A stretch of 64,000 nt of DNA from Candidatus Rokuibacteriota bacterium (GTDB lineage Bacteria; Methylomirabilota; Methylomirabilia; Rokubacteriales; CSP1-6), in NCBI GenBank assembly GCA_003220685.1, contig QHTE01000062.1:5624-69623 (forward strand). The letters run 5' to 3'. The position numbers and the translations under genes were made by a program. The notes beneath the pieces are model-generated. The model saw nothing but the letters and a program-made list of their open reading frames with translations. It ran no database searches and was not told the DNA's origin. Shown here piece by piece: positions 1 to 64,000 of the stretch. The first letter of the stretch is position 1; the number at the start of each line of letters is the position of its first letter.

Positions 1-45
1 AGCTCGAGAATCTCGCCACCCGGCTCGAGTCTCCTTCGACCTACG

Positions 46-1110
46 TCACGCCGGGCGATTCCGGACGGCGCCGATCCTGATCGCCTCGCCGCTCCGCGCG
101 CGCCGCGCGAGCGGCACCAGCACCTCCAGCCCCAGCTTCAGCACGCCGTAGACCAGTCGGACCTCCGTCGATCGAGCGAGCGCGTTCCAGCCCCGGTCGC
201 GCAGCCACGCCGACAGGCTCCAGAGGTACGTGCGCGGCTTCGCCTGGTGCCAGGTCCAGATGACCGTCCCGCCCGCCTTCGCGATCACCGTCTCGAGCGT
301 CGCGGGCGTGAAGTGCGAAAGATGCCTCGGGAGCTCGAGCCCGGCCCAGGCCCCTCCGAAGAGCCTCGCGCCGAGCCCGCCCGCGTTCGGGACCTCCACG
401 ATCAGGAGCCCGCCCGGGGCCAGCCAGTCGAGCATGCGCCGCGCAACCGCGATCGGGTCCGGCACGTGCTCGAGGACGTGGAACGCCGTCACCACGTCGA
501 AGCGGCCCGGCGCGAACGGCGCCGTGAGGACGTCGCCGACGTGCAGCTCGTCGGTGAAGTGTCGCGCCAGCGCGGCCGCGGCATCGTCCATCTCGATGCC
601 GGCGACCCGCCAGCCGAGCGCCGCCGCGACTCCCAGCGCGGCGCCGGAGCCGCAGCCGACGTCGAGGTAGCGGCCCGCGCCGATCCACGGGGGGCAGCTC
701 CACCTGATCCGGCGAAGCATTCGCCGTCCCCGTAGCCTCGTCAGGAGCGAGACGCGCGCGGCGCGCAACGCCTCGTAGCCGAGACCGCTGGCGAGGGCCC
801 AGCGCGCGGCGCGCCGGCGGCCCGATGATCCCTTGATCGGCATCCGCGGCGACGGCTCCTGATGCCGCGGGTAGTGGTCGGGATAGCACGCGGCCAGGTG
901 CTCGTCGCGCACGCGCGGGCGCTGGTAGAGAAAGCCGCAGCCGCGGCAGCGGACCACGGTGTAGTGGCCGGGGACCGCGAAGGCCCGGTCCGGCGTCGCC
1001 CACACCGGGTCGGCGCCGCTGTCGCCGCAGACCGCGCACGGAGCGTCGACCGTCGGCAGCGCGACCGTCAACGGAAGATCGCCTCCATGCGCCGGACCGC
1101 GCGCCCCCAC
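46..1110 (-). CDS. class I SAM-dependent methyltransferase with N-terminal Cys-pair (zinc-ribbon-like) segment
   Basis: 354-aa ORF. Has the [11 protein letters not shown] motif I and CAVCG...CRGCG pairs near the N-terminus. An alternative TTG start at 1071 overlaps the upstream stop (TTGA). Confidence 0.8.
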
Positions 1111-2111
1111 TCGAACGTGTTCCGGACGAACGCCGAGCCCGCCGCGGCGATGCGCGCTCGCAGAGCGCCGTCGGCGGCCAGGCGCTCGAGCTTGGCCGCG
1201 AGATCGCTCACGTCACGCCGCCGCGCGACGAGCGCCGTCTCGCCGTCGTGGGCGTAGTCGCGGCAGCCGCCGTTGTCGTACGTCACGAGGGCGGCGCCGC
1301 AGGCCATCGCTTCCATCGGCGGCATGCCGAGGCCCTCGTCCCACGAGGGGCACAGATAGATCTCGCAGCCGCTGTAGAGCGCCGCCAGTCTGTCTTGAGG
1401 AAGGTCGGCGTGGAACTCGTCGTAGCCGGCGCGCCCGCGCGGCGCGCTGACGCCGAACCCCACGAGGTGAAGACCGGGGACACTCGGCTTGACGCGCGCC
1501 ACCGTCTCGAAGCCGTCGGCCGTCCCTTTCCAGGCGTAGTCGTGATGCAGCATCAGCACGCGCGGGCGCGGGGTGGCGATCGTGACGGGCACGGCGTGGA
1601 AGAGGGCCGGATCGACGGGCGTGACCAGGACCTCCGCCTCGCTGGCGAAGCGCTCGCGCATGACGTCGCGGAGCCACGTCGAGATCACGATCTTCCTGAG
1701 CGGCAGGCGATACGTCGCGTCGACCGTCGCCGCCCGGCCATGATAGAGGCTCTCGTAGTGTTGCACGAAGTAGAACTTCCGCCCGCACCGCGCCGGCGCG
1801 TCGGCGACGACGGCCGCCGACTGCCAGGCGGTCGCGACGAGCACGTCGCCGTCCGGTAAGGCGCTCGGCCGCCATCGGTCCACCCAGACGACGCGCGCGC
1901 GGAAGCCCGGGATCCACTCTGGGCGCGCGCCGGTCACGGACCTCCAGAAGGCCCGGGCGCGATTCTTGGCCGGCACCACGACGGCGACTTCGTGGCCCGC
2001 GGCCGTGAGGCGGTCCGCGTACGTGAGGATCGCGCGCACTCCGCCGGCGATGCGGAGATGCGGACACAGAAACGTGATCTTCACGCGGCGGTCAGATGGC
2101 CATCGAGACAC
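1068..2111 (-). CDS. glycosyltransferase family 4 / group 1
   Basis: 347-aa ORF. N-terminal [15 protein letters not shown] and C-terminal [18 protein letters not shown] motifs are typical of GT-B GT4 enzymes. The likely true start is GTG at 2084 (MKITFL). Confidence 0.8.
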
Positions 2112-2204
2112 AGGGTGAACACGTGGCCCACTCCGGCCTGTTTCAGGGTGCGGGCGACCAGCTGTCCGCCGGTCAGATCGGCCATGGCGCCCCTCCCCTC
2201 ACGG

Positions 2205-3122
2205 TCAGCGCGACCTGAATCGCGGGATGATCTCGGCGGCGATCGTCTCGAGCTGGGCGCGCTCGTCGCGCGGGTCGCCGATCGCGCTCATGACGAAGTA
2301 GGTACAGCCGGCGGCGCGGAACCGCTCGAGCTGCTCGGCGCACTGCTCGGGTGTCCCGATGATGCCGTAGCGCTTGGCGAGCGGCTCGAAGTCCTGCGCG
2401 TAGCGGCGGCTGAGCACGCTCACCCACGCGCGCTTCGCGGCCTCGAAATCGCGGCCGATCGTGATGAAGACCAGGTGGGCCGCCGTGAACGTGTCCAGCG
2501 ATCGCCCGGCCTTCGCCGCCGCGGCGCGGATCTTGTCGAGGCTCTGCGCGTAGCGGTCGGCCTGCACGACGTACGACATCCACCCGTCGCCCTGACGGCC
2601 CGCGCGGGCCAGCGCCGCGTCGGAGCGGCCGCCGATCCAGATCGGTGGAAGCTGCTGCACGGGCTTGGGGTCGATCGACACCGAGTCGAAGCGCGTGAAG
2701 CGCCCATGGACGCTGGCCGGCGTGTCGCGCCAGAGCGTGCGCACCACGTCGATACCCTCGTTCACCCTGGCGCCGCGCTCCTTGTGCGGGACGCCGCAGA
2801 GCTCGAACTCCTTCGGGTTCTCGCCGCCGACGCCGACGCCGAAGATCAGCCGACCGTCCGACAGCACGTCGAGCGTCGCGGTCTGCTTGGCCGCCACCGC
2901 CGGCGCGCGGAGTGCCAGGAGGTAGACACCCACGCCGAGCTTGATCCGGCGCGTGATGGGCGCGTAGGACGCGAGCAGGGTGATCGATTCGTGGATCGGG
3001 TTGTGGAACGACATGTGGTCGCCGGTCCACACGGAGTCGTAGCCGACGGCCTCGACGCGCTGGACGAGCTCGAACTGCTCGGCGGGCGGATGGAGCGAGA
3101 GCTGGGCGCCGAAGCCGATCAC
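2205..3122 (-). CDS. luciferase-like (LLM) class F420-dependent oxidoreductase
   Basis: 305-aa ORF. VGYDSVWTGDHMSF and GRLIFGVGVGGENPKEF are typical of the LLM/F420 family. Confidence 0.75.
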   Translation of the reverse strand: MIGFGAQLSLHPPAEQFELVQRVEAVGYDSVWTGDHMSFHNPIHESITLLASYAPITRRIKLGVGVYLLALRAPAVAAKQTATLDVLSDGRLIFGVGVGGENPKEFELCGVPHKERGARVNEGIDVVRTLWRDTPASVHGRFTRFDSVSIDPKPVQQLPPIWIGGRSDAALARAGRQGDGWMSYVVQADRYAQSLDKIRAAAAKAGRSLDTFTAAHLVFITIGRDFEAAKRAWVSVLSRRYAQDFEPLAKRYGIIGTPEQCAEQLERFRAAGCTYFVMSAIGDPRDERAQLETIAAEIIPRFRSR

Positions 3123-3126
3123 CGGA

Positions 3127-5187
3127 TCACCTCGGGAACGCGTCCCGCACGCCGCCGTCGACCGCCACCGAGCAGCCGGTCGTCTTGGCGGAGCGGTCCG
3201 ACGCCAGAAAGAGCACGGCCTCGGCGACGTCCTCGGGCAGGATGCCGACGCCGAGCAGGTTGCGCGTTCGATAGAAGTCCTCGAGGCGGTCGACCGTGAT
3301 CCCCTGCGCCGCGGCGCGCTCGCGCCGGATCTCGTCCGACCAGAGCTTCGAGTCCTGGAACACGGCGTCGGGGTTCACGATGTTCGAGCGGATCCCGTGC
3401 GGCGCGCCCTCCAGCGCCAGCACCTTGGCGAGCTGGGCCTCGGCCGCCTTCGCCGCGGAGTACGCCGCGAAGTCCTTGCCCGGCGACATCACGTTCTTGG
3501 TCGCGACGAAGACGAGCGCGCCGCCGAGCCCCTGGGCGATCAAGAGCCGCATCGCCTCGCGGGCGACGATGAAGTGGCCGGTGGAGTTCACCGCGAACGA
3601 GCGCTCCCAGTCGGCGAGCTCGAGGCGCACCACCGGGGCCGAATGCGCGATGCCCGCGTTCGACACGAGGATGTCGAGGCCGCCGTAGGCGAGCACGGTC
3701 TCCTCGAACGCCGCCCGCACCGACGCCTCCTGCGTGACGTCCATCTCGAGCCCGAGTGCCCGCCCGGCGCCCACTGCCGCGACGATCTCGTCGGCGGTCC
3801 GCCGGGCCGTCGCGCCGTCGAGGTCGCCGATCACCACATGGGCGCCTTCGGCGGCGAGCTTCTTCGCGACGGCGCGCCCGATGCCGGAGCCCCCGCCCGT
3901 GACCAGGGCGATCCGCCGCGCCAGCTCCTTCTCGGGCGGCGCCAAGGTGAGCTTGTAGAGCTCGAGTGGCCAGTACTCGACGTCGAAGGCGTCCTTCGCC
4001 GAAAGCGAGACGTACCGCCCGAACGCTTCGGCGTTGCCGAGCACGCCGATCGTGTGGCGGTAGATGTCGTCGACGATGCCCGCGGTCCGACGGTCCTTGC
4101 CGGCCGTGAACATGCCGAGCCCGGGCACGAGCACGACCCGTGGGAGCGGGTCGAGCAGCTGAGCGCCCTCGAACCGATGGTCCTCGACATAACGGGTGTA
4201 GTCCGCGACGAAGCCCTCGATCGACCGCTCGATCGCCACGAACAGCGCCTCGGCCCCCTCGCCGCCGGTCGCCTCGACGTAGCACGGAAGCCGCTTGGCG
4301 TAGATCGTGTGATCGGGGGTCGCTGGGCCGACCTGCGAGACGCGCGCCGCATCGACCGACGACACGAACTCGGCGACGTCGGGCGAGTCGTCGAACCCGA
4401 CCAGGACGCGCCGGCTGCGGCTCAGCACCCCGCGCAGCCGCGGCGCGAGCGCCAGCGCCGTCCGGCGCCGCGCCGCCGGCTCGAGCACCGGCACGCGCGC
4501 GCCGCCGAACACGCGTCGGCCCTTCTTTCGCTCGGCGATCGCCTCTTCGGCGCGGCTGATCAGCTCGATCGTCGCCTCGTACGCCTCGCGGACGGTCACC
4601 CCCCAGGTGATCGTGCCGTGCCGCTCGAGCAGGAGCGCCTTGGCCTCGGGCCGCTCGGCGATCGCGTCGGCCACGTCGCGCGAGATCTTGAACCCGGGCC
4701 GGCGATACCCGAGCGCGATGACGTCCTTGCCGTAGACGGCCTGGAGCACGTCGTGGGCGCGGTCGTTGTTCGTCAGCGAGACGACGGCATCCGCGTGGGT
4801 GTGGACGATCGCCGGCGCGCTGAGAAACCCGTGCAGCAGGGTCTCGATCGACGGGCGCACGCCCCCCGGCTCCTGCAGCGCGTGGGCGAGATAGCTCACC
4901 ATCTCCTCGTCGCTCATCTCAGTCCGGTCCAGGAGCGCCGTGATGTCGTCCATCCGCACGCCCGGGAAGTCCTTGCGCTGGACCGATTTGAGGTCGGAGC
5001 CGCTTCCCTTGACGCGGAGCACGGAAATCTCCCGGCCGCGGTGGTCGCGCTCGCGAGTCTTGATCGAGGTGTTGCCGCCGCCCCAGATGACGAGCGAGCT
5101 TTCGGCGCCGACGAGGCGCGAGGCGTAGACGAGAAGATCGAGGCCGTGGAGCTGGCTCGCCTCGGCGTCGTTCCAGCGGGAGCGCAT
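3127..5187 (-). CDS. bifunctional class II aldolase/adducin-domain + short-chain dehydrogenase (rhamnulose-1-phosphate aldolase/SDR-type)
   Basis: 686-aa ORF. The N-terminal aldolase-like half has HTHADAV. The C-terminal SDR half has VTGGGSGIGRA and the YSAAKAA catalytic motif. Confidence 0.85.
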   Translation of the reverse strand: MRSRWNDAEASQLHGLDLLVYASRLVGAESSLVIWGGGNTSIKTRERDHRGREISVLRVKGSGSDLKSVQRKDFPGVRMDDITALLDRTEMSDEEMVSYLAHALQEPGGVRPSIETLLHGFLSAPAIVHTHADAVVSLTNNDRAHDVLQAVYGKDVIALGYRRPGFKISRDVADAIAERPEAKALLLERHGTITWGVTVREAYEATIELISRAEEAIAERKKGRRVFGGARVPVLEPAARRRTALALAPRLRGVLSRSRRVLVGFDDSPDVAEFVSSVDAARVSQVGPATPDHTIYAKRLPCYVEATGGEGAEALFVAIERSIEGFVADYTRYVEDHRFEGAQLLDPLPRVVLVPGLGMFTAGKDRRTAGIVDDIYRHTIGVLGNAEAFGRYVSLSAKDAFDVEYWPLELYKLTLAPPEKELARRIALVTGGGSGIGRAVAKKLAAEGAHVVIGDLDGATARRTADEIVAAVGAGRALGLEMDVTQEASVRAAFEETVLAYGGLDILVSNAGIAHSAPVVRLELADWERSFAVNSTGHFIVAREAMRLLIAQGLGGALVFVATKNVMSPGKDFAAYSAAKAAEAQLAKVLALEGAPHGIRSNIVNPDAVFQDSKLWSDEIRRERAAAQGITVDRLEDFYRTRNLLGVGILPEDVAEAVLFLASDRSAKTTGCSVAVDGGVRDAFPR

Positions 5188-5204
5188 GCCGCACTCACGA
5201 TACC

Positions 5205-5906
5205 ATGATCCTCGTGAGGCGCTCTGGCGCGATCCTGGCGGCCGCCGTCCTGGCGGCGCTCCCGGCGGCGGCCGCGGCAGACGGCATCATGCTGGTGCAG
5301 GCCGGAGCCTTCTGGATGGGGCGAGACAACGGCCCGGCGGACGAAGCGCCTCTGCACCGGGTCTACGTACGCGACTTCTGGATCGAGCGCCACAAGGTCA
5401 CCAACGCCGAGTTCGCCCACTTCCTGAACGCGGCCGGCCTCCGGCCGCCCGGCAGCGAGCGACGCTACGACGAGGACGACGCGGACGTCCGCATCCACCG
5501 AGCTCCAGGCCGGTGGGTCGCCGATCCGGGGTTCGAGCGCCACCCGGTGGTGGAAGTCTCCTGGTTCGGCGCGCGCGACTACTGCGCCTGGAAGGGGCGG
5601 CGCCTGCCGACGGAGGCGGAGTGGGAGAAGGCCGCCCGCGGCGACGACCGCCTGCGCGAGTGGACGCTCACCGTCCTCCGCCCCTATCCTTATAGGACCG
5701 ACGGCGACCGGGAGCCGTACACGGGCGCGAGCGGGCGCGTGGTCGTTCGCGGCGCGCGCCACGACGACCCGGCCGACTCGCTCGGCCTGACCCGGCGGCG
5801 CTCCTACGACCGCCGCGGCGCGGCGGCCGGCCACCACTTCGTCGGCTTCCGCTGCGCCACGTCGGAGGATCTGGGAGAGGTCGCTCCAGGAGGGCGATCC
5901 GAATGA
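5205..5906 (+). CDS. formylglycine-generating enzyme (SUMF1/FGE-sulfatase) family protein, secreted
   Basis: 233-aa ORF. Has a signal peptide, then FWMGRD..., [11 protein letters not shown] and [24 protein letters not shown]. Confidence 0.8.
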
Positions 5907-6379
5907 CCGCGCGCTTCGACAACCTGATGATGAACTATCCGCTCACCTTGACGCACTTCTTCGCCGATCGCTTCACCGCCGACGGATGGTTCCGCACCGG
6001 CGACGTCGCCACGATCGACGCCGACGGCTACGTGCAGATCACCGACCGGACCAAGGACCTGATCAAGTCCGGCGGCGAATGGGTGTCGAGCGTCGACGTC
6101 GAGAATCTGATCATGAGCCACCCGAAAGTCCTGGAGGCGGCGGTCATCGCGGTGCCGCACCCGAAGTGGGTCGAGCGATCGCTGGCGTGCGTGGTGCCCA
6201 AGCCGGGCAGCGCGCTCGAGCCGGGCGAGATCATCGACTTCCTGCGCCCGCAGCTGGCGCGGTGGGCGCTGCCCGATGGGGTCGAGATCATCGACGCCGT
6301 GCCCAAGACGAGCGTCGGCAAGTTCGACAAGAAGGTGCTGCGGGAGCGCTACAAGAGCTGGACGTCGCGGGAGGCGTAG
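5903..6379 (+). pseudogene. internally deleted acyl-CoA synthetase (AMP-binding) remnant
   Basis: 158-aa ORF. A FadD-type extreme N-terminus ([13 protein letters not shown]) is joined in frame to only the C-terminal subdomain (GWFRTGDVA...[13 protein letters not shown]...[10 protein letters not shown]). The whole adenylation core is missing. Confidence 0.7.
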
Positions 6380-6457
6380 ACCCCCGGGATGTCAGTTGGG
6401 GTAAGATGACGAGCCACATGGCGCTGTGGTAACCACGTGCGACCAATAGGAGAACGC

Positions 6458-7710
6458 ATGTCCTCACTGACCCGACGGCACTTCCTGACGACCACGACCG
6501 GGGCGGGTCTCGCGGGAGTCCTCGCGACCGGTATCCCGCCCGTGCGCGGGCAGCAGCGGGAGATCTCGTACCTCTGCTGGAACAACTTCGCGCCGGCCTC
6601 GGACAAGAAGCTCGCCGAGATCGGTCAGCGCTTCACGAAGGACACGGGCATCAAGATCAAGATCGACCACATCAATGCCGAGCAGCAGCCGGCGAAGTAC
6701 GCCTCCGAGGTCCAGACGCAGGCAGGCCACGACCTGGTCGAGATGCGGATGCACTTCCCCTGGCTCTACGAGCCGCAGCTGATCGATGTCAGCGACATCG
6801 TCGCCGATCTGGAGAAGAAGTACGGCAAGGCGATTTCCTCGGCGCAGGAAACCGCCAGGGTCAAGGGCACGTGGCGGGCCGTGCCGCAGTATCACGCGAT
6901 GTTCGTGGCGACCTACCGCGAAGATCTCTTCAAGAAGGCGAGCCTCAAGATTCCCGAGACGTGGGAGGACCTCTACGTCGCCGGCAAGGAGCTGAAGAAG
7001 ATGGGGCACCCCGTCGGGATCCCCATCAACCAGAACCTCGACTCGATCTCGACGGCGGGGCCGATTCTCTGGTCGCTGGGGGGCATCGAAGTCGACAAGG
7101 ACGGCAAGACGGTCCGGATCAACAGCCCGCAGACCGCGGAGCTGATCGAGTGGTACCGGAAGATGTTCCGCGACTGCATGGAGCCGGAGGTCCTCTCCTG
7201 GGACAACGCAAGCAACAACCAGTCGATCACAACCCGGTCAGCGCTTACATCGTCGCGAAGCAGATGAAGCTGCCGACCGCCGACACCATCAACCACCACC
7301 GGACACCGGGCGGGCCCAACGGTCGCCACGAGACGGACGCGCCGCGCCACATCGGCATCTGGAAGTTCTCGAAGAACGCCGAGCCGGCCAAGGAGTTCAT
7401 CCGCTACCTGCTGGGGCGCCCCGAGACGTACAACGAGTACATCATGTCCGGCGACGCGTTCAACCTGCCGGCGTACGACAAGCTGCAGGACCATCCGGTG
7501 CTGAAGACCGATGCCAAGTACGCGGCGCTCAAATCGGAAGGCGTTCAGTATCACGCCTACGGCTGGCCGGCGCCGCCGAGCGACAAGGTGCAGCTGATCA
7601 CCAACTCGTTCATCCTGCCGATCATGCTCGCCAAGGCGGTGACCGGGACATCCACGAAGGATGCGATGGCATGGGCCGAAGGCGAGATGAAGAAGATCAT
7701 TGCGGGGTGA
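6458..7710 (+). pseudogene. sugar-type ABC transporter substrate-binding protein (Tat signal), frameshifted
   Basis: Starts after an AGGAGA Shine-Dalgarno site. Has the Tat motif SLTRRHFLTT. The reading frame switches from frame 2 to frame 1 near 7215-7235 (...SWDNASNNQ | VDHNPVSAYIVAKQ...). The C-terminal half continues in ORF 6871..7710. Confidence 0.7.
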
Positions 7711-7716
7711 GCTGAC

Positions 7717-8658
7717 ATGGCGATTGGCAGCGTAGGCGTCGTCACGGCGAGGGCGCGCCCGTCGCTCAGATCGCGGATGAGCGAGCTGCTCGATCGCGAG
7801 AGCTGGCTCGGCCCGATCTTCGTGAGCCCCGCCCTGGTTCTGCTCCTGCTCCTGGTCGCGTATCCGTTCTTCATGGCGCTGTATTTTTCGGTCTCGAACG
7901 CCTTCATCGGGAGACCGAGCAGCTTCATCGGCATCCGTAACTTCGTCAGGCTCTGGGAGAGCGACGCGTTCCGGCAAACGTTCCAGAACGCGTTCGTCTT
8001 CTGCGGAGCGGCCGTCGGCGCCAAGGTCGTGCTGGGGATCGCCCTCGCACTGCTGCTGAACCAGCAGCTCTGGTTCAAGCGGATGATTCGTGGGGCCGTC
8101 CTGCTACCCTGGGTGATCCCGACCGCCCTGTCCACACTCGGCTGGTCATGGATGTTCAACTCGCTCTACAGCGTCGTGAACTGGACCGGGCTGGCCCTCG
8201 GCATCATGGACCCGCCGGGGCCGAACTGGCTCGGCCAGAAGTACTACGCGATGACGGCGGTCGTCGTCGTCAACATCTGGCGCGGCCTGCCGTTCTTCGC
8301 GATCACCTTGCTGGCGGGGCTCGTCGCGATCCCGAAGGAGCTCTACGAGGCGGCCGAGGCCGACGGCGCCGGGCCGATCGCGCGCTTCTGGTACGTCACC
8401 TTGCCCTTGCTCAAGGGGGTGCTCGGCATCGTGGTGCTCTTCTCCACGATCTTCACCTTCAGCGAATTCAACATCGTCTACGTCCTGACTCACGGCGGGC
8501 CGATGAACTCGACCCACCTCTTCGCGACCCTGGCGCGGCAGGTCGGCCTCGAGACCGGCCGGATCGGCGAGGGCGCCGCGATCTCGCTCTACCTCTTCCC
8601 GGCGCTGATGATCGTCGTGTGGGCTCAGCTCCGCTTCGTCAGAAAGCAGGCGTACTGA
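7717..8658 (+). CDS. carbohydrate ABC transporter permease (MalF/UgpA-like)
   Basis: 313-aa ORF with multiple TM segments and the EAA-loop region YEAAEADGAGPIARFWYVTLPLL. Confidence 0.85.
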   Translation: MAIGSVGVVTARARPSLRSRMSELLDRESWLGPIFVSPALVLLLLLVAYPFFMALYFSVSNAFIGRPSSFIGIRNFVRLWESDAFRQTFQNAFVFCGAAVGAKVVLGIALALLLNQQLWFKRMIRGAVLLPWVIPTALSTLGWSWMFNSLYSVVNWTGLALGIMDPPGPNWLGQKYYAMTAVVVVNIWRGLPFFAITLLAGLVAIPKELYEAAEADGAGPIARFWYVTLPLLKGVLGIVVLFSTIFTFSEFNIVYVLTHGGPMNSTHLFATLARQVGLETGRIGEGAAISLYLFPALMIVVWAQLRFVRKQAY

Positions 8659-9497
8659 TGAATCGACGCCAGCTCACCAACCGACTGCTGGCGCACCTGG
8701 GGCTGCTGCCGTTCATCATCTTCGCGGTGTTCCCCTTCTATCACATGACGTTGACGTCGTTGAAGCAGAACCGCGAGCTCTACGATCGCACCGCGGTGCC
8801 GCTCTTGATCCAGCAAGGGCCGACCTTCGACCACTACGCCAAGCTCCTGTGGGAGACCGAATTCCTGACCTGGACGAAGAACAGCCTCCTGGTCACGGTG
8901 CTCGCCACATTCATCTCGCTCGTCCTCGGCACGATCGCCGCCTACGCGCTGGCGCGACTGAAGTTCTTCGCGGTCGGGAGCCTCGGCACCGGGATCTTCG
9001 TCACGTACCTGGTGCCGACGTCCCTGCTGTTCCTCCCGCTGGCGCAGGTCGTCAACTGGCTCGGGCTCGGCGACTCGAAGTGGGCGCTCGTGGTCACCTA
9101 CCCGACGTTCCTCGTCCCCTTCTGCACGTGGCTCCTGATGGGCTACTTCCGCACCGTGCCGAAGGAAGTCGAAGAGTGCGCGATGGTCGACGGCGCGACG
9201 CGTATCCAGGCGCTCTGGCGGATCGTGCTGCCGATCGCGGTGCCGGGCCTCGTCTGCGCGGCGCTCTTCGCCTTCACGCTCTCCTGGAACGAGTTCATCT
9301 ACGCGCTCACGTTCACGTCCTCGTCCGAGCAGATCACCGCGAGCGTCGGCGTGACGACCGAGCTGATCCGCGGCGACATCTACTACTGGGGCTCGCTGAT
9401 GGCCGGCGCGGTCCTCGCGTCGGTCCCGATCGTGATCCTCTACGTCTTCTTCCTCGACTACTACGTCTCCGGCTTAACCGCCGGCGCGATCAAGTAG
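8658..9497 (+). CDS. carbohydrate ABC transporter permease (MalG/UgpE-like)
   Basis: The ATG at 8658 overlaps the upstream stop (TGATG). 279 aa. Has the EAA-loop EECAMVDGATRIQALWRIVLPIA. Confidence 0.85.
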   Translation: MNRRQLTNRLLAHLGLLPFIIFAVFPFYHMTLTSLKQNRELYDRTAVPLLIQQGPTFDHYAKLLWETEFLTWTKNSLLVTVLATFISLVLGTIAAYALARLKFFAVGSLGTGIFVTYLVPTSLLFLPLAQVVNWLGLGDSKWALVVTYPTFLVPFCTWLLMGYFRTVPKEVEECAMVDGATRIQALWRIVLPIAVPGLVCAALFAFTLSWNEFIYALTFTSSSEQITASVGVTTELIRGDIYYWGSLMAGAVLASVPIVILYVFFLDYYVSGLTAGAIK

Positions 9498-9526
9498 CGC
9501 GCCGGCCGGATCGACTCCGGCCGCGC
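9498..9526 (+). terminator. GC-rich hairpin after the ABC permease operon (no U-tract)
   Basis: cgcgccggccgg-atcgact-ccggccgcgc forms 7 bp + bulge + 3 bp immediately after the stop at 9495-9497. Confidence 0.3.
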
Positions 9527-9783
9527 CTAAAGCCGCTGTGCTCCTCGAAGGAGCCGGTGACCGGATCCGGCACGACAGACCATAGCTGGGGCCTCGACAA
9601 GGCGCTCGACGAGGCCACAGCTCTGCGCGCCGCGCTCGATTTCATCGATCGCCAGCACACCGCTACGATACCGCCGATTTCACGCGGGGGGCCCGTCGTG
9701 GTCAGCGTCCCGCCGCTCCGCCAGCCCCGGTATTACATCGTGCAGATTCTCGAGATGTTCGACGAGGTCGTCTAGGACGAGAC

Positions 9784-10512
9784 CTAACGCGTCGAGCCGA
9801 CGAACGCTTCGAGCATGCCGTCGGCGCAGATGCGCCGCGCGGTGATCGCCCGGCGCATCGCGAGCCGGCCTCGGGCCTGCGCCTCATCGCTGGTCGCGAG
9901 CTGGGACAGGATGCGGACGGCGCGCTCGGCGTGGTCGCCCTCCACCTCCATGTGCACGTGGTAGAAGTCGAGCGCCGCGCGCGCGACGCCGTAGTGGCGC
10001 TCCATGGCGTCGGCCATGCGCTGGACGTGGGTCGCGTTGAGCGACTCGGTGGCGATGTTGCCACCGCAGAGCGCCTCGATCGTGGACGATCGCTGCAGCA
10101 GGAAGAGCTCGTTCTTCTCGATGATCGTGGTCGGCAGGTACTCGGTGGCGAAGAGCTCGTCGCGCGAGATCCCCAGCGCCTCGGCCAGCCGGATGAAGAG
10201 AAATGCGTGCGCCGTCGTCTTACCCCCGACGGTGTCCTCGCCGCCTTCCTCGACGACGAGCGGAATCAGCGCGCGCTGGCGCTCGAGGTCCTCGTACGTC
10301 GGCGAGTAGCCGCCGACCAAGATGATTTTCCACGCCGCGTGGCGAAGCGTGTCGAGGAAGAAGCAGCCCTGCTGGCGGATCACGCTCTGCAGCTGCGCGC
10401 GGCTGAGCTTGCCGTCCCAGATCATGTGGAACAGCGGGTGGTGGAGCCAGGGATGCGTCTGACGCGCTTCCTCGAGAAGCGCGGTGGTGAACGCGGCGGC
10501 CGTCAGCGCCAT
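9784..10512 (-). CDS. heme-oxygenase-like / iron-containing redox enzyme family protein (TenA/PqqC-like fold)
   Basis: Start trimmed to MALTAAAFTT. An all-helical protein with HPLFHMIWDGKLS and HMEVEGDHAERA motifs resembling the Haem_oxygenase_2 family. Confidence 0.5.
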   Translation of the reverse strand: MALTAAAFTTALLEEARQTHPWLHHPLFHMIWDGKLSRAQLQSVIRQQGCFFLDTLRHAAWKIILVGGYSPTYEDLERQRALIPLVVEEGGEDTVGGKTTAHAFLFIRLAEALGISRDELFATEYLPTTIIEKNELFLLQRSSTIEALCGGNIATESLNATHVQRMADAMERHYGVARAALDFYHVHMEVEGDHAERAVRILSQLATSDEAQARGRLAMRRAITARRICADGMLEAFVGSTR

Positions 10513-10681
10513 GCGATTCCTCCTGGAGCGCGAGTCTGGCCGGGCCATTGTACCCGTTCGCGCGTGCGCCTGAAGATCCGACCGCCGCACGGATGGCACG
10601 AGACGGCGGGACATGGTCTATAGTGGACGCCTTGGAGAGGCGCTGGATTCTGGACAACACGTGCTGGAGGAGATACGACAC

Positions 10682-11599
10682 ATGGACAAGGTCAGAAGCA
10701 TCCTTTCTGTCGGGCTCGTCACCCTCAGCGCCCTGCTACTGGCAGCCGGGCCGGCGGACGCGCAGGAAGGCACGCTGAAGAAGATCAAGGACACGAACAC
10801 GATCACGCTCGGGCACCGCGACGCCTCCATCCCGTTCTCGTACTTCGACGACAAGCAGCAGGCGGTCGGCTACGCGATGGATCTGTGCGGCAAGATCGTC
10901 GATGCGGTCAAGGCCGAGCTCAAGATGCCGAACCTCCAGGTGAAGCTGAACCCGGTCACCTCGGCGACACGCATCCCTCTGATGGCCAACGGCACCGTCG
11001 ATCTCGAGTGCGGCTCGACCACCAACAATCTCGAGCGCCAGAAGCAGGTCGCCTTCACGATCACGCACTTCGTGACCGCGAACCGCTTCGTGAGCAAGAA
11101 GGCGTCGAACCTCAAGAAGCTGGACGACCTCAAGGGCAAGACCGTCGTGTCGACCTCCGGCACGACCAACATCAAGCAGATCACCGAGCTCAACGGTCAG
11201 AAGAACCTCGGCATGACGATCCTGCCCGCGAAGGACCACGCCGAAGCGTTTCTGATGGTCGAGACCGGGCGCGCCGTAGCCTTCTTCATGGACGACATCC
11301 TGCTCTATAGCCTTGTCGCCAGCTCGAAGAACCCGTCGGAATGGACGATCTCCGCCGACGCGCTCTCTGTCGAGCCCTACGGCATCATGCTGCGCCGTGA
11401 CGATCCGTCGTTCAAGAAGGTCGTCGACGACGCGATGACGAAGGTCTACAAGTCCGGCGAGATCACCAAGATCTACGCCAAGTGGTTCCTGCAGCCCGTG
11501 CCGCCCAAGGGCATCAACCTCAACGTGCCGATGAGCGAGGTCTTCAAGCACGTCGTGGCCAAGCCCACGGACTCCGGCGATCCCAACGACTACAAGTAG
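10682..11599 (+). CDS. amino-acid ABC transporter substrate-binding protein (Glu/Asp GltI-like)
   Basis: Signal peptide, then TLKKIKDTNTITLGHRDASIPFSY. Followed by two permeases and an ATPase. Confidence 0.85.
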   Translation: MDKVRSILSVGLVTLSALLLAAGPADAQEGTLKKIKDTNTITLGHRDASIPFSYFDDKQQAVGYAMDLCGKIVDAVKAELKMPNLQVKLNPVTSATRIPLMANGTVDLECGSTTNNLERQKQVAFTITHFVTANRFVSKKASNLKKLDDLKGKTVVSTSGTTNIKQITELNGQKNLGMTILPAKDHAEAFLMVETGRAVAFFMDDILLYSLVASSKNPSEWTISADALSVEPYGIMLRRDDPSFKKVVDDAMTKVYKSGEITKIYAKWFLQPVPPKGINLNVPMSEVFKHVVAKPTDSGDPNDYK

Positions 11600-11639
11600 T
11601 CGAATTGCGCGCCCGTCCCGTCGGTGAGCCGAGCCGCCA

Positions 11640-12395
11640 GTGAAGTACAACTGGAACTGGGGCATCTTCTGGCAGCTCTCGCCGGACGGGCGCGGCACCT
11701 ATCTCGACACGCTCATCGCCGGGCTCGGCTGGACCCTGGCGACTGCGCTCTCGGCATGGGTGATCGCGCTCATCCTCGGCATTATCGTCGGCGTGGTCCG
11801 GACCACGCCGGTGCGCTGGCTACGGCTCCTCGGCGACGCCTGGGTCGAGGTCTTTCGCAACGTCCCGCTCCTCGTCCAGATGTTCCTCTGGTTCTTCGTG
11901 TTCCCCGAGCTCCTGCCGGCGTCGGTCGGGGTCTGGCTGAAGCAGCTGCCGCGCTCGGCCTTCTACACCGCGGTCCTGTGCTTGGGGCTCTACACCTCGG
12001 CGCGCGTGGCCGAGCAGACGCGCGCCGGCATCCAGTCGCTCGCGCGCGGTCAGCGCATGGCGGGCATCGCGCTCGGGCTCACGTTGCCCCAGACGTACCG
12101 CTTCGTGCTGCTGCCGATGGCGCTGCGCATCGTGATGCCTCCCCTCACCTCCGAGTTCCTGAACGTCATCAAGAACAGCGCCGTGGCGCTGACGATCGGC
12201 CTGGTCGAGCTGACGGCCAGCGCTCGCTCGATCCAGGAGTTCAGCTTCCAGGTGTTCGAGGCGTTCACGGCCGCCACGCTCATTTACATGTTCTTGAACC
12301 TGATCGTCGTGGCCGGGATGCGCTGGCTCGAGAAGCGGGTGGCGATCCCCGGGCTGATCGGTCCCGGCCAGGCGATGCCGCAGGCGGGGCACTGA
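11640..12395 (+). CDS. amino-acid ABC transporter permease (GltJ-like)
   Basis: 251-aa ORF with a GTG start. His/Glu/Gln/Arg/opine permease family features (ARGQRMAGIALGL). Confidence 0.85.
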   Translation: MKYNWNWGIFWQLSPDGRGTYLDTLIAGLGWTLATALSAWVIALILGIIVGVVRTTPVRWLRLLGDAWVEVFRNVPLLVQMFLWFFVFPELLPASVGVWLKQLPRSAFYTAVLCLGLYTSARVAEQTRAGIQSLARGQRMAGIALGLTLPQTYRFVLLPMALRIVMPPLTSEFLNVIKNSAVALTIGLVELTASARSIQEFSFQVFEAFTAATLIYMFLNLIVVAGMRWLEKRVAIPGLIGPGQAMPQAGH

Positions 12396-12396
12396 G

Positions 12397-13098
12397 GTGC
12401 TGACGGGCTTCGACTGGGACGTCATCCGGCGCACCGCGCCCTACCTGTTCCGGGAGGGCATGACATTCACGCTCACGCTCACCGCGCTCGCGATGACGGG
12501 CGGCATCGTCTTCGGCACGTTGCTGGCGATGATGCGCCTGGCGAGCTACCGCACGCTCTCAACCGCGGCCAGCGGGTACGTGAACGTGATGCGCTCGACG
12601 CCGCTTGTGCTCGTGATCTTCTGGTTCTACTTCCTGGTGCCCTGGATCGGCGGCTGGCTGCTCGGCGCGACGCGCCCGATCCAGGTCGGCGCGTTCCTCT
12701 CGTCCCTGATCACGTTCATGATGTTCGAGGCCGCCTACTACTGCGAGATCATGCGGGCCGGGATCCAGTCGATCCCGCGCGGTCAGATGTGGGCCGGCTA
12801 CGCGCTCGGGCTCTCGTACTGGCAGACCATGGGCCAGATCGTGCTGCCGCAGGCGTTCCGGAACATGCTACCGGTGCTCCTGACGCAGACCATCATCCTG
12901 TTCCAGGACACCTCGCTCGTCTACGTGCTCTCGATCACCGATTTCCTCGGCGCCGCCTCGAAGATCGCCCAGCGAGATCGCGGCGGTCTATTTCGCGATC
13001 AGCTTCGGCGTGTCGAGCCTCGTGAAGCAGCTCCAGCTCCGGCTGGCGGTTCCGAGCCGGTAGCGCGCGACTCCGGGAGGGCGCCGTCATGGCGATGA
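12397..13098 (+). CDS. amino-acid ABC transporter permease (GltK-like), 3' end disrupted by a small deletion/frameshift
   Basis: The family signature [15 protein letters not shown] is present. After ...SKIAQRD (about 12978) the conserved C-terminus [27 protein letters not shown] continues in the +1 frame, with its stop at 13061-13063. Confidence 0.75.
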
Positions 13099-13823
13099 TC
13101 GAGATGAAGGACGTCAGCAAGTGGTACGGGCCGGTGCAGGTGCTGAAGGACTGCTCGGCCGCCGTGAACAAGGGCGAGGTCGTCGTCGTGTGCGGGCCCT
13201 CCGGCTCGGGCAAGAGCACCTTGATCAAGACGGTCAACGGGCTCGAGCCGTTCCAGCGCGGCGACGTGCTGGTCAACGGCATCTCGGTGGGCGATCCGAA
13301 GACCAACCTCACGCGCCTGCGCGCCCAGATCGGCATGGTCTTCCAGCACTTCGAGCTGTTTCCGCACATGAGCGTCGTCGACAACATCAGCCTCGGCCAG
13401 GTGCGCGTCCTCGGGCGCTCGCGCGACGAGGCCACGGCCCGGTCGATGAAGCTCCTCGAGCGCGTCGGGCTCACGCAGCACGCGGCGAAGTACCCGGGGC
13501 AGCTCTCGGGCGGTCAGCAGCAGCGGGTCGCGATCGCGCGCGCGCTGGCGATGGATCCGCTGGCGATGCTCTTCGACGAGCCGACCTCGGCGCTCGACCC
13601 GGAGATGATCAACGAGGTGCTCGACGTCATGACCGAGCTGGCGCGCGAGGGCATGACCATGATGGTCGTCACCCACGAGATGGGCTTTGCCAGCCGCGTG
13701 GCGCACCGGGTGATCTTCATGGACCAGGGTCAGATCGTGGAGGACGACAAGAAGGAGGACTTCTTCCGGACGCCGCGCTCGGAGCGCGCCCAGCAGTTTC
13801 TGTCGAAGATCCTCCACCACTGA
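13089..13823 (+). CDS. amino-acid ABC transporter ATP-binding protein (GltL/GlnQ-like)
   Basis: Walker [10 protein letters not shown], signature [15 protein letters not shown], Walker [12 protein letters not shown]. Confidence 0.9.
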
Positions 13824-13824
13824 G

Positions 13825-14334
13825 TCAGCGGATCACGATCAGCACGTCGCCGCCGTTCACCGCCTGACCGGGCTCGACCCGCACCTCGGCGATCGTGCCC
13901 GAGGCGCCCGCCTTGAACTCGTTCTCCATCTTCATCGCCTCGATCACGAGCAATGTGGCACCCTTTTCGACCTTGTCGCCAGGCTTGACCGCGACCTTGA
14001 CGATGCGCCCGGGCAGCGGCGCCACGAGCGTCCGCGCCGCCTGTCCGCCCCCGGCCCCGCCCTTCGTGCGGATGATGTAGCGGGTCTGCTCCTCCACGTG
14101 GATGACGTAGCGCTCGGCGCCCACGTCGACCACGCACGCGCCGTCCTCGTCGAAGACATCGGCCACGTACGACGCGCCGCCGATCAGCAGCGAATAGATG
14201 CCTTGCGCGGTCAGGCGCCCGTCGACCTCCCAGACCTCGGAGCCGATCGTGAGCCGGTAGCGTCCGGCCTCGCCGCTCACCTCGACCATCTCGGTCGTGT
14301 CGCCGACCGTCACCGCGAACTTCACGACCGCCAC
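13825..14334 (-). CDS. BT-barrel + biotinyl (BCCP) part of an acyl-CoA carboxylase alpha subunit
   Basis: 169-aa ORF with a GTG start. Has the EAMKMENE biotinylation motif. Overlaps the BC ORF by 13 nt. Confidence 0.8.
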   Translation of the reverse strand: MAVVKFAVTVGDTTEMVEVSGEAGRYRLTIGSEVWEVDGRLTAQGIYSLLIGGASYVADVFDEDGACVVDVGAERYVIHVEEQTRYIIRTKGGAGGGQAARTLVAPLPGRIVKVAVKPGDKVEKGATLLVIEAMKMENEFKAGASGTIAEVRVEPGQAVNGGDVLIVIR

Positions 14335-15818
14335 CCCGGGTGTCGGCCGGTCCGCCAGGAGTCCGGCGATGGCGGCGGCGCCTCGACGATCGTGCGGCGG
14401 CCCAGACGCTCGTACTCGGCGAGCACCGCAGCGATGACGGCGACGGATCGGGCACGGTCCCGCTCCGCGGCGAACGTCGGCAGGACCCGGTCAAGGAAGC
14501 CCGTCGAGAGCCGGCCGGCGCGGAAGTCTTCGTGCGCTACGATCTGCGCGAGCACGGGGATCGTCGTGAGGATCCCGACCACCTTGTACTCGGAGAGCGC
14601 GCGCGCCATGCGCTGGATGGCCGCCGGGCGATCCGCGCCCCACACGATGAGCTTGGCGAGCAGGGTGTCGTAGTAGCGCGGCACCGTGTAGCCCTCGTAG
14701 GCCCCGGAATCGTCGCGCACCCAGGGCCCGGTCGCGGCGCGCAGGCGGGTGATCTTGCCCGGCGAGGGCATCCAGCCGCCGAACGGATCCTCGGCGTTGA
14801 TCCGGCACTCGATCGCGGCTCCGCGCACGCTCACGTCCGCCTGCGCGAAGCCGAGCGTCGCGCCAGCGGCGATCCGCAGCTGCTCGCGGACGAGGTCGAT
14901 GCCGGTGACCATCTCGGTCACGGGATGCTCCACCTGCAGCCGCGTGTTCATCTCGAGGAAGTAGAAGCTCCCGTCGGCGTCCACCAGGAACTCCACGGTG
15001 CCCGCGTTGACGTAGCCGGCGGCCTTCGCGATGCGGCACGCGGCCTCGCCGAGCCGGGCGCGTATCGTCGGATCGACGACCGGCGAGGGCGCTTCCTCGA
15101 CGACCTTCTGATGGCGTCGCTGAATGGAGCACTCGCGCTCGCCGAGATGGACGACGTGGCCGTGCGTGTCGGCGACCACCTGCACCTCGATGTGCCGCGG
15201 CTCCACGAGGAGGCGCTCGAGGTACACGGCGCCGTCGCCGAACGCCCACGCCGCCTCGCTCTGCGCCAGCCCGAGCGCCGCCACCAGCTCGCCCTCGGCG
15301 TGGACGGCGCGCATGCCCTTGCCGCCGCCGCCCATGCTGGCCTTGATCATGAGCGGATAGCCGATCCCGCGGGCGGCGGCGAGCACGGCGGCCTCGCCCG
15401 ACACGGGCTCGAACGTGCCCGGCACGGTCGGCACCCCGAGCTCGCGCGCGATCCGGCGCGCCGCAGTCTTGTCGCCGAGCGCGCGGATCGCCTCCGGCGG
15501 CGGGCCGATGAACACGAGCCCGGCGGCGGCGCAGGCCTCGGCGAACGCGGCGTTCTCGGCGAGGAAGCCGTACCCGGGATGGACGGCGTCGGCGCCGGCG
15601 GCCTTTGCGACGCGCACGAGCTTGTCGATCGCGAGATAGCTCTCGTTGGGCGCGGGGGGGCCGATCGGGTAGGCCTCGTCGGCCATCAGGACGTGGAGCG
15701 CCTCGCGATCGGCCTCGGAGAACACCGCGACCGACGCGATCCCCTGCTCGCGGCAGGCGCGGATCACCCGCACGGCGATCTCGCCGCGGTTGGCGACGAG
15801 GACCTTCGCGATCCTCAT
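14322..15818 (-). CDS. biotin carboxylase part of an acyl-CoA carboxylase alpha subunit
   Basis: 498-aa ORF with KVLVANRGEIAVRVIRA, ATP-grasp and MNTRLQVEHPVTE motifs. It ends in the BT-domain region (SPDSWRTGRHPGWR). Confidence 0.9.
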   Translation of the reverse strand: MRIAKVLVANRGEIAVRVIRACREQGIASVAVFSEADREALHVLMADEAYPIGPPAPNESYLAIDKLVRVAKAAGADAVHPGYGFLAENAAFAEACAAAGLVFIGPPPEAIRALGDKTAARRIARELGVPTVPGTFEPVSGEAAVLAAARGIGYPLMIKASMGGGGKGMRAVHAEGELVAALGLAQSEAAWAFGDGAVYLERLLVEPRHIEVQVVADTHGHVVHLGERECSIQRRHQKVVEEAPSPVVDPTIRARLGEAACRIAKAAGYVNAGTVEFLVDADGSFYFLEMNTRLQVEHPVTEMVTGIDLVREQLRIAAGATLGFAQADVSVRGAAIECRINAEDPFGGWMPSPGKITRLRAATGPWVRDDSGAYEGYTVPRYYDTLLAKLIVWGADRPAAIQRMARALSEYKVVGILTTIPVLAQIVAHEDFRAGRLSTGFLDRVLPTFAAERDRARSVAVIAAVLAEYERLGRRTIVEAPPPSPDSWRTGRHPGWRS

Positions 15819-15828
15819 CGGGCCGTCC

Positions 15829-16611
15829 TCAGCGCCCCTCGAAACGCGGGCGGCGCTTCTCGCGGAAGGCTTTCACGCCCTCGCGGTGATCGGCGGTCTT
15901 GATGAGGATCGACTGGCCGAAGCTCTCGAGCGTCCGCGCGGTGTGGAGGTCGGCGCTGACGCAGCTCTGGATCACGCGCTTGGCCAGGCCGAGGGCCTGG
16001 GGCGCCTTGGCGGCGAGCCGGGCGGCGAGGGCCTGCGCCTCACCCGCGAGGTCGGCGTCGGCCACGACGCGGCCCACCAGCCCGTAGCGGTGCGCGTCGT
16101 CGGCCGTGACGATCTCGCCAGTCAGCACGAGCTCCTTGGCGCGGCCGAATCCGACCAGCTTGACCAGGCGCGAGCAGCCGCCGATGCCCGGGATCAGGCC
16201 GAGGTTGTTCTCGGGCAGGCCGAACCGCGCCGAGCGCGCCGCGATCCGCAGGTCGCACGCCAGGGCGAGCTCGAGCCCGCCGCCGACGCACGTGCCGTTG
16301 ATCGCCGCGATCAGCGGCTTCTCAAGCGCCTCGAGGTCGTTGAAGAAGCTCGTGAGCAGGCGCGTGTTGGCGCGGAACACCGGCGTGTTCCAGTCGGTCT
16401 CGAAGGTCGAGACGTCGGCGCCCACGCAGAAGGTCTTGCCGGTCCCGGTGAAGACGGCCACCCGGACGGCCTCGTTCGCGTAGAGCTCGTCGGCGAGGGC
16501 CCGGAAGTCGGCGCGCATCTCCATCGAGATCGCGTTGTTCTTCTCGGGGCGGTTGATGGTGACGGTGGCGACACCGTCCGCGAGCTCGTATTTCAAGGTC
16601 TCGTAAGCCAT
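15829..16611 (-). CDS. enoyl-CoA hydratase/isomerase (crotonase) family
   Basis: Start trimmed to MAYETLKYEL. Has VATVTINRPEKNNA and GGGLELALACD motifs. Confidence 0.85.
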   Translation of the reverse strand: MAYETLKYELADGVATVTINRPEKNNAISMEMRADFRALADELYANEAVRVAVFTGTGKTFCVGADVSTFETDWNTPVFRANTRLLTSFFNDLEALEKPLIAAINGTCVGGGLELALACDLRIAARSARFGLPENNLGLIPGIGGCSRLVKLVGFGRAKELVLTGEIVTADDAHRYGLVGRVVADADLAGEAQALAARLAAKAPQALGLAKRVIQSCVSADLHTARTLESFGQSILIKTADHREGVKAFREKRRPRFEGR

Positions 16612-16613
16612 GG

Positions 16614-17039
16614 CTAGCGCGGACAGAGCTCGAGGCTCGAGAAGAAGTAGGGGATCTCGACCGCCGCGGACTCTGGGGAGTCGGAGCCGTGGACCGCGTT
16701 GGCCTCGATGGACGAGGCGAACTCCCTTCGGATCGTGCCGGCCGCCGCCTTCGCCGGATCGGTGGCGCCCATGAGGTCGCGCCAGCGCGCGATCACGTCG
16801 TCCCCCTCGAGCACCATCAAGAGGCACGGCCCCTCGGTCATGAAGGCGCAGAGGCTCTGGTAGAACGGCCGCCCGCGATGCACGTTGTAGAAGCCGCGCG
16901 CCTCCGCGAGCGACATGTGCAGGAGCTTGGCCGCGACGATCGTGAAGCCGGCGTCCTCGATGCGCGTGATGATCTTGCCGGCCACGCGCTTGGCCACCGC
17001 GTCGGGCTTGACGATGGCGAGGGTGCGCTGCACGCTCAT
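16614..17039 (-). CDS. ndk: nucleoside-diphosphate kinase
   Basis: 141 aa. Has [11 protein letters not shown] and NAVHGSDS motifs. Its start overlaps the sucD stop (ATGA). Confidence 0.9.
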
Positions 17040-17911
17040 CGCCCGATCACCTTCGCCATGGTGGCTCCCATGTCGGCGGGGCTCCGGACCAGCGTCGCCC
17101 CCGCGTCCTCGAGTGCTCTCATCTTTTCGGCCGCCGTTCCCCTGCCGCCGGCGATGATCGCGCCCGCATGGCCCATGCGGCGTCCGGGCGGCGCCGTCTG
17201 GCCGCAGATGAACGCGACGACCGGCTTGTCCACCTTGGCCTTGATGAACGCGGCCGCCTCTTCCTCGGCGGTGCCGCCGATCTCGCCGATCATCATGATC
17301 GCGCGCGTCTCCGGGTCGTCGTTGAACAGGCGGAGGAGGTCGACGAAGCTCGTGCCGTTGACCGGGTCGCCGCCGATCCCGACGCACGTCGATTGCCCGA
17401 TGCCGCGCCCGCTGAGCTGGCCGACGACCTCGTAGGTCAGGGTGCCGCTGCGCGAGACGACGCCCACCGGCCCCGCCTTGTGGATGTGCCCGGGCATGAT
17501 CCCGATCTTCGCCTGGTCCGGCGTGATGACGCCGGGGCAATTCGGTCCGATCAGGCGGCTCTTCGTCCCGGCCAGATAGTGCTTCGCCCGCACCATGTCG
17601 GCGACGGGAATGCCCTCGGTGATGCACACGATCAGCGGGATCTCGGCCGCGGCCGCTTCCATGATGGCGTCGGCCGCCGCCGTCGGCGGCACGAAGATCA
17701 GGGCGCAGGTCGCGCCCTCGCTCGCCACCGCCTCGGCGACGGTGTTCCAGACCGGGAAACCCTCGTGCGTCGTGCCGCCGCCCTTGCCGGGCGTCACCCC
17801 GCCGACGACGATCGTGCCGTACTCTCGGCACCGCGCGGCGTGGAAGGCGCCCTCGCGCCCCGTGATGCCCTGCACGAGCACGCGCGTCGTCCGGTCGACG
17901 AGGATGCTCAT
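17036..17911 (-). CDS. sucD: succinyl-CoA synthetase alpha subunit
   Basis: 291 aa. Has [18 protein letters not shown] and GHAGAII motifs. Confidence 0.95.
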
Positions 17912-18265
17912 TCAGCGCTTCCGCCGCGTGTCGGCGCGCCGCTGCTCGAGGACGGCGGCGACTTCCTGGTAGCGGCGGTGGTCGGTGGGCATCGTCTTGA
18001 CGATGATCTCATAGCACGCGTCGGTGTTCTCGCGCCGGCACCACTGGATCATGTCGTCGACCAGCTTGTCCCGATAGCGGCTGTGCGGGTATTTCTCGAA
18101 GAACGCCTTCGCCTTCACCATGGACATCGTGGCGACGACGTCCTCGTAGGCCCCCTGCTCCGACCGCCAACAGCCGGTGCTCGCGACCACGGAAGCCGTG
18201 AGGAGAACGAGCGGCAGCCACCGGCTAGCCCCGCGCGAGGGCCACCGCCTTCTTGGCTCCATCAC
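17912..18265 (-). CDS. small secreted/lipoprotein-like hypothetical protein inserted between sucC and sucD
   Basis: 117-aa ORF with high-GC3 coding look. Signal-like [17 protein letters not shown]. Its stop abuts the sucD start and its start overlaps the sucC 3' end by 41 nt. Confidence 0.55.
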
Positions 18266-19385
18266 CCATGTCGTCGGCGTTCGTCAGCGCCAGCCCCGAC
18301 TCGGCGAGCATCCGCCTGCCTTCCTCCACGTTGGTGCCTTCCATGCGCACCACGACCGGGAGCCGCAGGCCGAGCTTCTGGACGGCGGCGATCACGCCCG
18401 CGGCCAGACGGTCGCAGCGCAGGATGCCGCCGAACACGTTGATGAACACCGCCTTCACGCTCGGATCGGACGAGAGGATCCGGAACGCGTTCTCGATCTG
18501 CTCGGGCGAGGCGCCGCCGCCCACGTCGAGGAAGTTAGCCGGCTCGCCGCCGGCGAGCTTCACGATGTCCATCGTGGCCATCGCCAGCCCGGCGCCGTTC
18601 ACCATGCAGCCGACGTTGCCGTCGAGCTTGATGTAGTTCAAGCCGTACTTCGACGCCTCGACGTCGAGCGGATCTTCCTCGTTGACGTCGCGGAGGGCGG
18701 CGATCTCCTTCCGGCGCATCAGCGCGTTGTCGTCGAAGTTGAGCTTGGCGTCGAGGGCCAGCACGCGACCGTCCTTCGTGACCACGAGAGGGTTGATCTC
18801 GACCAGCGAGCAGTCGTGGGCGAGATAGAGGGCGAAGAGGCTCCGGATCAGGCCGACGGTCTGCTTGAACGGCTCGCCCGCCAGCCCGAGCCCATAGGCC
18901 AGGCGGCGCGCCTGGAAGTCCTGGATCCCGAGCGCCGGGTGCGCCCACTCCCGGAAGATCCGCTCGGGCGTCCGCGCCGCGACCTCCTCGATGTCCATCC
19001 CGCCGGCCAGCGAGGCCAGCACGACGTGGGTCGCGCGCGCGCGGTCGAGCGTGATCGAGAGGTAGAGCTCGCGGTCGACCGCCGAGCCTTCTTCGACGAG
19101 CACCGATCGCACCAGGATGCCGTCGGGTGGCGTCTGCGGGGTCTTGAGCTTCATCCCGAGGATCTGCTTCGCGACGCGCTCGGCCGCGGCCGCGTCGTCG
19201 GCAACCTTGATGCCGCCGGCCTTGCCTCGGCCACCCGCGTGGACCTGGGCCTTCACGACCACCCGGCCGCCCAGCCGCGATGCGACGGCGCGGGCCTCCG
19301 CCGGGGTCGTGGCGACGTCGCCCGCTGGCACCGGGACGCCGAACTCGCGCAGCAGGGCCTTGGCCTGATACTCGTGGATTTTCAC
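18225..19385 (-). CDS. sucC: succinyl-CoA synthetase beta subunit
   Basis: 386 aa. Has [20 protein letters not shown] and an ATP-grasp domain. Confidence 0.95.
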
Positions 19386-19395
19386 GGACGCGCGG

Positions 19396-20151
19396 TCAGG
19401 CCGGTCGGCTCTTCTGGCCGCGGAACCGGCGCAGCAGCCAGACGATCGGGTCGAGCGAATCGGCCGCCCGTTCTTTCAGCGGGATGATCCCGTTGTCCGT
19501 GATGTGGATGTGCTCCGGGCACACCTCGGTGCAGCACTTGGTGATGTTGCAGAGGCCGATGCCCGCGTTCTCCGTGATGAAGCTCGAGCGGTCGCGTGTG
19601 TCCAACGGATGCATGTCGAGACTCGCGAGCTTGATGAAGAAACGGGGCCCCGAGAACACGCGTTTCTTGTCCTCGTGGTCGCGAATCACGTGACACACGT
19701 CCTGGCACAGGAAGCATTCGATGCACTTGTGGAACTCCTGGATGCGGTCGATGTCCTCCTGCATCATGCGGTACGTGCCGTCCGGCTCGGGCGGCTTGAG
19801 GCGCAGCGGCGGCACCTGCTTGGCCTTCTCGTAGTTGTAGGACACGTCGGTCACGAGATCGCGGATGAGCGGGAAGGTCCGGATCGGCGCCACGGTGATC
19901 GTGTCGCCCGGCTGGAACAGGTCCATCCGGGTCATGCACATGAGACGCGGCTTGCCGTTCACCTCGGCGCTGCACGATCCGCACTTGCCGGCCTTGCAGT
20001 TCCACCGGCAGGCAAGGTCGTTGGCCTGGGTCGCCTGGATCCGGTGGATCACGTCGAGCACGACCATGCCTTCCTCGGGCTCGACCGTGTAGTCCTGAAA
20101 GCCGCCGCCGGAGGGGTCGCCGCGGAACACCCGCATCGTGAATTGCGCCAT
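19396..20151 (-). CDS. sdhB: succinate dehydrogenase/fumarate reductase iron-sulfur subunit
   Basis: Start trimmed to MAQFTMRVFRG. Has CRWNCKAGKCGSCSAEVNG, CIECFLCQDVC and CNITKCCTEVCP cluster motifs. Confidence 0.9.
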   Translation of the reverse strand: MAQFTMRVFRGDPSGGGFQDYTVEPEEGMVVLDVIHRIQATQANDLACRWNCKAGKCGSCSAEVNGKPRLMCMTRMDLFQPGDTITVAPIRTFPLIRDLVTDVSYNYEKAKQVPPLRLKPPEPDGTYRMMQEDIDRIQEFHKCIECFLCQDVCHVIRDHEDKKRVFSGPRFFIKLASLDMHPLDTRDRSSFITENAGIGLCNITKCCTEVCPEHIHITDNGIIPLKERAADSLDPIVWLLRRFRGQKSRPA

Positions 20152-20153
20152 CG

Positions 20154-21956
20154 CTACTTCCGCTCCTGGAAGAGCGCTCGGAGCTCGGCCGGCATCTCCG
20201 GGAGCGGCTCGCGGCTGAGGGCGAGTGCCCCCTGCCGCTGGCGGATGACCACGTTGATCTTGCCCCACGCGTCGTCCGTGTACGGGTGATCGTCACGCGT
20301 GTGACCGCCGCGGCTCTCGCGCCGCTCGAGCGCGGCCAGGGTGCAGCACTCGGCCACCGTGAGCAGCGAGGCGAGATCGAGCGCCATGTGCCAGCCGGGG
20401 TTGTAGGTCCGCCCGCCGTCGATGTGCGTGCGTCCGGCGCGATGCTTGAGCGATTCGATCCGCTTCAGGGCCTCTCTCAGCTCGTGCTCGGTCCGGATCA
20501 GCCCGACCAGGTTTTGCATCGTCTCCTGCAGGTCGGCCTGGATCGCGTAGGGGTTCTCGCCGCCGCTGCGCGTGAACGGCGCGAGCATCTCGCGGGCGAG
20601 CGATTCGACCTGGCTCGACTCGACCGTCAGCGGACCGCCGAAGTCCTTGGCGTACAGGGCAGCGTACAAACCCGCGCGCCGGCCGAAGACCAGGAGGTCG
20701 GAGAGCGAGTTGCCGCCGAGCCGGTTCGAGCCGTGCATGCCGCCGGCAACCTCGCCCGCGGCGAACAGCCCTTTCACCGTAGCGGCCGTCGTGTCCGCGT
20801 CGACGCGGACGCCGCCCATGATGTAGTGGCAGGTCGGCCCGACCTCCATCGGCTCCTTCGTGATGTCGACGCCGGCCAGCTCCTTGAACTGGTGGTACAT
20901 CGACGGCAGGCGCTTTCTGATGTAGTCGGCCGGGCGGCGCGTGCAGATGTCGAGGAGGACGCCGTCGTGAGGCGTCCCCCGCCCACCCTTGATCTCGGCG
21001 TTGATCGCACGCGCGACCTCGTCGCGCGGCAACAGATCGGGTGTGCGCCGGTTGTTCTTCTTGTCCGTGTACCAGCGGTCGGCCTCGGCCTCGTTGTCGG
21101 CCGTCTCGCCCTTGAAGAACTCCGGGATGTAGTTGAACATGAAGCGCTCGCCCTTGGTGTTCTTCAACGTCCCACCGTCGCCGCGCACGCCCTCGGTGAC
21201 GAGGATTCCGCGCACGGACGGCGGCCAGACCATCCCGGTCGGGTGGAACTGGACGAACTCCATGTCGATCAGGTCGGCGCCCGCCCACAACGCGAGCGAG
21301 TGGCCGTCGCCGGTGTACTCCCAGGAGTTGGACGTGACCTTCCACGCCTTGCCGACGCCGCCGGTGGCGAGCACGATGGCCTTGGCTTTGAAGAAGACGA
21401 ACTTGCCGGTATTGCGCCAGTAGCCGAAGGCCCCGCACACGCGGTCGCCGTCCTTCAAGAGGCGCTCGACCTTGCACTCCATGTATACGTCGATGCCCTG
21501 GTGGATGCCGTGGTACTGGAGCGTGCGGATCATCTCGAGGCCGGTCCGGTCGCCGACGTGGGCCAGGCGCGCGTAGCGGTGGCCGCCGAAGTCCCTCTGT
21601 AGTATGCGCCCGTCCTTGGTGCGGTCGAACAAGGCGCCCCAGCGCTCGAGCTCGAGCACGCGGTCCGGCGCCTCCTGGGCGTGGAGCTGCGCCATCCGCC
21701 AGTTGTTGAGCATCTTGCCGCCGCGCATCGTGTCGCGGAAATGGACCTGCCAGTTGTCCTCGGGCCAGACGTTGCCGAGCGACGCGGCGATCCCGCCTTC
21801 GGCCATGACGGTGTGGGCCTTCCCGAGGAGCGACTTGCAGACGAGGCCCACCGACACGCCCTGCGCGGCGGCCTCGATCGCGGCGCGCAGGCCGGCGCCG
21901 CCGGCGCCGATCACCAGGACGTCGTGCTCGTGTGTCTCGTAGTCTGCATTCGCCAT
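20154..21956 (-). CDS. sdhA: succinate dehydrogenase flavoprotein subunit
   Basis: Start trimmed to MANADYETHEHDVLVIGAGGAGL. The flavinylation His is in GKAHTVMAEGG. Has FHPTG and ESRGGHTRDD motifs. Confidence 0.95.
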   Translation of the reverse strand: MANADYETHEHDVLVIGAGGAGLRAAIEAAAQGVSVGLVCKSLLGKAHTVMAEGGIAASLGNVWPEDNWQVHFRDTMRGGKMLNNWRMAQLHAQEAPDRVLELERWGALFDRTKDGRILQRDFGGHRYARLAHVGDRTGLEMIRTLQYHGIHQGIDVYMECKVERLLKDGDRVCGAFGYWRNTGKFVFFKAKAIVLATGGVGKAWKVTSNSWEYTGDGHSLALWAGADLIDMEFVQFHPTGMVWPPSVRGILVTEGVRGDGGTLKNTKGERFMFNYIPEFFKGETADNEAEADRWYTDKKNNRRTPDLLPRDEVARAINAEIKGGRGTPHDGVLLDICTRRPADYIRKRLPSMYHQFKELAGVDITKEPMEVGPTCHYIMGGVRVDADTTAATVKGLFAAGEVAGGMHGSNRLGGNSLSDLLVFGRRAGLYAALYAKDFGGPLTVESSQVESLAREMLAPFTRSGGENPYAIQADLQETMQNLVGLIRTEHELREALKRIESLKHRAGRTHIDGGRTYNPGWHMALDLASLLTVAECCTLAALERRESRGGHTRDDHPYTDDAWGKINVVIRQRQGALALSREPLPEMPAELRALFQERK

Positions 21957-22750
21957 CAGATGATCCTCAGGTCTCGAATGATCCCTATCGAGACCAGCCG
22001 GATGTAGACGTCCGTCAATGCGACGCTGAACAGCGAGAGCCACGCGAACATGGGGTGGCGCTCGTTCAGACGCGTCAGGAAATGCCAGGCGCGATAGCGC
22101 ACCGGCGTCTTCGAGAAGGCGTTCACGTAACCGCCGCAGACGTGGCGGCAGGAATGACAGGAAAACGTGTACGCGGCCAGGCAGATCACGTTGATCCACA
22201 TGACGAGCGTTCCCACGCCGATCCCGAATCCGTTCGGGAACCGGAACGCGAGGATCGCGTCCCACGTCAGCATCACGATGAAGAGCACCGCGAGATACCA
22301 GGTGTAGCGATGGAACGCCTGGAGGATCAGCGGGAACTTCGCCTCACCGGTGTAGTTGCGCTTGACGTCCGGCACGGCGCAGGCGGGCGGCGCCAGCCAG
22401 AACGAGCGGTAGTACGCCTTGCGGTAGTAATAGCAGGTCAGCCGGAAGAGGCCCGGCCCCGCGAGGATCAGGAACGCCGGCGAGAGCAGGCCGATGATGG
22501 GCACATGGATGTCCGGCAGCCCGAAGGCGAAGCTCGGATGCAGGCACGAGCGATAGAGGCACGGCGAATAGAACGGCGAGAGATATGGCGGCGCGAAGTA
22601 GTGCGCGTTCTGGAAGGCCGCCCACGTCGAGTAGACCAGGAACGAGCCGATCACGATCACGACCGTGATCGGCAGCGCCCACCACGGATCGGTTCTCAGG
22701 TGCGAGGCCGTGATGGCCGGCCGCGACTGCCCGATCACCCGGCTGCTCAT
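21956..22750 (-). CDS. sdhC: single large membrane subunit of succinate:quinone oxidoreductase (actinobacterial Sdh1-like SdhC)
   Basis: 264 aa with multiple TM segments. Has a membrane CHSCRH(x)CGG motif. One-nt (TGATG, with sdhA) and 4-nt (ATGA, with fumarase beta) start/stop overlaps. Confidence 0.7.
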   Translation of the reverse strand: MSSRVIGQSRPAITASHLRTDPWWALPITVVIVIGSFLVYSTWAAFQNAHYFAPPYLSPFYSPCLYRSCLHPSFAFGLPDIHVPIIGLLSPAFLILAGPGLFRLTCYYYRKAYYRSFWLAPPACAVPDVKRNYTGEAKFPLILQAFHRYTWYLAVLFIVMLTWDAILAFRFPNGFGIGVGTLVMWINVICLAAYTFSCHSCRHVCGGYVNAFSKTPVRYRAWHFLTRLNERHPMFAWLSLFSVALTDVYIRLVSIGIIRDLRII

Positions 22751-23328
22751 GTCTCCTCCCGCGCGTAGGCCTGGATGCCGTCCTGGTAGAGATCTCCGCC
22801 GTGGCAGTCGTTGACGACGATGGCCGGGAACCCCTCGACCTCCAGCCGCCGGATCGCCTCCGTGCCGAGGTCCTCGTACGCGACGATCTCGACCCGCTTC
22901 ACGAACCGCGACAGCACGGCGCCGGCGCCGCCGATGGCGCCGAAGTAGACGCCCTTGTACTGCTTGAACGCGTCCTTGACCGGCTGCGAGCGCGCGCCTT
23001 TGCCCATGGTGGCCTTGAGCCCGAGCTTGATCAGCGCGGGCGTGAACTTGTCCATGCGAGAGCCGGTGGTGGGACCGATCGACCCGACGACCTCCCCCGG
23101 CCGCGCCGGCGACGGCCCGGTGTAGTAGATGATCTGGCCACAAACGTCGATCGGCAACGGCCGGCCCTCCTGGATCAGCGGCCACAGCCGCCCGTGCGCC
23201 GCGTCGCGCGCCGTGTAGACTACGCCGGTGATCCGCACGCGGTCGCCGGTCTTCAGCGACTCGACGTCGGCGTCGCTGAGCGGCGTCGTGACGTCCTTGA
23301 GGCCGTCGGCCGCGGCGGTGACGCTCAT
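22747..23328 (-). CDS. Fe-S type (class I) fumarate/tartrate hydro-lyase beta subunit
   Basis: 193 aa. Has GVVYTARDAAH, IYYTGPSP and GKGARS motifs. Confidence 0.85.
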   Translation of the reverse strand: MSVTAAADGLKDVTTPLSDADVESLKTGDRVRITGVVYTARDAAHGRLWPLIQEGRPLPIDVCGQIIYYTGPSPARPGEVVGSIGPTTGSRMDKFTPALIKLGLKATMGKGARSQPVKDAFKQYKGVYFGAIGGAGAVLSRFVKRVEIVAYEDLGTEAIRRLEVEGFPAIVVNDCHGGDLYQDGIQAYAREET

Positions 23329-23330
23329 CG

Positions 23331-26406
<3,076 letters not shown>

Positions 26407-26428
26407 GACGATCCCCCGCCTCCTCGGA

Positions 26429-27373
<945 letters not shown>

Positions 27374-27502
27374 TTAGCCATGAGTGCTCTTCTCCCCGCG
27401 CGGCGTTCCGAGGCGAGCCGGCCTGAATCCGGTGTGCCCTCGATTGCGGCCCATCTCGTCGATTTCAATAACGCATTACTCTAACGCGCCGCGCCGACAG
27501 GG

Positions 27503-28297
27503 TCAAGAACGCGGCGGTCTCCCGAGCGCCTTCAGGAGCTCGCGTGCGATCAGCCGGCCGCGCAACGCCATGACCGCGCGGCCCGTTCGCGCGCGCGCCG
27601 CTACGGGCCAGCCGAAATAGCCAGCGCCACCGGGGCCGAGGTCGCGAAAGTTGCGGGCGCCGCGCGCGAGCGCGCGGCGAAAGTCGAACCAGGCCGGCGC
27701 GAGCCTTCGAGCGACCCGCCGGCGAACCAGCTTCGGCTCGACCGAGAGCATGAAGGCGGTCTCGAGCTCGCCCGAGTGCCACTCGGCGCGGGGATTCGGG
27801 CTCCGCATCAGCGCCTGAACCCTCGGATTCATCATCGGGGTCGGCGGCTTCGCGCCGGGCGCGAAGCCGGCCACGAGCACCCGTAGACGGCGGCGGGACA
27901 AGATTCGGCGGGCCGTCGCGATCGCCGCCAGGTGGTCGGGGTCGGCCTGGTAGTTGGCCAGGACGAATCGTCGAAACCCGTGGCTCGCGAGCCCGCCGAC
28001 GACCTCGACGATGAGTCGACGAAGCGTTGGAATCGAGAGCGAGACCGTGCCGGCCCAGCCGACCGCCAGGGTGCTGACGCCGTACGGGATCGACGGGGCG
28101 AGGATCGGGCGCCATCCGGCGCGGCGAAGATGCGGCGCGATCCGTCGCGCCAGCTCCTCGGCGCCGCGCCAGTCGACCAGCAGCGGCAGATGCGGGCCAT
28201 GCTGCTCGACCGCGCCGAGCGGAACGAACACGACGGCGCGGGGATCGCGGGCAACCCCTGCGGCGCCCCGTGAGGTCAGCTCGGCGAGGCGAATCAA
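27503..28297 (-). CDS. creatininase-family amidohydrolase
   Basis: PLGAVEQHGPHLPL and HSGELETA motifs. The proposed TTG start at 28297 overlaps the stop of the upstream Fe-S subunit (TTGA). Confidence 0.7.
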   Translation of the reverse strand: MIRLAELTSRGAAGVARDPRAVVFVPLGAVEQHGPHLPLLVDWRGAEELARRIAPHLRRAGWRPILAPSIPYGVSTLAVGWAGTVSLSIPTLRRLIVEVVGGLASHGFRRFVLANYQADPDHLAAIATARRILSRRRLRVLVAGFAPGAKPPTPMMNPRVQALMRSPNPRAEWHSGELETAFMLSVEPKLVRRRVARRLAPAWFDFRRALARGARNFRDLGPGGAGYFGWPVAARARTGRAVMALRGRLIARELLKALGRPPRS

Positions 28298-29010
28298 CCG
28301 GACAGACCGAGCAGTCGAGAGAGCGCGAGCCGCCGCAGGCGCCGGATCGAATCGGCCGGCGAGAGACCCATCGGGCACACCTCGGTGCAGTTGCCCTGAC
28401 CGTGGCAGCGCGCGAGGGCGTCGTCGCCGAGGAGGACGCGCCAGCGCGCCGCGCGTCCGGCGTCGCGGTGGTCCAGCTCGAGCGTCAGCACCCGGTTGAG
28501 CGCGGCCGGGCCGGGAAAGCGCTCGTTGTGACCGACCATCGTGCAGGCCGAGACGCACATCCCGCAGCCGATGCACTCGATCGCCTGGTCGATCTCACGA
28601 CGCTCGTGGGAGAGCCCGGACACCCGGGCGTACGGCTCGGCCTCTTCGCGCGGCACGAGCGCCGCGTCCACGCTGCGGAGCTTCGCGGCGAACGGGGTCA
28701 TGTCCACGACGAGATCGCGCAGCAGCGGGAAGTGATAGAGCGGGCGCACGCTAACCGGCCCCGGGCCGAGCGACGCGAGCCGCGTGCGGCAGGCCCAGCG
28801 CTCGCGGCCGTTCACCACCACCGCGCACGAGCCACACATGCCGACGCGACACGCGTAGCGGAAGGCGAGCGTGGGATCCTGCGCGCGCTGGATCTCGACG
28901 AGCGCGTCGAGGACCGTCGTGTCGGCCGCGACGGCGACTCGATATTCGGCGAGGCCTTCGGCCTCACCGGCCCTCCAGCGAAAGACGCGGAGCGTGACGG
29001 GCGACGCCAT
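28294..29010 (-). CDS. succinate dehydrogenase/fumarate reductase-type iron-sulfur subunit (paralog 2)
   Basis: Start trimmed to MASPVTLRVFRW. Has CRVGMCGSCAVVVNG...C, CIGCGMCVSAC and CHGQGNCTEVCP cluster motifs. Confidence 0.85.
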   Translation of the reverse strand: MASPVTLRVFRWRAGEAEGLAEYRVAVAADTTVLDALVEIQRAQDPTLAFRYACRVGMCGSCAVVVNGRERWACRTRLASLGPGPVSVRPLYHFPLLRDLVVDMTPFAAKLRSVDAALVPREEAEPYARVSGLSHERREIDQAIECIGCGMCVSACTMVGHNERFPGPAALNRVLTLELDHRDAGRAARWRVLLGDDALARCHGQGNCTEVCPMGLSPADSIRRLRRLALSRLLGLSG

Positions 29011-29037
29011 CGTCGGCGTTATACTACCGCCACTTCC

Positions 29038-29421
29038 ATGTCGTCGCGTCACGACCGGCTCGAGCTCCTCGATCGCTATCTCCGCATCCCCTCGATCAGT
29101 CGCCAGGTCACGCCGGAGATGATCGAAGCCGTGCGCGACCTCTGGCATGGGCTCGGCCTCGAGCTCACGCCGCTGGCGCCCGAGGACGGCCGCGGTACGC
29201 CCGCTCTCTACGGCGAGCTGCCGGGGCCCGCAGGCGCGCCGACACTGCTGCTCTACGGCCACTACGACGTCCAGCCCACCGGCGACCCCGCGCGCTGGAA
29301 GTGGCAGGGCGTACCGTGCGAGCCGTTCGTGCCGGCGTACTTCCTCGAGCACTACGTGCTGCGGCACTTCTATCGCCAGAGCGCGCTCTACGCCGCGATC
29401 GTGTCGTCGCGGCCGATGTAG
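29038..29421 (+). pseudogene. N-terminal fragment of an M20-family (ArgE/DapE/dipeptidase) peptidase
   Basis: LLDRYLRIPSIS...PTLLLYGHYDVQPTGDPARWKW...EPF matches only the M20 N-terminus. Similarity is lost after about aa 100, and the ORF stops at 127 aa where about 450 aa is expected. Confidence 0.6.
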
Positions 29422-29422
29422 C

Positions 29423-29740
29423 TCAGTACCACCGCCACGCCCAGACCGCCACCAAGACCACCAGCGCGAGCGCCAGCGCGAGCGCGAAGAGGGCGCGGTG
29501 CCAGCGGTACGCGAGGCCGAAGTCGAGCAGGATCGCGCGCACGCCGAGCAGCGCGTGGACGAGCGCCAGCGCCAGGAGCGCCGCCTGCACCCCGCGTCGG
29601 AACGGGTTCACCAGATGCAGGACGATCACGAGCAGGAGCGCCACGGCCGCGGCGCGCTGGATGAGCCACGCCCACATGCCGGCCTTCGTGTCCCGCCAGC
29701 CCTCGGCGGTGCTCCATTCGCGCTTGAGAACGCGACTCAC
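29423..29740 (-). CDS. small 3-TM SdhD-like hydrophobic anchor subunit
   Basis: GTG start preceded by GAGGG. 105 aa. GMWAWLIQRAAAVALLLVIVLHL resembles the SdhC/D helix-1 signature. His residues lie in TM1 and TM2. Confidence 0.6.
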   Translation of the reverse strand: MSRVLKREWSTAEGWRDTKAGMWAWLIQRAAAVALLLVIVLHLVNPFRRGVQAALLALALVHALLGVRAILLDFGLAYRWHRALFALALALALVVLVAVWAWRWY

Positions 29741-29751
29741 GGCCCTCGCCG

Positions 29752-30129
29752 CTAGAGCTGGCCCTTGCGATAGGAGCGCTTCGCCGCGATCTTTCCGTTG
29801 TGCAGGGTGAGAAGGTCGCAGCCCTGCACCTCGAAGCGCGTGGAGCCCCGCGGCGTCCCGGTCGTCAGCCACTCGACGACCGCCAGCTCGGGACGGGCGA
29901 AGTGGCGGATCTCGTCCCAGCGGATGTCGGGAACGCGCTGGAACATCTCCTCGAGGAACTCGCGGACCGCCGGCTTGCCGACCACTCGGGAACCCCAGGG
30001 ATCCTTGCCGAACGACGCCTCGAAGATGACGTCGTCGGTCATCATCGCGAGGATCCCGTCCACGTCGTGTCCGTTCCACACCGTGTTGAATCGATCCACG
30101 AACGCTTCACCGTCGAACGCCATCGCCAT
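29752..30129 (-). CDS. SnoaL/NTF2-like fold protein
   Basis: 125 aa. FVDRFNTVWNGHDVDGILAMMTDDVIFE is typical of SnoaL-like/ketosteroid-isomerase-like proteins. Confidence 0.65.
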   Translation of the reverse strand: MAMAFDGEAFVDRFNTVWNGHDVDGILAMMTDDVIFEASFGKDPWGSRVVGKPAVREFLEEMFQRVPDIRWDEIRHFARPELAVVEWLTTGTPRGSTRFEVQGCDLLTLHNGKIAAKRSYRKGQL

Positions 30130-30159
30130 GGCCTCCTTCCCCTTGTTCAGAAGCGCGCC

Positions 30160-31896
30160 TCAGTCGCCGACTTCGACCATCGACGAAACCCGCCCTGCCC
30201 CGGCCGGTGTCGCGCGCGTCAGGGCGACCGGCTCGGTCCACACCGCGGCCTCGCCCGCGCGCGCCTGGACCCTCACGATATAGAGCGGCGCGGTCGACGG
30301 GGCAGGAAAATCGTTCCGGTAGTGCGCGCCGCGGCTCTCGGTGCGCGCCAGCGCGCTGGCCGCGATCAGGCGCGCGATGGCGGCCTGGTTGGTCAGGTTG
30401 ATCCAGTCCTGCCACGCCAGATTGAACGCCCCGCCGCCCGGAACGCCGACCCGCGAGAGCTCGTTGGCGATTCGCTCGGCCGTGACGACGGCGGTCTTCA
30501 GCCCGGCCCCGTCGCGCACCAGCCCGGCGCGCTCCCACATCACCTCGCGCAGCTCGCGCTGCAAACCGTAGAGATCGCCACCCCGCCGGGCGAGCGGCGT
30601 CGTGAGCCACTCGACGACGTCGTCCACCTGCGCCCCGCCGTCCCGCGCCGGCGCGCGCCCCACGACGAAATCGGCCATCACGTCGCCGGCGATGCCGCCG
30701 AACACCGTCGACTCGGCGACGCCGTTGCCGCCCAGGCGGTTCGCGCCGTGGACGCCGCCCGTGTCCTCGCCGGCCGCGAAGAGGCCCTCGATGGCCGTGC
30801 GGCATGCGGCGTCGACGACGACGCCGCCCATCATGAAGTGGGTGGTCGGTCCCACCTCGACCGGCCCACGCGCCAGATCCCGGCCGAAGTCTCGGCAGCG
30901 CCGTACCATCCCGCGGAAGCTCCGCTCGACGACCTCGGCGCCCAGATGCGAGACGTCGATCCACACGCCGCCGTTCGGCGTGCCGCGCCCTTCCGTCACC
31001 TCGAGGAACGAGGCGCGCGCGACGAGATCGCGGGTCGAGCGCTCCATCCGCGCCGGATCGTAGCGCTCCATGTAGCGCTCGCCGCGCCCGTTCCGGAGAT
31101 GGCCGCCGGCGCCGCGCAGCCCTTCTTCGAGCAGCGCCCCCGTGATCAGCGAATCGGGGATCACGAGGCCCGTCGGATGGAACTGGATCATCTCCATGTC
31201 GCGGAGCGGGAGCCCGGCGCGATATCCGAGCGCGATGCCGTCGGCGGCCTTGTCGGCCGAGCACGCGACCACCTTGTACATGGTCGGCCCCCCGCCCATC
31301 GCCAGCAGGGTCGCGCGCGCGGTCGCGACGACGAAGCGTCCGGTCCGGAGGTCCAGGACGAGCGCGCCGCGGCAACGCCCCGCGGGGTCCAGCAGGAGCT
31401 CGACCGCCCGGCACTCTTCGAGCGCGCGTACGTTCGGACGCCTGAGCACCTGCTCCGAGAGACGATTCATGATCTCGATGCCGGTGAGGTCGCCCTTGTG
31501 GATCGTCCGATCGTGCGTCTGGCCGGCGAAGGGCTTCTGATGGATCCGTCCCTCGGGCGTGCGGTCGAAGAGGCAGCCGTAGCGCGATTCGAGCTCGAGC
31601 ACTCGCCCGGGCGCCTCCACGACCAGCGTCCACACGAGCTCCTGGTCGTTGATCCAGCCGCCGCCCGCGAGCGTGTCGAGGAAGTGCGCGTCGAGCGAGT
31701 CGGGCGCCGTCAGCACGGCGTTGTAGCCGCCCTGCACCATGCGCGTGCAGCCCGCGCGCCCCAGCAATCCCTTGACGACGACCGTGACGGACAGGCTCGG
31801 CGATCGGTCGGCGGCGTGGAGCGCGGCGCAGAGCCCAGCGCCCCCGGCGCCGAGGATCAGGACGTCCGTTTCGACCGCGTCGACTACCGGACGCAA
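30160..31896 (-). CDS. SdhA/FrdA/NadB-type FAD flavoprotein (paralog 2) lacking the flavinylation histidine
   Basis: 578 aa. Has DVLILGAGGAGL, FHPTG and ESRGAHYRNDFP motifs. At the SdhA His position it reads RAGCTRMVQGG, so Cys replaces His. Confidence 0.85.
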   Translation of the reverse strand: MRPVVDAVETDVLILGAGGAGLCAALHAADRSPSLSVTVVVKGLLGRAGCTRMVQGGYNAVLTAPDSLDAHFLDTLAGGGWINDQELVWTLVVEAPGRVLELESRYGCLFDRTPEGRIHQKPFAGQTHDRTIHKGDLTGIEIMNRLSEQVLRRPNVRALEECRAVELLLDPAGRCRGALVLDLRTGRFVVATARATLLAMGGGPTMYKVVACSADKAADGIALGYRAGLPLRDMEMIQFHPTGLVIPDSLITGALLEEGLRGAGGHLRNGRGERYMERYDPARMERSTRDLVARASFLEVTEGRGTPNGGVWIDVSHLGAEVVERSFRGMVRRCRDFGRDLARGPVEVGPTTHFMMGGVVVDAACRTAIEGLFAAGEDTGGVHGANRLGGNGVAESTVFGGIAGDVMADFVVGRAPARDGGAQVDDVVEWLTTPLARRGGDLYGLQRELREVMWERAGLVRDGAGLKTAVVTAERIANELSRVGVPGGGAFNLAWQDWINLTNQAAIARLIAASALARTESRGAHYRNDFPAPSTAPLYIVRVQARAGEAAVWTEPVALTRATPAGAGRVSSMVEVGD

Positions 31897-31920
31897 GGGC
31901 AGGTCACGACAGCCATCATA

Positions 31921-32604
31921 CTAGTTGCTTCGAGCGACCTCACCCTTGGCGAGACGCTCGAGGAACAGGACGAGATCGCGCGCCATCGCCTGGAACGACT
32001 CCTCCACGTACGACTCCGCGGTCTGGAACCCCGAGTTCGGCGCCTCGCGGCGATCGGCGGTGACGGCCAAGACCTGGCCCGTCTGGGCATCCACCAGGCT
32101 CGTCTCAATCTGCGCCTTCATGCGGTCCCCGAGCCGACTGTAGCCGGAGAACGGCACCCACGCCGAGGTATCGTCGCCGGCCGCGAGACGCGTGATCCGT
32201 CCCTCGAGTCGCAGGAGGCCCCCGCCGTTCGGCGCCGGGTCTCCCTCCTTCACGAGGTCGACGCGGGCGAACGCGTTCGTGGCCCTGAGACGCTGGACGA
32301 TCTGGAGCTGGAAGTACGGAGGGATCGAGACCGTCAGCTTGGCTTCTTCCTTGCTCATCACGCCCGAGTCCGTCACCGGAAAGACGAGGATCGCGAGCGC
32401 GGGATACTTCTTCACGTCGAATCCAGACCGGACGGTCACCAGCCCGGCGCTGGGATCGGGCTGAGTCGGCTTGAGATCGGCGGTCCCCACGGGGTTCACG
32501 GGTGCCTGCTGGGCGGCGCCGAGGGTGCTACAGCCGGCACATACCGCCGACAGCGCAACCACGACGAGAGCCCATCGCCACCAAGTTTGCCTTGCCATGA
32601 GCAT
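31921..32604 (-). CDS. hypothetical lipoprotein
   Basis: 227 aa with the lipobox LSAVCAGC. Lies 24 nt upstream of the paralog-2 flavoprotein on the same strand. Confidence 0.6.
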   Translation of the reverse strand: MLMARQTWWRWALVVVALSAVCAGCSTLGAAQQAPVNPVGTADLKPTQPDPSAGLVTVRSGFDVKKYPALAILVFPVTDSGVMSKEEAKLTVSIPPYFQLQIVQRLRATNAFARVDLVKEGDPAPNGGGLLRLEGRITRLAAGDDTSAWVPFSGYSRLGDRMKAQIETSLVDAQTGQVLAVTADRREAPNSGFQTAESYVEESFQAMARDLVLFLERLAKGEVARSN

Positions 32605-32710
32605 TCCTCCCCTCAGAATGGTTCCTTAGGTGTTCGCGTCGGCTCTTGTCCCGCTGACGATACGCGTATCACAATGGAGGCAAATTCGACAAAGACCGAT
32701 CTGGAGGGTC

Positions 32711-32989
32711 ATGGGCTCCTCTCGAATCGTCGGGATCGTGCTGGGCGCGGCACTCGTGGTCGTCGGTCTCGCCGGGTGCGGGAAATTCTACTGGGGTCAA
32801 CCCGGCGCAACCCAGGAGCAGTTCGATCGCGACAACCGCGAGTGCGCGAAGGAAGCGGCGCCGACCCCATCCGCCGCCCAATACGGTGTCGTCTCCGAGG
32901 GCTTCTATCGAGCGTGCCTGTCCGGGCGGGGATGGAAGCGTGAGAAGTACACCGATCCCCCGCCCGGATGGTTTCGAGGGCTCGAATGA
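32711..32989 (+). CDS. small hypothetical lipoprotein
   Basis: GGAGGG Shine-Dalgarno then ATG. 92 aa with the lipobox GLAGC and two further Cys. Confidence 0.55.
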   Translation: MGSSRIVGIVLGAALVVVGLAGCGKFYWGQPGATQEQFDRDNRECAKEAAPTPSAAQYGVVSEGFYRACLSGRGWKREKYTDPPPGWFRGLE

Positions 32990-33107
32990 CGCGCGATCGG
33001 GTTACATTGTAAACATTCGAGCCGGTCGTTGAGTCTCACCACGGGGTCGTCCGAACCGTCCGCCGTTCGAGCGGAGATCGAGATCCAAGACTAGGCAAGG
33101 AGTCGGC

Positions 33108-34970
33108 ATGCGGAGTCGACGGGTCATCGCGGCGTTTCTCATTCTCGCCAGCGCAGTCGGCGGCCCTGGGGCGATCCCCGCCGCCGACCCGCCCTCCCCC
33201 GAGCAGTCCGGCGAAATCACGCCCACGCGAGTGAGCTACCTCTACGGCGAAGTGTCCTTCTGGCGTCCGGGCGCGCCGGAGTGGGCCGAGGCGAAGACCA
33301 ACACACCGCTGGCGCCCGGCGACATCCTCTATACGGGCGCGGATGGCAACGCCGAGCTCCAGATCGGACCGCGCGCGTTCGTACGCGCCGGCAACGGCAC
33401 GCAGCTCGGGCTGGACAACGACGAGCCCGACTTCGTGCAGTTCCGCGTGACCGCCGGCCACACCGCGATCGACGTGCGGGAGATGCCGGCCGGCCACACG
33501 GTCGAGGTCGATACGCCGAACGCCGCGTTCACGATCGAGCGCCGGGGCTACTACCACGTCGATCTCTCCGAGGACACCACGACCTTCAGGGCTCATCGCG
33601 GGGGCAGTGCCACCGCGACCCCGGCTTCGGGAGCGGCCGCGGCCGTCGGGCCCAACCAGCAGATCGTGATCGCGGGCGCGGAGACGCCGAACGTGGAGAC
33701 GAGCGTGGCGCCGTCTCTCTCGGCGTGGGACCGCTGGAACAATCAGCGCACGGCCTATCTGATCCAGCCGACGAACGTGCAGAACGTCTCGCCCGGCATG
33801 TACGGCACCGAGGAGCTCGCCCAGCACGGAACCTGGCGGACCGAAGAGACGTACGGGCCCGTGTGGGCGCCGGCGAGCGTCCCTCCGGGGTGGGTGCCGT
33901 ACAGCACGGGGCGGTGGATCTGGGATCCGCGCTTCGGCTGGACCTGGCTCGACGCGGCGCCGTGGGGCTGGGCGCCGTACCACTACGGCCGCTGGGTCTT
34001 CGTCCGAGGCTACTGGGGATGGGCGCCCGGTCCCGTCGTCGTCCGGCCCGTGTATGCGCCGGCGCTCGTCGTCTTCCTCGGCGGTCCCGTGGTCGTCGCC
34101 GCGCGTCCGGTGCACTGGGCGCCGCTCGGCTGGGGCGAGCCGGTCATCCCCTGGTGGGGCCGTCCGGGATTCGTCGGCGTCGCCTGGTGGGGCGGCTGGG
34201 GCGGCCCGCGCGTCGTGAACAACGTCGTCGTCAATCGCACCACGACCGTCAACGTGACCAACATCAACGTCTACGGCAACGTCCACGTGCACAACGCGGT
34301 CGTCGGAGTCTCGGAAGAGCGCTTCGGACGCGGGGCCGTCCAGACCACGCGAGTCGACGACGCGCGGGTGCGGGAGCTGACGCCGGTCCGCGGGCCTCTT
34401 CAGATCAAACCGGTTGCGGCCAGCGCGATGAGCGCGGAGCGCTCGTCCTTGACGCCGCCCCCGGCCGCGCGGGAGCGCACCGTGGTCGCCACACGCGCGC
34501 CACGAAACTTTTCACCGGCGCTGCGCGCCCAGGGGCTCGGCGCCGAGCGCGAGGCGCCGCCGGCGGTGTCACCGCGAATCGTTCCCGCGCCGAAGCGCAC
34601 CGTCGTCGCTCCACCGCCGGAGGGTCAGAGCGTGGGTCAGCGGCCGCGCGCGGGCGAGACACCGAATGCCCGCCGACCAGAGCCGAGCTCCGCGCCCAGC
34701 GCCGGGCCCGCCCCACCGCGGCCCGGCCCTCGCGCCGCGCCCGCGTCGCCGGAATCCGGTCAGAGCAAGCGGCCACCAGTCGATGACGGCATCGGCGCCA
34801 GGAAGGTCGGCCCGCCCCCGCCTCCACCACGGAGCGCGGCCGAGTCACGCCAGGGACGCCCACACGCGCCGCAGGACCAGCGGCGGCATCCGGAGCCCAA
34901 GCAGGGTCAGCCCACGCAGCGCTCGGGCGAGCGGCCACCGGAAAACAAAGAAAAGCAGCCGGAGAAGTAA
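33108..34970 (+). CDS. secreted FecR-like/DUF6600-like protein with Trp-rich core and Pro/Arg-rich disordered tail
   Basis: 620 aa with a signal peptide. The core is WGWAPYHYGRWVFVRGYWGWAPGP. The last roughly 190 aa are low-complexity P/R/A/E. Confidence 0.6.
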   Translation: MRSRRVIAAFLILASAVGGPGAIPAADPPSPEQSGEITPTRVSYLYGEVSFWRPGAPEWAEAKTNTPLAPGDILYTGADGNAELQIGPRAFVRAGNGTQLGLDNDEPDFVQFRVTAGHTAIDVREMPAGHTVEVDTPNAAFTIERRGYYHVDLSEDTTTFRAHRGGSATATPASGAAAAVGPNQQIVIAGAETPNVETSVAPSLSAWDRWNNQRTAYLIQPTNVQNVSPGMYGTEELAQHGTWRTEETYGPVWAPASVPPGWVPYSTGRWIWDPRFGWTWLDAAPWGWAPYHYGRWVFVRGYWGWAPGPVVVRPVYAPALVVFLGGPVVVAARPVHWAPLGWGEPVIPWWGRPGFVGVAWWGGWGGPRVVNNVVVNRTTTVNVTNINVYGNVHVHNAVVGVSEERFGRGAVQTTRVDDARVRELTPVRGPLQIKPVAASAMSAERSSLTPPPAARERTVVATRAPRNFSPALRAQGLGAEREAPPAVSPRIVPAPKRTVVAPPPEGQSVGQRPRAGETPNARRPEPSSAPSAGPAPPRPGPRAAPASPESGQSKRPPVDDGIGARKVGPPPPPPRSAAESRQGRPHAPQDQRRHPEPKQGQPTQRSGERPPENKEKQPEK

Positions 34971-35162
34971 CCAGCCTCGGCTACGCGCAGGCAGCCCGGC
35001 GGCGACTCTGCATTTCAGGCGCCGGTGAGTCACTGCCGGGGTCCTGCAGGACTGCTCAGTTCTCCGAGTTGTAGGGACACCCCGGCCTAGACGAGCACCG
35101 GGCGCGCGTCAGAGTCCCGACCGCGAGGCGGTCGTTACCGTCATACAGTGCGAGGGTCACTG

Positions 35163-35870
35163 CTACGACGGTGTGAGTCTCTTGAAGCCTTCGGCGAGCG
35201 GCGTGTTGAATGGCGCTCCCGCACGTGTCGCCAATCCCCGTAAGAACCCTTCAACGTCAGGGTGGTTGCCGAACTGCGTGGCGTGCGCGCGCACAGCCTG
35301 CACCTTGAGGGCGAACGTCGAGGCGATGTCCACCACGTGATCCGCGTGATCGCTCATGATCAGCAGAATCTCCCGGACGCGGTAGGGCGCGAAGCCCGCT
35401 GCGGCGTGAACAGGATAGTACAGCGGCCCCGGAGCGCGGAAGTAACAGGCCTCAACGACCGCGTAGCCGATGGCGCGGTGATCCGGATGAAGCTGGGGGA
35501 CCCGGTAGGTCGGGGCTCCCCCATACGGATCATGCGTCACGATGGTGTCCGGCCGCTCCTCCCGAATCAGTCGGGTCGCCGCCTCGGCCAGAGCAGGACC
35601 GGCCCAGGCGAGTTCCCCGTCCTTGAAGTCCAGGAATGTCAACCGCTGAACGCCCAAGATCGCGGCGGCAGACCTCTGCTCGACCTCGCGCATAGCGGCG
35701 ACCTGTTCGGGCGTCATCCCTGGATCGTCATGGCCCTTGTCGCCTCGGGTGAACATCACCGAGTGGACTTCGTGACCTTCGTCGATCCATCGGGCCACCG
35801 TTCCACCGGCCATGATGTCGGCATCGTCAGGGTGTGCGGTCATGATGAGGACGCGTCTCGGCGTCGTCAT
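35163..35870 (-). CDS. PIG-L/LmbE family deacetylase
   Basis: Start trimmed to MTTPRRVLIMTAHPDDADIMAGG. Has an HPDH motif. ATGA overlap with the MFS gene. Confidence 0.85.
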   Translation of the reverse strand: MTTPRRVLIMTAHPDDADIMAGGTVARWIDEGHEVHSVMFTRGDKGHDDPGMTPEQVAAMREVEQRSAAAILGVQRLTFLDFKDGELAWAGPALAEAATRLIREERPDTIVTHDPYGGAPTYRVPQLHPDHRAIGYAVVEACYFRAPGPLYYPVHAAAGFAPYRVREILLIMSDHADHVVDIASTFALKVQAVRAHATQFGNHPDVEGFLRGLATRAGAPFNTPLAEGFKRLTPS

Positions 35871-37072
35871 GATGCAGTGGTGGGAACGGCGGTCAGCCGG
35901 TAGCACGCCCACGCGAGAGCACACACGAGAACCGCAGCACCGACGAATGGCGCGGCGAGGCCGCCGACATCGCCGAGAGTGCCCATTACAAGGGGGCCGA
36001 CGATCATTCCAGCGTCGGCCAGAGTGCGAAGCCAGCCCACGGCGATGCCGTGGAGTTCCGGAGACACCCGGTCGCCGATGATCGCGGTGGGAAGACCGGC
36101 GACGAACCCGGCCCCCGCGCCAATCAGGAGACTCCAGATGGTGAGCAAGAGGGGATGCATCACGAGCGGGAGGCTCGCCAGGACGATCGCATACCCGAGG
36201 AGTCCAAGCCCGAGGACTGGCAGCCGGTTCCAGCGATCGGGAAGACGACTCACAAGCCACAAGGCGAGCAATCGTCCCATGACGCTCACGCCAACCAGGT
36301 AGCCAACGGCCTCGGGAGCAAGATGTCCCCATTCGAGCACGGACAGCGGGAAGAGGAACACGATCACCCCAGTCTGCACCGCGACGAGTGCCGCGTTGAT
36401 GATGCTCATGAGCATCACGCCGGGCACTCGAACGACGGTACGGAGCCGATGGCCATGAGCAGTGTTAGCTGCTGAACTTGCGTTAAGTAGTGGTGGCGGG
36501 AGGGCGAGCCAGCCTGCCGCAATCGCAGCGACCATCATGCATGCCGCCTCGAATAGAAACGGGCTCGTCGCGCCCACTGCCGCGTAGAGCCAACCGCCCC
36601 CGATGCTGCCTAACAGGGCTCCACCTGTTTCGGCCATCAGCAGGCGGCTGATCGCGCGGCCTCGACGCGCGCCACGGTCTACCATCACGGTCGTGGCAAC
36701 CGTGGCGAACATGGCCCACCCAATCCCTGCAACGCTTCGGATACCGAGGAAGACACCGTAGGCCGCCGTGAGCGCGGACGCGATGTCGCTGCTAGCAATC
36801 ACGGCAAGGCCGGTGATCATCAGCGGTCGGCGGCCCAAGCGGTCGAGCAGGTAGCCTGTCGGGAGATTGGCGATCCACTTCCCGGCTCCGAACACCGTGG
36901 GGATCACCGTGACCATCCGGTAATTCGCCCCGAAGAACTGTTGGAGGTAGAGCGGCAACGAGGGGCGAAGGACACCCTGGCCGAGGTTGAACATGAAGGC
37001 AGCGACGAGGACACCCACCGTCTCGCCCGACCGCCGAGGCCCGGGCTCGGTTACTTGCTCTTGTGAAGGCAC
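35867..37072 (-). CDS. MFS transporter
   Basis: 401 aa with about 12 TM segments and the GYLLDRLGRRP loop motif. Confidence 0.85.
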   Translation of the reverse strand: MPSQEQVTEPGPRRSGETVGVLVAAFMFNLGQGVLRPSLPLYLQQFFGANYRMVTVIPTVFGAGKWIANLPTGYLLDRLGRRPLMITGLAVIASSDIASALTAAYGVFLGIRSVAGIGWAMFATVATTVMVDRGARRGRAISRLLMAETGGALLGSIGGGWLYAAVGATSPFLFEAACMMVAAIAAGWLALPPPLLNASSAANTAHGHRLRTVVRVPGVMLMSIINAALVAVQTGVIVFLFPLSVLEWGHLAPEAVGYLVGVSVMGRLLALWLVSRLPDRWNRLPVLGLGLLGYAIVLASLPLVMHPLLLTIWSLLIGAGAGFVAGLPTAIIGDRVSPELHGIAVGWLRTLADAGMIVGPLVMGTLGDVGGLAAPFVGAAVLVCALAWACYRLTAVPTTAS

Positions 37073-37470
37073 GTGCAGTAGCCACGCCCGCCATGGCGGG
37101 GTGACCTGCGCGCCAGTGCTGCGCGGCGACGCTCCAGTTCTTTACGAAGGCGCGTGAGCGCGGCGATTTGGGTTGTCGTCTGCGAAATCCGGGTATCGAG
37201 CATGTCGAGGACCCGCGTTCGGGTACCGCCGTTCCCTGGGACACTCGCGGCGACGATCAACTCTCGGATCGCCTCCAACGTGAGACCAAGGGTTTTCGCC
37301 TCGCGGATGAACTCCAGGCGGTGAAGGTCTATTTCAGCGTAGACGCGATAGCCCGCGGCGGTGCGCCGGGGAGCGGGCAAGATACCCGCCGCCTCGTACA
37401 GCCGGAGCGCCTTTCTGCTTGCGCCGCTACGTTTTGCGACCTCGCCAATCAGGAGGCCGTCTCTGCTCAC
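37051..37470 (-). CDS. MerR family transcriptional regulator
   Basis: GTG start. The HTH is LLIGEVAKRSGASRKALRLYEAAGIL. Has a C-terminal Cys pair, YCTC. Overlaps the MFS start by 22 nt. Confidence 0.8.
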   Translation of the reverse strand: MSRDGLLIGEVAKRSGASRKALRLYEAAGILPAPRRTAAGYRVYAEIDLHRLEFIREAKTLGLTLEAIRELIVAASVPGNGGTRTRVLDMLDTRISQTTTQIAALTRLRKELERRRAALARRSPRHGGRGYCTCLHKSK

Positions 37471-37718
37471 GGGCCATACGGTAAACCCTGCCCCTGGGGA
37501 CAAGGTCAAGCGAGAAAGTTGCGCCACCGGGGAGCACCGGACCGCGCCGCGCCCCGGCCGAGGGCACCGGCGAATCCGGGTGCTCGTGGACAAAGGAAGG
37601 CCCCGGCGCGATGGTCTGCGCTCGGGGCCTTGGGTGCTACTCTACCGAGTGTCTATGCGTCCCTCGAAGGGTACACGAACGGGTGCAAGCGGAGCGGCGG
37701 CGCTCCCCCGGATCTGGA

Positions 37719-38693
37719 TCAATGCATCCGGTGGTCGTCGAAGCCGGCCGAGGACTTGATCCGCTCCTCGGTGCCCGGGATGTACTTCTTCTCGAGCTCC
37801 TGGAAGTGCGACACCCGCGCCATCACGTGATGGCTCTCGGTCGGGTGACCCACCTTCGTCTTCTCGAGCCTCCACTGCGCCTGCTCCTGGTCGCGCACCA
37901 GCTCCTCCATCGCGTTCCAGGTCGCGTACGTCGCCGCGTGGGAGGCGAAGAGCGTGATGAAGATGAACTTGTAGCCGAGCTCGCCCAGCTCTCTGAACGT
38001 GAACGGGTTCGGGTCCTGATGCCACCGGAACGAGGACGAGTAGTTGAACGACAGCGGCAGGTCCGGATGGCTCTCGCGCATGGCCTTGGCGAAGGCCACC
38101 GCGGGCTCGCGCGAGGCGTTCGAGAGCTCGCACCACACGGAGTCGACACCCGCGTCGGCGTACGCGCGGCCGCGGCGGATCGCCTCCTCGAGGCTTCCGC
38201 CCACGGCGCCGTAGGCATCCGTCCGGGCGATGATCACGAAATCGGGGTCGAGGCGGTCGCGCGTATCGAGGGCGGCGCGGTACTTCCCGAGGCCCTCGTC
38301 GAGGCTCACGACGGTCTTCCCGGCGATGTGCCCGCACCGCTTGGGGAAGCGCTGGTCCTCCAGGTGGATCCCGGCGACGCCCGTCTTGACGAACTCCTGC
38401 ACCGTCCGGATCGTCGACAGCGCGTTGCCGTAGCCGTCGTCGGCGTCGGCGATAACCGGCAGCGTCGTGGCGGACGCGACCATCGACGCGATCCGCGCGA
38501 CCTCGGTCTGGGTGAGAAAGCCCATGTCCGGCCACGCGTTGTGCAGGGCCATCGAGTAGCCGCTCAGGTAGATCGACTTCATGCCGACCCGCTCGGCCAT
38601 CTGGGCCCCGAGCGGCTCGTAGACGCCACCCGTGAACAGGTACGGCTCTTCCTTCAGCAGGCGTCGGAACTCTCGTCCTTTGCTCTCCGGCAT
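37719..38693 (-). CDS. isocitrate lyase / PEP mutase superfamily enzyme
   Basis: 324 aa. Has PVIADADDGYG and HLEDQRFPKRCGH (K-[KR]-CGH signature). Confidence 0.8.
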   Translation of the reverse strand: MPESKGREFRRLLKEEPYLFTGGVYEPLGAQMAERVGMKSIYLSGYSMALHNAWPDMGFLTQTEVARIASMVASATTLPVIADADDGYGNALSTIRTVQEFVKTGVAGIHLEDQRFPKRCGHIAGKTVVSLDEGLGKYRAALDTRDRLDPDFVIIARTDAYGAVGGSLEEAIRRGRAYADAGVDSVWCELSNASREPAVAFAKAMRESHPDLPLSFNYSSSFRWHQDPNPFTFRELGELGYKFIFITLFASHAATYATWNAMEELVRDQEQAQWRLEKTKVGHPTESHHVMARVSHFQELEKKYIPGTEERIKSSAGFDDHRMH

Positions 38694-38703
38694 CGACTCC
38701 TCC

Positions 38704-38868
38704 TCAGGCCACGCGGTGGCGCGCCAGCACCGTCGCGCACCACCGGCAATAGGTGTCAGTCTCCACGTGGATGACGCAGCTCGGGCAGGCCGCCACGTCG
38801 CACTCCTGGCAGCGCGCCGTCCGGCTCGGCTGCTCGAGCGTCGCTCCGCACTCGCACGTCGTCGACAT
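38704..38868 (-). CDS. 54-aa eight-cysteine (4 x CxC/CxxC) zinc-ribbon-like mini-protein
   Basis: MSTTCECG...CQEC...CPSC...CRWC. Ends 10 nt upstream of the ICL/PEPM-family gene. Confidence 0.45.
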   Translation of the reverse strand: MSTTCECGATLEQPSRTARCQECDVAACPSCVIHVETDTYCRWCATVLARHRVA

Positions 38869-38957
38869 GGCGTCTACCCCCGATCGAGCCGGCTTCGTGC
38901 CGCCTCTTTCGCCCTCCAGAGTGCGGTCCGGCGCGAGAACAATCAATGTTATTGTTT

Positions 38958-38972
38958 TTATCTCCGGGATAA
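38958..38972. promoter_or_regulatory. palindrome TTATC-N5-GATAA in an AT-rich divergent intergenic region (candidate LysR-type operator)
   Basis: ttatctccgggataa lies inside the only strongly AT-rich patch of the window (about 38930-39005), between the LysR gene and the divergent operon. Confidence 0.4.
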
Positions 38973-39011
38973 ATTATTTTTATCACTAGGAAGATTCCGG
39001 AATAGGGCGTC

Positions 39012-39926
39012 GTGGAAATCCCGCAGCTCGAGGCATTCCTGGCCGTCGGCACGTTCGGCGGCTTCCGCCGGGCCGCCGCGGCGCTGCGGCTCACGCAGCC
39101 GGCGGTCAGTGCGCGCATCCGCGCGCTCGAGGATTCGCTGAGCGTGCGTCTGTTCGAGCGCGGACAGCACGGGCTGGCCCTCTCGGCGGCCGGCCGCGCG
39201 CTCCGGCCTCACGCCGAGCAGGTTTTGCAGGCGGCCGCGCTCGCCCGCCAGGCGGTGCACGACGTCCGCCCGGCCAGCGGGGGGGCGCTCCAGATCGCCG
39301 CGGTGCTCTCCATCTGCACCTACCTCCTGCCCGACGTGCTCAAGCGGTTCCAGACGGCTCACCCGAGCGTGATGATCACGGTGCGCTCGGGCCACTCGAA
39401 GGAGGTGCTCGAGCTGGTGCTGCGCGGCGAGGCGGAGATTGGACTCGCGCGGTCGCTGCACCATCCCGAGGTCGAGACGGTGAGCCTCCGCAACGATCCT
39501 CTCGTGCTGGTGGGCCGCGCGGCATCGTGGCCCACGAGCACCCGACGGGCGCGGCTCGCGCAGATCGCCGACCGGCCGCTGATCTTCTTCGACCGCGGCT
39601 CGAGCGACTGGACCTTGACGCAGGGGCTCTTCCGCCGGGCCGGGCTCGTGCCCAACGTGGCGCTCGAGGTCGAGACGATCGAGACGGCCAAGCGCATGGT
39701 CGAGCGCGGGATGGGACTCGCCTTCCTGCCGCACCTGGCGGTCGGACGCGAGCTGCGCCGGCGCAGCCTGGTGGCGATCGAGATCGTGGACGCCGAGCCG
39801 ATCGCCCGCAGCCTCGACGTGATCCACCCGCGGCCTCGGCCGCTCTCCGCGGCCGCGCGCGCCTTGCTGCAGGCGTTGAGGTCGGCGCTCAGCGAGGCCG
39901 ACGGGCCTCCGCGCCGGCGGCGCTAG
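39012..39926 (+). CDS. LysR family transcriptional regulator
   Basis: 304 aa with a GTG start. N-terminal HTH is QLEAFLAVGTFGGFRRAAAALRLTQPAVSARIRALE. Confidence 0.9.
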   Translation: MEIPQLEAFLAVGTFGGFRRAAAALRLTQPAVSARIRALEDSLSVRLFERGQHGLALSAAGRALRPHAEQVLQAAALARQAVHDVRPASGGALQIAAVLSICTYLLPDVLKRFQTAHPSVMITVRSGHSKEVLELVLRGEAEIGLARSLHHPEVETVSLRNDPLVLVGRAASWPTSTRRARLAQIADRPLIFFDRGSSDWTLTQGLFRRAGLVPNVALEVETIETAKRMVERGMGLAFLPHLAVGRELRRRSLVAIEIVDAEPIARSLDVIHPRPRPLSAAARALLQALRSALSEADGPPRRRR

Positions 39927-40448
39927 CTAGCTCCGGCGAGCCAGCAGCCGGCGCAGCAGGGTCCTGCCCTGCTCACCCGCCCACTGACGCTCGCCGATCG
40001 CCTTGCCGACCAGCCTGCCCTGGCGGTCGACGAGGAAGACGCTCGGCGTGTAGGCGATCTGGTAGCTCTTCTCCGCTTCCTTGTTCGCGTCGAGCAGCAC
40101 CGTCGACGTCACGCCCCGGCTCTTCACGAACGCCGCGACCACGTCGCGTTTCTCGGCGAGGTTGATCGCCAGCACCACGAGCCCCTGATCGCGGAGCTCC
40201 TGGTGGACTCGCTCGATGGTCGAGGGCAACTCCCTCGCGCAGTACGGTCAGGTGCTCTCCCAGAAATAGAGCATGACGGCCCGGCCGAGCGCGTCGGCGA
40301 GCGCGACGGGCTTGCCGTCGAGCGACTCGAGGAAGAACGGCGCCGGCGTCTGGTCGCCGAGCGGCGTGACCTGGAACGCCGAGAGCAGCTCGTCGAGCGA
40401 ATCGTCCGCCGCGGCAGCCGGCAGCAGCCCGAGCCCGAGCAGCAGCAC
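39927..40448 (-). CDS. periplasmic TlpA/ResA/SoxS-like thioredoxin-fold redoxin with in-frame UGA (predicted selenocysteine, U-P-Y-C)
   Basis: ORFs 40248..40448 and 39927..40229 are in the same frame, separated only by TGA at 40250-40248. Read-through gives ...VMLYFWEST-U-PYCARELPSTIERVHQELRDQGLVVLAINL.... Confidence 0.65.
40221..40237 (-). promoter_or_regulatory. candidate bacterial SECIS hairpin
   Basis: The mRNA forms CGAGGG-AGUUG-CCCUCG (6-bp stem, 5-nt loop containing G and U), starting 8 nt after the UGA. Confidence 0.45.
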
Positions 40449-40464
40449 CGCCGCCAGCGCGAGC

Positions 40465-40914
40465 CTACGGCTTGATGTACGCGTAGCCCGCCTCCTGGAG
40501 CTCCATGACCCGCACGACGCCGCTCGGCACCGGCGTCGCGCCCTCGATCAGGTCCTTGAGGTCGATCTTCTGCCGCGCCATCGTGATCTGGCAGGCGTCG
40601 AGCCTGAGCCCGCCGGCCAGCAGGGTCTCGAGCTTGCCGCGCACGTCGGGATCGATGTCCCTGGCGAGAAACGTGCGCAGCGCCGGGCCGTGAACGACGA
40701 GCTCGAGCGCCTCGATGTTCTTCCAGCCGACGACGTGGACGTGATTGTCGATGTTGACGAGCACGGCCTTGGCGCGGTCAACGCCGGGATCGTCCAGGTG
40801 ATAGACAACCTTGTGCCGCTTCGGCTGCGCGGCCAGGTGCGACGCGTCGGTCGCGCTCGACCACGCGAGCGCTCCGACGGCGACCATCGCGACGAACCAG
40901 AGACTCGTTCGCAT
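40465..40914 (-). CDS. secreted DsrE-related (COG1416-like) sulfur-relay family protein
   Basis: 149 aa with a signal peptide. Has HKVVYHLDD, LRLDACQITM and the C-terminal LQEAGYAYIKP. Confidence 0.7.
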   Translation of the reverse strand: MRTSLWFVAMVAVGALAWSSATDASHLAAQPKRHKVVYHLDDPGVDRAKAVLVNIDNHVHVVGWKNIEALELVVHGPALRTFLARDIDPDVRGKLETLLAGGLRLDACQITMARQKIDLKDLIEGATPVPSGVVRVMELQEAGYAYIKP

Positions 40915-40916
40915 CG

Positions 40917-42614
40917 TCAATCTCCTTTGCGTCCCACGACCCGCACGCGCGCGCGCGGCGCGAGCTTCACGCGCCCGAGGCTCTTGAGGTGACCGGCCAC
41001 CACGTCCCACGCCGGGGGGCCGTCGACCTCGGCGAGGCTCGCCCAGCCCGTCGCCTTGTAGCGGCGGGCGGGCTCCATGGCGCGTCCGGCCACGCGGAGG
41101 TCTCGGATGCGCCGGCCGACGGGCTTGGACGGGTCGATCGTATACGTCAGCCCGCCCAGCCGCACCATGTCGCCGCCCTGCCGATAGTACGGATCGGGAT
41201 GGAATAGGTTGTCGGCGACGTCTTCCATCAGCTGGTGGATCTCGCTCCCCGTCATCTCCCGCACCCAGGTGTTCGGATAGGTCACGGCGGTGTGCGCGTA
41301 CGCGTCCTCGGGCGTGATCTCCTGCCCCGGCACGATCGTGATCCCCCAGCGGAAGCCCGGGGAGAACGCGATCTGGGCGTCGGCGTCGCGCAGGAGCGCG
41401 TCGAGGATCAGCTCGTCGAACGTGCCGTTGAAGTTGCCGCGCCGGTAGAGCAAGGTCTCGGACACCGCCAGCCGCTCGCCCAGCTTCGCCTCGTAGGGCC
41501 GGCGAATCTCCTCGATCAGCCGGGCCATGTCCGGATCGGCAGGGACGTCCTGCGCCAGGACGGGGATCAGGCGATAGCGATAGCCGCGGAGGCGTCCGCG
41601 CTGGACGTCCAGGTCGAGGCGGCTCAGGAACTTGCCGTGCGAGCCCGAGTTCACGACCAGCGTCTTGCCCACGAGGAGTGGCTGCGGCAGCGCGTCGTGG
41701 GTGTGGCCGCCGAGCACGACGTCGAGGCCGTGGACGCGCCCGGCGAGCTTCAGGTCGACCGCAACGCCGTTGTGCGAGAGCAGGACGACCAGATCGACCT
41801 TCTTGCCTTCTCGCAGCTCGTTGACCAGCGCCTGAAGGCCGTCTTCCTGGATGCCGAACGTCAGGTCGGGCACGAAGCGCCGGGGATGGGAGACCGGCGT
41901 GTACGGGAACGCCTGGCCGATGACTCCCACGCGCGCGCCGCCCACGTCGCGGATCGTGTAGGGCCGAAACGGCCGCTCGGCCCAGTTGAGCTCGGCGACG
42001 TTGTGCGCCACGAAGTCGCCCGCGAAGACGCCCCGCTGCTCGCGATCGCCGAAGAGCTCCTTGACGCGGTCGAGCCCGTACACGAACTCCCAGTGCGGCG
42101 TGAAGACCTCGACGCCGAGCTGGTTCGAGACGCGCACCATGTCCTCGCCGCGGCTCCAGAGGGCGGTGGCCGAGCCCTGGATCGTGTCGCCGCCGTCGAG
42201 CAGGAGCGTGCGCCCCGCGCGCTCCTCGCGGACCCGCTTGACCAGGGTGGCGAGATGGGCGTAGCCGCCCATGCGTCCGTATCGCGCGGCCAAGGTCGCG
42301 AAGTCGAGATACGTGTAGGCGTACGCCTCCACGGTGCCCGGCGAGAGATGGTACGCGCGGAGCAGCTCGGCGCCCGTGAGAAACGGCGGCCGGCCGCGCT
42401 CGGCGCCGACGCCGATGACCGAGTCGGGCTCGCGATAGTACACGGGGCGAAGCGTCGCGTGCGCGTCGGTGATGTGCAGTAGGGTCACGTTGCCCAGCGG
42501 CTCGAAGGCCAGGAGCCGCGCGGGGCCGTCGGCGGCCTCGAGACTGCGCGGCGCGAGCCCGGCGCCCGCGGCGACCGCGAGCAGCCTTAGGAGGTCGCGC
42601 CGCGAGACGTCCAT
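40917..42614 (-). CDS. soxB: thiosulfohydrolase SoxB
   Basis: 565 aa. Tat signal SRRDLLRLLAVAAG. Has metallophosphoesterase/5'-nucleotidase motifs (HITDAHA, DGGDTIQGS). Confidence 0.9.
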   Translation of the reverse strand: MDVSRRDLLRLLAVAAGAGLAPRSLEAADGPARLLAFEPLGNVTLLHITDAHATLRPVYYREPDSVIGVGAERGRPPFLTGAELLRAYHLSPGTVEAYAYTYLDFATLAARYGRMGGYAHLATLVKRVREERAGRTLLLDGGDTIQGSATALWSRGEDMVRVSNQLGVEVFTPHWEFVYGLDRVKELFGDREQRGVFAGDFVAHNVAELNWAERPFRPYTIRDVGGARVGVIGQAFPYTPVSHPRRFVPDLTFGIQEDGLQALVNELREGKKVDLVVLLSHNGVAVDLKLAGRVHGLDVVLGGHTHDALPQPLLVGKTLVVNSGSHGKFLSRLDLDVQRGRLRGYRYRLIPVLAQDVPADPDMARLIEEIRRPYEAKLGERLAVSETLLYRRGNFNGTFDELILDALLRDADAQIAFSPGFRWGITIVPGQEITPEDAYAHTAVTYPNTWVREMTGSEIHQLMEDVADNLFHPDPYYRQGGDMVRLGGLTYTIDPSKPVGRRIRDLRVAGRAMEPARRYKATGWASLAEVDGPPAWDVVAGHLKSLGRVKLAPRARVRVVGRKGD

Positions 42615-42617
42615 GCG

Positions 42618-43928
42618 CTAGTGGCGAATGCCCGGCACGCTGAGCGGTTTGCCGTTGTCGAAGGCGGTCAGGTAGAGCTCGAGCTCTGCGTACTCGATGG
42701 AATCCGCCGCGAGCATGTTCATCCCGAGGGGCGTCATGCACCACTGGAAGCGCTTGCGCATGTCCCACACCTCCGCCCGGTCGGTCCGCCACGTCGGGAT
42801 GTGCTTCGTCAAGCCCGACCTCACGTCCGCCAGCAAGCGGCCGCCCAGAAACTTCCCGGCTGACCGCTCGCTCGTGTGGCAATCGGCGCACGCGTGATTG
42901 CGCTCACCCACCCGCCGGTAAAAGGTCGCCTTGCCGCGCGCGAGCGCGGCGCGGGCTTCGGGGCTCGCGACGTCGACGCTCACCGGCATGCCGTTCGACT
43001 GCATCTTGATGAGCATGGTCATGCTGAGATTGTCGGCCGACTCGCTCGGCATCGCGTGGCCGGTCGTAGCGGGCGCGTGCACCTCGAGAAAGTCCTCGAC
43101 GCCCATCACGCGCCCCTGGGCCTTCACGAACCTCGGGTATCGTGGCGCGACGCCGCGCATCGCGCGCGCGACGCCGCCCTCGTGGCAATCGCTACAGGCC
43201 TTGCCGGACGCTCCGCGCGCCGTCCACAGTGCCTCGGCGTCCTCGGCCAGCACGATCGCGGGGTTGTTCGTCGGATCGAGGTTGTCGCCGAACCCCACGG
43301 GCTTCGGACGTGTGAAGGGATTGCGCTCCGGGCTCTTCTCCGGAGCGACCGGCGCCTTGAGCGTCTGGAGGTAGGCGACGATGTGCACGATCTCCTCGGC
43401 GCTGAAGATCCCGGCGGTGCCCCACGGCGGCATCACGGTGTTCGGGAAGAACACGCGCGGGTCCCAGACGACCTGATACAGATACTGATCGGGCAGCCGG
43501 CGATCGCCGATCGTCGACTGATCGGGGCCGGCGCTGCCGGCCGGCCAGACGTCGTCGCCCGGCACGAGATGACACGCCGTGCAGGGCCCCTTGCTACGGC
43601 TGAGAAAGAGCGCACGCCCTTTGTGGGCGTCGCCTTCAATGCTGGCGGGCATCGTCACGCGTTCCACCGGGGGCTCCCGCCGTGAGTCGTCGTACCCGTA
43701 CGTCGGGTACGGAGCGAAATCCCTCGTTGTCCATCCGCGATAGCGCACGGCCGCGCGCGTGCCGTCGGTCAGGGTGCGGATCTCGCCGCGCGCTTCGGGG
43801 AGCGCACGCGACGACCACCGCGGAACGCTGCCGTAGTCGGGCGCCTCCGCCGCTGTCCCCGCGCAGCCGGCGCTCAGCGCCACGAACGCCGCCCCACGCA
43901 GCGCCCGCCACGCCGCCGCGCGTCTCAT
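42618..43928 (-). CDS. SoxX-SoxA fusion cytochrome c (three CxxCH), lipoprotein signal
   Basis: 436 aa with the lipobox LSAGC. CTACH lies in the SoxX-like half. CSDCH and CADCH plus RFQWCM lie in the SoxA-like half. Confidence 0.8.
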   Translation of the reverse strand: MRRAAAWRALRGAAFVALSAGCAGTAAEAPDYGSVPRWSSRALPEARGEIRTLTDGTRAAVRYRGWTTRDFAPYPTYGYDDSRREPPVERVTMPASIEGDAHKGRALFLSRSKGPCTACHLVPGDDVWPAGSAGPDQSTIGDRRLPDQYLYQVVWDPRVFFPNTVMPPWGTAGIFSAEEIVHIVAYLQTLKAPVAPEKSPERNPFTRPKPVGFGDNLDPTNNPAIVLAEDAEALWTARGASGKACSDCHEGGVARAMRGVAPRYPRFVKAQGRVMGVEDFLEVHAPATTGHAMPSESADNLSMTMLIKMQSNGMPVSVDVASPEARAALARGKATFYRRVGERNHACADCHTSERSAGKFLGGRLLADVRSGLTKHIPTWRTDRAEVWDMRKRFQWCMTPLGMNMLAADSIEYAELELYLTAFDNGKPLSVPGIRH

Positions 43929-43938
43929 CGGCGGACGT

Positions 43939-44271
43939 TCACGAGAACTTGATGTCCGCGATGCCCTCGTAGCGCCCCCCGGTGGTGTCGAGGAACTGAA
44001 CCTTGAGCTGACCCGGGTCGGTCGCCTTGAAGGTGAAGGTGAAAAACGGATTCTCGGCCACGTTCTGAGTCGTGTCGAAGGTCGCGACGGTCTTGCCCAG
44101 ATACGTCACGATCACCTTGTTGATGTAGTTGTAGTTCTTCTGAACGATCTTGCCCTGCGCATCACGCTCGATCCGCTCCATCGGGTGGATCACGAGGGCA
44201 CGTACCTGGACGACGTCGCCGGCCTTGATGCTCGACGGAACGCGGAGCCGAACCTTGCCGATGTCTGACAT
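43939..44271 (-). CDS. soxZ: sulfur carrier complex subunit SoxZ
   Basis: 110 aa. MSDIGKVRLRVPSSIKAGDVVQVRALVIHPME is typical of SoxZ. Confidence 0.85.
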   Translation of the reverse strand: MSDIGKVRLRVPSSIKAGDVVQVRALVIHPMERIERDAQGKIVQKNYNYINKVIVTYLGKTVATFDTTQNVAENPFFTFTFKATDPGQLKVQFLDTTGGRYEGIADIKFS

Positions 44272-44273
44272 GG

Positions 44274-44765
44274 CTAGCCTCCGCAGCCGCCGACCGTGAC
44301 TTTGACCTCGCGCTTGACGGCGAGCAGGCTGCCGTCGCTCTGCTCGACGATGGCGCGGACGTCGCCGCTCTCGCCGAGGCGGATGTTCGCACCCATGAAC
44401 GCGCGGCCGGCCTCCGGCGACAACGTCACTCGCGTGACGACCGGGATGCGGTTCTTGTCGGCGACGACGTAGATATGCTTCACGTAGTTCGTCGGCGTCA
44501 TCGGAGAATCGACGCTGACCGAGATCGGGACCACGGCGCCGTTTTCGGCGATGAGCGGCACGTCCAGCTTGACGCTGGCGGCGCCGTCCCTCATCGGCTT
44601 GCCTCCGAAGAGCCGCTTCATCGCATCTTCCACGCTCTCGTTCTGCCCGAGCGCCTGAGCCCACGCCGTGCCCGGCATCGCGGCGAGTCCCCCTGCCGCG
44701 GCAACGCCGAGGGCACTCAAGGTGATCAGAGCTGTTCGCCGGCTTATCCGATGGTCCTCGGTCAC
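44274..44765 (-). CDS. soxY: sulfur carrier complex subunit SoxY
   Basis: GTG start after AGGAGGGG. Tat motif SRRTALITL. C-terminal swinging-arm motif VTVGGCGG. Confidence 0.9.
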   Translation of the reverse strand: MTEDHRISRRTALITLSALGVAAAGGLAAMPGTAWAQALGQNESVEDAMKRLFGGKPMRDGAASVKLDVPLIAENGAVVPISVSVDSPMTPTNYVKHIYVVADKNRIPVVTRVTLSPEAGRAFMGANIRLGESGDVRAIVEQSDGSLLAVKREVKVTVGGCGG

Positions 44766-44900
44766 GATCGCCCCTCCTCCCGCGTCCCGCGCGCCAGCAG
44801 GCTCGCCCATCCGTGTTCCTCCGATGGCTCAGCCACTTGACAACCGCCCACATGCCGACCCAGAGTGCGTCTGCGCCGCCGACAATCCCAGGGAGACACT

Positions 44901-46223
44901 ATGCGCCCGAAGCACGTTCCCGGACAACTCCTCACTCTCGTCGCCTTGCTCATGCTCGGCTGTGCCGTTGGCGCGGACAAGCGCGAGGTGCCGTCCTCCC
45001 AGCGGTGGACCTCTCGCGCGATCCCCGAGGCTCGGGGCGAGGTCAAGGAGATCGAAGGGAAACGGGTGCAGATCCGCTACCGGCATGAACCCTTCTCGAC
45101 CTTCACCGTGAACTACGAGCAGTGGCCCACCTATGCCTACAGCGACAACCGGGTCTTTTCCCAGCCGGCGCGAGTCGCCATGCCTGACCTCAAGGGAGAT
45201 CCGGCACGTGGCCGGCAGCTGTTCATGGCCCGAAACAAGGCGCCGTGCACGGGCTGCCACCTGATTCCGGGAGACGACGTCTGGCCGGCTGGAAGCGTCG
45301 GCCCGGATCTGTCAGTCATCGGCGACCGCCGTTTGCCGGATCGATATCTCTTCGAGCTCATCTGGGATCCCCGTCTGTTCTTTCCCAACACCAGCATGCC
45401 CCCCTGGGGACCAGCCGGAATTCTCTCCGCGGAAGAAGTCGTCCACATCGTGGCCTTCCTCCAAACGCTCAAAGGCAACCCGCCGTTCGTGCCGCCGCCG
45501 GAGAAGGACCCCACGCGGAATCCGCACACGCGTCCGACGATCCTTCCTTACTACGGCGACAATCTGGATCCAGCCACGAACCCCGCCGTCGTCTTCGCGG
45601 ACAATGCCCTGTCCGTGTGGTCCGCGAAGGGACCGGCGGGCAAGGCCTGCGCGGACTGTCATCCGGGCGGCCCGGAGAAGGCCATGAAAGGCGTGGCGAC
45701 GAAGTACCCGAAGTATCTCTCGGCGTACCGGCGGATCATGTCGATCGGAGACTTGCTGACCGTCCATACGCCCGAGACGACGGGCCGAGAGATGCTCGCC
45801 GAGAGCGCCGACAATCTCAACATGACCATGCTCATCAAGATGCAGTCGAATGGAATGCCCGTGAACGTCGACATCACGAGCCCAGAGGCCGCCGCCGCGT
45901 ACGAGCGCGGGCGGGCCGTGTATTTCAAACGGGTCGGCCAGCGTAACCACGCCTGCGCCGACTGCCACGAGGCGGATCGAGGCGCCGGCCGATACGCCGG
46001 CGCCCGGCTGCTCAGTCCCGTCCGCGAGGGGCTGACCAAGCACTTCCCGCTCTGGTTCAACGCGTATCTCGGCGTCTGGGACATTCGCAAACGCTTCCAG
46101 GTGTGCATGCTGCCGCTCGGAATGAACTACCTGCCCGCCGACGCGCCGGAGTATGCGGACCTCGAGCTCTACCTCACCGCGTTCGACAACGGCAAGCCGA
46201 TGAGCGTGCCGGGAATCCGGTGA
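44901..46223 (+). CDS. second SoxX-SoxA fusion cytochrome c (paralog), lipoprotein signal
   Basis: 440 aa from the ATG after GGGAGA. Lipobox LMLGC. Has CTGCH, CADCH, CADCH and RFQVCM. Roughly 60% identical by eye to 42618..43928. Confidence 0.8.
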   Translation: MRPKHVPGQLLTLVALLMLGCAVGADKREVPSSQRWTSRAIPEARGEVKEIEGKRVQIRYRHEPFSTFTVNYEQWPTYAYSDNRVFSQPARVAMPDLKGDPARGRQLFMARNKAPCTGCHLIPGDDVWPAGSVGPDLSVIGDRRLPDRYLFELIWDPRLFFPNTSMPPWGPAGILSAEEVVHIVAFLQTLKGNPPFVPPPEKDPTRNPHTRPTILPYYGDNLDPATNPAVVFADNALSVWSAKGPAGKACADCHPGGPEKAMKGVATKYPKYLSAYRRIMSIGDLLTVHTPETTGREMLAESADNLNMTMLIKMQSNGMPVNVDITSPEAAAAYERGRAVYFKRVGQRNHACADCHEADRGAGRYAGARLLSPVREGLTKHFPLWFNAYLGVWDIRKRFQVCMLPLGMNYLPADAPEYADLELYLTAFDNGKPMSVPGIR

Positions 46224-46391
46224 CCGGCCGCCGACTCGGAGGTGTCCTGGCTCTCGCCCTCGGGACCCTGGTGGCGTCGCTCGCGAGCGACGCGCAGCCG
46301 CCGGACCACATTCCGCGGATTGGATATCTGATCTTTCCGCGGTGAAGATCCCGCGCCGCTGCTGCTGCGAGCCGATCAGGTCGTGGAGTAG
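46220..46391 (+). pseudogene. remnant (N-terminus + C-terminus only) of a PF04392-type ABC substrate-binding protein
   Basis: Signal peptide plus the PRIGYL box (41 aa), then a stop. It is directly followed, in other frames, by VKIPR.LLLRADQVVE*, which matches the C-terminus LKIPQTLLLQADQVVQ* of the intact paralog at 48087..49073. Confidence 0.6.
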
Positions 46392-46425
46392 CCTTCCCGC
46401 GACACCGGACTCGTACCAAACTCGC

Positions 46426-48033
46426 TCACCGCCGCCGCTCGCCCTCCTGGCTTCTCGCAACGACCTGAGCGTACGCTCGCAGATAGTAAACAGCGTCAGG
46501 CGCCCGGGCCACCGCGTCGTCGCCGTCACCCAAGAGAGCGCGCGCCGTCCCACCAAACGATGTCAGAACGCGTCGGGCGAGATCGAGATAGTCGGCCGGA
46601 CCCCCGACCTGGTGCGCCTGGAGCAGCGCCTCGGCCATGACCCCGTTGGCGTCGAGCGACAGCGGGAGGCTCTTGTCGTCGCCGAAGGCGCCCCGGCCGG
46701 CATCGAAGAGGTCGGCCACGGCGAAGCGCAGCACCTGCAGTGCCGTCTGGCGGTAGGATTCCACCCGGACGACTCGATAGCCCTCGAGGAGCCCGAGCGC
46801 GGCCCACGCATTGGCATCGAGCTGCCCCTCGCCATGTCTTTGTCCGGTCCGAGGCTCGTAGAGATGGAAGGCGCCTTTCTCGCTCACCACGTTCAGGCGT
46901 ATGAAGTCGAGCGTGCGCAGCGCAACATCGCGAAGATCCGTTCTCCCCGAGGACCGGCCCAGAGCGAGCAGCGCGACGGCCGCTTCGGCGTTCCACGCCG
47001 TGAGCTTCTCGCGATTCACGGATGGCGCCTGAGCGCTCCGCCGTTCGCGAAGCGACAGTCGGTAATAGGCGGGATTGGCGGTCTGGCTGCTATAAAAGCC
47101 GCCCGCGGTCGCGTCGTGGAGTGTTCGGAGCAGGTACGCGACCGTACGATCCGCGGCCTCCCGGTACCGCGGGTTACCGGTCATCCGGTGAGCCTCGCCC
47201 AGCACGGCCGCCAGTGTTGCGTTGAGATGCACCAGCTTCTCGTAATGCGGCTGGCGCCACTCCCGCCCTTCGGCGAAACGAAAGAAGCCGCCATCGACAG
47301 GGTCATAGAGGGCTCCGAGGACCCCGTCGAGAGTCTTCTCGACGGCGACGAGGTAGCGACGATCCCCAGTGGCCTGGTGTAGCTCGAGCAGATACGCGAG
47401 CAGACGCGGCTGAGGGTATTTGTCGCCGGAGCCAAACCCGCCGTACTCCTTGTCCAGGTTCTCGCCGACGAAGGTGAGCATGCCCTGGCGGAGCCGCCGA
47501 TACGTATTCGAGCTCAGTGGGGCCGAGTTCGGAACGGCGACGGGCCCGGTCTCCGGCGCGGGCGACGGCGACGCGGCGACCTGCTTCACGACGCTCAGAA
47601 AATCGTCCTTCTTGAGCACCCCGGCGAACGATTGCCGGACCCGGCCGTCGGGAGCGAAGAGCACGATCATCGGCAGTCCCCGGGCGTACCTGCGCACGAG
47701 GTCAGGGTGCCGGTCATGGTCGGCGAAGACATTCACGTAGTGCTGGTTCAGGTACTTCGACACCTCGGCGTCGGCCAGCACCTGTTGCTCGAAGTATTTG
47801 CACCAGTAGCACCACACGGCGCTGATCAGGAGAAAGAGGGGTTTGCCTTCCCTCTGCGCAGCCTCGAATGCCGCGGGCGAATGCTCCACGAACCGGACGT
47901 TCGACGTCTGGAGGACGTCGCCCCGGGCGTCCCGGGCGCCGCCAGGGAAGACCCCGAGGGCTCCGAGCGCAAGAACGGCGAGGGATCGTCTTGACAAGCT
48001 CTCTCGGCCGACACAGAGTCTGCGAGCATTCAT
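46426..48033 (-). CDS. thioredoxin-domain (DUF255/YyaL-like) protein with Tat-like signal
   Basis: 535 aa from MNARRL. Has SRRSLAVLALG and the N-terminal Trx-like motif AVWCYWCKYFE. The C-terminal part is alpha-helical and repeat-like. Confidence 0.65.
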   Translation of the reverse strand: MNARRLCVGRESLSRRSLAVLALGALGVFPGGARDARGDVLQTSNVRFVEHSPAAFEAAQREGKPLFLLISAVWCYWCKYFEQQVLADAEVSKYLNQHYVNVFADHDRHPDLVRRYARGLPMIVLFAPDGRVRQSFAGVLKKDDFLSVVKQVAASPSPAPETGPVAVPNSAPLSSNTYRRLRQGMLTFVGENLDKEYGGFGSGDKYPQPRLLAYLLELHQATGDRRYLVAVEKTLDGVLGALYDPVDGGFFRFAEGREWRQPHYEKLVHLNATLAAVLGEAHRMTGNPRYREAADRTVAYLLRTLHDATAGGFYSSQTANPAYYRLSLRERRSAQAPSVNREKLTAWNAEAAVALLALGRSSGRTDLRDVALRTLDFIRLNVVSEKGAFHLYEPRTGQRHGEGQLDANAWAALGLLEGYRVVRVESYRQTALQVLRFAVADLFDAGRGAFGDDKSLPLSLDANGVMAEALLQAHQVGGPADYLDLARRVLTSFGGTARALLGDGDDAVARAPDAVYYLRAYAQVVARSQEGERRR

Positions 48034-48086
48034 GGCTCCGGAAGAAGTATGCGCCCGGACCAGAATCCAGGACAATCGTGCATCGG

Positions 48087-49073
48087 ATGATTTCCCGTAC
48101 CCTGAAGCCTTTGCTCTTCGTGCTCGCGATCGTGGGCGTCCTGTCCGGCGTCGAGGCGCAGCGCCCGGACCGGGTGCCGCGGATCGGCTATCTCGTGGTC
48201 TCGCCGCTTGCCGACCCCCCTTCCGCGGAACGCGCCGCGTTCCTCGACGGCTTGAGAGAGCTCGGCTACGTCGTCGGCCAGAACGTCGTCATCGAGTATC
48301 GATCGGCGGCATGGAATCGTGAGCTCTTGCCCGACCTGGCGGCCGAGCTGGTCAACCTCAAGGTCGACGTCATCGTGGCCGTGCCGGGAGCCATCGACGC
48401 CGCAAGAGACGCGACGAAGACGATCCCCATCATCGTCCCGTCGCTTACGGATCCGGTCGACGAGGGTTACGTCAAGAGCCTCGCGCGCCCCGGCGGGAAT
48501 ATCACGGGGCCCGGCTGGTCGGCGGAAGGATTGACCGGAAAACGGCTGGAGCTGCTCAAGGAGGCCATTCCCAAGCTTTCCCGTGTGGCCGTCCTCTGGA
48601 ATCCGCTCAACGAAGGTGCAAAGCGGCAGTGGCAAGAAGCGCAGGCCGCGGCCCGGAAGCTGCACCTGGCGCTTCAATCTCTGGAAGTGAAAGACCCCAG
48701 CGACGTCCCCAAGGCCTTCGCGACGATGGCGCAAAAGCGTCCCGACGCCTTGATTACCGTGGCCAGCGCGCTCACGACCGCCTATCGGCCGATCATCATC
48801 GAGTTCGCGACCAAGCAGCGAATCCCGACCATGTTCGCGCTGAAAGCCGACGTCGAAGCCGGCGGCCTCATCTCGTATGCGGGGAGTCTGACCGACACCT
48901 TCCGCCGAGCGGCACGCTACGTCGATAGGGTTCTGAAGGGCGCCAACCCCGGCGATTTGCCGATCGAAGATCCCACCAGATTCGAGCTGGCCATCAATCT
49001 CAAGACAGCCAAGACGCTGGGGTTGAAGATCCCTCAGACGCTCTTGCTGCAGGCCGACCAGGTGGTCCAGTAG
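48087..49073 (+). CDS. orphan ABC transporter substrate-binding protein (PF04392-like)
   Basis: 328 aa with a signal peptide. Has PRIGYLVVS and LARPGGNITG motifs. No adjacent permease or ATPase. Confidence 0.75.
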   Translation: MISRTLKPLLFVLAIVGVLSGVEAQRPDRVPRIGYLVVSPLADPPSAERAAFLDGLRELGYVVGQNVVIEYRSAAWNRELLPDLAAELVNLKVDVIVAVPGAIDAARDATKTIPIIVPSLTDPVDEGYVKSLARPGGNITGPGWSAEGLTGKRLELLKEAIPKLSRVAVLWNPLNEGAKRQWQEAQAAARKLHLALQSLEVKDPSDVPKAFATMAQKRPDALITVASALTTAYRPIIIEFATKQRIPTMFALKADVEAGGLISYAGSLTDTFRRAARYVDRVLKGANPGDLPIEDPTRFELAINLKTAKTLGLKIPQTLLLQADQVVQ

Positions 49074-49101
49074 CGCGGGAGGCAGACCACCCGGCGTGTC
49101 G

Positions 49102-51933
49102 TCAGGCGCCATCCAAACGATAGGCAGACGCGTCGGGCTTGAACGCGCGCGGCAGCCAGAGCGGCCGTCTCAGGTTGTCGGGGCCCGGGGCGGGACGGGC
49201 GAGCGCCAGCCACTCACGGTAGACCTCGAACGATTTGTCGGTGTCGACGAACACGTCGCCGTAGCGGTCGTCCGAGCTGGGCCGCGTCACGGTCACCTTC
49301 TGATGCCAGCAATGCTGGCCGCTGACTGGATCGGGCTGGACCGGGAAGGTCAGGTTCTGGTGCACGCCGGCCTCGTTCCACCAGATCCGCGACGAATCGG
49401 GATCGTCGCTCGCGAACGGCCGCGGCCCGTGCCGCTGGCGCATGCGCCACTTGCCCGCGTCGAGCCGGCTCAAATCGACCAGGGCGGTCGACCACCGCTC
49501 GCCGCCCGCGTCCTCGTGCAGGCGCCACCGGCCCAGGTGGTGCGAGCACGCCACCACACCCGGACGCACGGACTCGGTCACCCACACCCGGTCGACGAAA
49601 TGCCCGATGCGCGTCGCGACCTTCAGGAGGTCACCGGTGGCGACGCCGAGCCGCGTCGCGTCCTCGGGATGGAGCCAGAGCGGGTTCGTGTGGGAGATCT
49701 CGTAGAGCCACTTCGCGTTGCCCGACCGCGTATGGATCAAGGTCGGCAGCCGGAACGTCGGCAGCAGGACCATCTCGCCCTTCGCGCGATCGAGGTTCGA
49801 CCAGTGCACGTGGCTCCGGATGTAGTTCGGCACCGCCTGCTCCGGCCACTTCCAAGCCTTCAAGGTCTTGGAGAAGAACTCGAGCTTGCGCGAGGGCGTG
49901 GGAAAGCCGATGTGGCGACGGCCGTCGATCTCGACACCGACCGCCTGTCCGCCCTTGACGACGACCTGCGTGACCGGATCGACCGTCGCGCCGTCCAGCT
50001 CGCGCGCGGACGGCGCCTGCTCGTGCGTGCGGTAGACGCCGTCCTCGATGAGAAATGCGCCGTACTTCCGCATGTACTCGAGCGGCGTCAGCTTCTCCTT
50101 TGCGGCCGCTTCGGGAAGTCCGGGGACGCTGTTCTCGAAGATCCAGCGATACTGCTCCTCGATCCTGAGCTTCTCGCCCGGGCGATAGGGCGACTCGAAG
50201 TACTTTCGGATGCCGAGCGAGCCGTCCGGATCGATCCGCCAGGAAAGCTCGATCCAGAACTCGTCCTCCTCCCAGACCTGGCCGATGCCGGCCGCCTCGT
50301 GGGCCTGCCAGGTGAGATCGAAGCGCTTGCCCGTCCTCTCGAGCGCGACGCGCAGCACGGGCTGGCGGAAGCCGATCCACCGTGCGGCGTGAGTCTCCTG
50401 CGACATCAGATCGTGGCGCTCGGAGGCGTGGCCCATCGGCAGCACGTAGTCGGCGAACCACGCCGTCTCGCTCCAGATCGGCGTGAGACACGCGTGGCGC
50501 TCCACCTTCGTCTCGTCGGTGAGCGCCTCGATCCACGACATCCCATCGGGATTCGTCCACACCGGGTTGTAGACGCGCGTGAAGTACATCGCGAGCTTGC
50601 CGCGGCCCTCTCTCAGGAAATGCGGGAGCAGGAAGCTCATCTCGAAGAACGCGAGTGGATACTCGCGCGGCATCAGGAGCTCGCTCCAGATCTTGGCGGG
50701 CGGCGGCATCATCGGCGGCGCCGGCACCGCCTTGTTCCAGGCGTTGGGCGCGGTCCCCCCGGGCGTGCCGACGGCGCCCATCAACACCACGAGCAGCTCG
50801 AGCGCGCGCGCCACCTGCCAGCCGCCGAGGTTACCGGCGGCGGTGTTGCGCCAGACGTGGGTCGCCAGCGCCGAGCCGGCGCGGCCGATCTCCCGCGCGA
50901 TCTCGACGATCGTCGACGCCGCGACGCCGCTCTCGGCCTCGGCGAACTCCGGGGTGAATCGCGCGTACAGCTCGTCGAGCGCGCGCTCGAACGAGTCGAA
51001 CGTGACCGGAAGATCCGGCCGCTCCTCGCGCAGGTACTCGTCCCAGTTCACCCAGCGTCGCACGAAGTCACGGTCGTAGAGCTTCTCGCGCACGAGGATG
51101 CGCGCCATCGCCAGGAGCACGGCCGACTCCGACCCGGGCCAGGGCGCCAGCCACCAGTCGGCCATCGACGCCGTGTTGCTGAGCCGCGTGTCGAAGACCG
51201 CGATCTTCGCGCCCCGCGCCTTGGCTTCGATGATCCGCTGGGCGTGCGGATTGAAGTAGTGGCCGGTCTCCAGGTGCGAGGAGAGCAGCAGGATGAAGCG
51301 CGCATTCGCGTGATCGGGCGAGGGGCGATCCATGCCGTGCCAGAAGGCGTAGCCGGCCCGCGCGCTCGCCGAGCAGACGTTCGTGTGGCTGTTGTGGCCG
51401 TCGATGCCCCAGGCGTGGAAGACGCGCTGGAGGTAGACGAGCTCGTGTCCCGGGCGGCCGAGGTGGTACATGACTTCGCGCTGCCGCCCCTCGACCAGCG
51501 CTCGGCGGATGCGCCCGCCGATGTCGTCGAGCGCGTCGTCCCACGTGACGCGCTCCCAGCGCCCTCCCCCGCGCGGCCCGACGCGGCGCAGCGGATAGCG
51601 GATGCGCTCGGGATCGGTCACCTGGTTCAAGGTCGCCGGGCCCTTGGCGCAATTGCGCCCGCGGCTTCCCGGATGCGTCGGGTTGCCCTCGAACTTCTGG
51701 ATCGCGAGCGTCTCCCGGTCGACGTAGGCGAGCAGCCCGCAGCCCGCCTCGCAGTTGAAGCAGATCGTCGGGATCAGCGAGTAGCGGCGCGTGACCTTCC
51801 GCGGCCAGGCGACCGGGTCATACTCTTCCCAGTCGTCCCAGCGCTCGACGGGCGGATAGCTCTTGAGACCGCCCTGGGACGCGGCGAGCTCCCGCGCGAC
51901 CGGATGAAGCGGCGCGGGCCCACGCTCGGTCAT
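49102..51933 (-). CDS. molybdopterin (bis-MGD) oxidoreductase catalytic subunit without Tat signal; SoeA-like candidate
   Basis: 943 aa. FS0 motif CFNCEAGCGLLAYV...CAKG, and HPGSRGRNCAKGPAT. No twin-arginine leader. Confidence 0.85.
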   Translation of the reverse strand: MTERGPAPLHPVARELAASQGGLKSYPPVERWDDWEEYDPVAWPRKVTRRYSLIPTICFNCEAGCGLLAYVDRETLAIQKFEGNPTHPGSRGRNCAKGPATLNQVTDPERIRYPLRRVGPRGGGRWERVTWDDALDDIGGRIRRALVEGRQREVMYHLGRPGHELVYLQRVFHAWGIDGHNSHTNVCSASARAGYAFWHGMDRPSPDHANARFILLLSSHLETGHYFNPHAQRIIEAKARGAKIAVFDTRLSNTASMADWWLAPWPGSESAVLLAMARILVREKLYDRDFVRRWVNWDEYLREERPDLPVTFDSFERALDELYARFTPEFAEAESGVAASTIVEIAREIGRAGSALATHVWRNTAAGNLGGWQVARALELLVVLMGAVGTPGGTAPNAWNKAVPAPPMMPPPAKIWSELLMPREYPLAFFEMSFLLPHFLREGRGKLAMYFTRVYNPVWTNPDGMSWIEALTDETKVERHACLTPIWSETAWFADYVLPMGHASERHDLMSQETHAARWIGFRQPVLRVALERTGKRFDLTWQAHEAAGIGQVWEEDEFWIELSWRIDPDGSLGIRKYFESPYRPGEKLRIEEQYRWIFENSVPGLPEAAAKEKLTPLEYMRKYGAFLIEDGVYRTHEQAPSARELDGATVDPVTQVVVKGGQAVGVEIDGRRHIGFPTPSRKLEFFSKTLKAWKWPEQAVPNYIRSHVHWSNLDRAKGEMVLLPTFRLPTLIHTRSGNAKWLYEISHTNPLWLHPEDATRLGVATGDLLKVATRIGHFVDRVWVTESVRPGVVACSHHLGRWRLHEDAGGERWSTALVDLSRLDAGKWRMRQRHGPRPFASDDPDSSRIWWNEAGVHQNLTFPVQPDPVSGQHCWHQKVTVTRPSSDDRYGDVFVDTDKSFEVYREWLALARPAPGPDNLRRPLWLPRAFKPDASAYRLDGA

Positions 51934-51940
51934 GACAGTC

Positions 51941-53491
51941 CTAGCTCAGCGGAACCGACTGCCCGGCCTTCACCCACAAGTCCTCCCAGAGCCACAAGCC
52001 CGCCAGCGCCAGGACCGCGCCGAGCGCGCTCAGCGCGGTCGAGTCCGACGCGGCGCCGGCGATCATCAGCGCCATCGGCAGGACCACGCCGCCGAGCACC
52101 ACGCCGACCCAGAAGCGCGCGCGATAGGATCCGCAGCGGATCAGCCGCGCGGCGAGCGTCGCATCGTGGACGGCGTGGCGCTTGAACACCTCGAGCCCGA
52201 TCAGAAAGCCGTGGGCGACCAGGGACAAGAACAGGAGCGGCCACAGGGTGGCGCTCGGGTCCGCCTCGGGGTGGGGCAGCGGCGCGGCCGCGGCGGCGAT
52301 CGACAAGGCGGCGGCGCCCGCCAGCACGGCGCCGACGATCAGATGCGGAAGCACGAGCGGGCTCTGCCAGAAGTCTCGTCCCTCGGCTTGCCCGAACAGG
52401 AACGCGCTGTAGCCGGCCGTCGCGAGAGCCAGGAGCATCGACGGGACCAGTGCCAGGTGGAGCAGGTCCGATCGTCCCGTCGCGCCCGCCACGAGCCATA
52501 CGGCGCCGGCGGCGCCGAACGCCATCAGGATCCAGGCGCCCCACACGAGCCACGACCGCCAGTTCGGCTTCAGCAAGATGTAGGCGAAGCGCTCGGGGCG
52601 CTTGAGATCCACGACGAGCAGCGCCGTGGTGATCGCGAGGAAGACCAGACTGAGTACCGGCGCGATGCCATTGAAGAGGCTTCCCCACGATTCGGAGCCG
52701 GCGAAGGCCGCGACGAGCAGCACGCCCGCCGAGATCGACTTCGTCCACAGGTAGGCCGAGACCTTCCACCCCCAGGGCCGCACGGCGTGCGGCACGTCGT
52801 AGACGGGCCGGCTGAGCGCGGCGTCCGCGGGGCCGCGCGCCGTGTCCCGGACGGCGGCGACCATCTTCATCAGATCCACTTCTTCACGGGGTCGCTCGGC
52901 CCAGAGATAGCCCTCCGACGGCATCTGCAGCTCGGGCGTGAGCGAGGCGGCGTCGGCGCCGACGTAGAAGACCTTCGGCCGCGTGCCCTGCTCCGCCTTC
53001 CTCACCTGCACCGGCTCGCGCGCCACGGTCACGGCGATCGGCGAAGCGGGGTCGTCGAGATCGCCGGCGATGATCGCGCGCTCGGGGCACACGATCACGC
53101 ATGCGGGCTCGAGGCCGACCTCGACCCGGTGCGCGCAGTAGTTGCACTTCGCCGCGGTCGACGTCTCCGGGTCGATGTAGAGCGCGTCGTAGGGACAGGC
53201 CTGCATGCACGACTTGCAGCCGATGCAGCGGCGGCCGTCGAAGTCCACGATGCCGTCGTCGCGCCGGTAGAGGGCGACGGTCGGGCAGATGGTCACGCAG
53301 GGCGCGGCATCGCAGTGGTTGCACCGGAGCACGGAAAAGTAGCGGCGCGTGTTCGGGAAGACGCCCCGCTCGACGTACTTCACCCAGGTACGGAAGGCGC
53401 CGAGCGGAACGCGATTCTCTTCTTTGCACGCCACCGTGCAGGCGTGGCAGCCGATGCACCGGCGCTGGTCGATCACGAACCCGTAGCGCAC
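51941..53491 (-). CDS. fusion of a four-cluster 4Fe-4S ferredoxin subunit (PsrB/DmsB/SoeB-like) with an NrfD/PsrC/SoeC-like membrane subunit
   Basis: 516 aa. Has CIGCHACTVAC, CNHCDAAPCVTICP, CIGCKSCMQACP and CNYCAHR...CVIVCP, followed by about 8 hydrophobic helices. Confidence 0.85.
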   Translation of the reverse strand: MRYGFVIDQRRCIGCHACTVACKEENRVPLGAFRTWVKYVERGVFPNTRRYFSVLRCNHCDAAPCVTICPTVALYRRDDGIVDFDGRRCIGCKSCMQACPYDALYIDPETSTAAKCNYCAHRVEVGLEPACVIVCPERAIIAGDLDDPASPIAVTVAREPVQVRKAEQGTRPKVFYVGADAASLTPELQMPSEGYLWAERPREEVDLMKMVAAVRDTARGPADAALSRPVYDVPHAVRPWGWKVSAYLWTKSISAGVLLVAAFAGSESWGSLFNGIAPVLSLVFLAITTALLVVDLKRPERFAYILLKPNWRSWLVWGAWILMAFGAAGAVWLVAGATGRSDLLHLALVPSMLLALATAGYSAFLFGQAEGRDFWQSPLVLPHLIVGAVLAGAAALSIAAAAAPLPHPEADPSATLWPLLFLSLVAHGFLIGLEVFKRHAVHDATLAARLIRCGSYRARFWVGVVLGGVVLPMALMIAGAASDSTALSALGAVLALAGLWLWEDLWVKAGQSVPLS

Positions 53492-53494
53492 CGC

Positions 53495-54292
53495 TCAGCC
53501 CCGCGTCAGCATCTGGATCACGTCCCACCACACGCGTGCCGCCGCGAGCACGATCGTGATCGCCAGCGCCCGCTTGAGGTATCGGCTACTCACCCGGTGA
53601 CTCGCCGCCGCGCCGAGCTGGGCCCCCGGAATCACCCCGACGGCGACCGTCAGCGCCGGCACGAACGGGATCTGCTGCGTGACCACCTTGCCCAGGAAGC
53701 CCGCGACTCCCGTCAGCGAGGTGATGGCGAGCGAGCTGGCGATGGTGACCCGAACCGGCACCCCGACCACGACGACGAGCAGGGGCACCAACAGAAACGC
53801 CCCTCCGGCGCCGACGAAGCCCGCGGCGGCGCCTACTCCTCCCGCGACCAGGATGATCCGCACCGGGTCGAATCGCAGCGTATCGCTCGCGCCCTCCGGA
53901 TCTGTCTCCCCGCCCGGCAACAAGATGAGGATCGCGCCAGCCGTCGCCATCACGGCGTAGACCACGAGCAGCCACTGTTCGTCCGTCCACTTGGACGCCA
54001 GGGCGCCCGCGAAGGAGCCGACGGTGGCGGCGATCCCACCGAGAACCGTAAGCTGGCGGTTCACCCGGCCGTACCTTCGGTGAGCGAGGAAGCCTGACAC
54101 CGCGGTGACGAACACGAGCGCCATCGTGACGCCGACGACGTCCCGCACGTCGAGCGCGCCGACGCCGAGAGCGGGGGGAACGTAGAGCAACAGCGGGAAC
54201 ATGACGAGCGCGCCGCCGATGCCCAGGAAGCCGGCGCAGAAGGCGCCGAAGAACCCGATGCCGACGAGGGCTACGCCGAGCGGGGCTGTCAC
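53495..54292 (-). CDS. TauE/SafE (TSUP) family sulfite/anion exporter
   Basis: 265 aa with about 8 TM segments. GFLGIGGALVMFPLL and GAGGAFLLVPLL repeats are typical of TauE/SafE. Confidence 0.8.
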   Translation of the reverse strand: MTAPLGVALVGIGFFGAFCAGFLGIGGALVMFPLLLYVPPALGVGALDVRDVVGVTMALVFVTAVSGFLAHRRYGRVNRQLTVLGGIAATVGSFAGALASKWTDEQWLLVVYAVMATAGAILILLPGGETDPEGASDTLRFDPVRIILVAGGVGAAAGFVGAGGAFLLVPLLVVVVGVPVRVTIASSLAITSLTGVAGFLGKVVTQQIPFVPALTVAVGVIPGAQLGAAASHRVSSRYLKRALAITIVLAAARVWWDVIQMLTRG

Positions 54293-54329
54293 GCATACCC
54301 CTCCGCCGACACGCGCGCGCTCAGCGCCG

Positions 54330-54914
54330 CTACCTGACGCTCGACCAGTATGCCGCCAGGTCGGCGATCTGCTCGTCGGGGATCGTCCGCATCAGCGCCT
54401 TGACCGCCTTGAGCTGCTCGTCGCCCGGGCTCCGCCGATCGGCCTTGAAGAGGAGCATCTGGTTGCGGAGATATCCCGGCGGCTGGCCGGTGAGATCGGG
54501 GACGCCTTTGGAGGCATCGCCCTTGCCCGACACGCCGTGACAGAGCGTGCACTGGACGGACGCGGCCCTCCCGCGCTCGATGGCGGTCGGATCGAGCTTG
54601 ACCGGCGACGGCGTCCGCGCCTGAGCCGCGAAGTACGCGGCGACGTCGTCGACGCCCGATTGCAGCACCGCCTTCGCGTAGGGCTCCATCTCCGGCGATG
54701 TCCGCTTGCCCGCCGCGTAGTCCTGGATCGCCTTCTTGAAGTACCAGGGCGCGATACCGGCCAGGATCGGCATCGTGTTCGACTGACTCTGCCCGGCGAA
54801 TCCATGACACGCGCTGCAGACGAGCGCCTGGGACGCCCCCGGCATGTCGAGCGGCCCCGCCACCACCGGACCCGCGAATGCCAGCACGAGCAGCCAACTC
54901 GTGAGAACACGCAT
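54330..54914 (-). CDS. fccA: diheme cytochrome c subunit of flavocytochrome c sulfide dehydrogenase
   Basis: 194 aa from MRVLTSW. Has a signal peptide and the heme motifs CSACH and CTLCH. Confidence 0.75.
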   Translation of the reverse strand: MRVLTSWLLVLAFAGPVVAGPLDMPGASQALVCSACHGFAGQSQSNTMPILAGIAPWYFKKAIQDYAAGKRTSPEMEPYAKAVLQSGVDDVAAYFAAQARTPSPVKLDPTAIERGRAASVQCTLCHGVSGKGDASKGVPDLTGQPPGYLRNQMLLFKADRRSPGDEQLKAVKALMRTIPDEQIADLAAYWSSVR

Positions 54915-54969
54915 CGTCGTTTCCTTTCGTGCCGAGCAATCGATGAGCGCCGTTATCATTCGCCTGCGC

Positions 54970-56226
54970 CTAGCCGAGCATGTCCGCCCAAATACTGTTA
55001 GCCCAACCGACCGCGTTCTGAGCCCACGCCTCCGACTGTCCAGGCGTGAGCTTCTGCTCGATCTGGACGACCTTGCCGCCCTCGATCTTGTAGCTGTTGA
55101 CGACGGCGATCGCCTCCCGGTCGCTCACCCAGCTGTAGCAGGTGTTTCCGGGCGCAATCGACGGCGCGGGCTTGTCGTTGAGCAGGCTCGTGACCGCGAC
55201 CGCGCAGATCTTGCCCATCGCGTTGGCGATGTTGCCCGACTTCGGCACCGGCAGACCGATCGTCGAATCGCCGATCACGTGGATGTTCTTGTGCTTGACC
55301 GATTCGTAGGTCAGATGGCTGACCTCGCACCAGCGCTTGTCCGCGCCGACCAGGTCCGCCGTGACCGCGATCGTCCCGGCCCGCTGCGGCGGGATCAGGT
55401 TGAGCACGTCGTACTTCACCTTGTCGCCGAGCTCCGTCGTCACCTCGCGCGCGCCCGGATCGACCTTCACGACCTTGTTCGAGCCGCGATACTCGATGTT
55501 CGGGTATGCCGCCCACGCGGCGCGGAACAGGGCGGCCTTCGAGACGAGGTTCGGGTTCGCGTCGAGCACGATCAGCTTTGACTTCGGCTTGCGATTCTTC
55601 AGATACCAGGCGACCTGGCACGTGCGCTCGTACGGTCCGGGCGGGCATCGATAGGCGGCCGGCGGGATCGTCAGCACGAACACGCCGCCGTCCGGCATCG
55701 CCTGGAGCTGTCGAGCCAGCTCGACGGTTTGCGGGCCGGCCTTCCAGGCGTGGAGCACGCGATCTTGCGCGGCGGCGAGCCCGTCGACCTGATCCCACTG
55801 GAACTCGACCCCCGGGGAGACGATGAGCCGGTCGTACGGCAGGGCAGCGGTCCCGACACGGACGCGTCGCGTGTCGGGCTCGATCATCGTGGCCGTCTCG
55901 TGCAGCACCTTGACGCCCTGGGCGCGCAGCCGATCGTAGTTGAAGGTCAGGCTCTCGATCGTGCGCTGTTCGCTCAGCACGAGGTTCGAGAACGGACACG
56001 AGACGAACTCCCGATTCGGCTCGAGCAGGACGACCTCGATCGACGGATCGGCCAGGCGCACGTACTTGGCCGCCGTGGCGCCGCCCCATCCGCCGCCGAT
56101 GACGACGACGCGGCGGCCCGGCTTCTGCGCGAAGTCCGACACCTTCGGGGCGCAGCCCGCGGTAAGGAGCCCGAGCCCGGCCCAGGACGACGTTCGAAGG
56201 AATTCTCTGCGCGTCGACTCCTTCAT
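54970..56226 (-). CDS. fccB: flavocytochrome c sulfide dehydrogenase flavoprotein subunit (FccB/SoxF)
   Basis: 418 aa. Tat motif TRREFLRT. Has VVVIGGGWGGATAAKY and YRCPPGPYER motifs. Confidence 0.85.
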   Translation of the reverse strand: MKESTRREFLRTSSWAGLGLLTAGCAPKVSDFAQKPGRRVVVIGGGWGGATAAKYVRLADPSIEVVLLEPNREFVSCPFSNLVLSEQRTIESLTFNYDRLRAQGVKVLHETATMIEPDTRRVRVGTAALPYDRLIVSPGVEFQWDQVDGLAAAQDRVLHAWKAGPQTVELARQLQAMPDGGVFVLTIPPAAYRCPPGPYERTCQVAWYLKNRKPKSKLIVLDANPNLVSKAALFRAAWAAYPNIEYRGSNKVVKVDPGAREVTTELGDKVKYDVLNLIPPQRAGTIAVTADLVGADKRWCEVSHLTYESVKHKNIHVIGDSTIGLPVPKSGNIANAMGKICAVAVTSLLNDKPAPSIAPGNTCYSWVSDREAIAVVNSYKIEGGKVVQIEQKLTPGQSEAWAQNAVGWANSIWADMLG

Positions 56227-56238
56227 CCCGCCCCTCCG

Positions 56239-57405
56239 CTAGACCACGCTGAACGTGTGCGTCTCTTCGTTCCAGGTCGACAGCATAGCCCACGCGAGCG
56301 CGATCGCGACGATCAACGCGAGGGCGCCCCCCCAACCGAGCGACGCCGGCAAGAAGATCGCCGCGCCGAGCTTCTGCAGTAGTCCGGTCTGGGCGGCGAC
56401 CAGCCGCGCGAGCGAGACGCCCACGGCGAAGCACGCGACGGCCGCCCAGAGCTTCACCTGGCCCTCGCCGGCGCGCCAGAGCGAGCCCGCCCCGCATCCG
56501 CCCGCGAGCGTCATGCCGACGCCGAAGGCCAGACCGCCGGCGAGCGAGCCGAGCCCCGCCGCGGGAAACACCCACTCGCTCTTGTCCTTGAGGTCGGTGA
56601 ACTTCAAGATCGCGAAGCCAAGGGTCGACACCACGAGCGCCAGCGCGGCGGCGCGCGTGTGCTCGGCGTCGCCCGACATGAACGGCTCGCGAAAGGCGCG
56701 CACCAGGCAGAAGCGCGATCGCTGGAAGACCACGCCGAACGCGGCGCCGAAGAGCAGAAAGACGCCCTGCGGCCCGTAGCCCGCGCGCGTGTAGACGAAC
56801 AGCGCCGCCAGGACGAGCCCGGCGACGATCGCGCCGGCCCACGCGTGACCCGCGGCCTCCGGTCCTCCGGCCTGCAGATAGATGCGGCCGCCGCCCCGCG
56901 ACCACTGCGGCCGGTGCGCGACCTCCCAGATCAAATACCGGATGCCGATGAACGCGCCCGCGCCGAGCCCGAGCATCATTCCGAGGCCCGACAGCGACAG
57001 CGCGCTCGTCGCCGAGAAGAACCCGCCAATGTTGCACCCGAAGGCGAGCACGGCGCCGACGCCCATCAGGAGCCCGCCGGCGCCGCCCTTGACGAGCTCG
57101 GCGCGCGCGGGAACGCGGATGGCGAACTCGCGCGACAGGAGCGCCGCGATCGTGCCGCCGACGACCACGCCGATGTTCAAGAGGGAGCCCGAGTAGAGCC
57201 AGGGCGGCAAGAGGTCGGCGCGCCGGACGAGGCCGACGCCGGTCAGCACCCAGTCGCCCCAGTTCCGGAGCCCGTCCGACGCGGTCCACGGGCGATCGAA
57301 GGCGAAGAGGAAGACGTTCAGGGTGGCGACGAGCACGGCGGAGCCCCACACCAGCCACGGGCGCCCGAACACCGCCGCGTACAGCGGAGCGAGCGAGCTC
57401 GGCAC
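56239..57405 (-). CDS. YeeE/YedE family sulfur-compound (thiosulfate-type) transporter
   Basis: 388 aa with a duplicated GCNIGG / GGCGAGS Cys-containing motif in TM regions. Confidence 0.8.
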   Translation of the reverse strand: MPSSLAPLYAAVFGRPWLVWGSAVLVATLNVFLFAFDRPWTASDGLRNWGDWVLTGVGLVRRADLLPPWLYSGSLLNIGVVVGGTIAALLSREFAIRVPARAELVKGGAGGLLMGVGAVLAFGCNIGGFFSATSALSLSGLGMMLGLGAGAFIGIRYLIWEVAHRPQWSRGGGRIYLQAGGPEAAGHAWAGAIVAGLVLAALFVYTRAGYGPQGVFLLFGAAFGVVFQRSRFCLVRAFREPFMSGDAEHTRAAALALVVSTLGFAILKFTDLKDKSEWVFPAAGLGSLAGGLAFGVGMTLAGGCGAGSLWRAGEGQVKLWAAVACFAVGVSLARLVAAQTGLLQKLGAAIFLPASLGWGGALALIVAIALAWAMLSTWNEETHTFSVV

Positions 57406-57412
57406 TAGACCG

Positions 57413-58816
57413 TCACGCGCGGGGAGAGGCGCCCGAGTCCGACGACGAGCGCACGACGGGATAGCCGAACCGCTTCCACGCCGTCATGCCACCCGTGACG
57501 TTGTACCAGCCCTGCAGGCCGTGCCGCTTGAGCGCGCTGATCGCCGTGCTCGAGCGCAGGCCGCCGGCGCAGAGCACGGCCTTGGGCCGGTCGGCCGGCA
57601 CCTCGGCGCGCCGCGCCGCCGCTTCGAGCATCGGCAGGTGGATGGCGCCGTCGATGTGGCCGTCGATCCACTCGGCGTGCTCGCGCACGTCGATCACGGC
57701 CACGTCGCGGCCCTGCTCGAGCCACTCGGCGAGCTCGGACACCGTGATCTGCGGCACCGTCTCGATCGGGAAGCCCTCGCTGCGCCACTCGATCATGCCC
57801 CACTGGAGGAAGCCGCTGATCTCGTCGACGCCGACACGCGCGAGCGCCTGCACGGCGCGATCGAGATCGGACGGACCCTGCGCCAGCAACAGGAGCGGCG
57901 CGCCGGCCGCCACCATGCCCGCGACGCGCTCGGCGAACTGCGGGCTCTCGATCCACACGTTGACGGCGCCGGCGATGTGCATCTCGCCGTAGGTCCCGGG
58001 ATCGCGCAGGTCCAGGACGACGTCGCCGCGCTGCACCGCCTCCCACGCTTCCCGCGCGGTGAAGGGCCGCGGCTTGGCGACCACGAGCGAGATCAGCCCC
58101 TTGTTCTTGCCGACGATCTTCTCGAACGAGGGCGGCTTCGGCGGGAGATCCTTCATGAGGAAATCGACGAACGCCTGGCGGTCGCGGAGCTGGAGCGCCG
58201 GGTTGAAGCGGCGCTCGAAGCCGATCGTCGAGCCCGACTTCGCCGACATCGCTTTCCCGCACGCCGAGCCGGCGCCGTGGGCCGGGTAGACCTCGACACT
58301 GTCGTCGAGCGGCAGCAGCACGCGCTGGAGACTCTCCCAGGCGTCCTCGGCCGCGCGGGCGCCGCCGAGATCGGGGCGTCCGACCGAGCCGACGAACAGC
58401 ATGTCGCCGGTCAGGACGAACCACGGCGCCTCGCCGCGGGACAGGTCGGACACCATCACGCAGATCGAGTCCGGCGTGTGGCCCGGCGTGTGGGCGATCT
58501 TGAAGCGCACGTTGCCGATCCGGAGCTCGTCGCCGTCGCTCACGTCCTGATGCTCGAAGGCCACGCCGGCCGCCCGGTGGACGAGGATCGGCGCCCGCAC
58601 GGCCTCGGCCAGATCGCGGTTGCCGGAGATGTGGTCGGCGTGTGTGTGCGTCTCGAGGATGTGGCTGATCGTGAGGCCCTTCTTGGCGGCGAGGCGGAGG
58701 TATTCGGGGACGCGGTCGCGACCGGGATCGACGACGAGGGCCTTGCCGGCCTCGCCGCAGCCGATCAGGTAGGAAAGGCAGCCAGACTCTTCGTTGAGGA
58801 TCTGCTGGAAGATCAT
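57413..58816 (-). CDS. persulfide dioxygenase (MBL fold) fused to two rhodanese domains (CstB-like)
   Basis: 467 aa. Has HTHADHISG and a C-terminal rhodanese active-site loop, LCAGGLRSS. Confidence 0.85.
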   Translation of the reverse strand: MIFQQILNEESGCLSYLIGCGEAGKALVVDPGRDRVPEYLRLAAKKGLTISHILETHTHADHISGNRDLAEAVRAPILVHRAAGVAFEHQDVSDGDELRIGNVRFKIAHTPGHTPDSICVMVSDLSRGEAPWFVLTGDMLFVGSVGRPDLGGARAAEDAWESLQRVLLPLDDSVEVYPAHGAGSACGKAMSAKSGSTIGFERRFNPALQLRDRQAFVDFLMKDLPPKPPSFEKIVGKNKGLISLVVAKPRPFTAREAWEAVQRGDVVLDLRDPGTYGEMHIAGAVNVWIESPQFAERVAGMVAAGAPLLLLAQGPSDLDRAVQALARVGVDEISGFLQWGMIEWRSEGFPIETVPQITVSELAEWLEQGRDVAVIDVREHAEWIDGHIDGAIHLPMLEAAARRAEVPADRPKAVLCAGGLRSSTAISALKRHGLQGWYNVTGGMTAWKRFGYPVVRSSSDSGASPRA

Positions 58817-58853
58817 CGTCGCCGCCTATTCTACGTCGAAGGGGCTCGACGCC

Positions 58854-60938
58854 CTAGTGCTTCTCGGCCTTCTCCCGCTCCGCCTTGGCCTCCTTGATGA
58901 CCTTCTCGGCGAGGAAGGACGGAACTTCTTCATAGTGCGAGAACTCCATCGAGTATCCGCCCCGGCCGCCCGTCATCGAGCGCAGGCTCGACTCGTAGGT
59001 CAGCATCTCGGCCATCGGCGCCACCGCGCGCACCGCCGCCGTCTCGCCCGCCGGCTCCATGCCGACGATCCGCCCGCGCCGCGAGTTGAGGTCGCCGATG
59101 ACGTCGCCGGCGTGATCCGCGGGGGTCGTGACCTCCACGTTCATGATCGGCTCGAGCAGGATCGGCCGGGCGTCCATGAAGACCTTCTGCAGGCCCATCG
59201 AGGCCGCGATCTGGAACGCCATGTCCGAGGAGTCGACGTCGTGATAGGAGCCGTCGTAGAGCGTGACCTTCATGTCCACGACCGGGTAGCCGGCGAGGAT
59301 CCCCTTCTTCATGCAATCGCGCACGCCCTTCTCGACGGACGGAATGAAGTTGCGGGGCACGGCGCCGCCGAAGATGTCGTCGACGAACTCGAACCCGCCG
59401 CCCCGCTGCAGGGGCTCGACCCGCAGCCAGGTGTCGCCGTACTGGCCGCGCCCGCCCGTCTGCTTCTTGTACTTGCCCTGGCCCTCGGCGCGCCCCTTCA
59501 CGGTCTCCTTGTAGGGGATGCGCGGCGGGAGCAGGTTCACCTCGACGTTGTACTTGCGCTTCATGCGCTCGACGACCATCTCGACGTGGAGGCTGCCCAC
59601 ACCCGAGACCAGCAGCTGCTTGGTCTCCGGGTCGAAGTGGTAGTGGACGGTCGGATCCTCTTCGGCGATCCGCGCCAGCGCGTTGGAGATCTTGTCCTCG
59701 TCGCCGCGGGTCTTCGGCTGGATGGCGAACGAGATCGCCGCCTCCGGGAACGTGATCTTCGGCAGCTCGAACGGCTGCGCCTCTTCGGTCAGCGTGTCGC
59801 CCGTCTGCGTCTCCTTCAGCTTCTGGGCGACGCCGATCTCGCCCGACCCGAGCGCCTCGACGTTCTTCTGCGTCTTGCCCTGCAGCCAGGAAATGTGGCC
59901 CATGCGCTCGCGGGCGCTGTGCGCCGGGTTGAACAAGGTCGAGTCGGCCCTGAGGGTGCCGGTCATGACGCGGAAGAGCGAGAGCTTGCCGATGTGAGGG
60001 TCGCTGAGGGTCTTGAACACCAGGGCCGTCACCGGGCCCTTCGCGTCCACGGTCCGCGTCGCCGCCTGCTTGGTCTTGAGATCCGTGCCCGCGATCTCGG
60101 CCCGATCGGCCGGCGACGGCAGCGAGTCGACGATCAGGTCGAGCAGCCCGTGGACGCCGATCGATTTCGACGCGGCGGCGCACACCACGGGCATCAGCTT
60201 GCCCTCGGAGATACCCATGCGCAGCGCCTTCAGCATCTCGGGCTCCCCGAGCGAGCCCTCCTCGAGATACTTGGCGAGCAGGTCGTCGTCGGTCTCGGCG
60301 GCGGCCTCGACGAGCTTCTCGCGATATTCCTTCGCCCGGGCGGCGAGGTCCGCGGGGATTTCACCCTCGGCGGGCTTGTTGCCCGACAGGGTGACCGCCT
60401 TCATCTTGACGAGATCCACGAAGCCGCGGAACGCCGACTCCTCCCCGATGGGCACGTGCAGCGCGACCAGCCGCCCCTTCAGTCGTTTCCCGAGCGACTC
60501 GAAGGTGCGGAAAAAGTCGGCGCGCTCGCGGTCGAGGCGGTTGACCACGACCACGCGCGGCAGGTTGTATTCGGTCGCGAATTTCCAGACCTTCTCGGTC
60601 TGAACCTGGACCCCCGACACCGCATCGACGATCACGACCGCCGCCTCGACGACCCGGAGGCCGGCGCGGGCGTCGGCGATGAAGTCTCCGTATCCGGGGG
60701 TGTCGACAAGATTGACGTGGTGGCTCTTCCAGTCGCAGTACGCGACCGAGGTGTTGATCGAGATTTTCCGCCTGATTTCGTCGGGATCGAAGTCGGTCGT
60801 GGTCGAGCCGTCGTCCACCCGGCCCAGGCGCGTGACGGCGCCGGCGGCGAACAGCATGGCTTCGACGAGGGATGTTTTGCCGACGCCGCCGTGACCGACG
60901 ACGCCGACGTTCCGGATCTTCCCGATCTCGATCGCCAT
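58854..60938 (-). CDS. elongation factor G family GTPase (EF-G paralog)
   Basis: 694 aa. Has VGHGGVGKTSL, DTPGYGDF and NRLD motifs and a full five-domain length. Confidence 0.9.
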   Translation of the reverse strand: MAIEIGKIRNVGVVGHGGVGKTSLVEAMLFAAGAVTRLGRVDDGSTTTDFDPDEIRRKISINTSVAYCDWKSHHVNLVDTPGYGDFIADARAGLRVVEAAVVIVDAVSGVQVQTEKVWKFATEYNLPRVVVVNRLDRERADFFRTFESLGKRLKGRLVALHVPIGEESAFRGFVDLVKMKAVTLSGNKPAEGEIPADLAARAKEYREKLVEAAAETDDDLLAKYLEEGSLGEPEMLKALRMGISEGKLMPVVCAAASKSIGVHGLLDLIVDSLPSPADRAEIAGTDLKTKQAATRTVDAKGPVTALVFKTLSDPHIGKLSLFRVMTGTLRADSTLFNPAHSARERMGHISWLQGKTQKNVEALGSGEIGVAQKLKETQTGDTLTEEAQPFELPKITFPEAAISFAIQPKTRGDEDKISNALARIAEEDPTVHYHFDPETKQLLVSGVGSLHVEMVVERMKRKYNVEVNLLPPRIPYKETVKGRAEGQGKYKKQTGGRGQYGDTWLRVEPLQRGGGFEFVDDIFGGAVPRNFIPSVEKGVRDCMKKGILAGYPVVDMKVTLYDGSYHDVDSSDMAFQIAASMGLQKVFMDARPILLEPIMNVEVTTPADHAGDVIGDLNSRRGRIVGMEPAGETAAVRAVAPMAEMLTYESSLRSMTGGRGGYSMEFSHYEEVPSFLAEKVIKEAKAEREKAEKH

Positions 60939-61002
60939 CAGCAGGCCTCCCTAGAACGAGCGATGCGGTGGAGCAGATGCTACCACCGAAGGCAGGAGGC
61001 TG

Positions 61003-62238
61003 TTAAGCCCCGACCGCGCGCCGGACCTGGGCCAGGATTTCCTCGTCCGAGCCGGCCAGATCGGTCGGCGCGCCGAGCGCGGGCGGCTCGTATTTGAGGC
61101 CGGCCCCGGTGAAGATCAGCATGATCTCGGCGTCGCGAAGCGCCTCGCCGCGGTCCTTGAGCTGGCCGAGGGCGGCGACGAGCGCGGCCGACTCCGGAGC
61201 GGTCCAGATCCCCTCGGTGCGGGCCACGAGCCGCTGGGCCTCCTGGATGGCGGTCTCACTCACGGCTACCGCGCCGCCGCGGGTGTCGCGAAGGATGCGC
61301 AGCATCTGCCGCCCGGCGAATGGTGACGGCACCCGCAGGCCGGCGGCATGCGTCGTCGGGTTCTCCCACGCGATGGTCGCCTCCGCCCCGGCGGCGAACG
61401 CCCTGACCACGGGAGCGCAGCCCTCCGCCTGCACGGCGAAGAAGCGCGGAAGCGCGCCGGCCAGCCAGCCCATCGCGATCAGCTCCTCGTAGCCCTTGGG
61501 AATGCCGACCAGGCCGGTGCCGCCGCCCGTCGGATAGAGCAGGACGTCGGGCATCCGCCAGTCGAGCTGCTCGGCCAGCTCGAGGCCGATCGTCTTCTTG
61601 CCTTCGAGCCGGTAGGGTTCCTTGAGCGTCGAGAGATCGAACCAGCCGACCTGGGGCGCGACCTTGGCGACCACCCGCCCGGCCGTCGCGATCGAGCCCT
61701 CGATCGTGAAGACGTGGGCGCCGGCGATCTGAGCCTCGGCGACGGCCGCGGGCGGCGTCCCGCGCGGCACGATGACGACGCACGGCAGGCCGCACCGCGC
61801 GGCGTAGACCGCCGCCGCACCGCCCGCGTTGCCGGCGGAGGGAATCACGAAGCCCCGCGCACCGAGCGTGCGCGCGCGCGTGATGGCCATGCCGAGACCG
61901 CGGGCCTTGAACGATCCGGTCGGGTTCTGGCCGTCGTCCTTCGCCCACAGCTTGCGGACGCCGAGATGGGCGGCGAGCCGCGGAAGCTCGAGCAGCGGCG
62001 TTCCACCCTCGCCGAGCGTCACGCGCTCTTCGGAATCGTCGACCGGTGTCAGCTCGCGGAACCGGTACATGCCGGGCGCGCGCCGTCGGAGCGCGTCCTT
62101 CGTCACGCTCGCGGCGACGCGCGGCAGGTCGTAGCGGACGGCGAGCATCTGGCCGCACTTGTCGCAGACGGTCAGCAACCGCTTGGCGTCGTGGTGGGCG
62201 CCGCAGATCGTGCACTCGACGTGGCTGACGAAGCTCAT
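61003..62238 (-). CDS. thrC: threonine synthase with N-terminal zinc ribbon
   Basis: 411 aa. Has CTICG...CDKCG and the PLP-lysine motif NPTGSFKARG. Confidence 0.85.
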   Translation of the reverse strand: MSFVSHVECTICGAHHDAKRLLTVCDKCGQMLAVRYDLPRVAASVTKDALRRRAPGMYRFRELTPVDDSEERVTLGEGGTPLLELPRLAAHLGVRKLWAKDDGQNPTGSFKARGLGMAITRARTLGARGFVIPSAGNAGGAAAVYAARCGLPCVVIVPRGTPPAAVAEAQIAGAHVFTIEGSIATAGRVVAKVAPQVGWFDLSTLKEPYRLEGKKTIGLELAEQLDWRMPDVLLYPTGGGTGLVGIPKGYEELIAMGWLAGALPRFFAVQAEGCAPVVRAFAAGAEATIAWENPTTHAAGLRVPSPFAGRQMLRILRDTRGGAVAVSETAIQEAQRLVARTEGIWTAPESAALVAALGQLKDRGEALRDAEIMLIFTGAGLKYEPPALGAPTDLAGSDEEILAQVRRAVGA

Positions 62239-62269
62239 CGGGCTCCTCTCATCCCGTAACTATATCCGC

Positions 62270-64000
62270 TCACTCCAGGGTCGCGAGCTCGGCCTCCGCC
62301 CGAGCCATCCAGTAGGTCATGTCCATGGCGCGGTACTCCGCGAGCGCGGCCGCCATCTCGGCCCGCGCGCGGGATGACTCCCCCTCCCTCTGATGCGCCC
62401 GGCCCAAACCGAGCCGGCAATGAGCGAGCAGGGGTCGCATCCCGCGCTCGGCGGCCAGCACAATCGCGGCGCCGAAGGCGGCGCGTGCGGCGGCGACGTC
62501 GGATCGATCTCGGCGCAGGGCGATCTCGCCGACCAGACGCAAGGTCCACGCCTCCCATCCTCGCTGGCCGTGGTGTCGGCACAGTCCGAGAGCCCGATCA
62601 GTCTCTCGGGCAGCGGCGTCGACGTGGCCGCCCAACAGCTTCGCCTCGCCGAGCGTCGCGACGACCAGCGCGTGCCCGTATGCGAATCCGATCGAGCCGG
62701 CGTGACGGTCCGCACGCTCGAGCATCGCGACCGCCTCCTCGAGCCGTCCGGCGAGGGCGTACGCGCCTCCGAGCGAGGTGGCGGTGCGGGAAAAGTAGAC
62801 GGCGAGGTCGCCTCCGACCTCGCACATCGGCAGCCCTTGCTCGAGTACCTCGATGGCCCGCGTGAAATCGCTCTTCACGAGGTAAAGCCGCCCGACACCC
62901 AGATGAGCCCAGACGTCACCGTGCCGCCCGAGCTCTGCGGCCGACACTCTCAGAGCCTCGTCACTCCGGCGGACCGCTTCGGCGAACTCTCCCAGCTCGG
63001 CGAGGGCGAGCACCCCCCAGATCCGGGTGAACGAGAGATTATGGACGCGGTCCTGCCCGGCAGGCAGCTCCTGAACTGCCGGGCGGTCTCTCGGGCCGAT
63101 CGGGCGGACCGGCGTTCCGAGCGCGAGCGCATCGTTCTCGCGCACGGCCTCCATCGCTTCCCGATAATCTCCGCGGGCATAGAGTGCCCGTGCCCGCACT
63201 ACGTTGCTCGAGAAGTGGGAGCGGGAGTCGGCCAGCTCGAGCGCGATCGCCCGTGCCCGGTTGGCATTCTCGGTCGCGCCGTCGAGGTCGCCGAGCGAAC
63301 CCAGGTTGTAGGCGAATCGACCGAAAACCCGGCCGAGCCGCCGTCGATCGCCGAGACCCCGCGCGAGAACCTCCGCCTCGCGAAGCCCGTCGAGACTCTG
63401 ACGGAACTCGCCGAGCCCCATCAGCGCCGTCTCCTTGTGCAGGATCGTATCGATGACACGCTCGGAGCGGCCTCGGGCCTCCGAAAGATTTGCGAGGCTC
63501 CGCAGAGCCTCGTCGAAGCAGGCGACGGCCTCGCGATTGGCCGCACGCTCCCTCGCAGCGAAGCCGGCGTTGCCGAGGTACTGTGCTGCGGGGTCCCACA
63601 TCTCGGCGTCGCGGTAGTGCAGCCCGAGAGCCAGCGCGTGCGCGTCGAGGTCGCCAGCGTAGAGCGCTTCGATCCCCTCGGCGACTCTGCGATGGAGCAG
63701 CTTGCGCCGCGGCGCGAGGATGCGAGCGCGCGCGACCTCGCGGATCCGGTCGTGGATGAAGTCGAACCGCTCGCCGCGACCCTGCTGGAGCACGCCGCGG
63801 CGCACGAGCTCCTCGACCCCGGCCGCGGCCTCCTCTTCATCGATCATGGCCGCCCGCTGAAGGAGTGAGAACTCGAATTCGCGGCCGATTACCGCCGCGA
63901 CGGCCGAGAGCGCCTGCCCGCGGTCGGACAGTCGCTCCAGACGCCGGCCGACGATCTCACGGACTCGCTCCGGAATCGCCAGTCCTGAGCCGTGCGCGAC
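62270..64000 (-). CDS. C-terminal part of a large ATPase/TPR-type regulator (AAA_16-TPR architecture), truncated by the window edge
   Basis: The reading frame stays open to position 64000 (…PERVREIVGRRLERLSDRGQALSAVAAVIGREFEF…). It is followed by TPR-like helical repeats. Confidence 0.65.
   Translation of the reverse strand, partial: VAHGSGLAIPERVREIVGRRLERLSDRGQALSAVAAVIGREFEFSLLQRAAMIDEEEAAAGVEELVRRGVLQQGRGERFDFIHDRIREVARARILAPRRKLLHRRVAEGIEALYAGDLDAHALALGLHYRDAEMWDPAAQYLGNAGFAARERAANREAVACFDEALRSLANLSEARGRSERVIDTILHKETALMGLGEFRQSLDGLREAEVLARGLGDRRRLGRVFGRFAYNLGSLGDLDGATENANRARAIALELADSRSHFSSNVVRARALYARGDYREAMEAVRENDALALGTPVRPIGPRDRPAVQELPAGQDRVHNLSFTRIWGVLALAELGEFAEAVRRSDEALRVSAAELGRHGDVWAHLGVGRLYLVKSDFTRAIEVLEQGLPMCEVGGDLAVYFSRTATSLGGAYALAGRLEEAVAMLERADRHAGSIGFAYGHALVVATLGEAKLLGGHVDAAARETDRALGLCRHHGQRGWEAWTLRLVGEIALRRDRSDVAAARAAFGAAIVLAAERGMRPLLAHCRLGLGRAHQREGESSRARAEMAAALAEYRAMDMTYWMARAEAELATLE

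Follow-up and report, generated by a model that had tools for sequence, protein, structure and literature searches.

Organization of the sox operon and its last gene

We analyzed a 64,000-nucleotide (64-kb) stretch of DNA, referred to here as the window, that carries a sox operon on its minus strand. Profile searches confirmed the gene order that had been read from the sequence alone, soxY-soxZ-soxXA-soxB-dsrE-like, with a redoxin gene closing the operon. The genes of this region are as follows.

39012 to 39926, plus strand: convergent LysR-family regulator gene, immediately adjacent to the end of the redoxin gene and a conserved neighbor in many loci
39927 to 40484, minus strand: predicted Sec-containing TlpA/ResA-type redoxin gene with a TGA read through (5' end, proposed ACG start; 3' end, TAG)
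40465 to 40914, minus strand: dsrE-like gene (149 aa) with its own signal peptide and a single Cys in LDACQITM
40917 to 42614, minus strand: soxB (TIGR04486; 782.7 bits versus a cutoff of 550)
42618 to 43928, minus strand: soxXA fusion (SoxA, 160 versus 110; SoxX, 71.2 versus 61)
43939 to 44271, minus strand: soxZ (74 bits versus a cutoff of 76; Pfam SoxZ)
44274 to 44810, minus strand: soxY with a C-terminal GGCGG carrier motif (TIGR04488; 137 versus 125)

Two multiheme SoxXA fusions are encoded in the operon, and there is a cytochrome c/FCSD pair close by. The sulfur island of the window also contains FCSD, a YeeE-like transporter, and an MBL-rhodanese.

The redoxin gene had first been noticed as two short open reading frames (ORFs; 40248 to 40448 and 39927 to 40229, minus strand) in the same frame with one TGA between them, which the ORF list and translation bear out. 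The TGA at 40250 to 40248 is the sole interruption of the minus-strand frame spanning 39927 to 40484; the translation from 40475 to 39927 includes GRAVMLYFWEST, then the TGA, then PYCARELPSTIERVHQELRDQGLVVLAINL, and the frame ends in TAG at 39929 to 39927. This is one gene, not two, and its product is ∼180 aa long. GenBank/IMG and gene callers annotate the locus as 100-aa or 82-aa fragments, and more than 60 public protein clusters consist of such 82- to 100-aa fragments, named "hypothetical protein" or "peroxiredoxin." If the TGA encodes selenocysteine (Sec), as we argue below, the systematic misannotation of these clusters would be corrected. The features within and just upstream of the gene are the following.

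40491 to 40496, minus strand: proposed redoxin ribosome-binding site, an exact AGGAGG lying 6 nt ahead of the ACG at 40484 to 40482
40407 to 40484, minus strand: predicted N-terminal export signal or anchor, from sequence inspection, (M)RTSSRR-LALAAVLLLGLGLL-PAAAA then DD
40248 to 40250, minus strand: in-frame TGA, the proposed Sec codon, aligned with the first Cys of CxxC
40239 to 40241, minus strand: TGC, resolving Cys of the U-P-Y-C center, TGC in 26 of 26 sequences
40221 to 40237, minus strand: bSECIS-like hairpin CGAGGG-AGUUG-CCCUCG, with a 6-bp stem, a 5-nt loop, and G at loop position 2

The GTG at 40448 is the first canonical start, and none lies upstream of the leader in the window. 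The true start probably lies upstream of this GTG, and we propose the ACG at 40484 to 40482. The AGGAGG that would serve it falls within the dsrE-like reading frame, and this segment is kept even in loci where dsrE is deleted. The hydrophobic N-terminal leader noted earlier was recovered by inspection of both the window and its orthologues: ATG-started orthologues share its n/h/c layout, and orthologue residues 4 to 35 form a helix outside the fold in an AF2 model. Such a leader would send the protein to the periplasm or anchor it facing the periplasm.

Conservation of the TGA codon among relatives

Across genome loci from Rokubacteria/Methylomirabilota, TGA was found at the equivalent codon in 25 of 26, and the identical locus was present in four independent assemblies. 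TGA occurs in all 26 Sec-form sequences, and TGT or TGC takes its place in seven Cys forms. The same frame spans the TGA in 26 sequences, with conserved residues and synonymous variation on both flanks (upstream, for instance, TAT/TAC and GGC/GGG/GGT/GGA), and purifying selection is evident on both sides at protein identities of 40 to 94%. In alignments with ResA/TlpA-type redoxins and with full-length Cys orthologues (FWESTCRYCARELPSTIE; 77 to 82% identity), the TGA falls on the first Cys of CxxC. The proposal that the TGA occupies the first-Cys position therefore stands, as it matches both the N-terminal active-site Cys of ResA and the Cys of these orthologues; the resolving Cys, said to be retained, is invariant.

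One alternative is that no recoding takes place, in which case the interrupted frame would reflect a pseudogene, a sequencing error, or a pair of small genes of 66 aa and 100 aa. The public annotation as 100-aa or 82-aa fragments would agree with this, as would the fold of the single sequence, which is not significant (see below). However, 25 of 26 species-level genomes and a further four assemblies have their TGA at exactly this codon, and the selection acts on both flanks of the TGA. Moreover, a split would sever the thioredoxin fold exactly at the active site, and the sole start of the "100-aa gene" is a TTG in the hairpin loop. A pseudogene or sequencing error is contradicted by the comparative data, and we give the absence of recoding a negligible probability. 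The sequence-only reading would have been abandoned had close relatives carried two decaying fragments and no conserved hairpin; when checked, the relatives displayed the opposite.

TGA is the ordinary stop codon of 8 of the 15 window genes, so a genome-wide reassignment of UGA is ruled out. To look for a second selenoprotein, we scanned the window and the loci for other TGAs that interrupt a frame between stretches of high-GC3 coding sequence; this returned only adjacent same-frame genes.

A bSECIS-like hairpin with frozen synonymous sites

Published criteria for bSECIS elements comprise a loop of 3 to 9 nt, a stem of 4 to 16 bp, a G in the first two loop positions, a distance of 16 to 37 nt from the UGA to the loop, and a minimum free energy (MFE) of −7.5 kcal/mol or lower (PMC13188914). 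The hairpin CGAGGG/AGUUG/CCCUCG, of which the window holds one exact copy, falls within all of these limits, with a 5-nt loop, a 6-bp stem, a UGA-loop distance of 16 nt, and an MFE of −9.1 kcal/mol when folded alone. In all Sec forms, the hairpin energy lies between −7.8 and −9.1 kcal/mol, the former value being that of locus L010.

The hairpin was found at 40237 to 40221, where it had been placed before, but the 8-nt spacer given for it was incorrect: the UGA and the stem are separated by 10 nt (40247 to 40238), and the stem therefore starts at +11. The stem of the minimal fdhF element of E. coli likewise begins at +11 after the UGA. The likeness between the two consists of a 17-nt hairpin from +11 whose apical loop contains GU; unlike the fdhF element, the window hairpin has a different sequence, a stem without the bulged U, and the 5-nt loop AGUUG. 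No match to a bacterial SECIS family of Rfam was found in the whole window at the gathering threshold or in positions 40150 to 40300 at an E value of ≤10.

From the window alone the hairpin is not significant, because the 83-nt region, folded as a single sequence, is no better than its shuffles (z = −0.15). Its significance comes from the comparison of loci, that is, from the TGA in 25 of 26 and from a low synonymous-codon entropy, which is 0.21 at codons +1 to +9 versus 0.93 at the other conserved codons. Codons +3 to +9 are frozen (AGG, GCG, and CCC in 26/26 each; TTG or TTA in 26/26; TCG in 25/26), and the hairpin stays nearly invariant in nucleotides while protein identity falls to 40%. 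Among the codons kept are the rare AGG (Arg) and TTG (Leu), which make up 3.4% of Arg codons and 4.6% of Leu codons, respectively, in the window genes. Since the stem never varies, there is no compensatory covariation, and what these sequences offer as evidence for an RNA element is synonymous-site freezing, not covariation.

The Cys forms behave differently from the Sec forms, all 26 of which have the frozen sites. In four of the seven Cys forms the hairpin has decayed (−1.7 to −4.6 kcal/mol), and the remaining three (L042, L044, and L046) retain it. These observations uphold the SECIS-like hairpin of the sequence-only reading. If the Sec reading is correct, the Sec/Cys pair would amount to a clean natural experiment, with a SECIS that is frozen in the Sec forms and fossil or decayed in the Cys forms.

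Probable selenocysteine decoding and its machinery

Taken together, the comparisons make genuine Sec decoding at the UGA (40250 to 40248) highly likely, and the last gene of the sox operon of this Rokubacteria-type soil bacterium is very probably a real selenoprotein. On reaching this UGA, the ribosome would be served by the hairpin 11 nt on, which would recruit SelB with Sec-tRNA(Sec), and Sec would be inserted in place of termination.

Neither the 64-kb window nor 589 kb of DNA from related loci yielded selA, selB, selD, or tRNA-Sec. ARAGORN returned no tRNA-Sec in the window and the 26 loci, tblastn with the E. coli SelD and SelA proteins (approximate sequences, serving purely as probes) gave no match in the window and the 589 kb of loci, and Pfam annotation, which covered most of the window, showed no sel genes. 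Support for the Sec machinery in the source genome comes from the phylum-level literature, in which Methylomirabilota are reported to have as many as 63 selenoprotein genes in one MAG as well as Sec-type hydrogenases. Our literature search for Rokubacteria together with sel genes found nothing pertinent.

The UGA might instead be recoded, through the hairpin and SelB, to cysteine by a tRNA(Cys)-like variant of selC. Such variants occur in some bacteria, according to passages of PMC13582414 that cite Vargas-Rodriguez et al. 2018. This would account equally well for the conserved UGA and hairpin, and the tRNA of the source genome and selA/selD were not seen in the DNA searched (the window and related loci). 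However, systems of this kind are rare, Methylomirabilota are reported to be selenoprotein rich, and plain TGT/TGC Cys forms exist in the same clade with the hairpin lost. The loss of the hairpin in Cys forms fits the abandonment of a costly Sec system, not a synonymous spelling of Cys. We thus regard recoding to cysteine as very improbable and retain Sec as the preferred reading of the codon.

Protein family and fold

The protein matched Pfam AhpC-TSA/Redoxin (8e−21 and 8.5e−19), and its best NCBIfam match was ResA. ResA was also the top PDB sequence match (1.3e−20), with U aligned to Cys74, the glutamate of CxxCxxE aligned, and the cis-Pro conserved. The marks of a thioredoxin fold of this type are all present: a CxxC center at the start of helix 1, the CxxCxxE glutamate, and the cis-Pro loop. 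An AF2 model of the Cys orthologue P0002 (pLDDT, 92.4) had ResA, TlpA, StoA, and CcmG-like proteins as its top folds. With its leader, the sequence is thus highly likely to be that of an extracytoplasmic ResA/TlpA-type oxidoreductase.

Nevertheless, scores were far below the NCBIfam equivalog cutoffs for ResA (81.1 versus 170), TlpA (47.3 versus 230), and DsbE (31.1 versus 123). By these profile scores, the protein is a member of the superfamily and not an orthologue of ResA, TlpA, or DsbE proper. With ResA of Bacillus subtilis and TlpA of Bradyrhizobium it shares the fold (Foldseek TM to target, 0.86 to 0.92), the active site F-W-x-x-W/T-[C/U]-x-x-C-x-x-E-x-P, the cis-Pro, and an N-terminal leader or anchor. 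It differs from them in having Sec for the attacking Cys, in its low identity (∼26%), and in the placement of its gene in a sulfur-oxidation island instead of with genes for cytochrome maturation or Cu-site assembly. A peroxiredoxin (AhpC/TSA, BCP/PrxQ) was rejected despite the Pfam AhpC-TSA match; the active site is of the W-x-x-x-U-x-x-C redoxin type, not a PxxxTxxC peroxidatic Cys, and the scores were 22 versus 140 for BCP and 19 versus 260 for PrxQ.

That thioredoxin-fold selenoproteins with UxxC are known in bacteria, as stated in the earlier reading, is documented by NCBIfam and by a review, which gives HEU0032618.1 as an exemplar and catalogs the kinds "Redoxin family protein" (PF08534), "Thiol-disulfide isomerase-like" (cd02966), "Prx-like thiol:disulfide oxidoreductase" (PF00578), and "UGC-containing TlpA" (PMC13188914). 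The window protein resembles the cataloged redoxins in its redoxin fold, in Sec as the first residue of CxxC, and in a SECIS directly downstream; it differs in the motif of its clade, (S/T)(T/W/G)-U-P-Y-C-A-R-E-L-P-S. Cutoffs of the NCBIfam Sec-redoxin models were not reached (NF041054 WAxxUGC_long, 39.2 versus 300; NF053656 redoxin_TUGYCR, 26 versus 100), no model names the protein, and public records split it. Because UxxC redoxin selenoproteins are known, we regard the window gene as a new, misannotated member with a new operon context. The literature searched (selenoprotein with SoxY/SoxYZ) contained no Sec redoxin tied to Sox, in agreement with the earlier remark that none was known. A member of this kind would leave knowledge of the Sec decoding mechanism and of redoxin action unchanged; the Sec/Cys pair described above would be useful to SECIS models and to selenoprotein finders in high-GC soil phyla.

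Genomic context and proposed function

In ∼20 of the 26 loci the redoxin gene adjoins sox genes, and these loci show four or more different arrangements. For P0003 and P0061, the analysis drew on gene tables. No sox genes were found in the examined DNA of four to six of the 26 loci, two of which end just upstream of the redoxin. In the loci where it does not adjoin sox genes, the redoxin gene lies beside modules of a Mo-oxidoreductase/FeS-NrfD, a FAD flavoprotein, or an EF-G paralogue, and all three modules are also found in the sulfur island of the window. A functional tie to the sulfur-oxidation island is therefore probable. Overall, we assign a probability of roughly 70% to the main reading, namely, that the protein is a genuine Sec-redoxin, is exported, and serves the sulfur-oxidation module. 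Selenium use would then be tied to Sox sulfur oxidation in abundant soil and groundwater bacteria.

Judging from the neighborhood and the family, the selenolate/thiol pair would act as a reductant for this module. Its likeliest task would be to prevent the carrier cysteine of SoxY (the GGCGG arm) from being blocked by dead-end adducts (disulfide or persulfide), and it may also act on the single Cys of the neighboring periplasmic DsrE-like protein. A selenenylsulfide would form and then be re-reduced by a membrane electron conduit encoded outside the window; no electron donor of the CcdA/DsbD/SoxV type was found among the scanned window ORFs (gaps at ∼8.7 to 9.8, 15.9 to 17.0, 27.4 to 28.3, and 48.1 to 49.1 kb); a soluble DsbH-like protein with a thioredoxin domain was all that these ORFs offered. 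SoxS in Paracoccus reportedly keeps SoxY active. Like SoxS/SoxW of Paracoccus pantotrophus, the window protein is a predicted periplasmic thioredoxin-fold protein of a sox cluster, and its role is proposed to be analogous; unlike them, it contains Sec, and no SoxV/CcdA partner is seen in the window. No SoxS chain occurred among the PDB sequence matches at an E value of ≤1e−3 or the best 50 Foldseek matches, and on these two lists the protein appears to be a ResA/TlpA-type redoxin and not a detectable SoxS orthologue. Reactivation of SoxY specifically is a tentative assignment, to which we give somewhat less than even odds. If correct, it would name a concrete and testable candidate for the reductant that reactivates SoxY where SoxS, SoxV, and SoxW are absent.

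The same selenoprotein could instead mature cytochrome c or metal centers, as do ResA, CcmG, and TlpA, reducing the CxxCH cysteines of the two SoxXA fusions and of the island's other periplasmic cytochromes before heme attachment. Its nearest characterized relatives in sequence and fold (ResA, StoA, CcmG/DsbE, and TlpA) point in this direction, as do the multiheme fusions in the operon and the nearby cytochrome c/FCSD pair. Against this stand the large shortfalls from the ResA, TlpA, and DsbE equivalog cutoffs (81 versus 170, 47 versus 230, and 31 versus 123) and the lack of adjacent ccm/resBC genes. In addition, in L018, L025, and L013, the gene lies between the Mo-oxidoreductase and the FAD flavoprotein with no cytochrome c among the Pfam-scanned genes, and a housekeeping factor would not be expected to track a sulfur island through rearrangements. 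We consider a maturation role unlikely.

A second possibility keeps the selenoprotein with the sulfur module but joins it with the DsrE-like carrier as a periplasmic reductase or transferase of sulfane sulfur (persulfide or polysulfide), which would strip sulfane sulfur from SoxY in a system lacking SoxCD and so go beyond the repair of dead-end disulfides. In favor of it, no soxCD was found in the window, a dsrE-like gene with a signal peptide and a single Cys lies immediately upstream of the redoxin in at least eight loci, FCSD, the YeeE-like transporter, and the MBL-rhodanese belong to the same island, and, toward S-S bonds, a selenolate is the stronger nucleophile. However, many loci have no dsrE (L003, L005, L042, and L044), and sequence does not separate this role from a SoxS-like one. 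Its chances seem to us as low as those of cytochrome maturation.

A broader reading would combine several of these elements. The SoxCD-less Sox system of Rokubacteria/Methylomirabilota would be selenium dependent, and the Sec-redoxin, together with the periplasmic DsrE-like carrier in those loci that have one, would go beyond repair and carry out a dedicated catalytic step, the removal of mixed disulfides or sulfane sulfur from the arm of SoxY; the expression of the redoxin gene would be throttled by the noncanonical ACG start inside the upstream gene. We hold this to be slightly less probable still than either of the two alternatives above.

A single reading frame interrupted by one conserved TGA

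On the minus strand, positions 40475..39927 formed one open frame whose sole interruption was the TGA at 40250-40248. The frame reads GRAVMLYFWEST, the TGA, and then PYCARELPSTIERVHQELRDQGLVVLAINL, and its terminator is a TAG (39929-39927). The sequence-only reading had described two short same-frame ORFs (40248..40448 and 39927..40229) split by one TGA; these are indeed there, and both are mechanical halves of this frame. We call the TlpA/ResA-type redoxin gene read through the TGA (39927..40484) the Sec-redoxin, and forms with TGA or with TGT/TGC at that codon Sec forms and Cys forms, respectively. A scan of the window and related loci found no second in-frame TGA candidate. General reassignment of UGA was rejected: TGA is also an ordinary stop here, terminating 8 of the 15 window genes examined (soxZ, soxB, and six others).

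A protein search returned about 10 full-length clusters, 77 to 82% identical and containing FWESTC(R/P)YCARELPSTIE, together with more than 60 clusters of C-terminal fragments (98 to 100 aa) starting with (M/L)PSTIE, and with N-terminal fragments terminating in YFWEST. The artificial start of the C-terminal fragments is a TTG within the loop of the hairpin described below, chosen by the gene caller. In GenBank/IMG, Sec forms are present as fragments labelled "hypothetical protein" or "peroxiredoxin" (e.g., PYM73436.1); the public fragment clusters P0011 to P0087 number more than 60, span 82 to 100 aa, and also carry the name "AhpC/TSA family."

With each species represented by a single genome, a scan yielded 26 Rokubacteria/Methylomirabilota loci, with TGA at this codon in 25 and TGT in 1. 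Sec forms had 40% to 94% protein identity among themselves, and the exact window locus was present in four independent metagenome assemblies. Because of this conservation and the independent assemblies, a pseudogene and a sequencing error were both excluded. The Sec-redoxin is a real feature, and sequence comparison shows it to be one gene.

Three of the loci were labelled as other phyla (L002 and L010, Candidatus Binatia; L008, Actinobacteria). They were 70 to 82% identical to the Rokubacteria locus and had the same sox/LysR neighbours; contamination during binning seems a likelier explanation than transfer. Separately, L045, L047, and the cluster P0061 gene table represent a more distant clade of paralogues, all of them Cys forms (∼49% identity), with the motif WATWCP(Y/F)CTREMPSTIE. 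Their gene follows an FGE-sulfatase-like gene, with 4HFCP_synth and pterin genes in the vicinity, and is not near sox. The window's own FGE-sulfatase-like ORF (5091-5906) has no adjoining redoxin.

A conserved hairpin downstream of the TGA

The hairpin CGAGGG-AGUUG-CCCUCG occurs once in the window, at 40237..40221 on the minus strand. Its presence downstream of the TGA agrees with the sequence-only reading; the spacer is 10 nt rather than the 8 nt proposed there, so the stem begins at +11. The 83-nt single-sequence fold was unremarkable (z = -0.15 versus shuffles), and the significance of the hairpin comes wholly from comparison with other genomes.

The 30-nt stretch TGA CCG TAC TGC GCG AGG GAG TTG CCC TCG was nearly invariant among the 26 Sec sequences (AGG, GAG, CCC, and GCG each in 26/26, TCG in 25/26, and TTG in 24 with TTA in 2). 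Mean synonymous-codon entropy was 0.21 at codons +1 to +9 versus 0.93 at 47 conserved codons elsewhere in the gene, where the Arg codons are CGN and the Leu codons CTC or CTG. In confident window genes, AGG makes up 3.4% of Arg codons and TTG 4.6% of Leu codons, and exactly these rare codons build the A-U pair of the stem and the UU of the loop.

In every Sec form the hairpin folded, with an energy of -9.1 kcal/mol except for -7.8 in L010 and -8.9 where the loop variant occurs. Among the seven Cys forms with DNA, the hairpin was lost in four: L004 and L043 (codons CGG/CTG; -4.6), L047 (-2.9), and L045 (-1.7). It was kept as a "fossil," with the rare AGG and TTG, in L042, L044, and L046. These two states look like Sec-to-Cys conversions of different ages. 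The kept/lost counts, 26/0 for Sec versus 3/4 for Cys forms, gave a P value of ∼9e-4 (Fisher exact test by hand, not phylogeny corrected). Decay of the locus into two fragments without a conserved hairpin was the opposite of what relatives showed, the hairpin being present in all 26 Sec sequences.

The published model of the bacterial SECIS (bSECIS) has a loop of 3 to 9 nt, a stem of 4 to 16 bp, a G within the first two positions of the loop with U after it, and 16 to 37 nt from UGA to loop with a minimum free energy of ≤-7.5 kcal/mol (PMC13188914). The window hairpin agrees with all four published criteria, with a UGA-to-loop distance of 16 nt. No compensatory covariation could be counted because the stem never varies; the case for a putative RNA element is made by frozen synonymous sites and by decay in Cys forms. 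Judged from these comparisons, the hairpin is conserved and of the bSECIS type.

Decoding of the UGA

Insertion of Sec at the UGA would be mediated by SelB. No tRNA-Sec, selA, selD, or selB was found in the window plus 589 kb of related loci. An EF-G-like gene in the window (58854-60950) was rejected as SelB because it has full EF-G architecture. Sec-type group 4 hydrogenases have been reported in Methylomirabilota (PMC13582414), and 63 selenoprotein genes are predicted for one MAG of this phylum, as Deng et al. (2026) are cited in a review (PMC13188914). That a variant tRNA inserts Cys instead, in a SECIS/SelB-dependent manner, would account equally well for the conserved UGA and hairpin but is very improbable.

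Active site, fold, and known selenoproteins

For domain and family searches, Cys was substituted at the stop position. The product matched Pfam AhpC-TSA (8e-21) and Redoxin (8.5e-19). Its NCBIfam matches (ResA, StoA, TlpA, and DsbE) were all far under the orthologue cutoffs. The closest solved structures by sequence were Bacillus subtilis ResA variants (1.3e-20). In the ResA alignment, the TGA matches the N-terminal Cys of the active site, the retained Cys matches its resolving partner, and the Glu of U-P-Y-C-A-R-E matches the CxxCxxE glutamate. The proposal that the TGA replaces the first Cys of CxxC and that the resolving Cys is kept was thus borne out, with full-length Cys orthologues agreeing; the UGA occupies the attacking position of a ResA/TlpA-type centre.

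The AlphaFold model of P0002, a Cys orthologue 79% identical to the Sec-redoxin, had a pLDDT of 92.4. Its nearest PDB folds were ResA, a Geobacter thioredoxin, CcmG/DsbE-like proteins, TlpA, and StoA (TM to target, 0.8 to 0.92). Residues 4 to 35 form an N-terminal helix outside the fold, a leader or anchor, and an N-terminal leader is present in the Sec-redoxin itself.

Proteins of this kind are already known, because UxxC thioredoxin-fold selenoproteins are catalogued as "Redoxin family protein" (PF08534), "thiol-disulfide isomerase-like" (cd02966), "Prx-like thiol:disulfide oxidoreductase," and "UGC-containing TlpA" (PMC13188914). Two curated NCBIfam selenoprotein redoxin families matched the Sec-redoxin weakly, with scores short of the models' cutoffs. 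The motif of the clade studied here is (S/T)(T/W/G)-U-P-Y-C-A-R-E-L-P-S; the clade occurs only in genomes of the Rokubacteria/Methylomirabilota type and is linked to sulfur oxidation. We found it nowhere described or correctly annotated, and our literature search found no paper on a selenoprotein linked to the Sox system.

Translation start

No ATG, GTG, or TTG lies upstream of the leader in the window; the first canonical start is GTG 40448, whose use would delete the charged n-region. Where the gene directly follows soxB, the start is ATG in L042 (AAGGAGaatgaATG CGT ACA TCA AGC = MRTSS) and GTG in L044. The homologous codon is ACG (40484-40482) in the window and nine other loci; in the window a perfect AGGAGG (40496-40491) precedes it at a distance of 6 nt, within the dsrE frame. 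Loci listed for this start are the window, L001, L004, L006, L008, L010, L011, L022, and L043. In L011 and L022, no canonical start precedes the hydrophobic core of the leader, and the first lies well inside the mature part. Loci without dsrE retain its last ∼13 codons, containing AGGAGG...ACG. From this pattern, initiation at ACG or coupling to dsrE termination seems likely.

Sulfur gene context and proposed function

Genes preceding the Sec-redoxin in the window
44274-44810, minus strand, soxY, with a GGCGG motif
43939-44271, minus strand, soxZ
42618-43928, minus strand, soxXA fusion
40917-42614, minus strand, soxB
40465-40914, minus strand, DsrE-like gene, with a signal peptide and one Cys

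The Sec-redoxin comes next and is the last gene of this series, as first read, followed by a convergent LysR gene. SoxB, SoxA, SoxX, and SoxY scored over NCBIfam equivalog cutoffs, and no soxCD was found in the window. Sox genes lay beside the redoxin in ∼20 of 26 loci (tblastn with window proteins), in at least four arrangements: straight after soxB, after dsrE, straight after soxXA without soxB, and displaced to the far side of LysR and an isocitrate-lyase-family gene. In close Cys orthologues, the gene has the same position after soxB.

Among loci without sox, the redoxin of L018 and L025 is just downstream of a Mo-oxidoreductase (itself preceded in L025 by a fused FeS/NrfD subunit) and upstream of an FAD flavoprotein. 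The same flavoprotein is downstream in L013, a locus truncated upstream of the redoxin, and in L017 the redoxin is downstream of an EF-G paralogue. The modules flanking the redoxin in L017, L018, and L025 are also held by a sulfur island in the window (49102-60950, minus strand), which comprises the Mo-oxidoreductase, fused FeS/NrfD, TauE, cytochrome c plus FCSD flavoprotein, a YeeE-like sulfur transporter, an MBL-rhodanese (persulfide-dioxygenase-like), and the EF-G paralogue; the FAD flavoprotein type occurs at 30160-31920. The island Mo-oxidoreductase (947 aa) is possibly SoeA-like because it has no twin-arginine leader. Gene order shows a conserved linkage of the Sec-redoxin with sulfur-oxidation genes. 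Because non-sox loci carry the window's sulfur-island modules, the association is with periplasmic sulfur chemistry generally, Sox most often.

The Sec-redoxin would be exported to the periplasm and may act as a reductant of cysteine-bound sulfur species on the Sox carrier. Such a SoxS-like reactivation role is our best guess, at a probability of about 0.4, because a reductant-type redoxin is kept adjoining soxYZ/soxB and no SoxS, SoxV, or SoxW equivalent is visible. Maturation of the SoxXA cytochromes, a ResA/CcmG-like role in line with the nearest folds, is unlikely, and equally doubtful is a catalytic step of sulfane-sulfur release performed jointly with the DsrE-like protein encoded just upstream. 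These three roles are inseparable by sequence alone.

Other genes near the sox cluster were also conserved. A second SoxXA-like dihaem fusion (44901-46223, plus strand), divergent and adjoining soxY, exceeded the NCBIfam cutoffs for both SoxA and SoxX, and several loci conserve it. Beside the sox cluster and adjoining an ABC substrate-binding gene is a conserved gene (46426-47997, minus strand) for a ∼523-aa protein whose DsbH/DsbD-gamma-like thioredoxin domain precedes a glycosidase/epimerase-like region that matches weakly (Pfam scores near or under cutoffs); this protein could be a redox partner of the Sec-redoxin. Elsewhere, 14322-32625 (minus strand) holds a dense central-carbon block with biotin carboxylase, succinyl-CoA ligase alpha and beta, malate dehydrogenase, two succinate dehydrogenase/fumarate reductase-type flavoprotein/FeS pairs, a split class I fumarase, and monomeric isocitrate dehydrogenase.

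Follow-up and report, generated by a model that had tools for sequence, protein, structure and literature searches.

A conserved gene cluster of soil Rokubacteria that may take sulfide and persulfide to sulfate

Gene content and layout of the cluster

The window, a stretch of 64,000 nucleotides from a member of the Rokubacteria (Methylomirabilota), carries seven co-directional ORFs on the minus strand (Table 1). The gaps between successive genes, from the dioxygenase to the molybdoenzyme, are 7, 12, 10, 37, 3 and 7 nt, and the probable true start of FccA is Met16 (54914), the first residue of its signal peptide, which would widen the 10-nt gap before FccA to 55 nt. Domains were assigned by profile searches against Pfam and NCBIfam. 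The ORF coordinates, the gaps of 3-55 nt and the domain matches confirm the compact seven-gene layout and the gene identities proposed in an earlier reading made from the letters alone (the sequence-only reading).

Table 1. Features of the cluster and of the region upstream of it, in window coordinates
Feature	Position	Strand	Evidence and remarks
Persulfide dioxygenase-rhodanese-rhodanese, CstB-type, 467 aa	57413..58816	-	Pfam Lactamase_B and two Rhodanese
Sulf_transp (YedE/YeeE-family) membrane protein, 388 aa	56239..57405	-	Pfam Sulf_transp, PF04143
FccB, flavoprotein subunit of flavocytochrome c sulfide dehydrogenase, 418 aa	54970..56226	-	FCSD_central, FCSD-flav_bind, Pyr_redox_2
FccA, dihaem cytochrome c subunit	54330..54959	-	Pfam Cytochrom_C; two CxxCH motifs
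TauE/SafE-family anion exporter, 265 aa	53495..54292	-	PF01925
Fused four-cluster ferredoxin (B) and 8-helix NrfD-type quinone anchor (C), 516 aa	51941..53491	-	Fer4_11 and NrfD in one ORF
Tat-less Mo-bisPGD catalytic subunit (A), 943 aa, fused-BC/A ('PSRLC3-type') family	49102..51933	-	Molybdop_Fe4S4, Molybdopterin, Molydop_binding
Spacer between EF-G and dioxygenase genes, 37 nt, with hairpin and conserved GTAGAATAGG element	58817..58853	-	
EF-G	58854-60938	-	Upstream, co-directional; Pfam and NCBIfam family matches
ThrC-family PLP enzyme	61003-62238	-	Upstream, co-directional; Pfam and NCBIfam family matches

Sulfide dehydrogenase, persulfide dioxygenase and transporters

FccB matches the flavoprotein of Allochromatium vinosum (PDB 1fcd_A) at an E value of 8e-99. 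Its Cys77 is aligned with the FAD-binding Cys of the A. vinosum protein, and the redox pair C194 and C363 is present. The N terminus contains RREFLR followed by the lipobox LTAGC, which identifies FccB as a predicted Tat-exported lipoprotein that is probably tethered to the membrane because the lipobox follows the Tat signal. FccB and the dihaem FccA are thus predicted to form a periplasmic flavocytochrome c sulfide dehydrogenase, and the periplasmic location suggested earlier is borne out by the Tat motif and lipobox of FccB and the signal peptide of FccA. The complex has the FAD-binding and redox-pair cysteines and the dihaem cytochrome partner in common with A. vinosum FccAB (1fcd), from which it differs by the lipobox behind the Tat signal of FccB.

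The dioxygenase aligns over its full length with PDB 3tp9 (E 6e-75) and with the three-domain protein of Staphylococcus aureus, 3r2u (E 9e-59), and has an HTHADH motif at residue 57. In the sequence alignment, the middle rhodanese domain lacks the active-site Cys, and the loop of the C-terminal rhodanese reads C416-AGGLRS. By these residues, the protein is of the CstB type with an inactive rhodanese domain followed by an active one. The three-domain architecture and the catalytic Cys of the last rhodanese are shared with CstB of the S. aureus cst operon, where tauE, cstR, cstA and sqr are neighbours; a TauE gene lies nearby here too. Unlike the cst operon, the Rokubacteria cluster lacks SQR, CstA and CstR, has FccAB as the sulfide oxidiser in place of SQR, and adds a candidate for sulfite oxidation. 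The CstB prototype of S. aureus reportedly makes thiosulfate as well as sulfite. TauE scores 145 bits with PF01925 (cut-off 32.6).

The membrane protein between the dioxygenase and FccB had been called a YeeE-type transporter. Membership of the Sulf_transp family stands (PF04143 at 164 bits), and all three YeeE cysteines are kept (C124, C233 and C304), in common with the YeeE/TsuA of Spirochaeta thermophila (PDB 6leo, 8k1r) and the selenium-related YedE/FdhT proteins. However, it is YedE/FdhT of NCBIfam with which the protein is co-linear (128 bits, cut-off 350); no NCBIfam cut-off is reached, and compared with TsuA (6leo), reportedly a thiosulfate importer, the two halves are in swapped order. 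Also in contrast to TsuA, there is no TusA-like or YeeD (TsuB) partner gene within the cluster, as noted previously; the one TusA gene found in the genome lies elsewhere, beside a cysteine desulfurase. Import of sulfane sulfur or thiosulfate is a plausible candidate role for this protein.

An inward-facing molybdoenzyme outside the Soe family

The A subunit carries the FS0 cluster cysteines C58, C61, C65 and C95, and its Cys187 aligns with a Cys of ArrA and PsrA that we take to be the Mo ligand. The overall architecture resembles that of SoeABC, which in A. vinosum is said to be a sulfite:quinone oxidoreductase. The Soe complexes of A. vinosum, Aquifex aeolicus and Ruegeria pomeroyi are likewise membrane-bound Mo-bisPGD/four-cluster FeS/NrfD enzymes found in a sulfur-oxidation context, and the lengths of the A subunits are similar (943 aa here and ~965 aa in SoeA). 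B and C are fused in the Rokubacteria enzyme, full length in ~65 Rokubacteria genomes, and the gene order is BC-A instead of A-B-C.

Assignment to SoeABC was nevertheless rejected, as all three modules are closer to Tat-exported Psr/Phs-like enzymes and the protein belongs to another clade. With true SoeA (from five Chromatiaceae, Thiothrix and Hydrogenophilus genomes), the A subunit has 24% identity at ~130 bits, no more than with any member of the DMSO-reductase family, compared with 32% at 380-420 bits for the Tat-exported Psr/Phs-like B-C-A enzymes. B has 36% identity with SoeB and 46-51% with the periplasmic Psr/Phs-like relatives; C has 31-35% with the latter and no significant similarity to SoeC in the pairwise comparison. 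The best NCBIfam model for A is PhsA (193 bits, far under its cut-off). These Psr/Phs-like B-C-A(+TorD) enzymes, encoded in Azoarcus sp. KH32C (plasmid pAZKH), Hydrogenophilus thiooxidans and Allochromatium humboldtianum (contig C2), are the nearest kin by sequence beyond the clade of the molybdoenzyme and also have B and C before A, but they differ in the Tat leader on A, the separate B and C and the TorD-type chaperone gene. In the tree, A falls into its own clade with two-gene enzymes of Thermomicrobium, Rhodococcus and haloarchaea, and a fully supported branch parts this clade from the Psr/Phs-like groups.

No twin-arginine leader was found at the N terminus of either A or the FeS-NrfD protein, as in SoeABC. 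The fused B-C of the cluster has 16 Lys and Arg residues on the N-terminal-side loops and one on the other side, and 15 fused proteins with eight aligned helices have 10-16 against 0-3. The bias of true SoeC runs in the same direction (18-20 against 1-3), whereas it is reversed in the Tat-dependent relatives (3-4 against 7-10), whose enzymes would thus face the periplasm. Because the Tat leader is missing and the anchor loops are charged as in SoeC, a cytoplasmic location of the FeS and Mo subunits, which the sequence-only reading had also assumed, is supported. Since the charge bias is SoeC-like but the kinship separate, the orientation would be convergent with that of Soe. The best reading is that the molybdoenzyme represents a separate lineage that descends from Psr/Phs-like enzymes and has an inverted orientation, probably Soe-like in its working and outside the Soe family. 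Kinship with polysulfide- or thiosulfate-type reductases had been put forward as speaking against sulfite oxidation; such kinship, to the Psr/Phs-like enzymes, was found in part, and only the orientation and the gene contexts keep the sulfite reading.

By analogy, the architecture fits the PSRLC3 of the literature, a two-gene complex of green sulfur bacteria to which sulfite oxidation is ascribed by inference and which is accompanied by sulfur-oxidation genes (PMC5473276, PMC9324843, PMC6338057). This likeness is one of description, and the partner genes given there are dsr, compared with those of the persulfide dioxygenase, Fcc, YedE and TauE here. The family of the molybdoenzyme is widespread, and sulfite as its substrate is predicted from gene context.

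Conservation and gene neighbourhoods

The comparison covered 20 loci in other Rokubacteria genomes, of which 19 retain the BC-A pair; in the remaining one (L031) the sequence stops ~1.3 kb past BC, with A beyond view. The full order ThrC-EFG-PDO-YeeE-FccB-FccA-TauE-BC-A occurs in five genomes, four from the same genus and one from another, which answers the question of gene-order conservation raised earlier, with modular variants elsewhere: PDO-YeeE-BC-A without Fcc (L025), Fcc-TauE-BC-A without PDO and YeeE (L023, L024 and L027) and ComA-TauE-BC-A (L031). As the order recurs across Rokubacteria loci, the arrangement is not due to chance. Across four loci of Rokubacteriales the molybdoenzyme keeps 78-96% identity, and 62% in a member of the phylum that branches more deeply; TauE is the least conserved protein of the cluster (42-83% among relatives).

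In this cluster, as in other Rokubacteria genera, BC-A is accompanied by the persulfide dioxygenase and TauE. A second Rokubacteria family has two genomes in which ComA (phosphosulfolactate synthase, an enzyme that uses sulfite and PEP), with or without TauE, is encoded directly upstream of the pair. Plasmid pRHL3 of Rhodococcus jostii RHA1 encodes TusA, DsrE and three MBL-fold hydrolases near BC-A, and a CsoR-family regulator accompanies the pair in Thermomicrobium roseum. From these recurrent neighbours (persulfide dioxygenase, ComA, TauE, TusA/DsrE and the CsoR-type regulator), we infer sulfite as the substrate. Two of the pRHL3 hydrolases, at ~455-460 aa, have the length of dioxygenase-rhodanese fusions.

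A possible route from sulfide to sulfate

Sulfur genes elsewhere in the genome bear on the role of the cluster. Among the genes that the sequence-only reading had suggested looking for, one TusA gene and SorAB were found, whereas SQR and AprA, as well as DsrA, were not found in this 88%-complete assembly. With neither AprA nor DsrA in the assembly, no alternative cytoplasmic route for sulfite was seen, which counts for the sulfite role of the molybdoenzyme. The description of the Sox system as lacking soxCD holds within the window, but SoxC is encoded on another contig: SoxC with a cytochrome c, and SorAB, lie on contigs C63 and C50. The cluster consequently does not fill a unique gap, and on the best reading it acts alongside Sox, SoxC-cytochrome c and SorAB without replacing them.

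We favour, with a probability of roughly 0.55, a sulfur-oxidation locus with a periplasmic and a cytoplasmic module that takes sulfide or persulfide to sulfate. FccAB would oxidise sulfide to sulfane sulfur outside the membrane and pass electrons to cytochrome c, and sulfane sulfur or thiosulfate would enter through the YedE/YeeE-like protein. The rhodanese domain could then load a low-molecular-weight thiol persulfide, which the dioxygenase would convert with O2 to sulfite. The inward-facing molybdoenzyme would oxidise sulfite to sulfate and deliver two electrons via four FeS clusters to quinone in the NrfD anchor, and TauE may export sulfate or surplus sulfite. This route, already sketched in the sequence-only reading, is upheld as plausible and is strengthened by the conserved synteny together with the independent sulfite-linked neighbourhoods in other lineages. 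Several observations weigh against it. The CstB prototype of S. aureus reportedly yields thiosulfate and not free sulfite. With SorAB and SoxC in the genome, sulfite exported by TauE could be oxidised outside the membrane.

The entry step is another weak point, as we know of no carrier among YedE-like proteins that moves periplasmic sulfane sulfur inward, and an adjacent TusA/YeeD gene is missing from the cluster. Together with the missing SQR, this would suit disposal of thiosulfate or organosulfur-derived sulfite by the cytoplasmic genes independently of FccAB, a merely syntenic periplasmic electron-donor module. The YedE/YeeE-like protein would then import thiosulfate, the rhodanese would split it to persulfide and sulfite, and the dioxygenase and molybdoenzyme would complete the oxidation. 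To our knowledge, the sole YeeE both solved and assayed is a thiosulfate importer (PDB 6leo, 8k1r), and the modular variants show that the Fcc and dioxygenase-YeeE modules can part. We consider such independence unlikely, as the full seven-gene order with its short gaps is kept in two genera, a transcript contig links YeeE and FccB, and the membrane protein, a permuted form when compared with TsuA, stays under every NCBIfam cut-off and lacks the TsuB/YeeD partner.

Alternatively, the molybdoenzyme could be an inward-facing oxidoreductase of sulfane sulfur, polysulfide, thiosulfate or tetrathionate instead of a sulfite dehydrogenase, for example a quinol-dependent reductase trimming cytoplasmic polysulfide or persulfide, or a thiosulfate:quinone enzyme for the thiosulfate that CstB-type enzymes can release. 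The Psr/Phs-like kinship of all three modules, with periplasmic enzymes as nearest kin and PhsA as the top named model, leaves room for such a reductive or sulfane-handling role, as does Cys187 with its alignment to the presumed Mo-ligand Cys of PsrA and ArrA; moreover, neighbours of the kind of TusA, DsrE and rhodanese deal with both sulfane sulfur and sulfite. We regard this substrate assignment as quite unlikely, given that the ComA and TauE neighbourhoods single out sulfite and the fully supported branch splits the clade from the Psr/Phs-like groups. Furthermore, producing sulfide inside the cell beside a sulfide-oxidising module would make little physiological sense, and quinol-driven thiosulfate reduction should be endergonic on textbook thermodynamics.

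Transcription and the 5' boundary

Metatranscriptome contigs from soil and rhizosphere, which are short, mostly from relatives and open to DNA carry-over, cover all seven genes at a likeness of at least 90%, with sparse cover of tauE. Exact-match RNA contigs from the same study as the DNA lie within the genes for the dioxygenase, FccA, FccB and A. The junctions BC to A and YeeE to FccB are bridged by RNA contigs; the others are not convincingly spanned. The transcription unit may begin upstream of the dioxygenase. EF-G and the ThrC-like gene adjoin the cluster in 12 of the 20 related loci and may be operon members, with gaps of 37 nt between EF-G and the dioxygenase and 64 nt between the ThrC-like gene and EF-G.

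This co-directional upstream pair, the conserved hairpin and GTAGAATAGG element ahead of the dioxygenase, the poor cover of tauE and a scan in which no promoter or terminator consensus rose above chance would also suit a longer ancestral block with several promoters and unrelated roles, sharing neither a pathway nor a single transcript, but this is very improbable, since each of the seven products acts on sulfur compounds, three of the gaps measure at most 7 nt, RNA contigs bridge two junctions and the same partners surround the BC-A pair in unrelated phyla. The GTAGAATAGG motif itself is found 8-12 nt before the ATG of the dioxygenase in seven loci with differing flanks and is kept also where EF-G is not adjacent.

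Layout, conservation and transcription of the cluster

The seven minus-strand open reading frames delimited in the sequence-only reading were reproduced exactly, and Pfam and NCBIfam returned the domain content that it had assigned to them. From the dioxygenase to the A gene, the genes are separated by 7, 12, 10, 37, 3, and 7 nt; with FccA started at Met16, the first residue of its signal peptide, the 10-nt gap widens to 55 nt. The GC content of the window is 65-73%, and its proteins have close relatives under the annotation Candidatus Rokubacteria or Rokuibacteriota.

Genes and elements of the sulfur cluster and its flanks (window coordinates)
Feature	Position	Strand	Content
EF-G and ThrC-family PLP enzyme	58854-62238	-	co-directional, just upstream of the cluster; EF-G TIGR00484 732 bits
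Spacer	58817-58853		37 nt; hairpin with compensatory changes, then invariant GTAGAATAGG
PDO (persulfide dioxygenase)	57413-58816	-	metallo-beta-lactamase fold and two rhodanese domains (Pfam, NCBIfam)
YeeE (YedE-like)	56239-57405	-	Sulf_transp (Pfam, NCBIfam)
FccB	54970-56226	-	three flavocytochrome c sulfide dehydrogenase flavoprotein domains (Pfam, NCBIfam)
FccA	54330-54959	-	dihaem cytochrome c
TauE	53495-54292	-	TauE domain (Pfam, NCBIfam)
BC	51941-53491	-	four-cluster ferredoxin fused to NrfD (Pfam, NCBIfam)
A	49102-51933	-	Mo-bisPGD catalytic subunit (Pfam, NCBIfam)
ABC substrate-binding protein	47868-49073	+	PF04392; between sox genes and cluster
DUF255/thioredoxin-domain protein	46426-48075	-	between sox genes and cluster

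BC occurs at full length, with 59-92% identity, in about 65 of the 121 sampled genomes of the phylum, which span most of the family and the order to which the window belongs. We fetched 20 of the BC-bearing loci and mapped the window proteins onto each. Nineteen of them have the BC-A pair; the stored stretch of the twentieth (L031) stops about 1.3 kb past BC and is too short for A. The complete order ThrC-EFG-PDO-YeeE-FccB-FccA-TauE-BC-A was found in four congeneric genomes and in one from another genus; other genera carry the subsets PDO-YeeE-BC-A, YeeE-FccBA-TauE-BC-A, and FccBA-TauE-BC-A. The comparison of gene order proposed in the sequence-only reading thus yielded a recurring order with variants, indicating that the cluster is modular and conserved. 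One genus of Rokubacteria has an extra gene between fccA and the YedE-like gene (L019:7342-8388), which encodes an FGE-sulfatase (formylglycine-generating-enzyme-like) domain. On the sox side of the window cluster, the gene of the PF04392 binding protein, which has more than 20 paralogues in the genome, converges on the A gene with 28 nt between their stop codons.

Twenty soil metagenome runs contain the stretch almost in full. Soil and rhizosphere metatranscriptome assemblies contain short contigs of 90-100% identity across all seven genes. Exact-match contigs, from a run whose study also supplied one of the metagenomes with the stretch, fall within the dioxygenase, FccA, FccB, and A genes. 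RNA contigs span the junctions of BC with A (51749-51994) and of YeeE with FccB (55971-56340); tauE and its junctions have scarcely any cover. Promoter and terminator consensus scans gave nothing above chance. The invariant GTAGAATAGG of the spacer precedes the start codon of the dioxygenase by 8-12 nt and is kept in seven loci (including L014-L017, L020, and L025), in one of which EF-G is not adjacent. Its possible roles are those of a promoter -10 element, of an operator, or of an RNA element that takes in the ribosome-binding site. In relatives, RNA contigs run at least 120 nt upstream of the dioxygenase start. The 5' boundary may accordingly lie at the dioxygenase, the seven genes having a control element to themselves, or farther upstream, with read-through from EF-G. 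EF-G and the ThrC-like gene accompany the sulfur cluster in 12 of the 20 Rokubacteria loci, sometimes in swapped order. Relatives of ThrC include the sulfite-using cysteate synthase; the ThrC-like enzyme of the window scored 93 bits against the cysteate synthase model (cut-off 325), and the genome encodes three further ThrC-like paralogues.

Predicted genes for sulfide and persulfide oxidation

The dioxygenase aligns over all three domains with PDB entry 3tp9 and the S. aureus protein 3r2u. The HxHxDH motif of its metallo-beta-lactamase fold is kept (HTHADH at residue 57), the middle rhodanese is without an active-site Cys, and the last rhodanese carries Cys416 (in CAGGLRS) aligned with the Cys of both structures. 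By these three features, the protein has the architecture of CstB. FccB matches A. vinosum FccB (1fcd) at E 8e-99, and the FccAB pair has the FCSD domains, the Cys aligned to the FAD-binding Cys, the redox disulfide pair, the dihaem partner, and export signals. The flavocytochrome c sulfide dehydrogenase of purple sulfur bacteria is a soluble enzyme, whereas the N terminus of FccB here bears a Tat signal (RREFLR) followed by a lipobox (LTAGC), which suggests that FccAB is a membrane-tethered flavocytochrome c.

The transporter called YeeE-type in the sequence-only reading belongs to that superfamily (164 bits against Pfam PF04143, Sulf_transp; cut-off 27) and keeps the three YeeE cysteines as C124, C233, and C304. 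The finer assignment did not hold. The window protein has the two homologous halves of the structurally solved YeeE/TsuA in the opposite order, its N-terminal half matching the C-terminal half of S. thermophila YeeE and its C-terminal half the N-terminal one. The YedE/FdhT model has the halves in the same order as the window protein, which is thus co-linear with it and falls under every curated NCBIfam cut-off, including those of the TsuA models (79-102 bits, cut-offs 400-645). With these scores, the permuted halves, and no adjacent TsuB/YeeD, we rejected membership of the YeeE/TsuA thiosulfate transporters. The absence of a YeeD/TusA partner from the cluster had been noted correctly, as no TusA-like gene is found there. 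TauE matches Pfam PF01925 with 145 bits (cut-off 32.6).

A route for thiosulfate or organosulfur that does not involve FccAB would suit those genera in which the YedE-like gene, the dioxygenase, and BC-A occur as a set of their own. We consider such a route improbable, albeit the foremost competitor of a sulfide/persulfide-to-sulfate pathway.

The molybdoenzyme is distinct from SoeABC

The best 120 relatives of A in large protein collections are all Rokubacteria proteins with generic names, and cluster look-ups were uninformative. We reached SoeA references through the A. vinosum FccB sequence, rebuilt from its PDB alignment, which led to genomes of Chromatiaceae and other sulfur oxidisers. 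All eight sulfur-oxidiser genomes searched with A contain a Tat-less ORF of about 965-996 aa. In all four whose flanking DNA was read (Allochromatium humboldtianum, Thiocystis, Thiothrix, and Hydrogenophilus), the SoeA-type ORF is followed by an FeS protein of about 240 aa and an NrfD protein of about 320 aa. Because this A-B-C layout and these sizes are those of SoeABC (Dahl et al. 2013, as summarised in passages of PMC5114278 and PMC8076601), we used them as true SoeABC.

The A subunit of the window shares 23-25% identity (123-136 bits) with SoeA of five genomes, no better than its match with other DMSO-reductase-family paralogues. Against the Tat-dependent periplasmic B-C-A enzymes of Azoarcus sp. 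KH32C, Hydrogenophilus thiooxidans, and A. humboldtianum, it reached 32-33% and 380-422 bits. The B domain is 36-37% identical to true SoeABC and 46-51% to the periplasmic enzymes; the C domain has no significant match to true SoeABC (E > 0.1) and 31-35% identity to the periplasmic enzymes (E 1e-7 to 1e-14). In a quick 49-sequence tree (LG+G4), in which several rows had odd composition and only well-supported splits were relied on, a clade with 100% SH-aLRT support joins the window protein with Rokubacteria, Thermomicrobium roseum, Rhodococcus jostii RHA1, Natrinema, and some Tat-bearing metagenomic members, and the SoeA clade lies elsewhere. The best NCBIfam model for all compared groups is PhsA, far under its cut-off. 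The window clade, SoeA, and the periplasmic B-C-A group are distinct branches within the Psr/Phs-like part of this family. The sequence-only reading named a placement with polysulfide, thiosulfate, or tetrathionate reductases as grounds for refutation, and this is half the case: the enzyme does fall in their part of the family, but in its own fully supported clade. We rejected an SoeABC with a fused SoeBC, since the pairwise scores, the tree, and the separate comparisons of B and C all spoke against it. The gene arrangement also differs, with three separate genes soeA-soeB-soeC in SoeABC and B and C joined in one 516-aa protein encoded upstream of A here. Cys187 of A aligns with what we take to be the Mo-ligand Cys of PsrA and ArrA. 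Two Tat-less metagenomic members of the window clade (P0127 and P0128) are without the Cys at this position, and P0127 is also without the N-terminal FeS-cluster cysteines; they may be non-catalytic or differently ligated paralogues.

BC-A has the two-gene make-up of PSRLC3, a PsrA-like subunit and a fused PsrBC-like subunit; one passage on green sulfur bacteria speaks of "2 genes encoding PSRLC3" (PMC5473276). By likeness to this published description, BC-A should be filed as a member of a fused BC-A (PSRLC3-type) family, presumably working like SoeABC but not SoeABC. The family is large, comprising Rokubacteria, Thermomicrobia, Actinobacteria, and haloarchaea.

Orientation of the molybdoenzyme

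The three periplasmic B-C-A enzymes carry a twin-arginine leader, and a TorD-type chaperone is encoded after A in the Azoarcus cluster and, by an ORF at the same position, in A. humboldtianum. Neither A nor BC of the window has such a leader. We aligned the NrfD parts, located eight consensus helices, and counted Lys and Arg in the loops. The N-terminal-side loops hold 10-16 and the other loops 0-3 in 15 fused proteins, as against 18-20 and 1-3 in true SoeC and 3-4 and 7-10 in three Tat-dependent relatives. The counts for the window's BC (16 versus 1) have the same sense as those of SoeC. By the positive-inside rule, this bias places the fused FeS domain and the docking face in the cytoplasm, as in Soe, bearing out the Tat-less, cytoplasm-facing enzyme of the sequence-only reading. 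SoeABC shares with BC-A the lack of a Tat signal and the inverted NrfD anchor. The BC anchor has the reverse orientation to that of its nearest relatives in sequence, so that convergence would be the simplest account of why both the fused BC-A family and SoeABC face inward. BC-A could have originated from a Tat-exported Psr/Phs-like B-C-A enzyme that lost its leader and had B welded to an inverted anchor.

Gene neighbourhoods and the substrate

In the window's genus, BC-A neighbours a dioxygenase predicted to produce sulfite and TauE. ComA, a phosphosulfolactate synthase with sulfite and PEP as substrates, is encoded directly upstream of the BC-A pair in two genomes from another family of Rokubacteria (L029:8546-9451 and L031:7545-9496), one of which has TauE between ComA and BC. 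On plasmid pRHL3 of R. jostii RHA1, BC-A follows DsrE-like and TusA genes; nearby are ArsR-type regulators and three MBL-fold hydrolase genes, two of which resemble dioxygenase-rhodanese fusions by length alone. In T. roseum, BC-A follows a regulator of the CsoR family, which includes persulfide sensors. An Mrp/NBP35 gene follows A in haloarchaea and Rhodococcus. The common theme of these neighbourhoods, which come from independent lineages, is cytoplasmic sulfite or sulfane sulfur.

A substrate other than sulfite might be expected of an enzyme from the Psr/Phs-like part of the family, yet the neighbours of fused BC-A point, by context, consistently to sulfite, and we hold another substrate to be unlikely. 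In green sulfur bacteria, the two-gene PSRLC3 has been inferred to act as a sulfite oxidase (passages of PMC5473276, PMC9324843, and PMC6338057). Our literature search found no specific description of Rokubacteria with soeA or a sulfite dehydrogenase, and a paper on the Thermus CsoR regulon gave no link to the BC-A enzyme.

Sulfur oxidation in the genome and the role of the cluster

The genome, 88% complete, encodes SoxC, followed by a cytochrome c gene, on contig C63 (20903-22769 for the two; SoxC TIGR04555 581 bits, cut-off 420), and a SorAB-type periplasmic sulfite dehydrogenase on contig C50 (236531-238081; SorA 565 bits, cut-off 600; SorB 98.6 bits, cut-off 93), both away from the sox genes of the window. 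The description "soxCD-less" is therefore true of the window but not of the genome. Of the other genes for which a genome search had been suggested, tusA is present once, on contig C91 beside a cysteine desulfurase; AprA, like DsrA, was not above noise, and an SQR-like paralogue of FccB was not detectable by tblastn in the 88%-complete genome. A second, stand-alone dioxygenase is encoded on contig C132. The cluster is thus not the organism's sole sulfite oxidiser, although no other candidate for the cytoplasmic side was found.

A sulfide/persulfide-to-sulfate pathway is a reasonable and the best explanation of the cluster, to which we give a probability of roughly 0.55. Synteny alone, without a shared pathway, is a very unlikely alternative. 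We propose more tentatively that BC-A is a second cytoplasmic sulfite:quinone oxidoreductase, SoeABC-independent and derived from a leader-losing Psr/Phs-like enzyme, which with the tethered FccAB, the YedE-like importer, and the CstB-type dioxygenase would make up a complete sulfide-to-sulfate pathway. If so, this Rokubacterial pathway would need neither SQR nor APS reductase, and energy would be conserved at the quinone level. In genome surveys, "SoeABC" is a wrong label for BC-A, and so, probably, is "polysulfide reductase". The value of the cluster lies in the well-conserved and transcribed context that it gives to the fused BC-A enzyme. Rokubacteria are among the most abundant uncultured bacteria of soils; with a locus for taking sulfide and persulfide to sulfate that is both conserved and transcribed, they would have a part in the oxidation of sulfur there. 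Cultivable carriers of BC-A are R. jostii RHA1, on pRHL3 at 213-234 kb (L035; 60% identity), and T. roseum, on its megaplasmid (L034; 66% identity).
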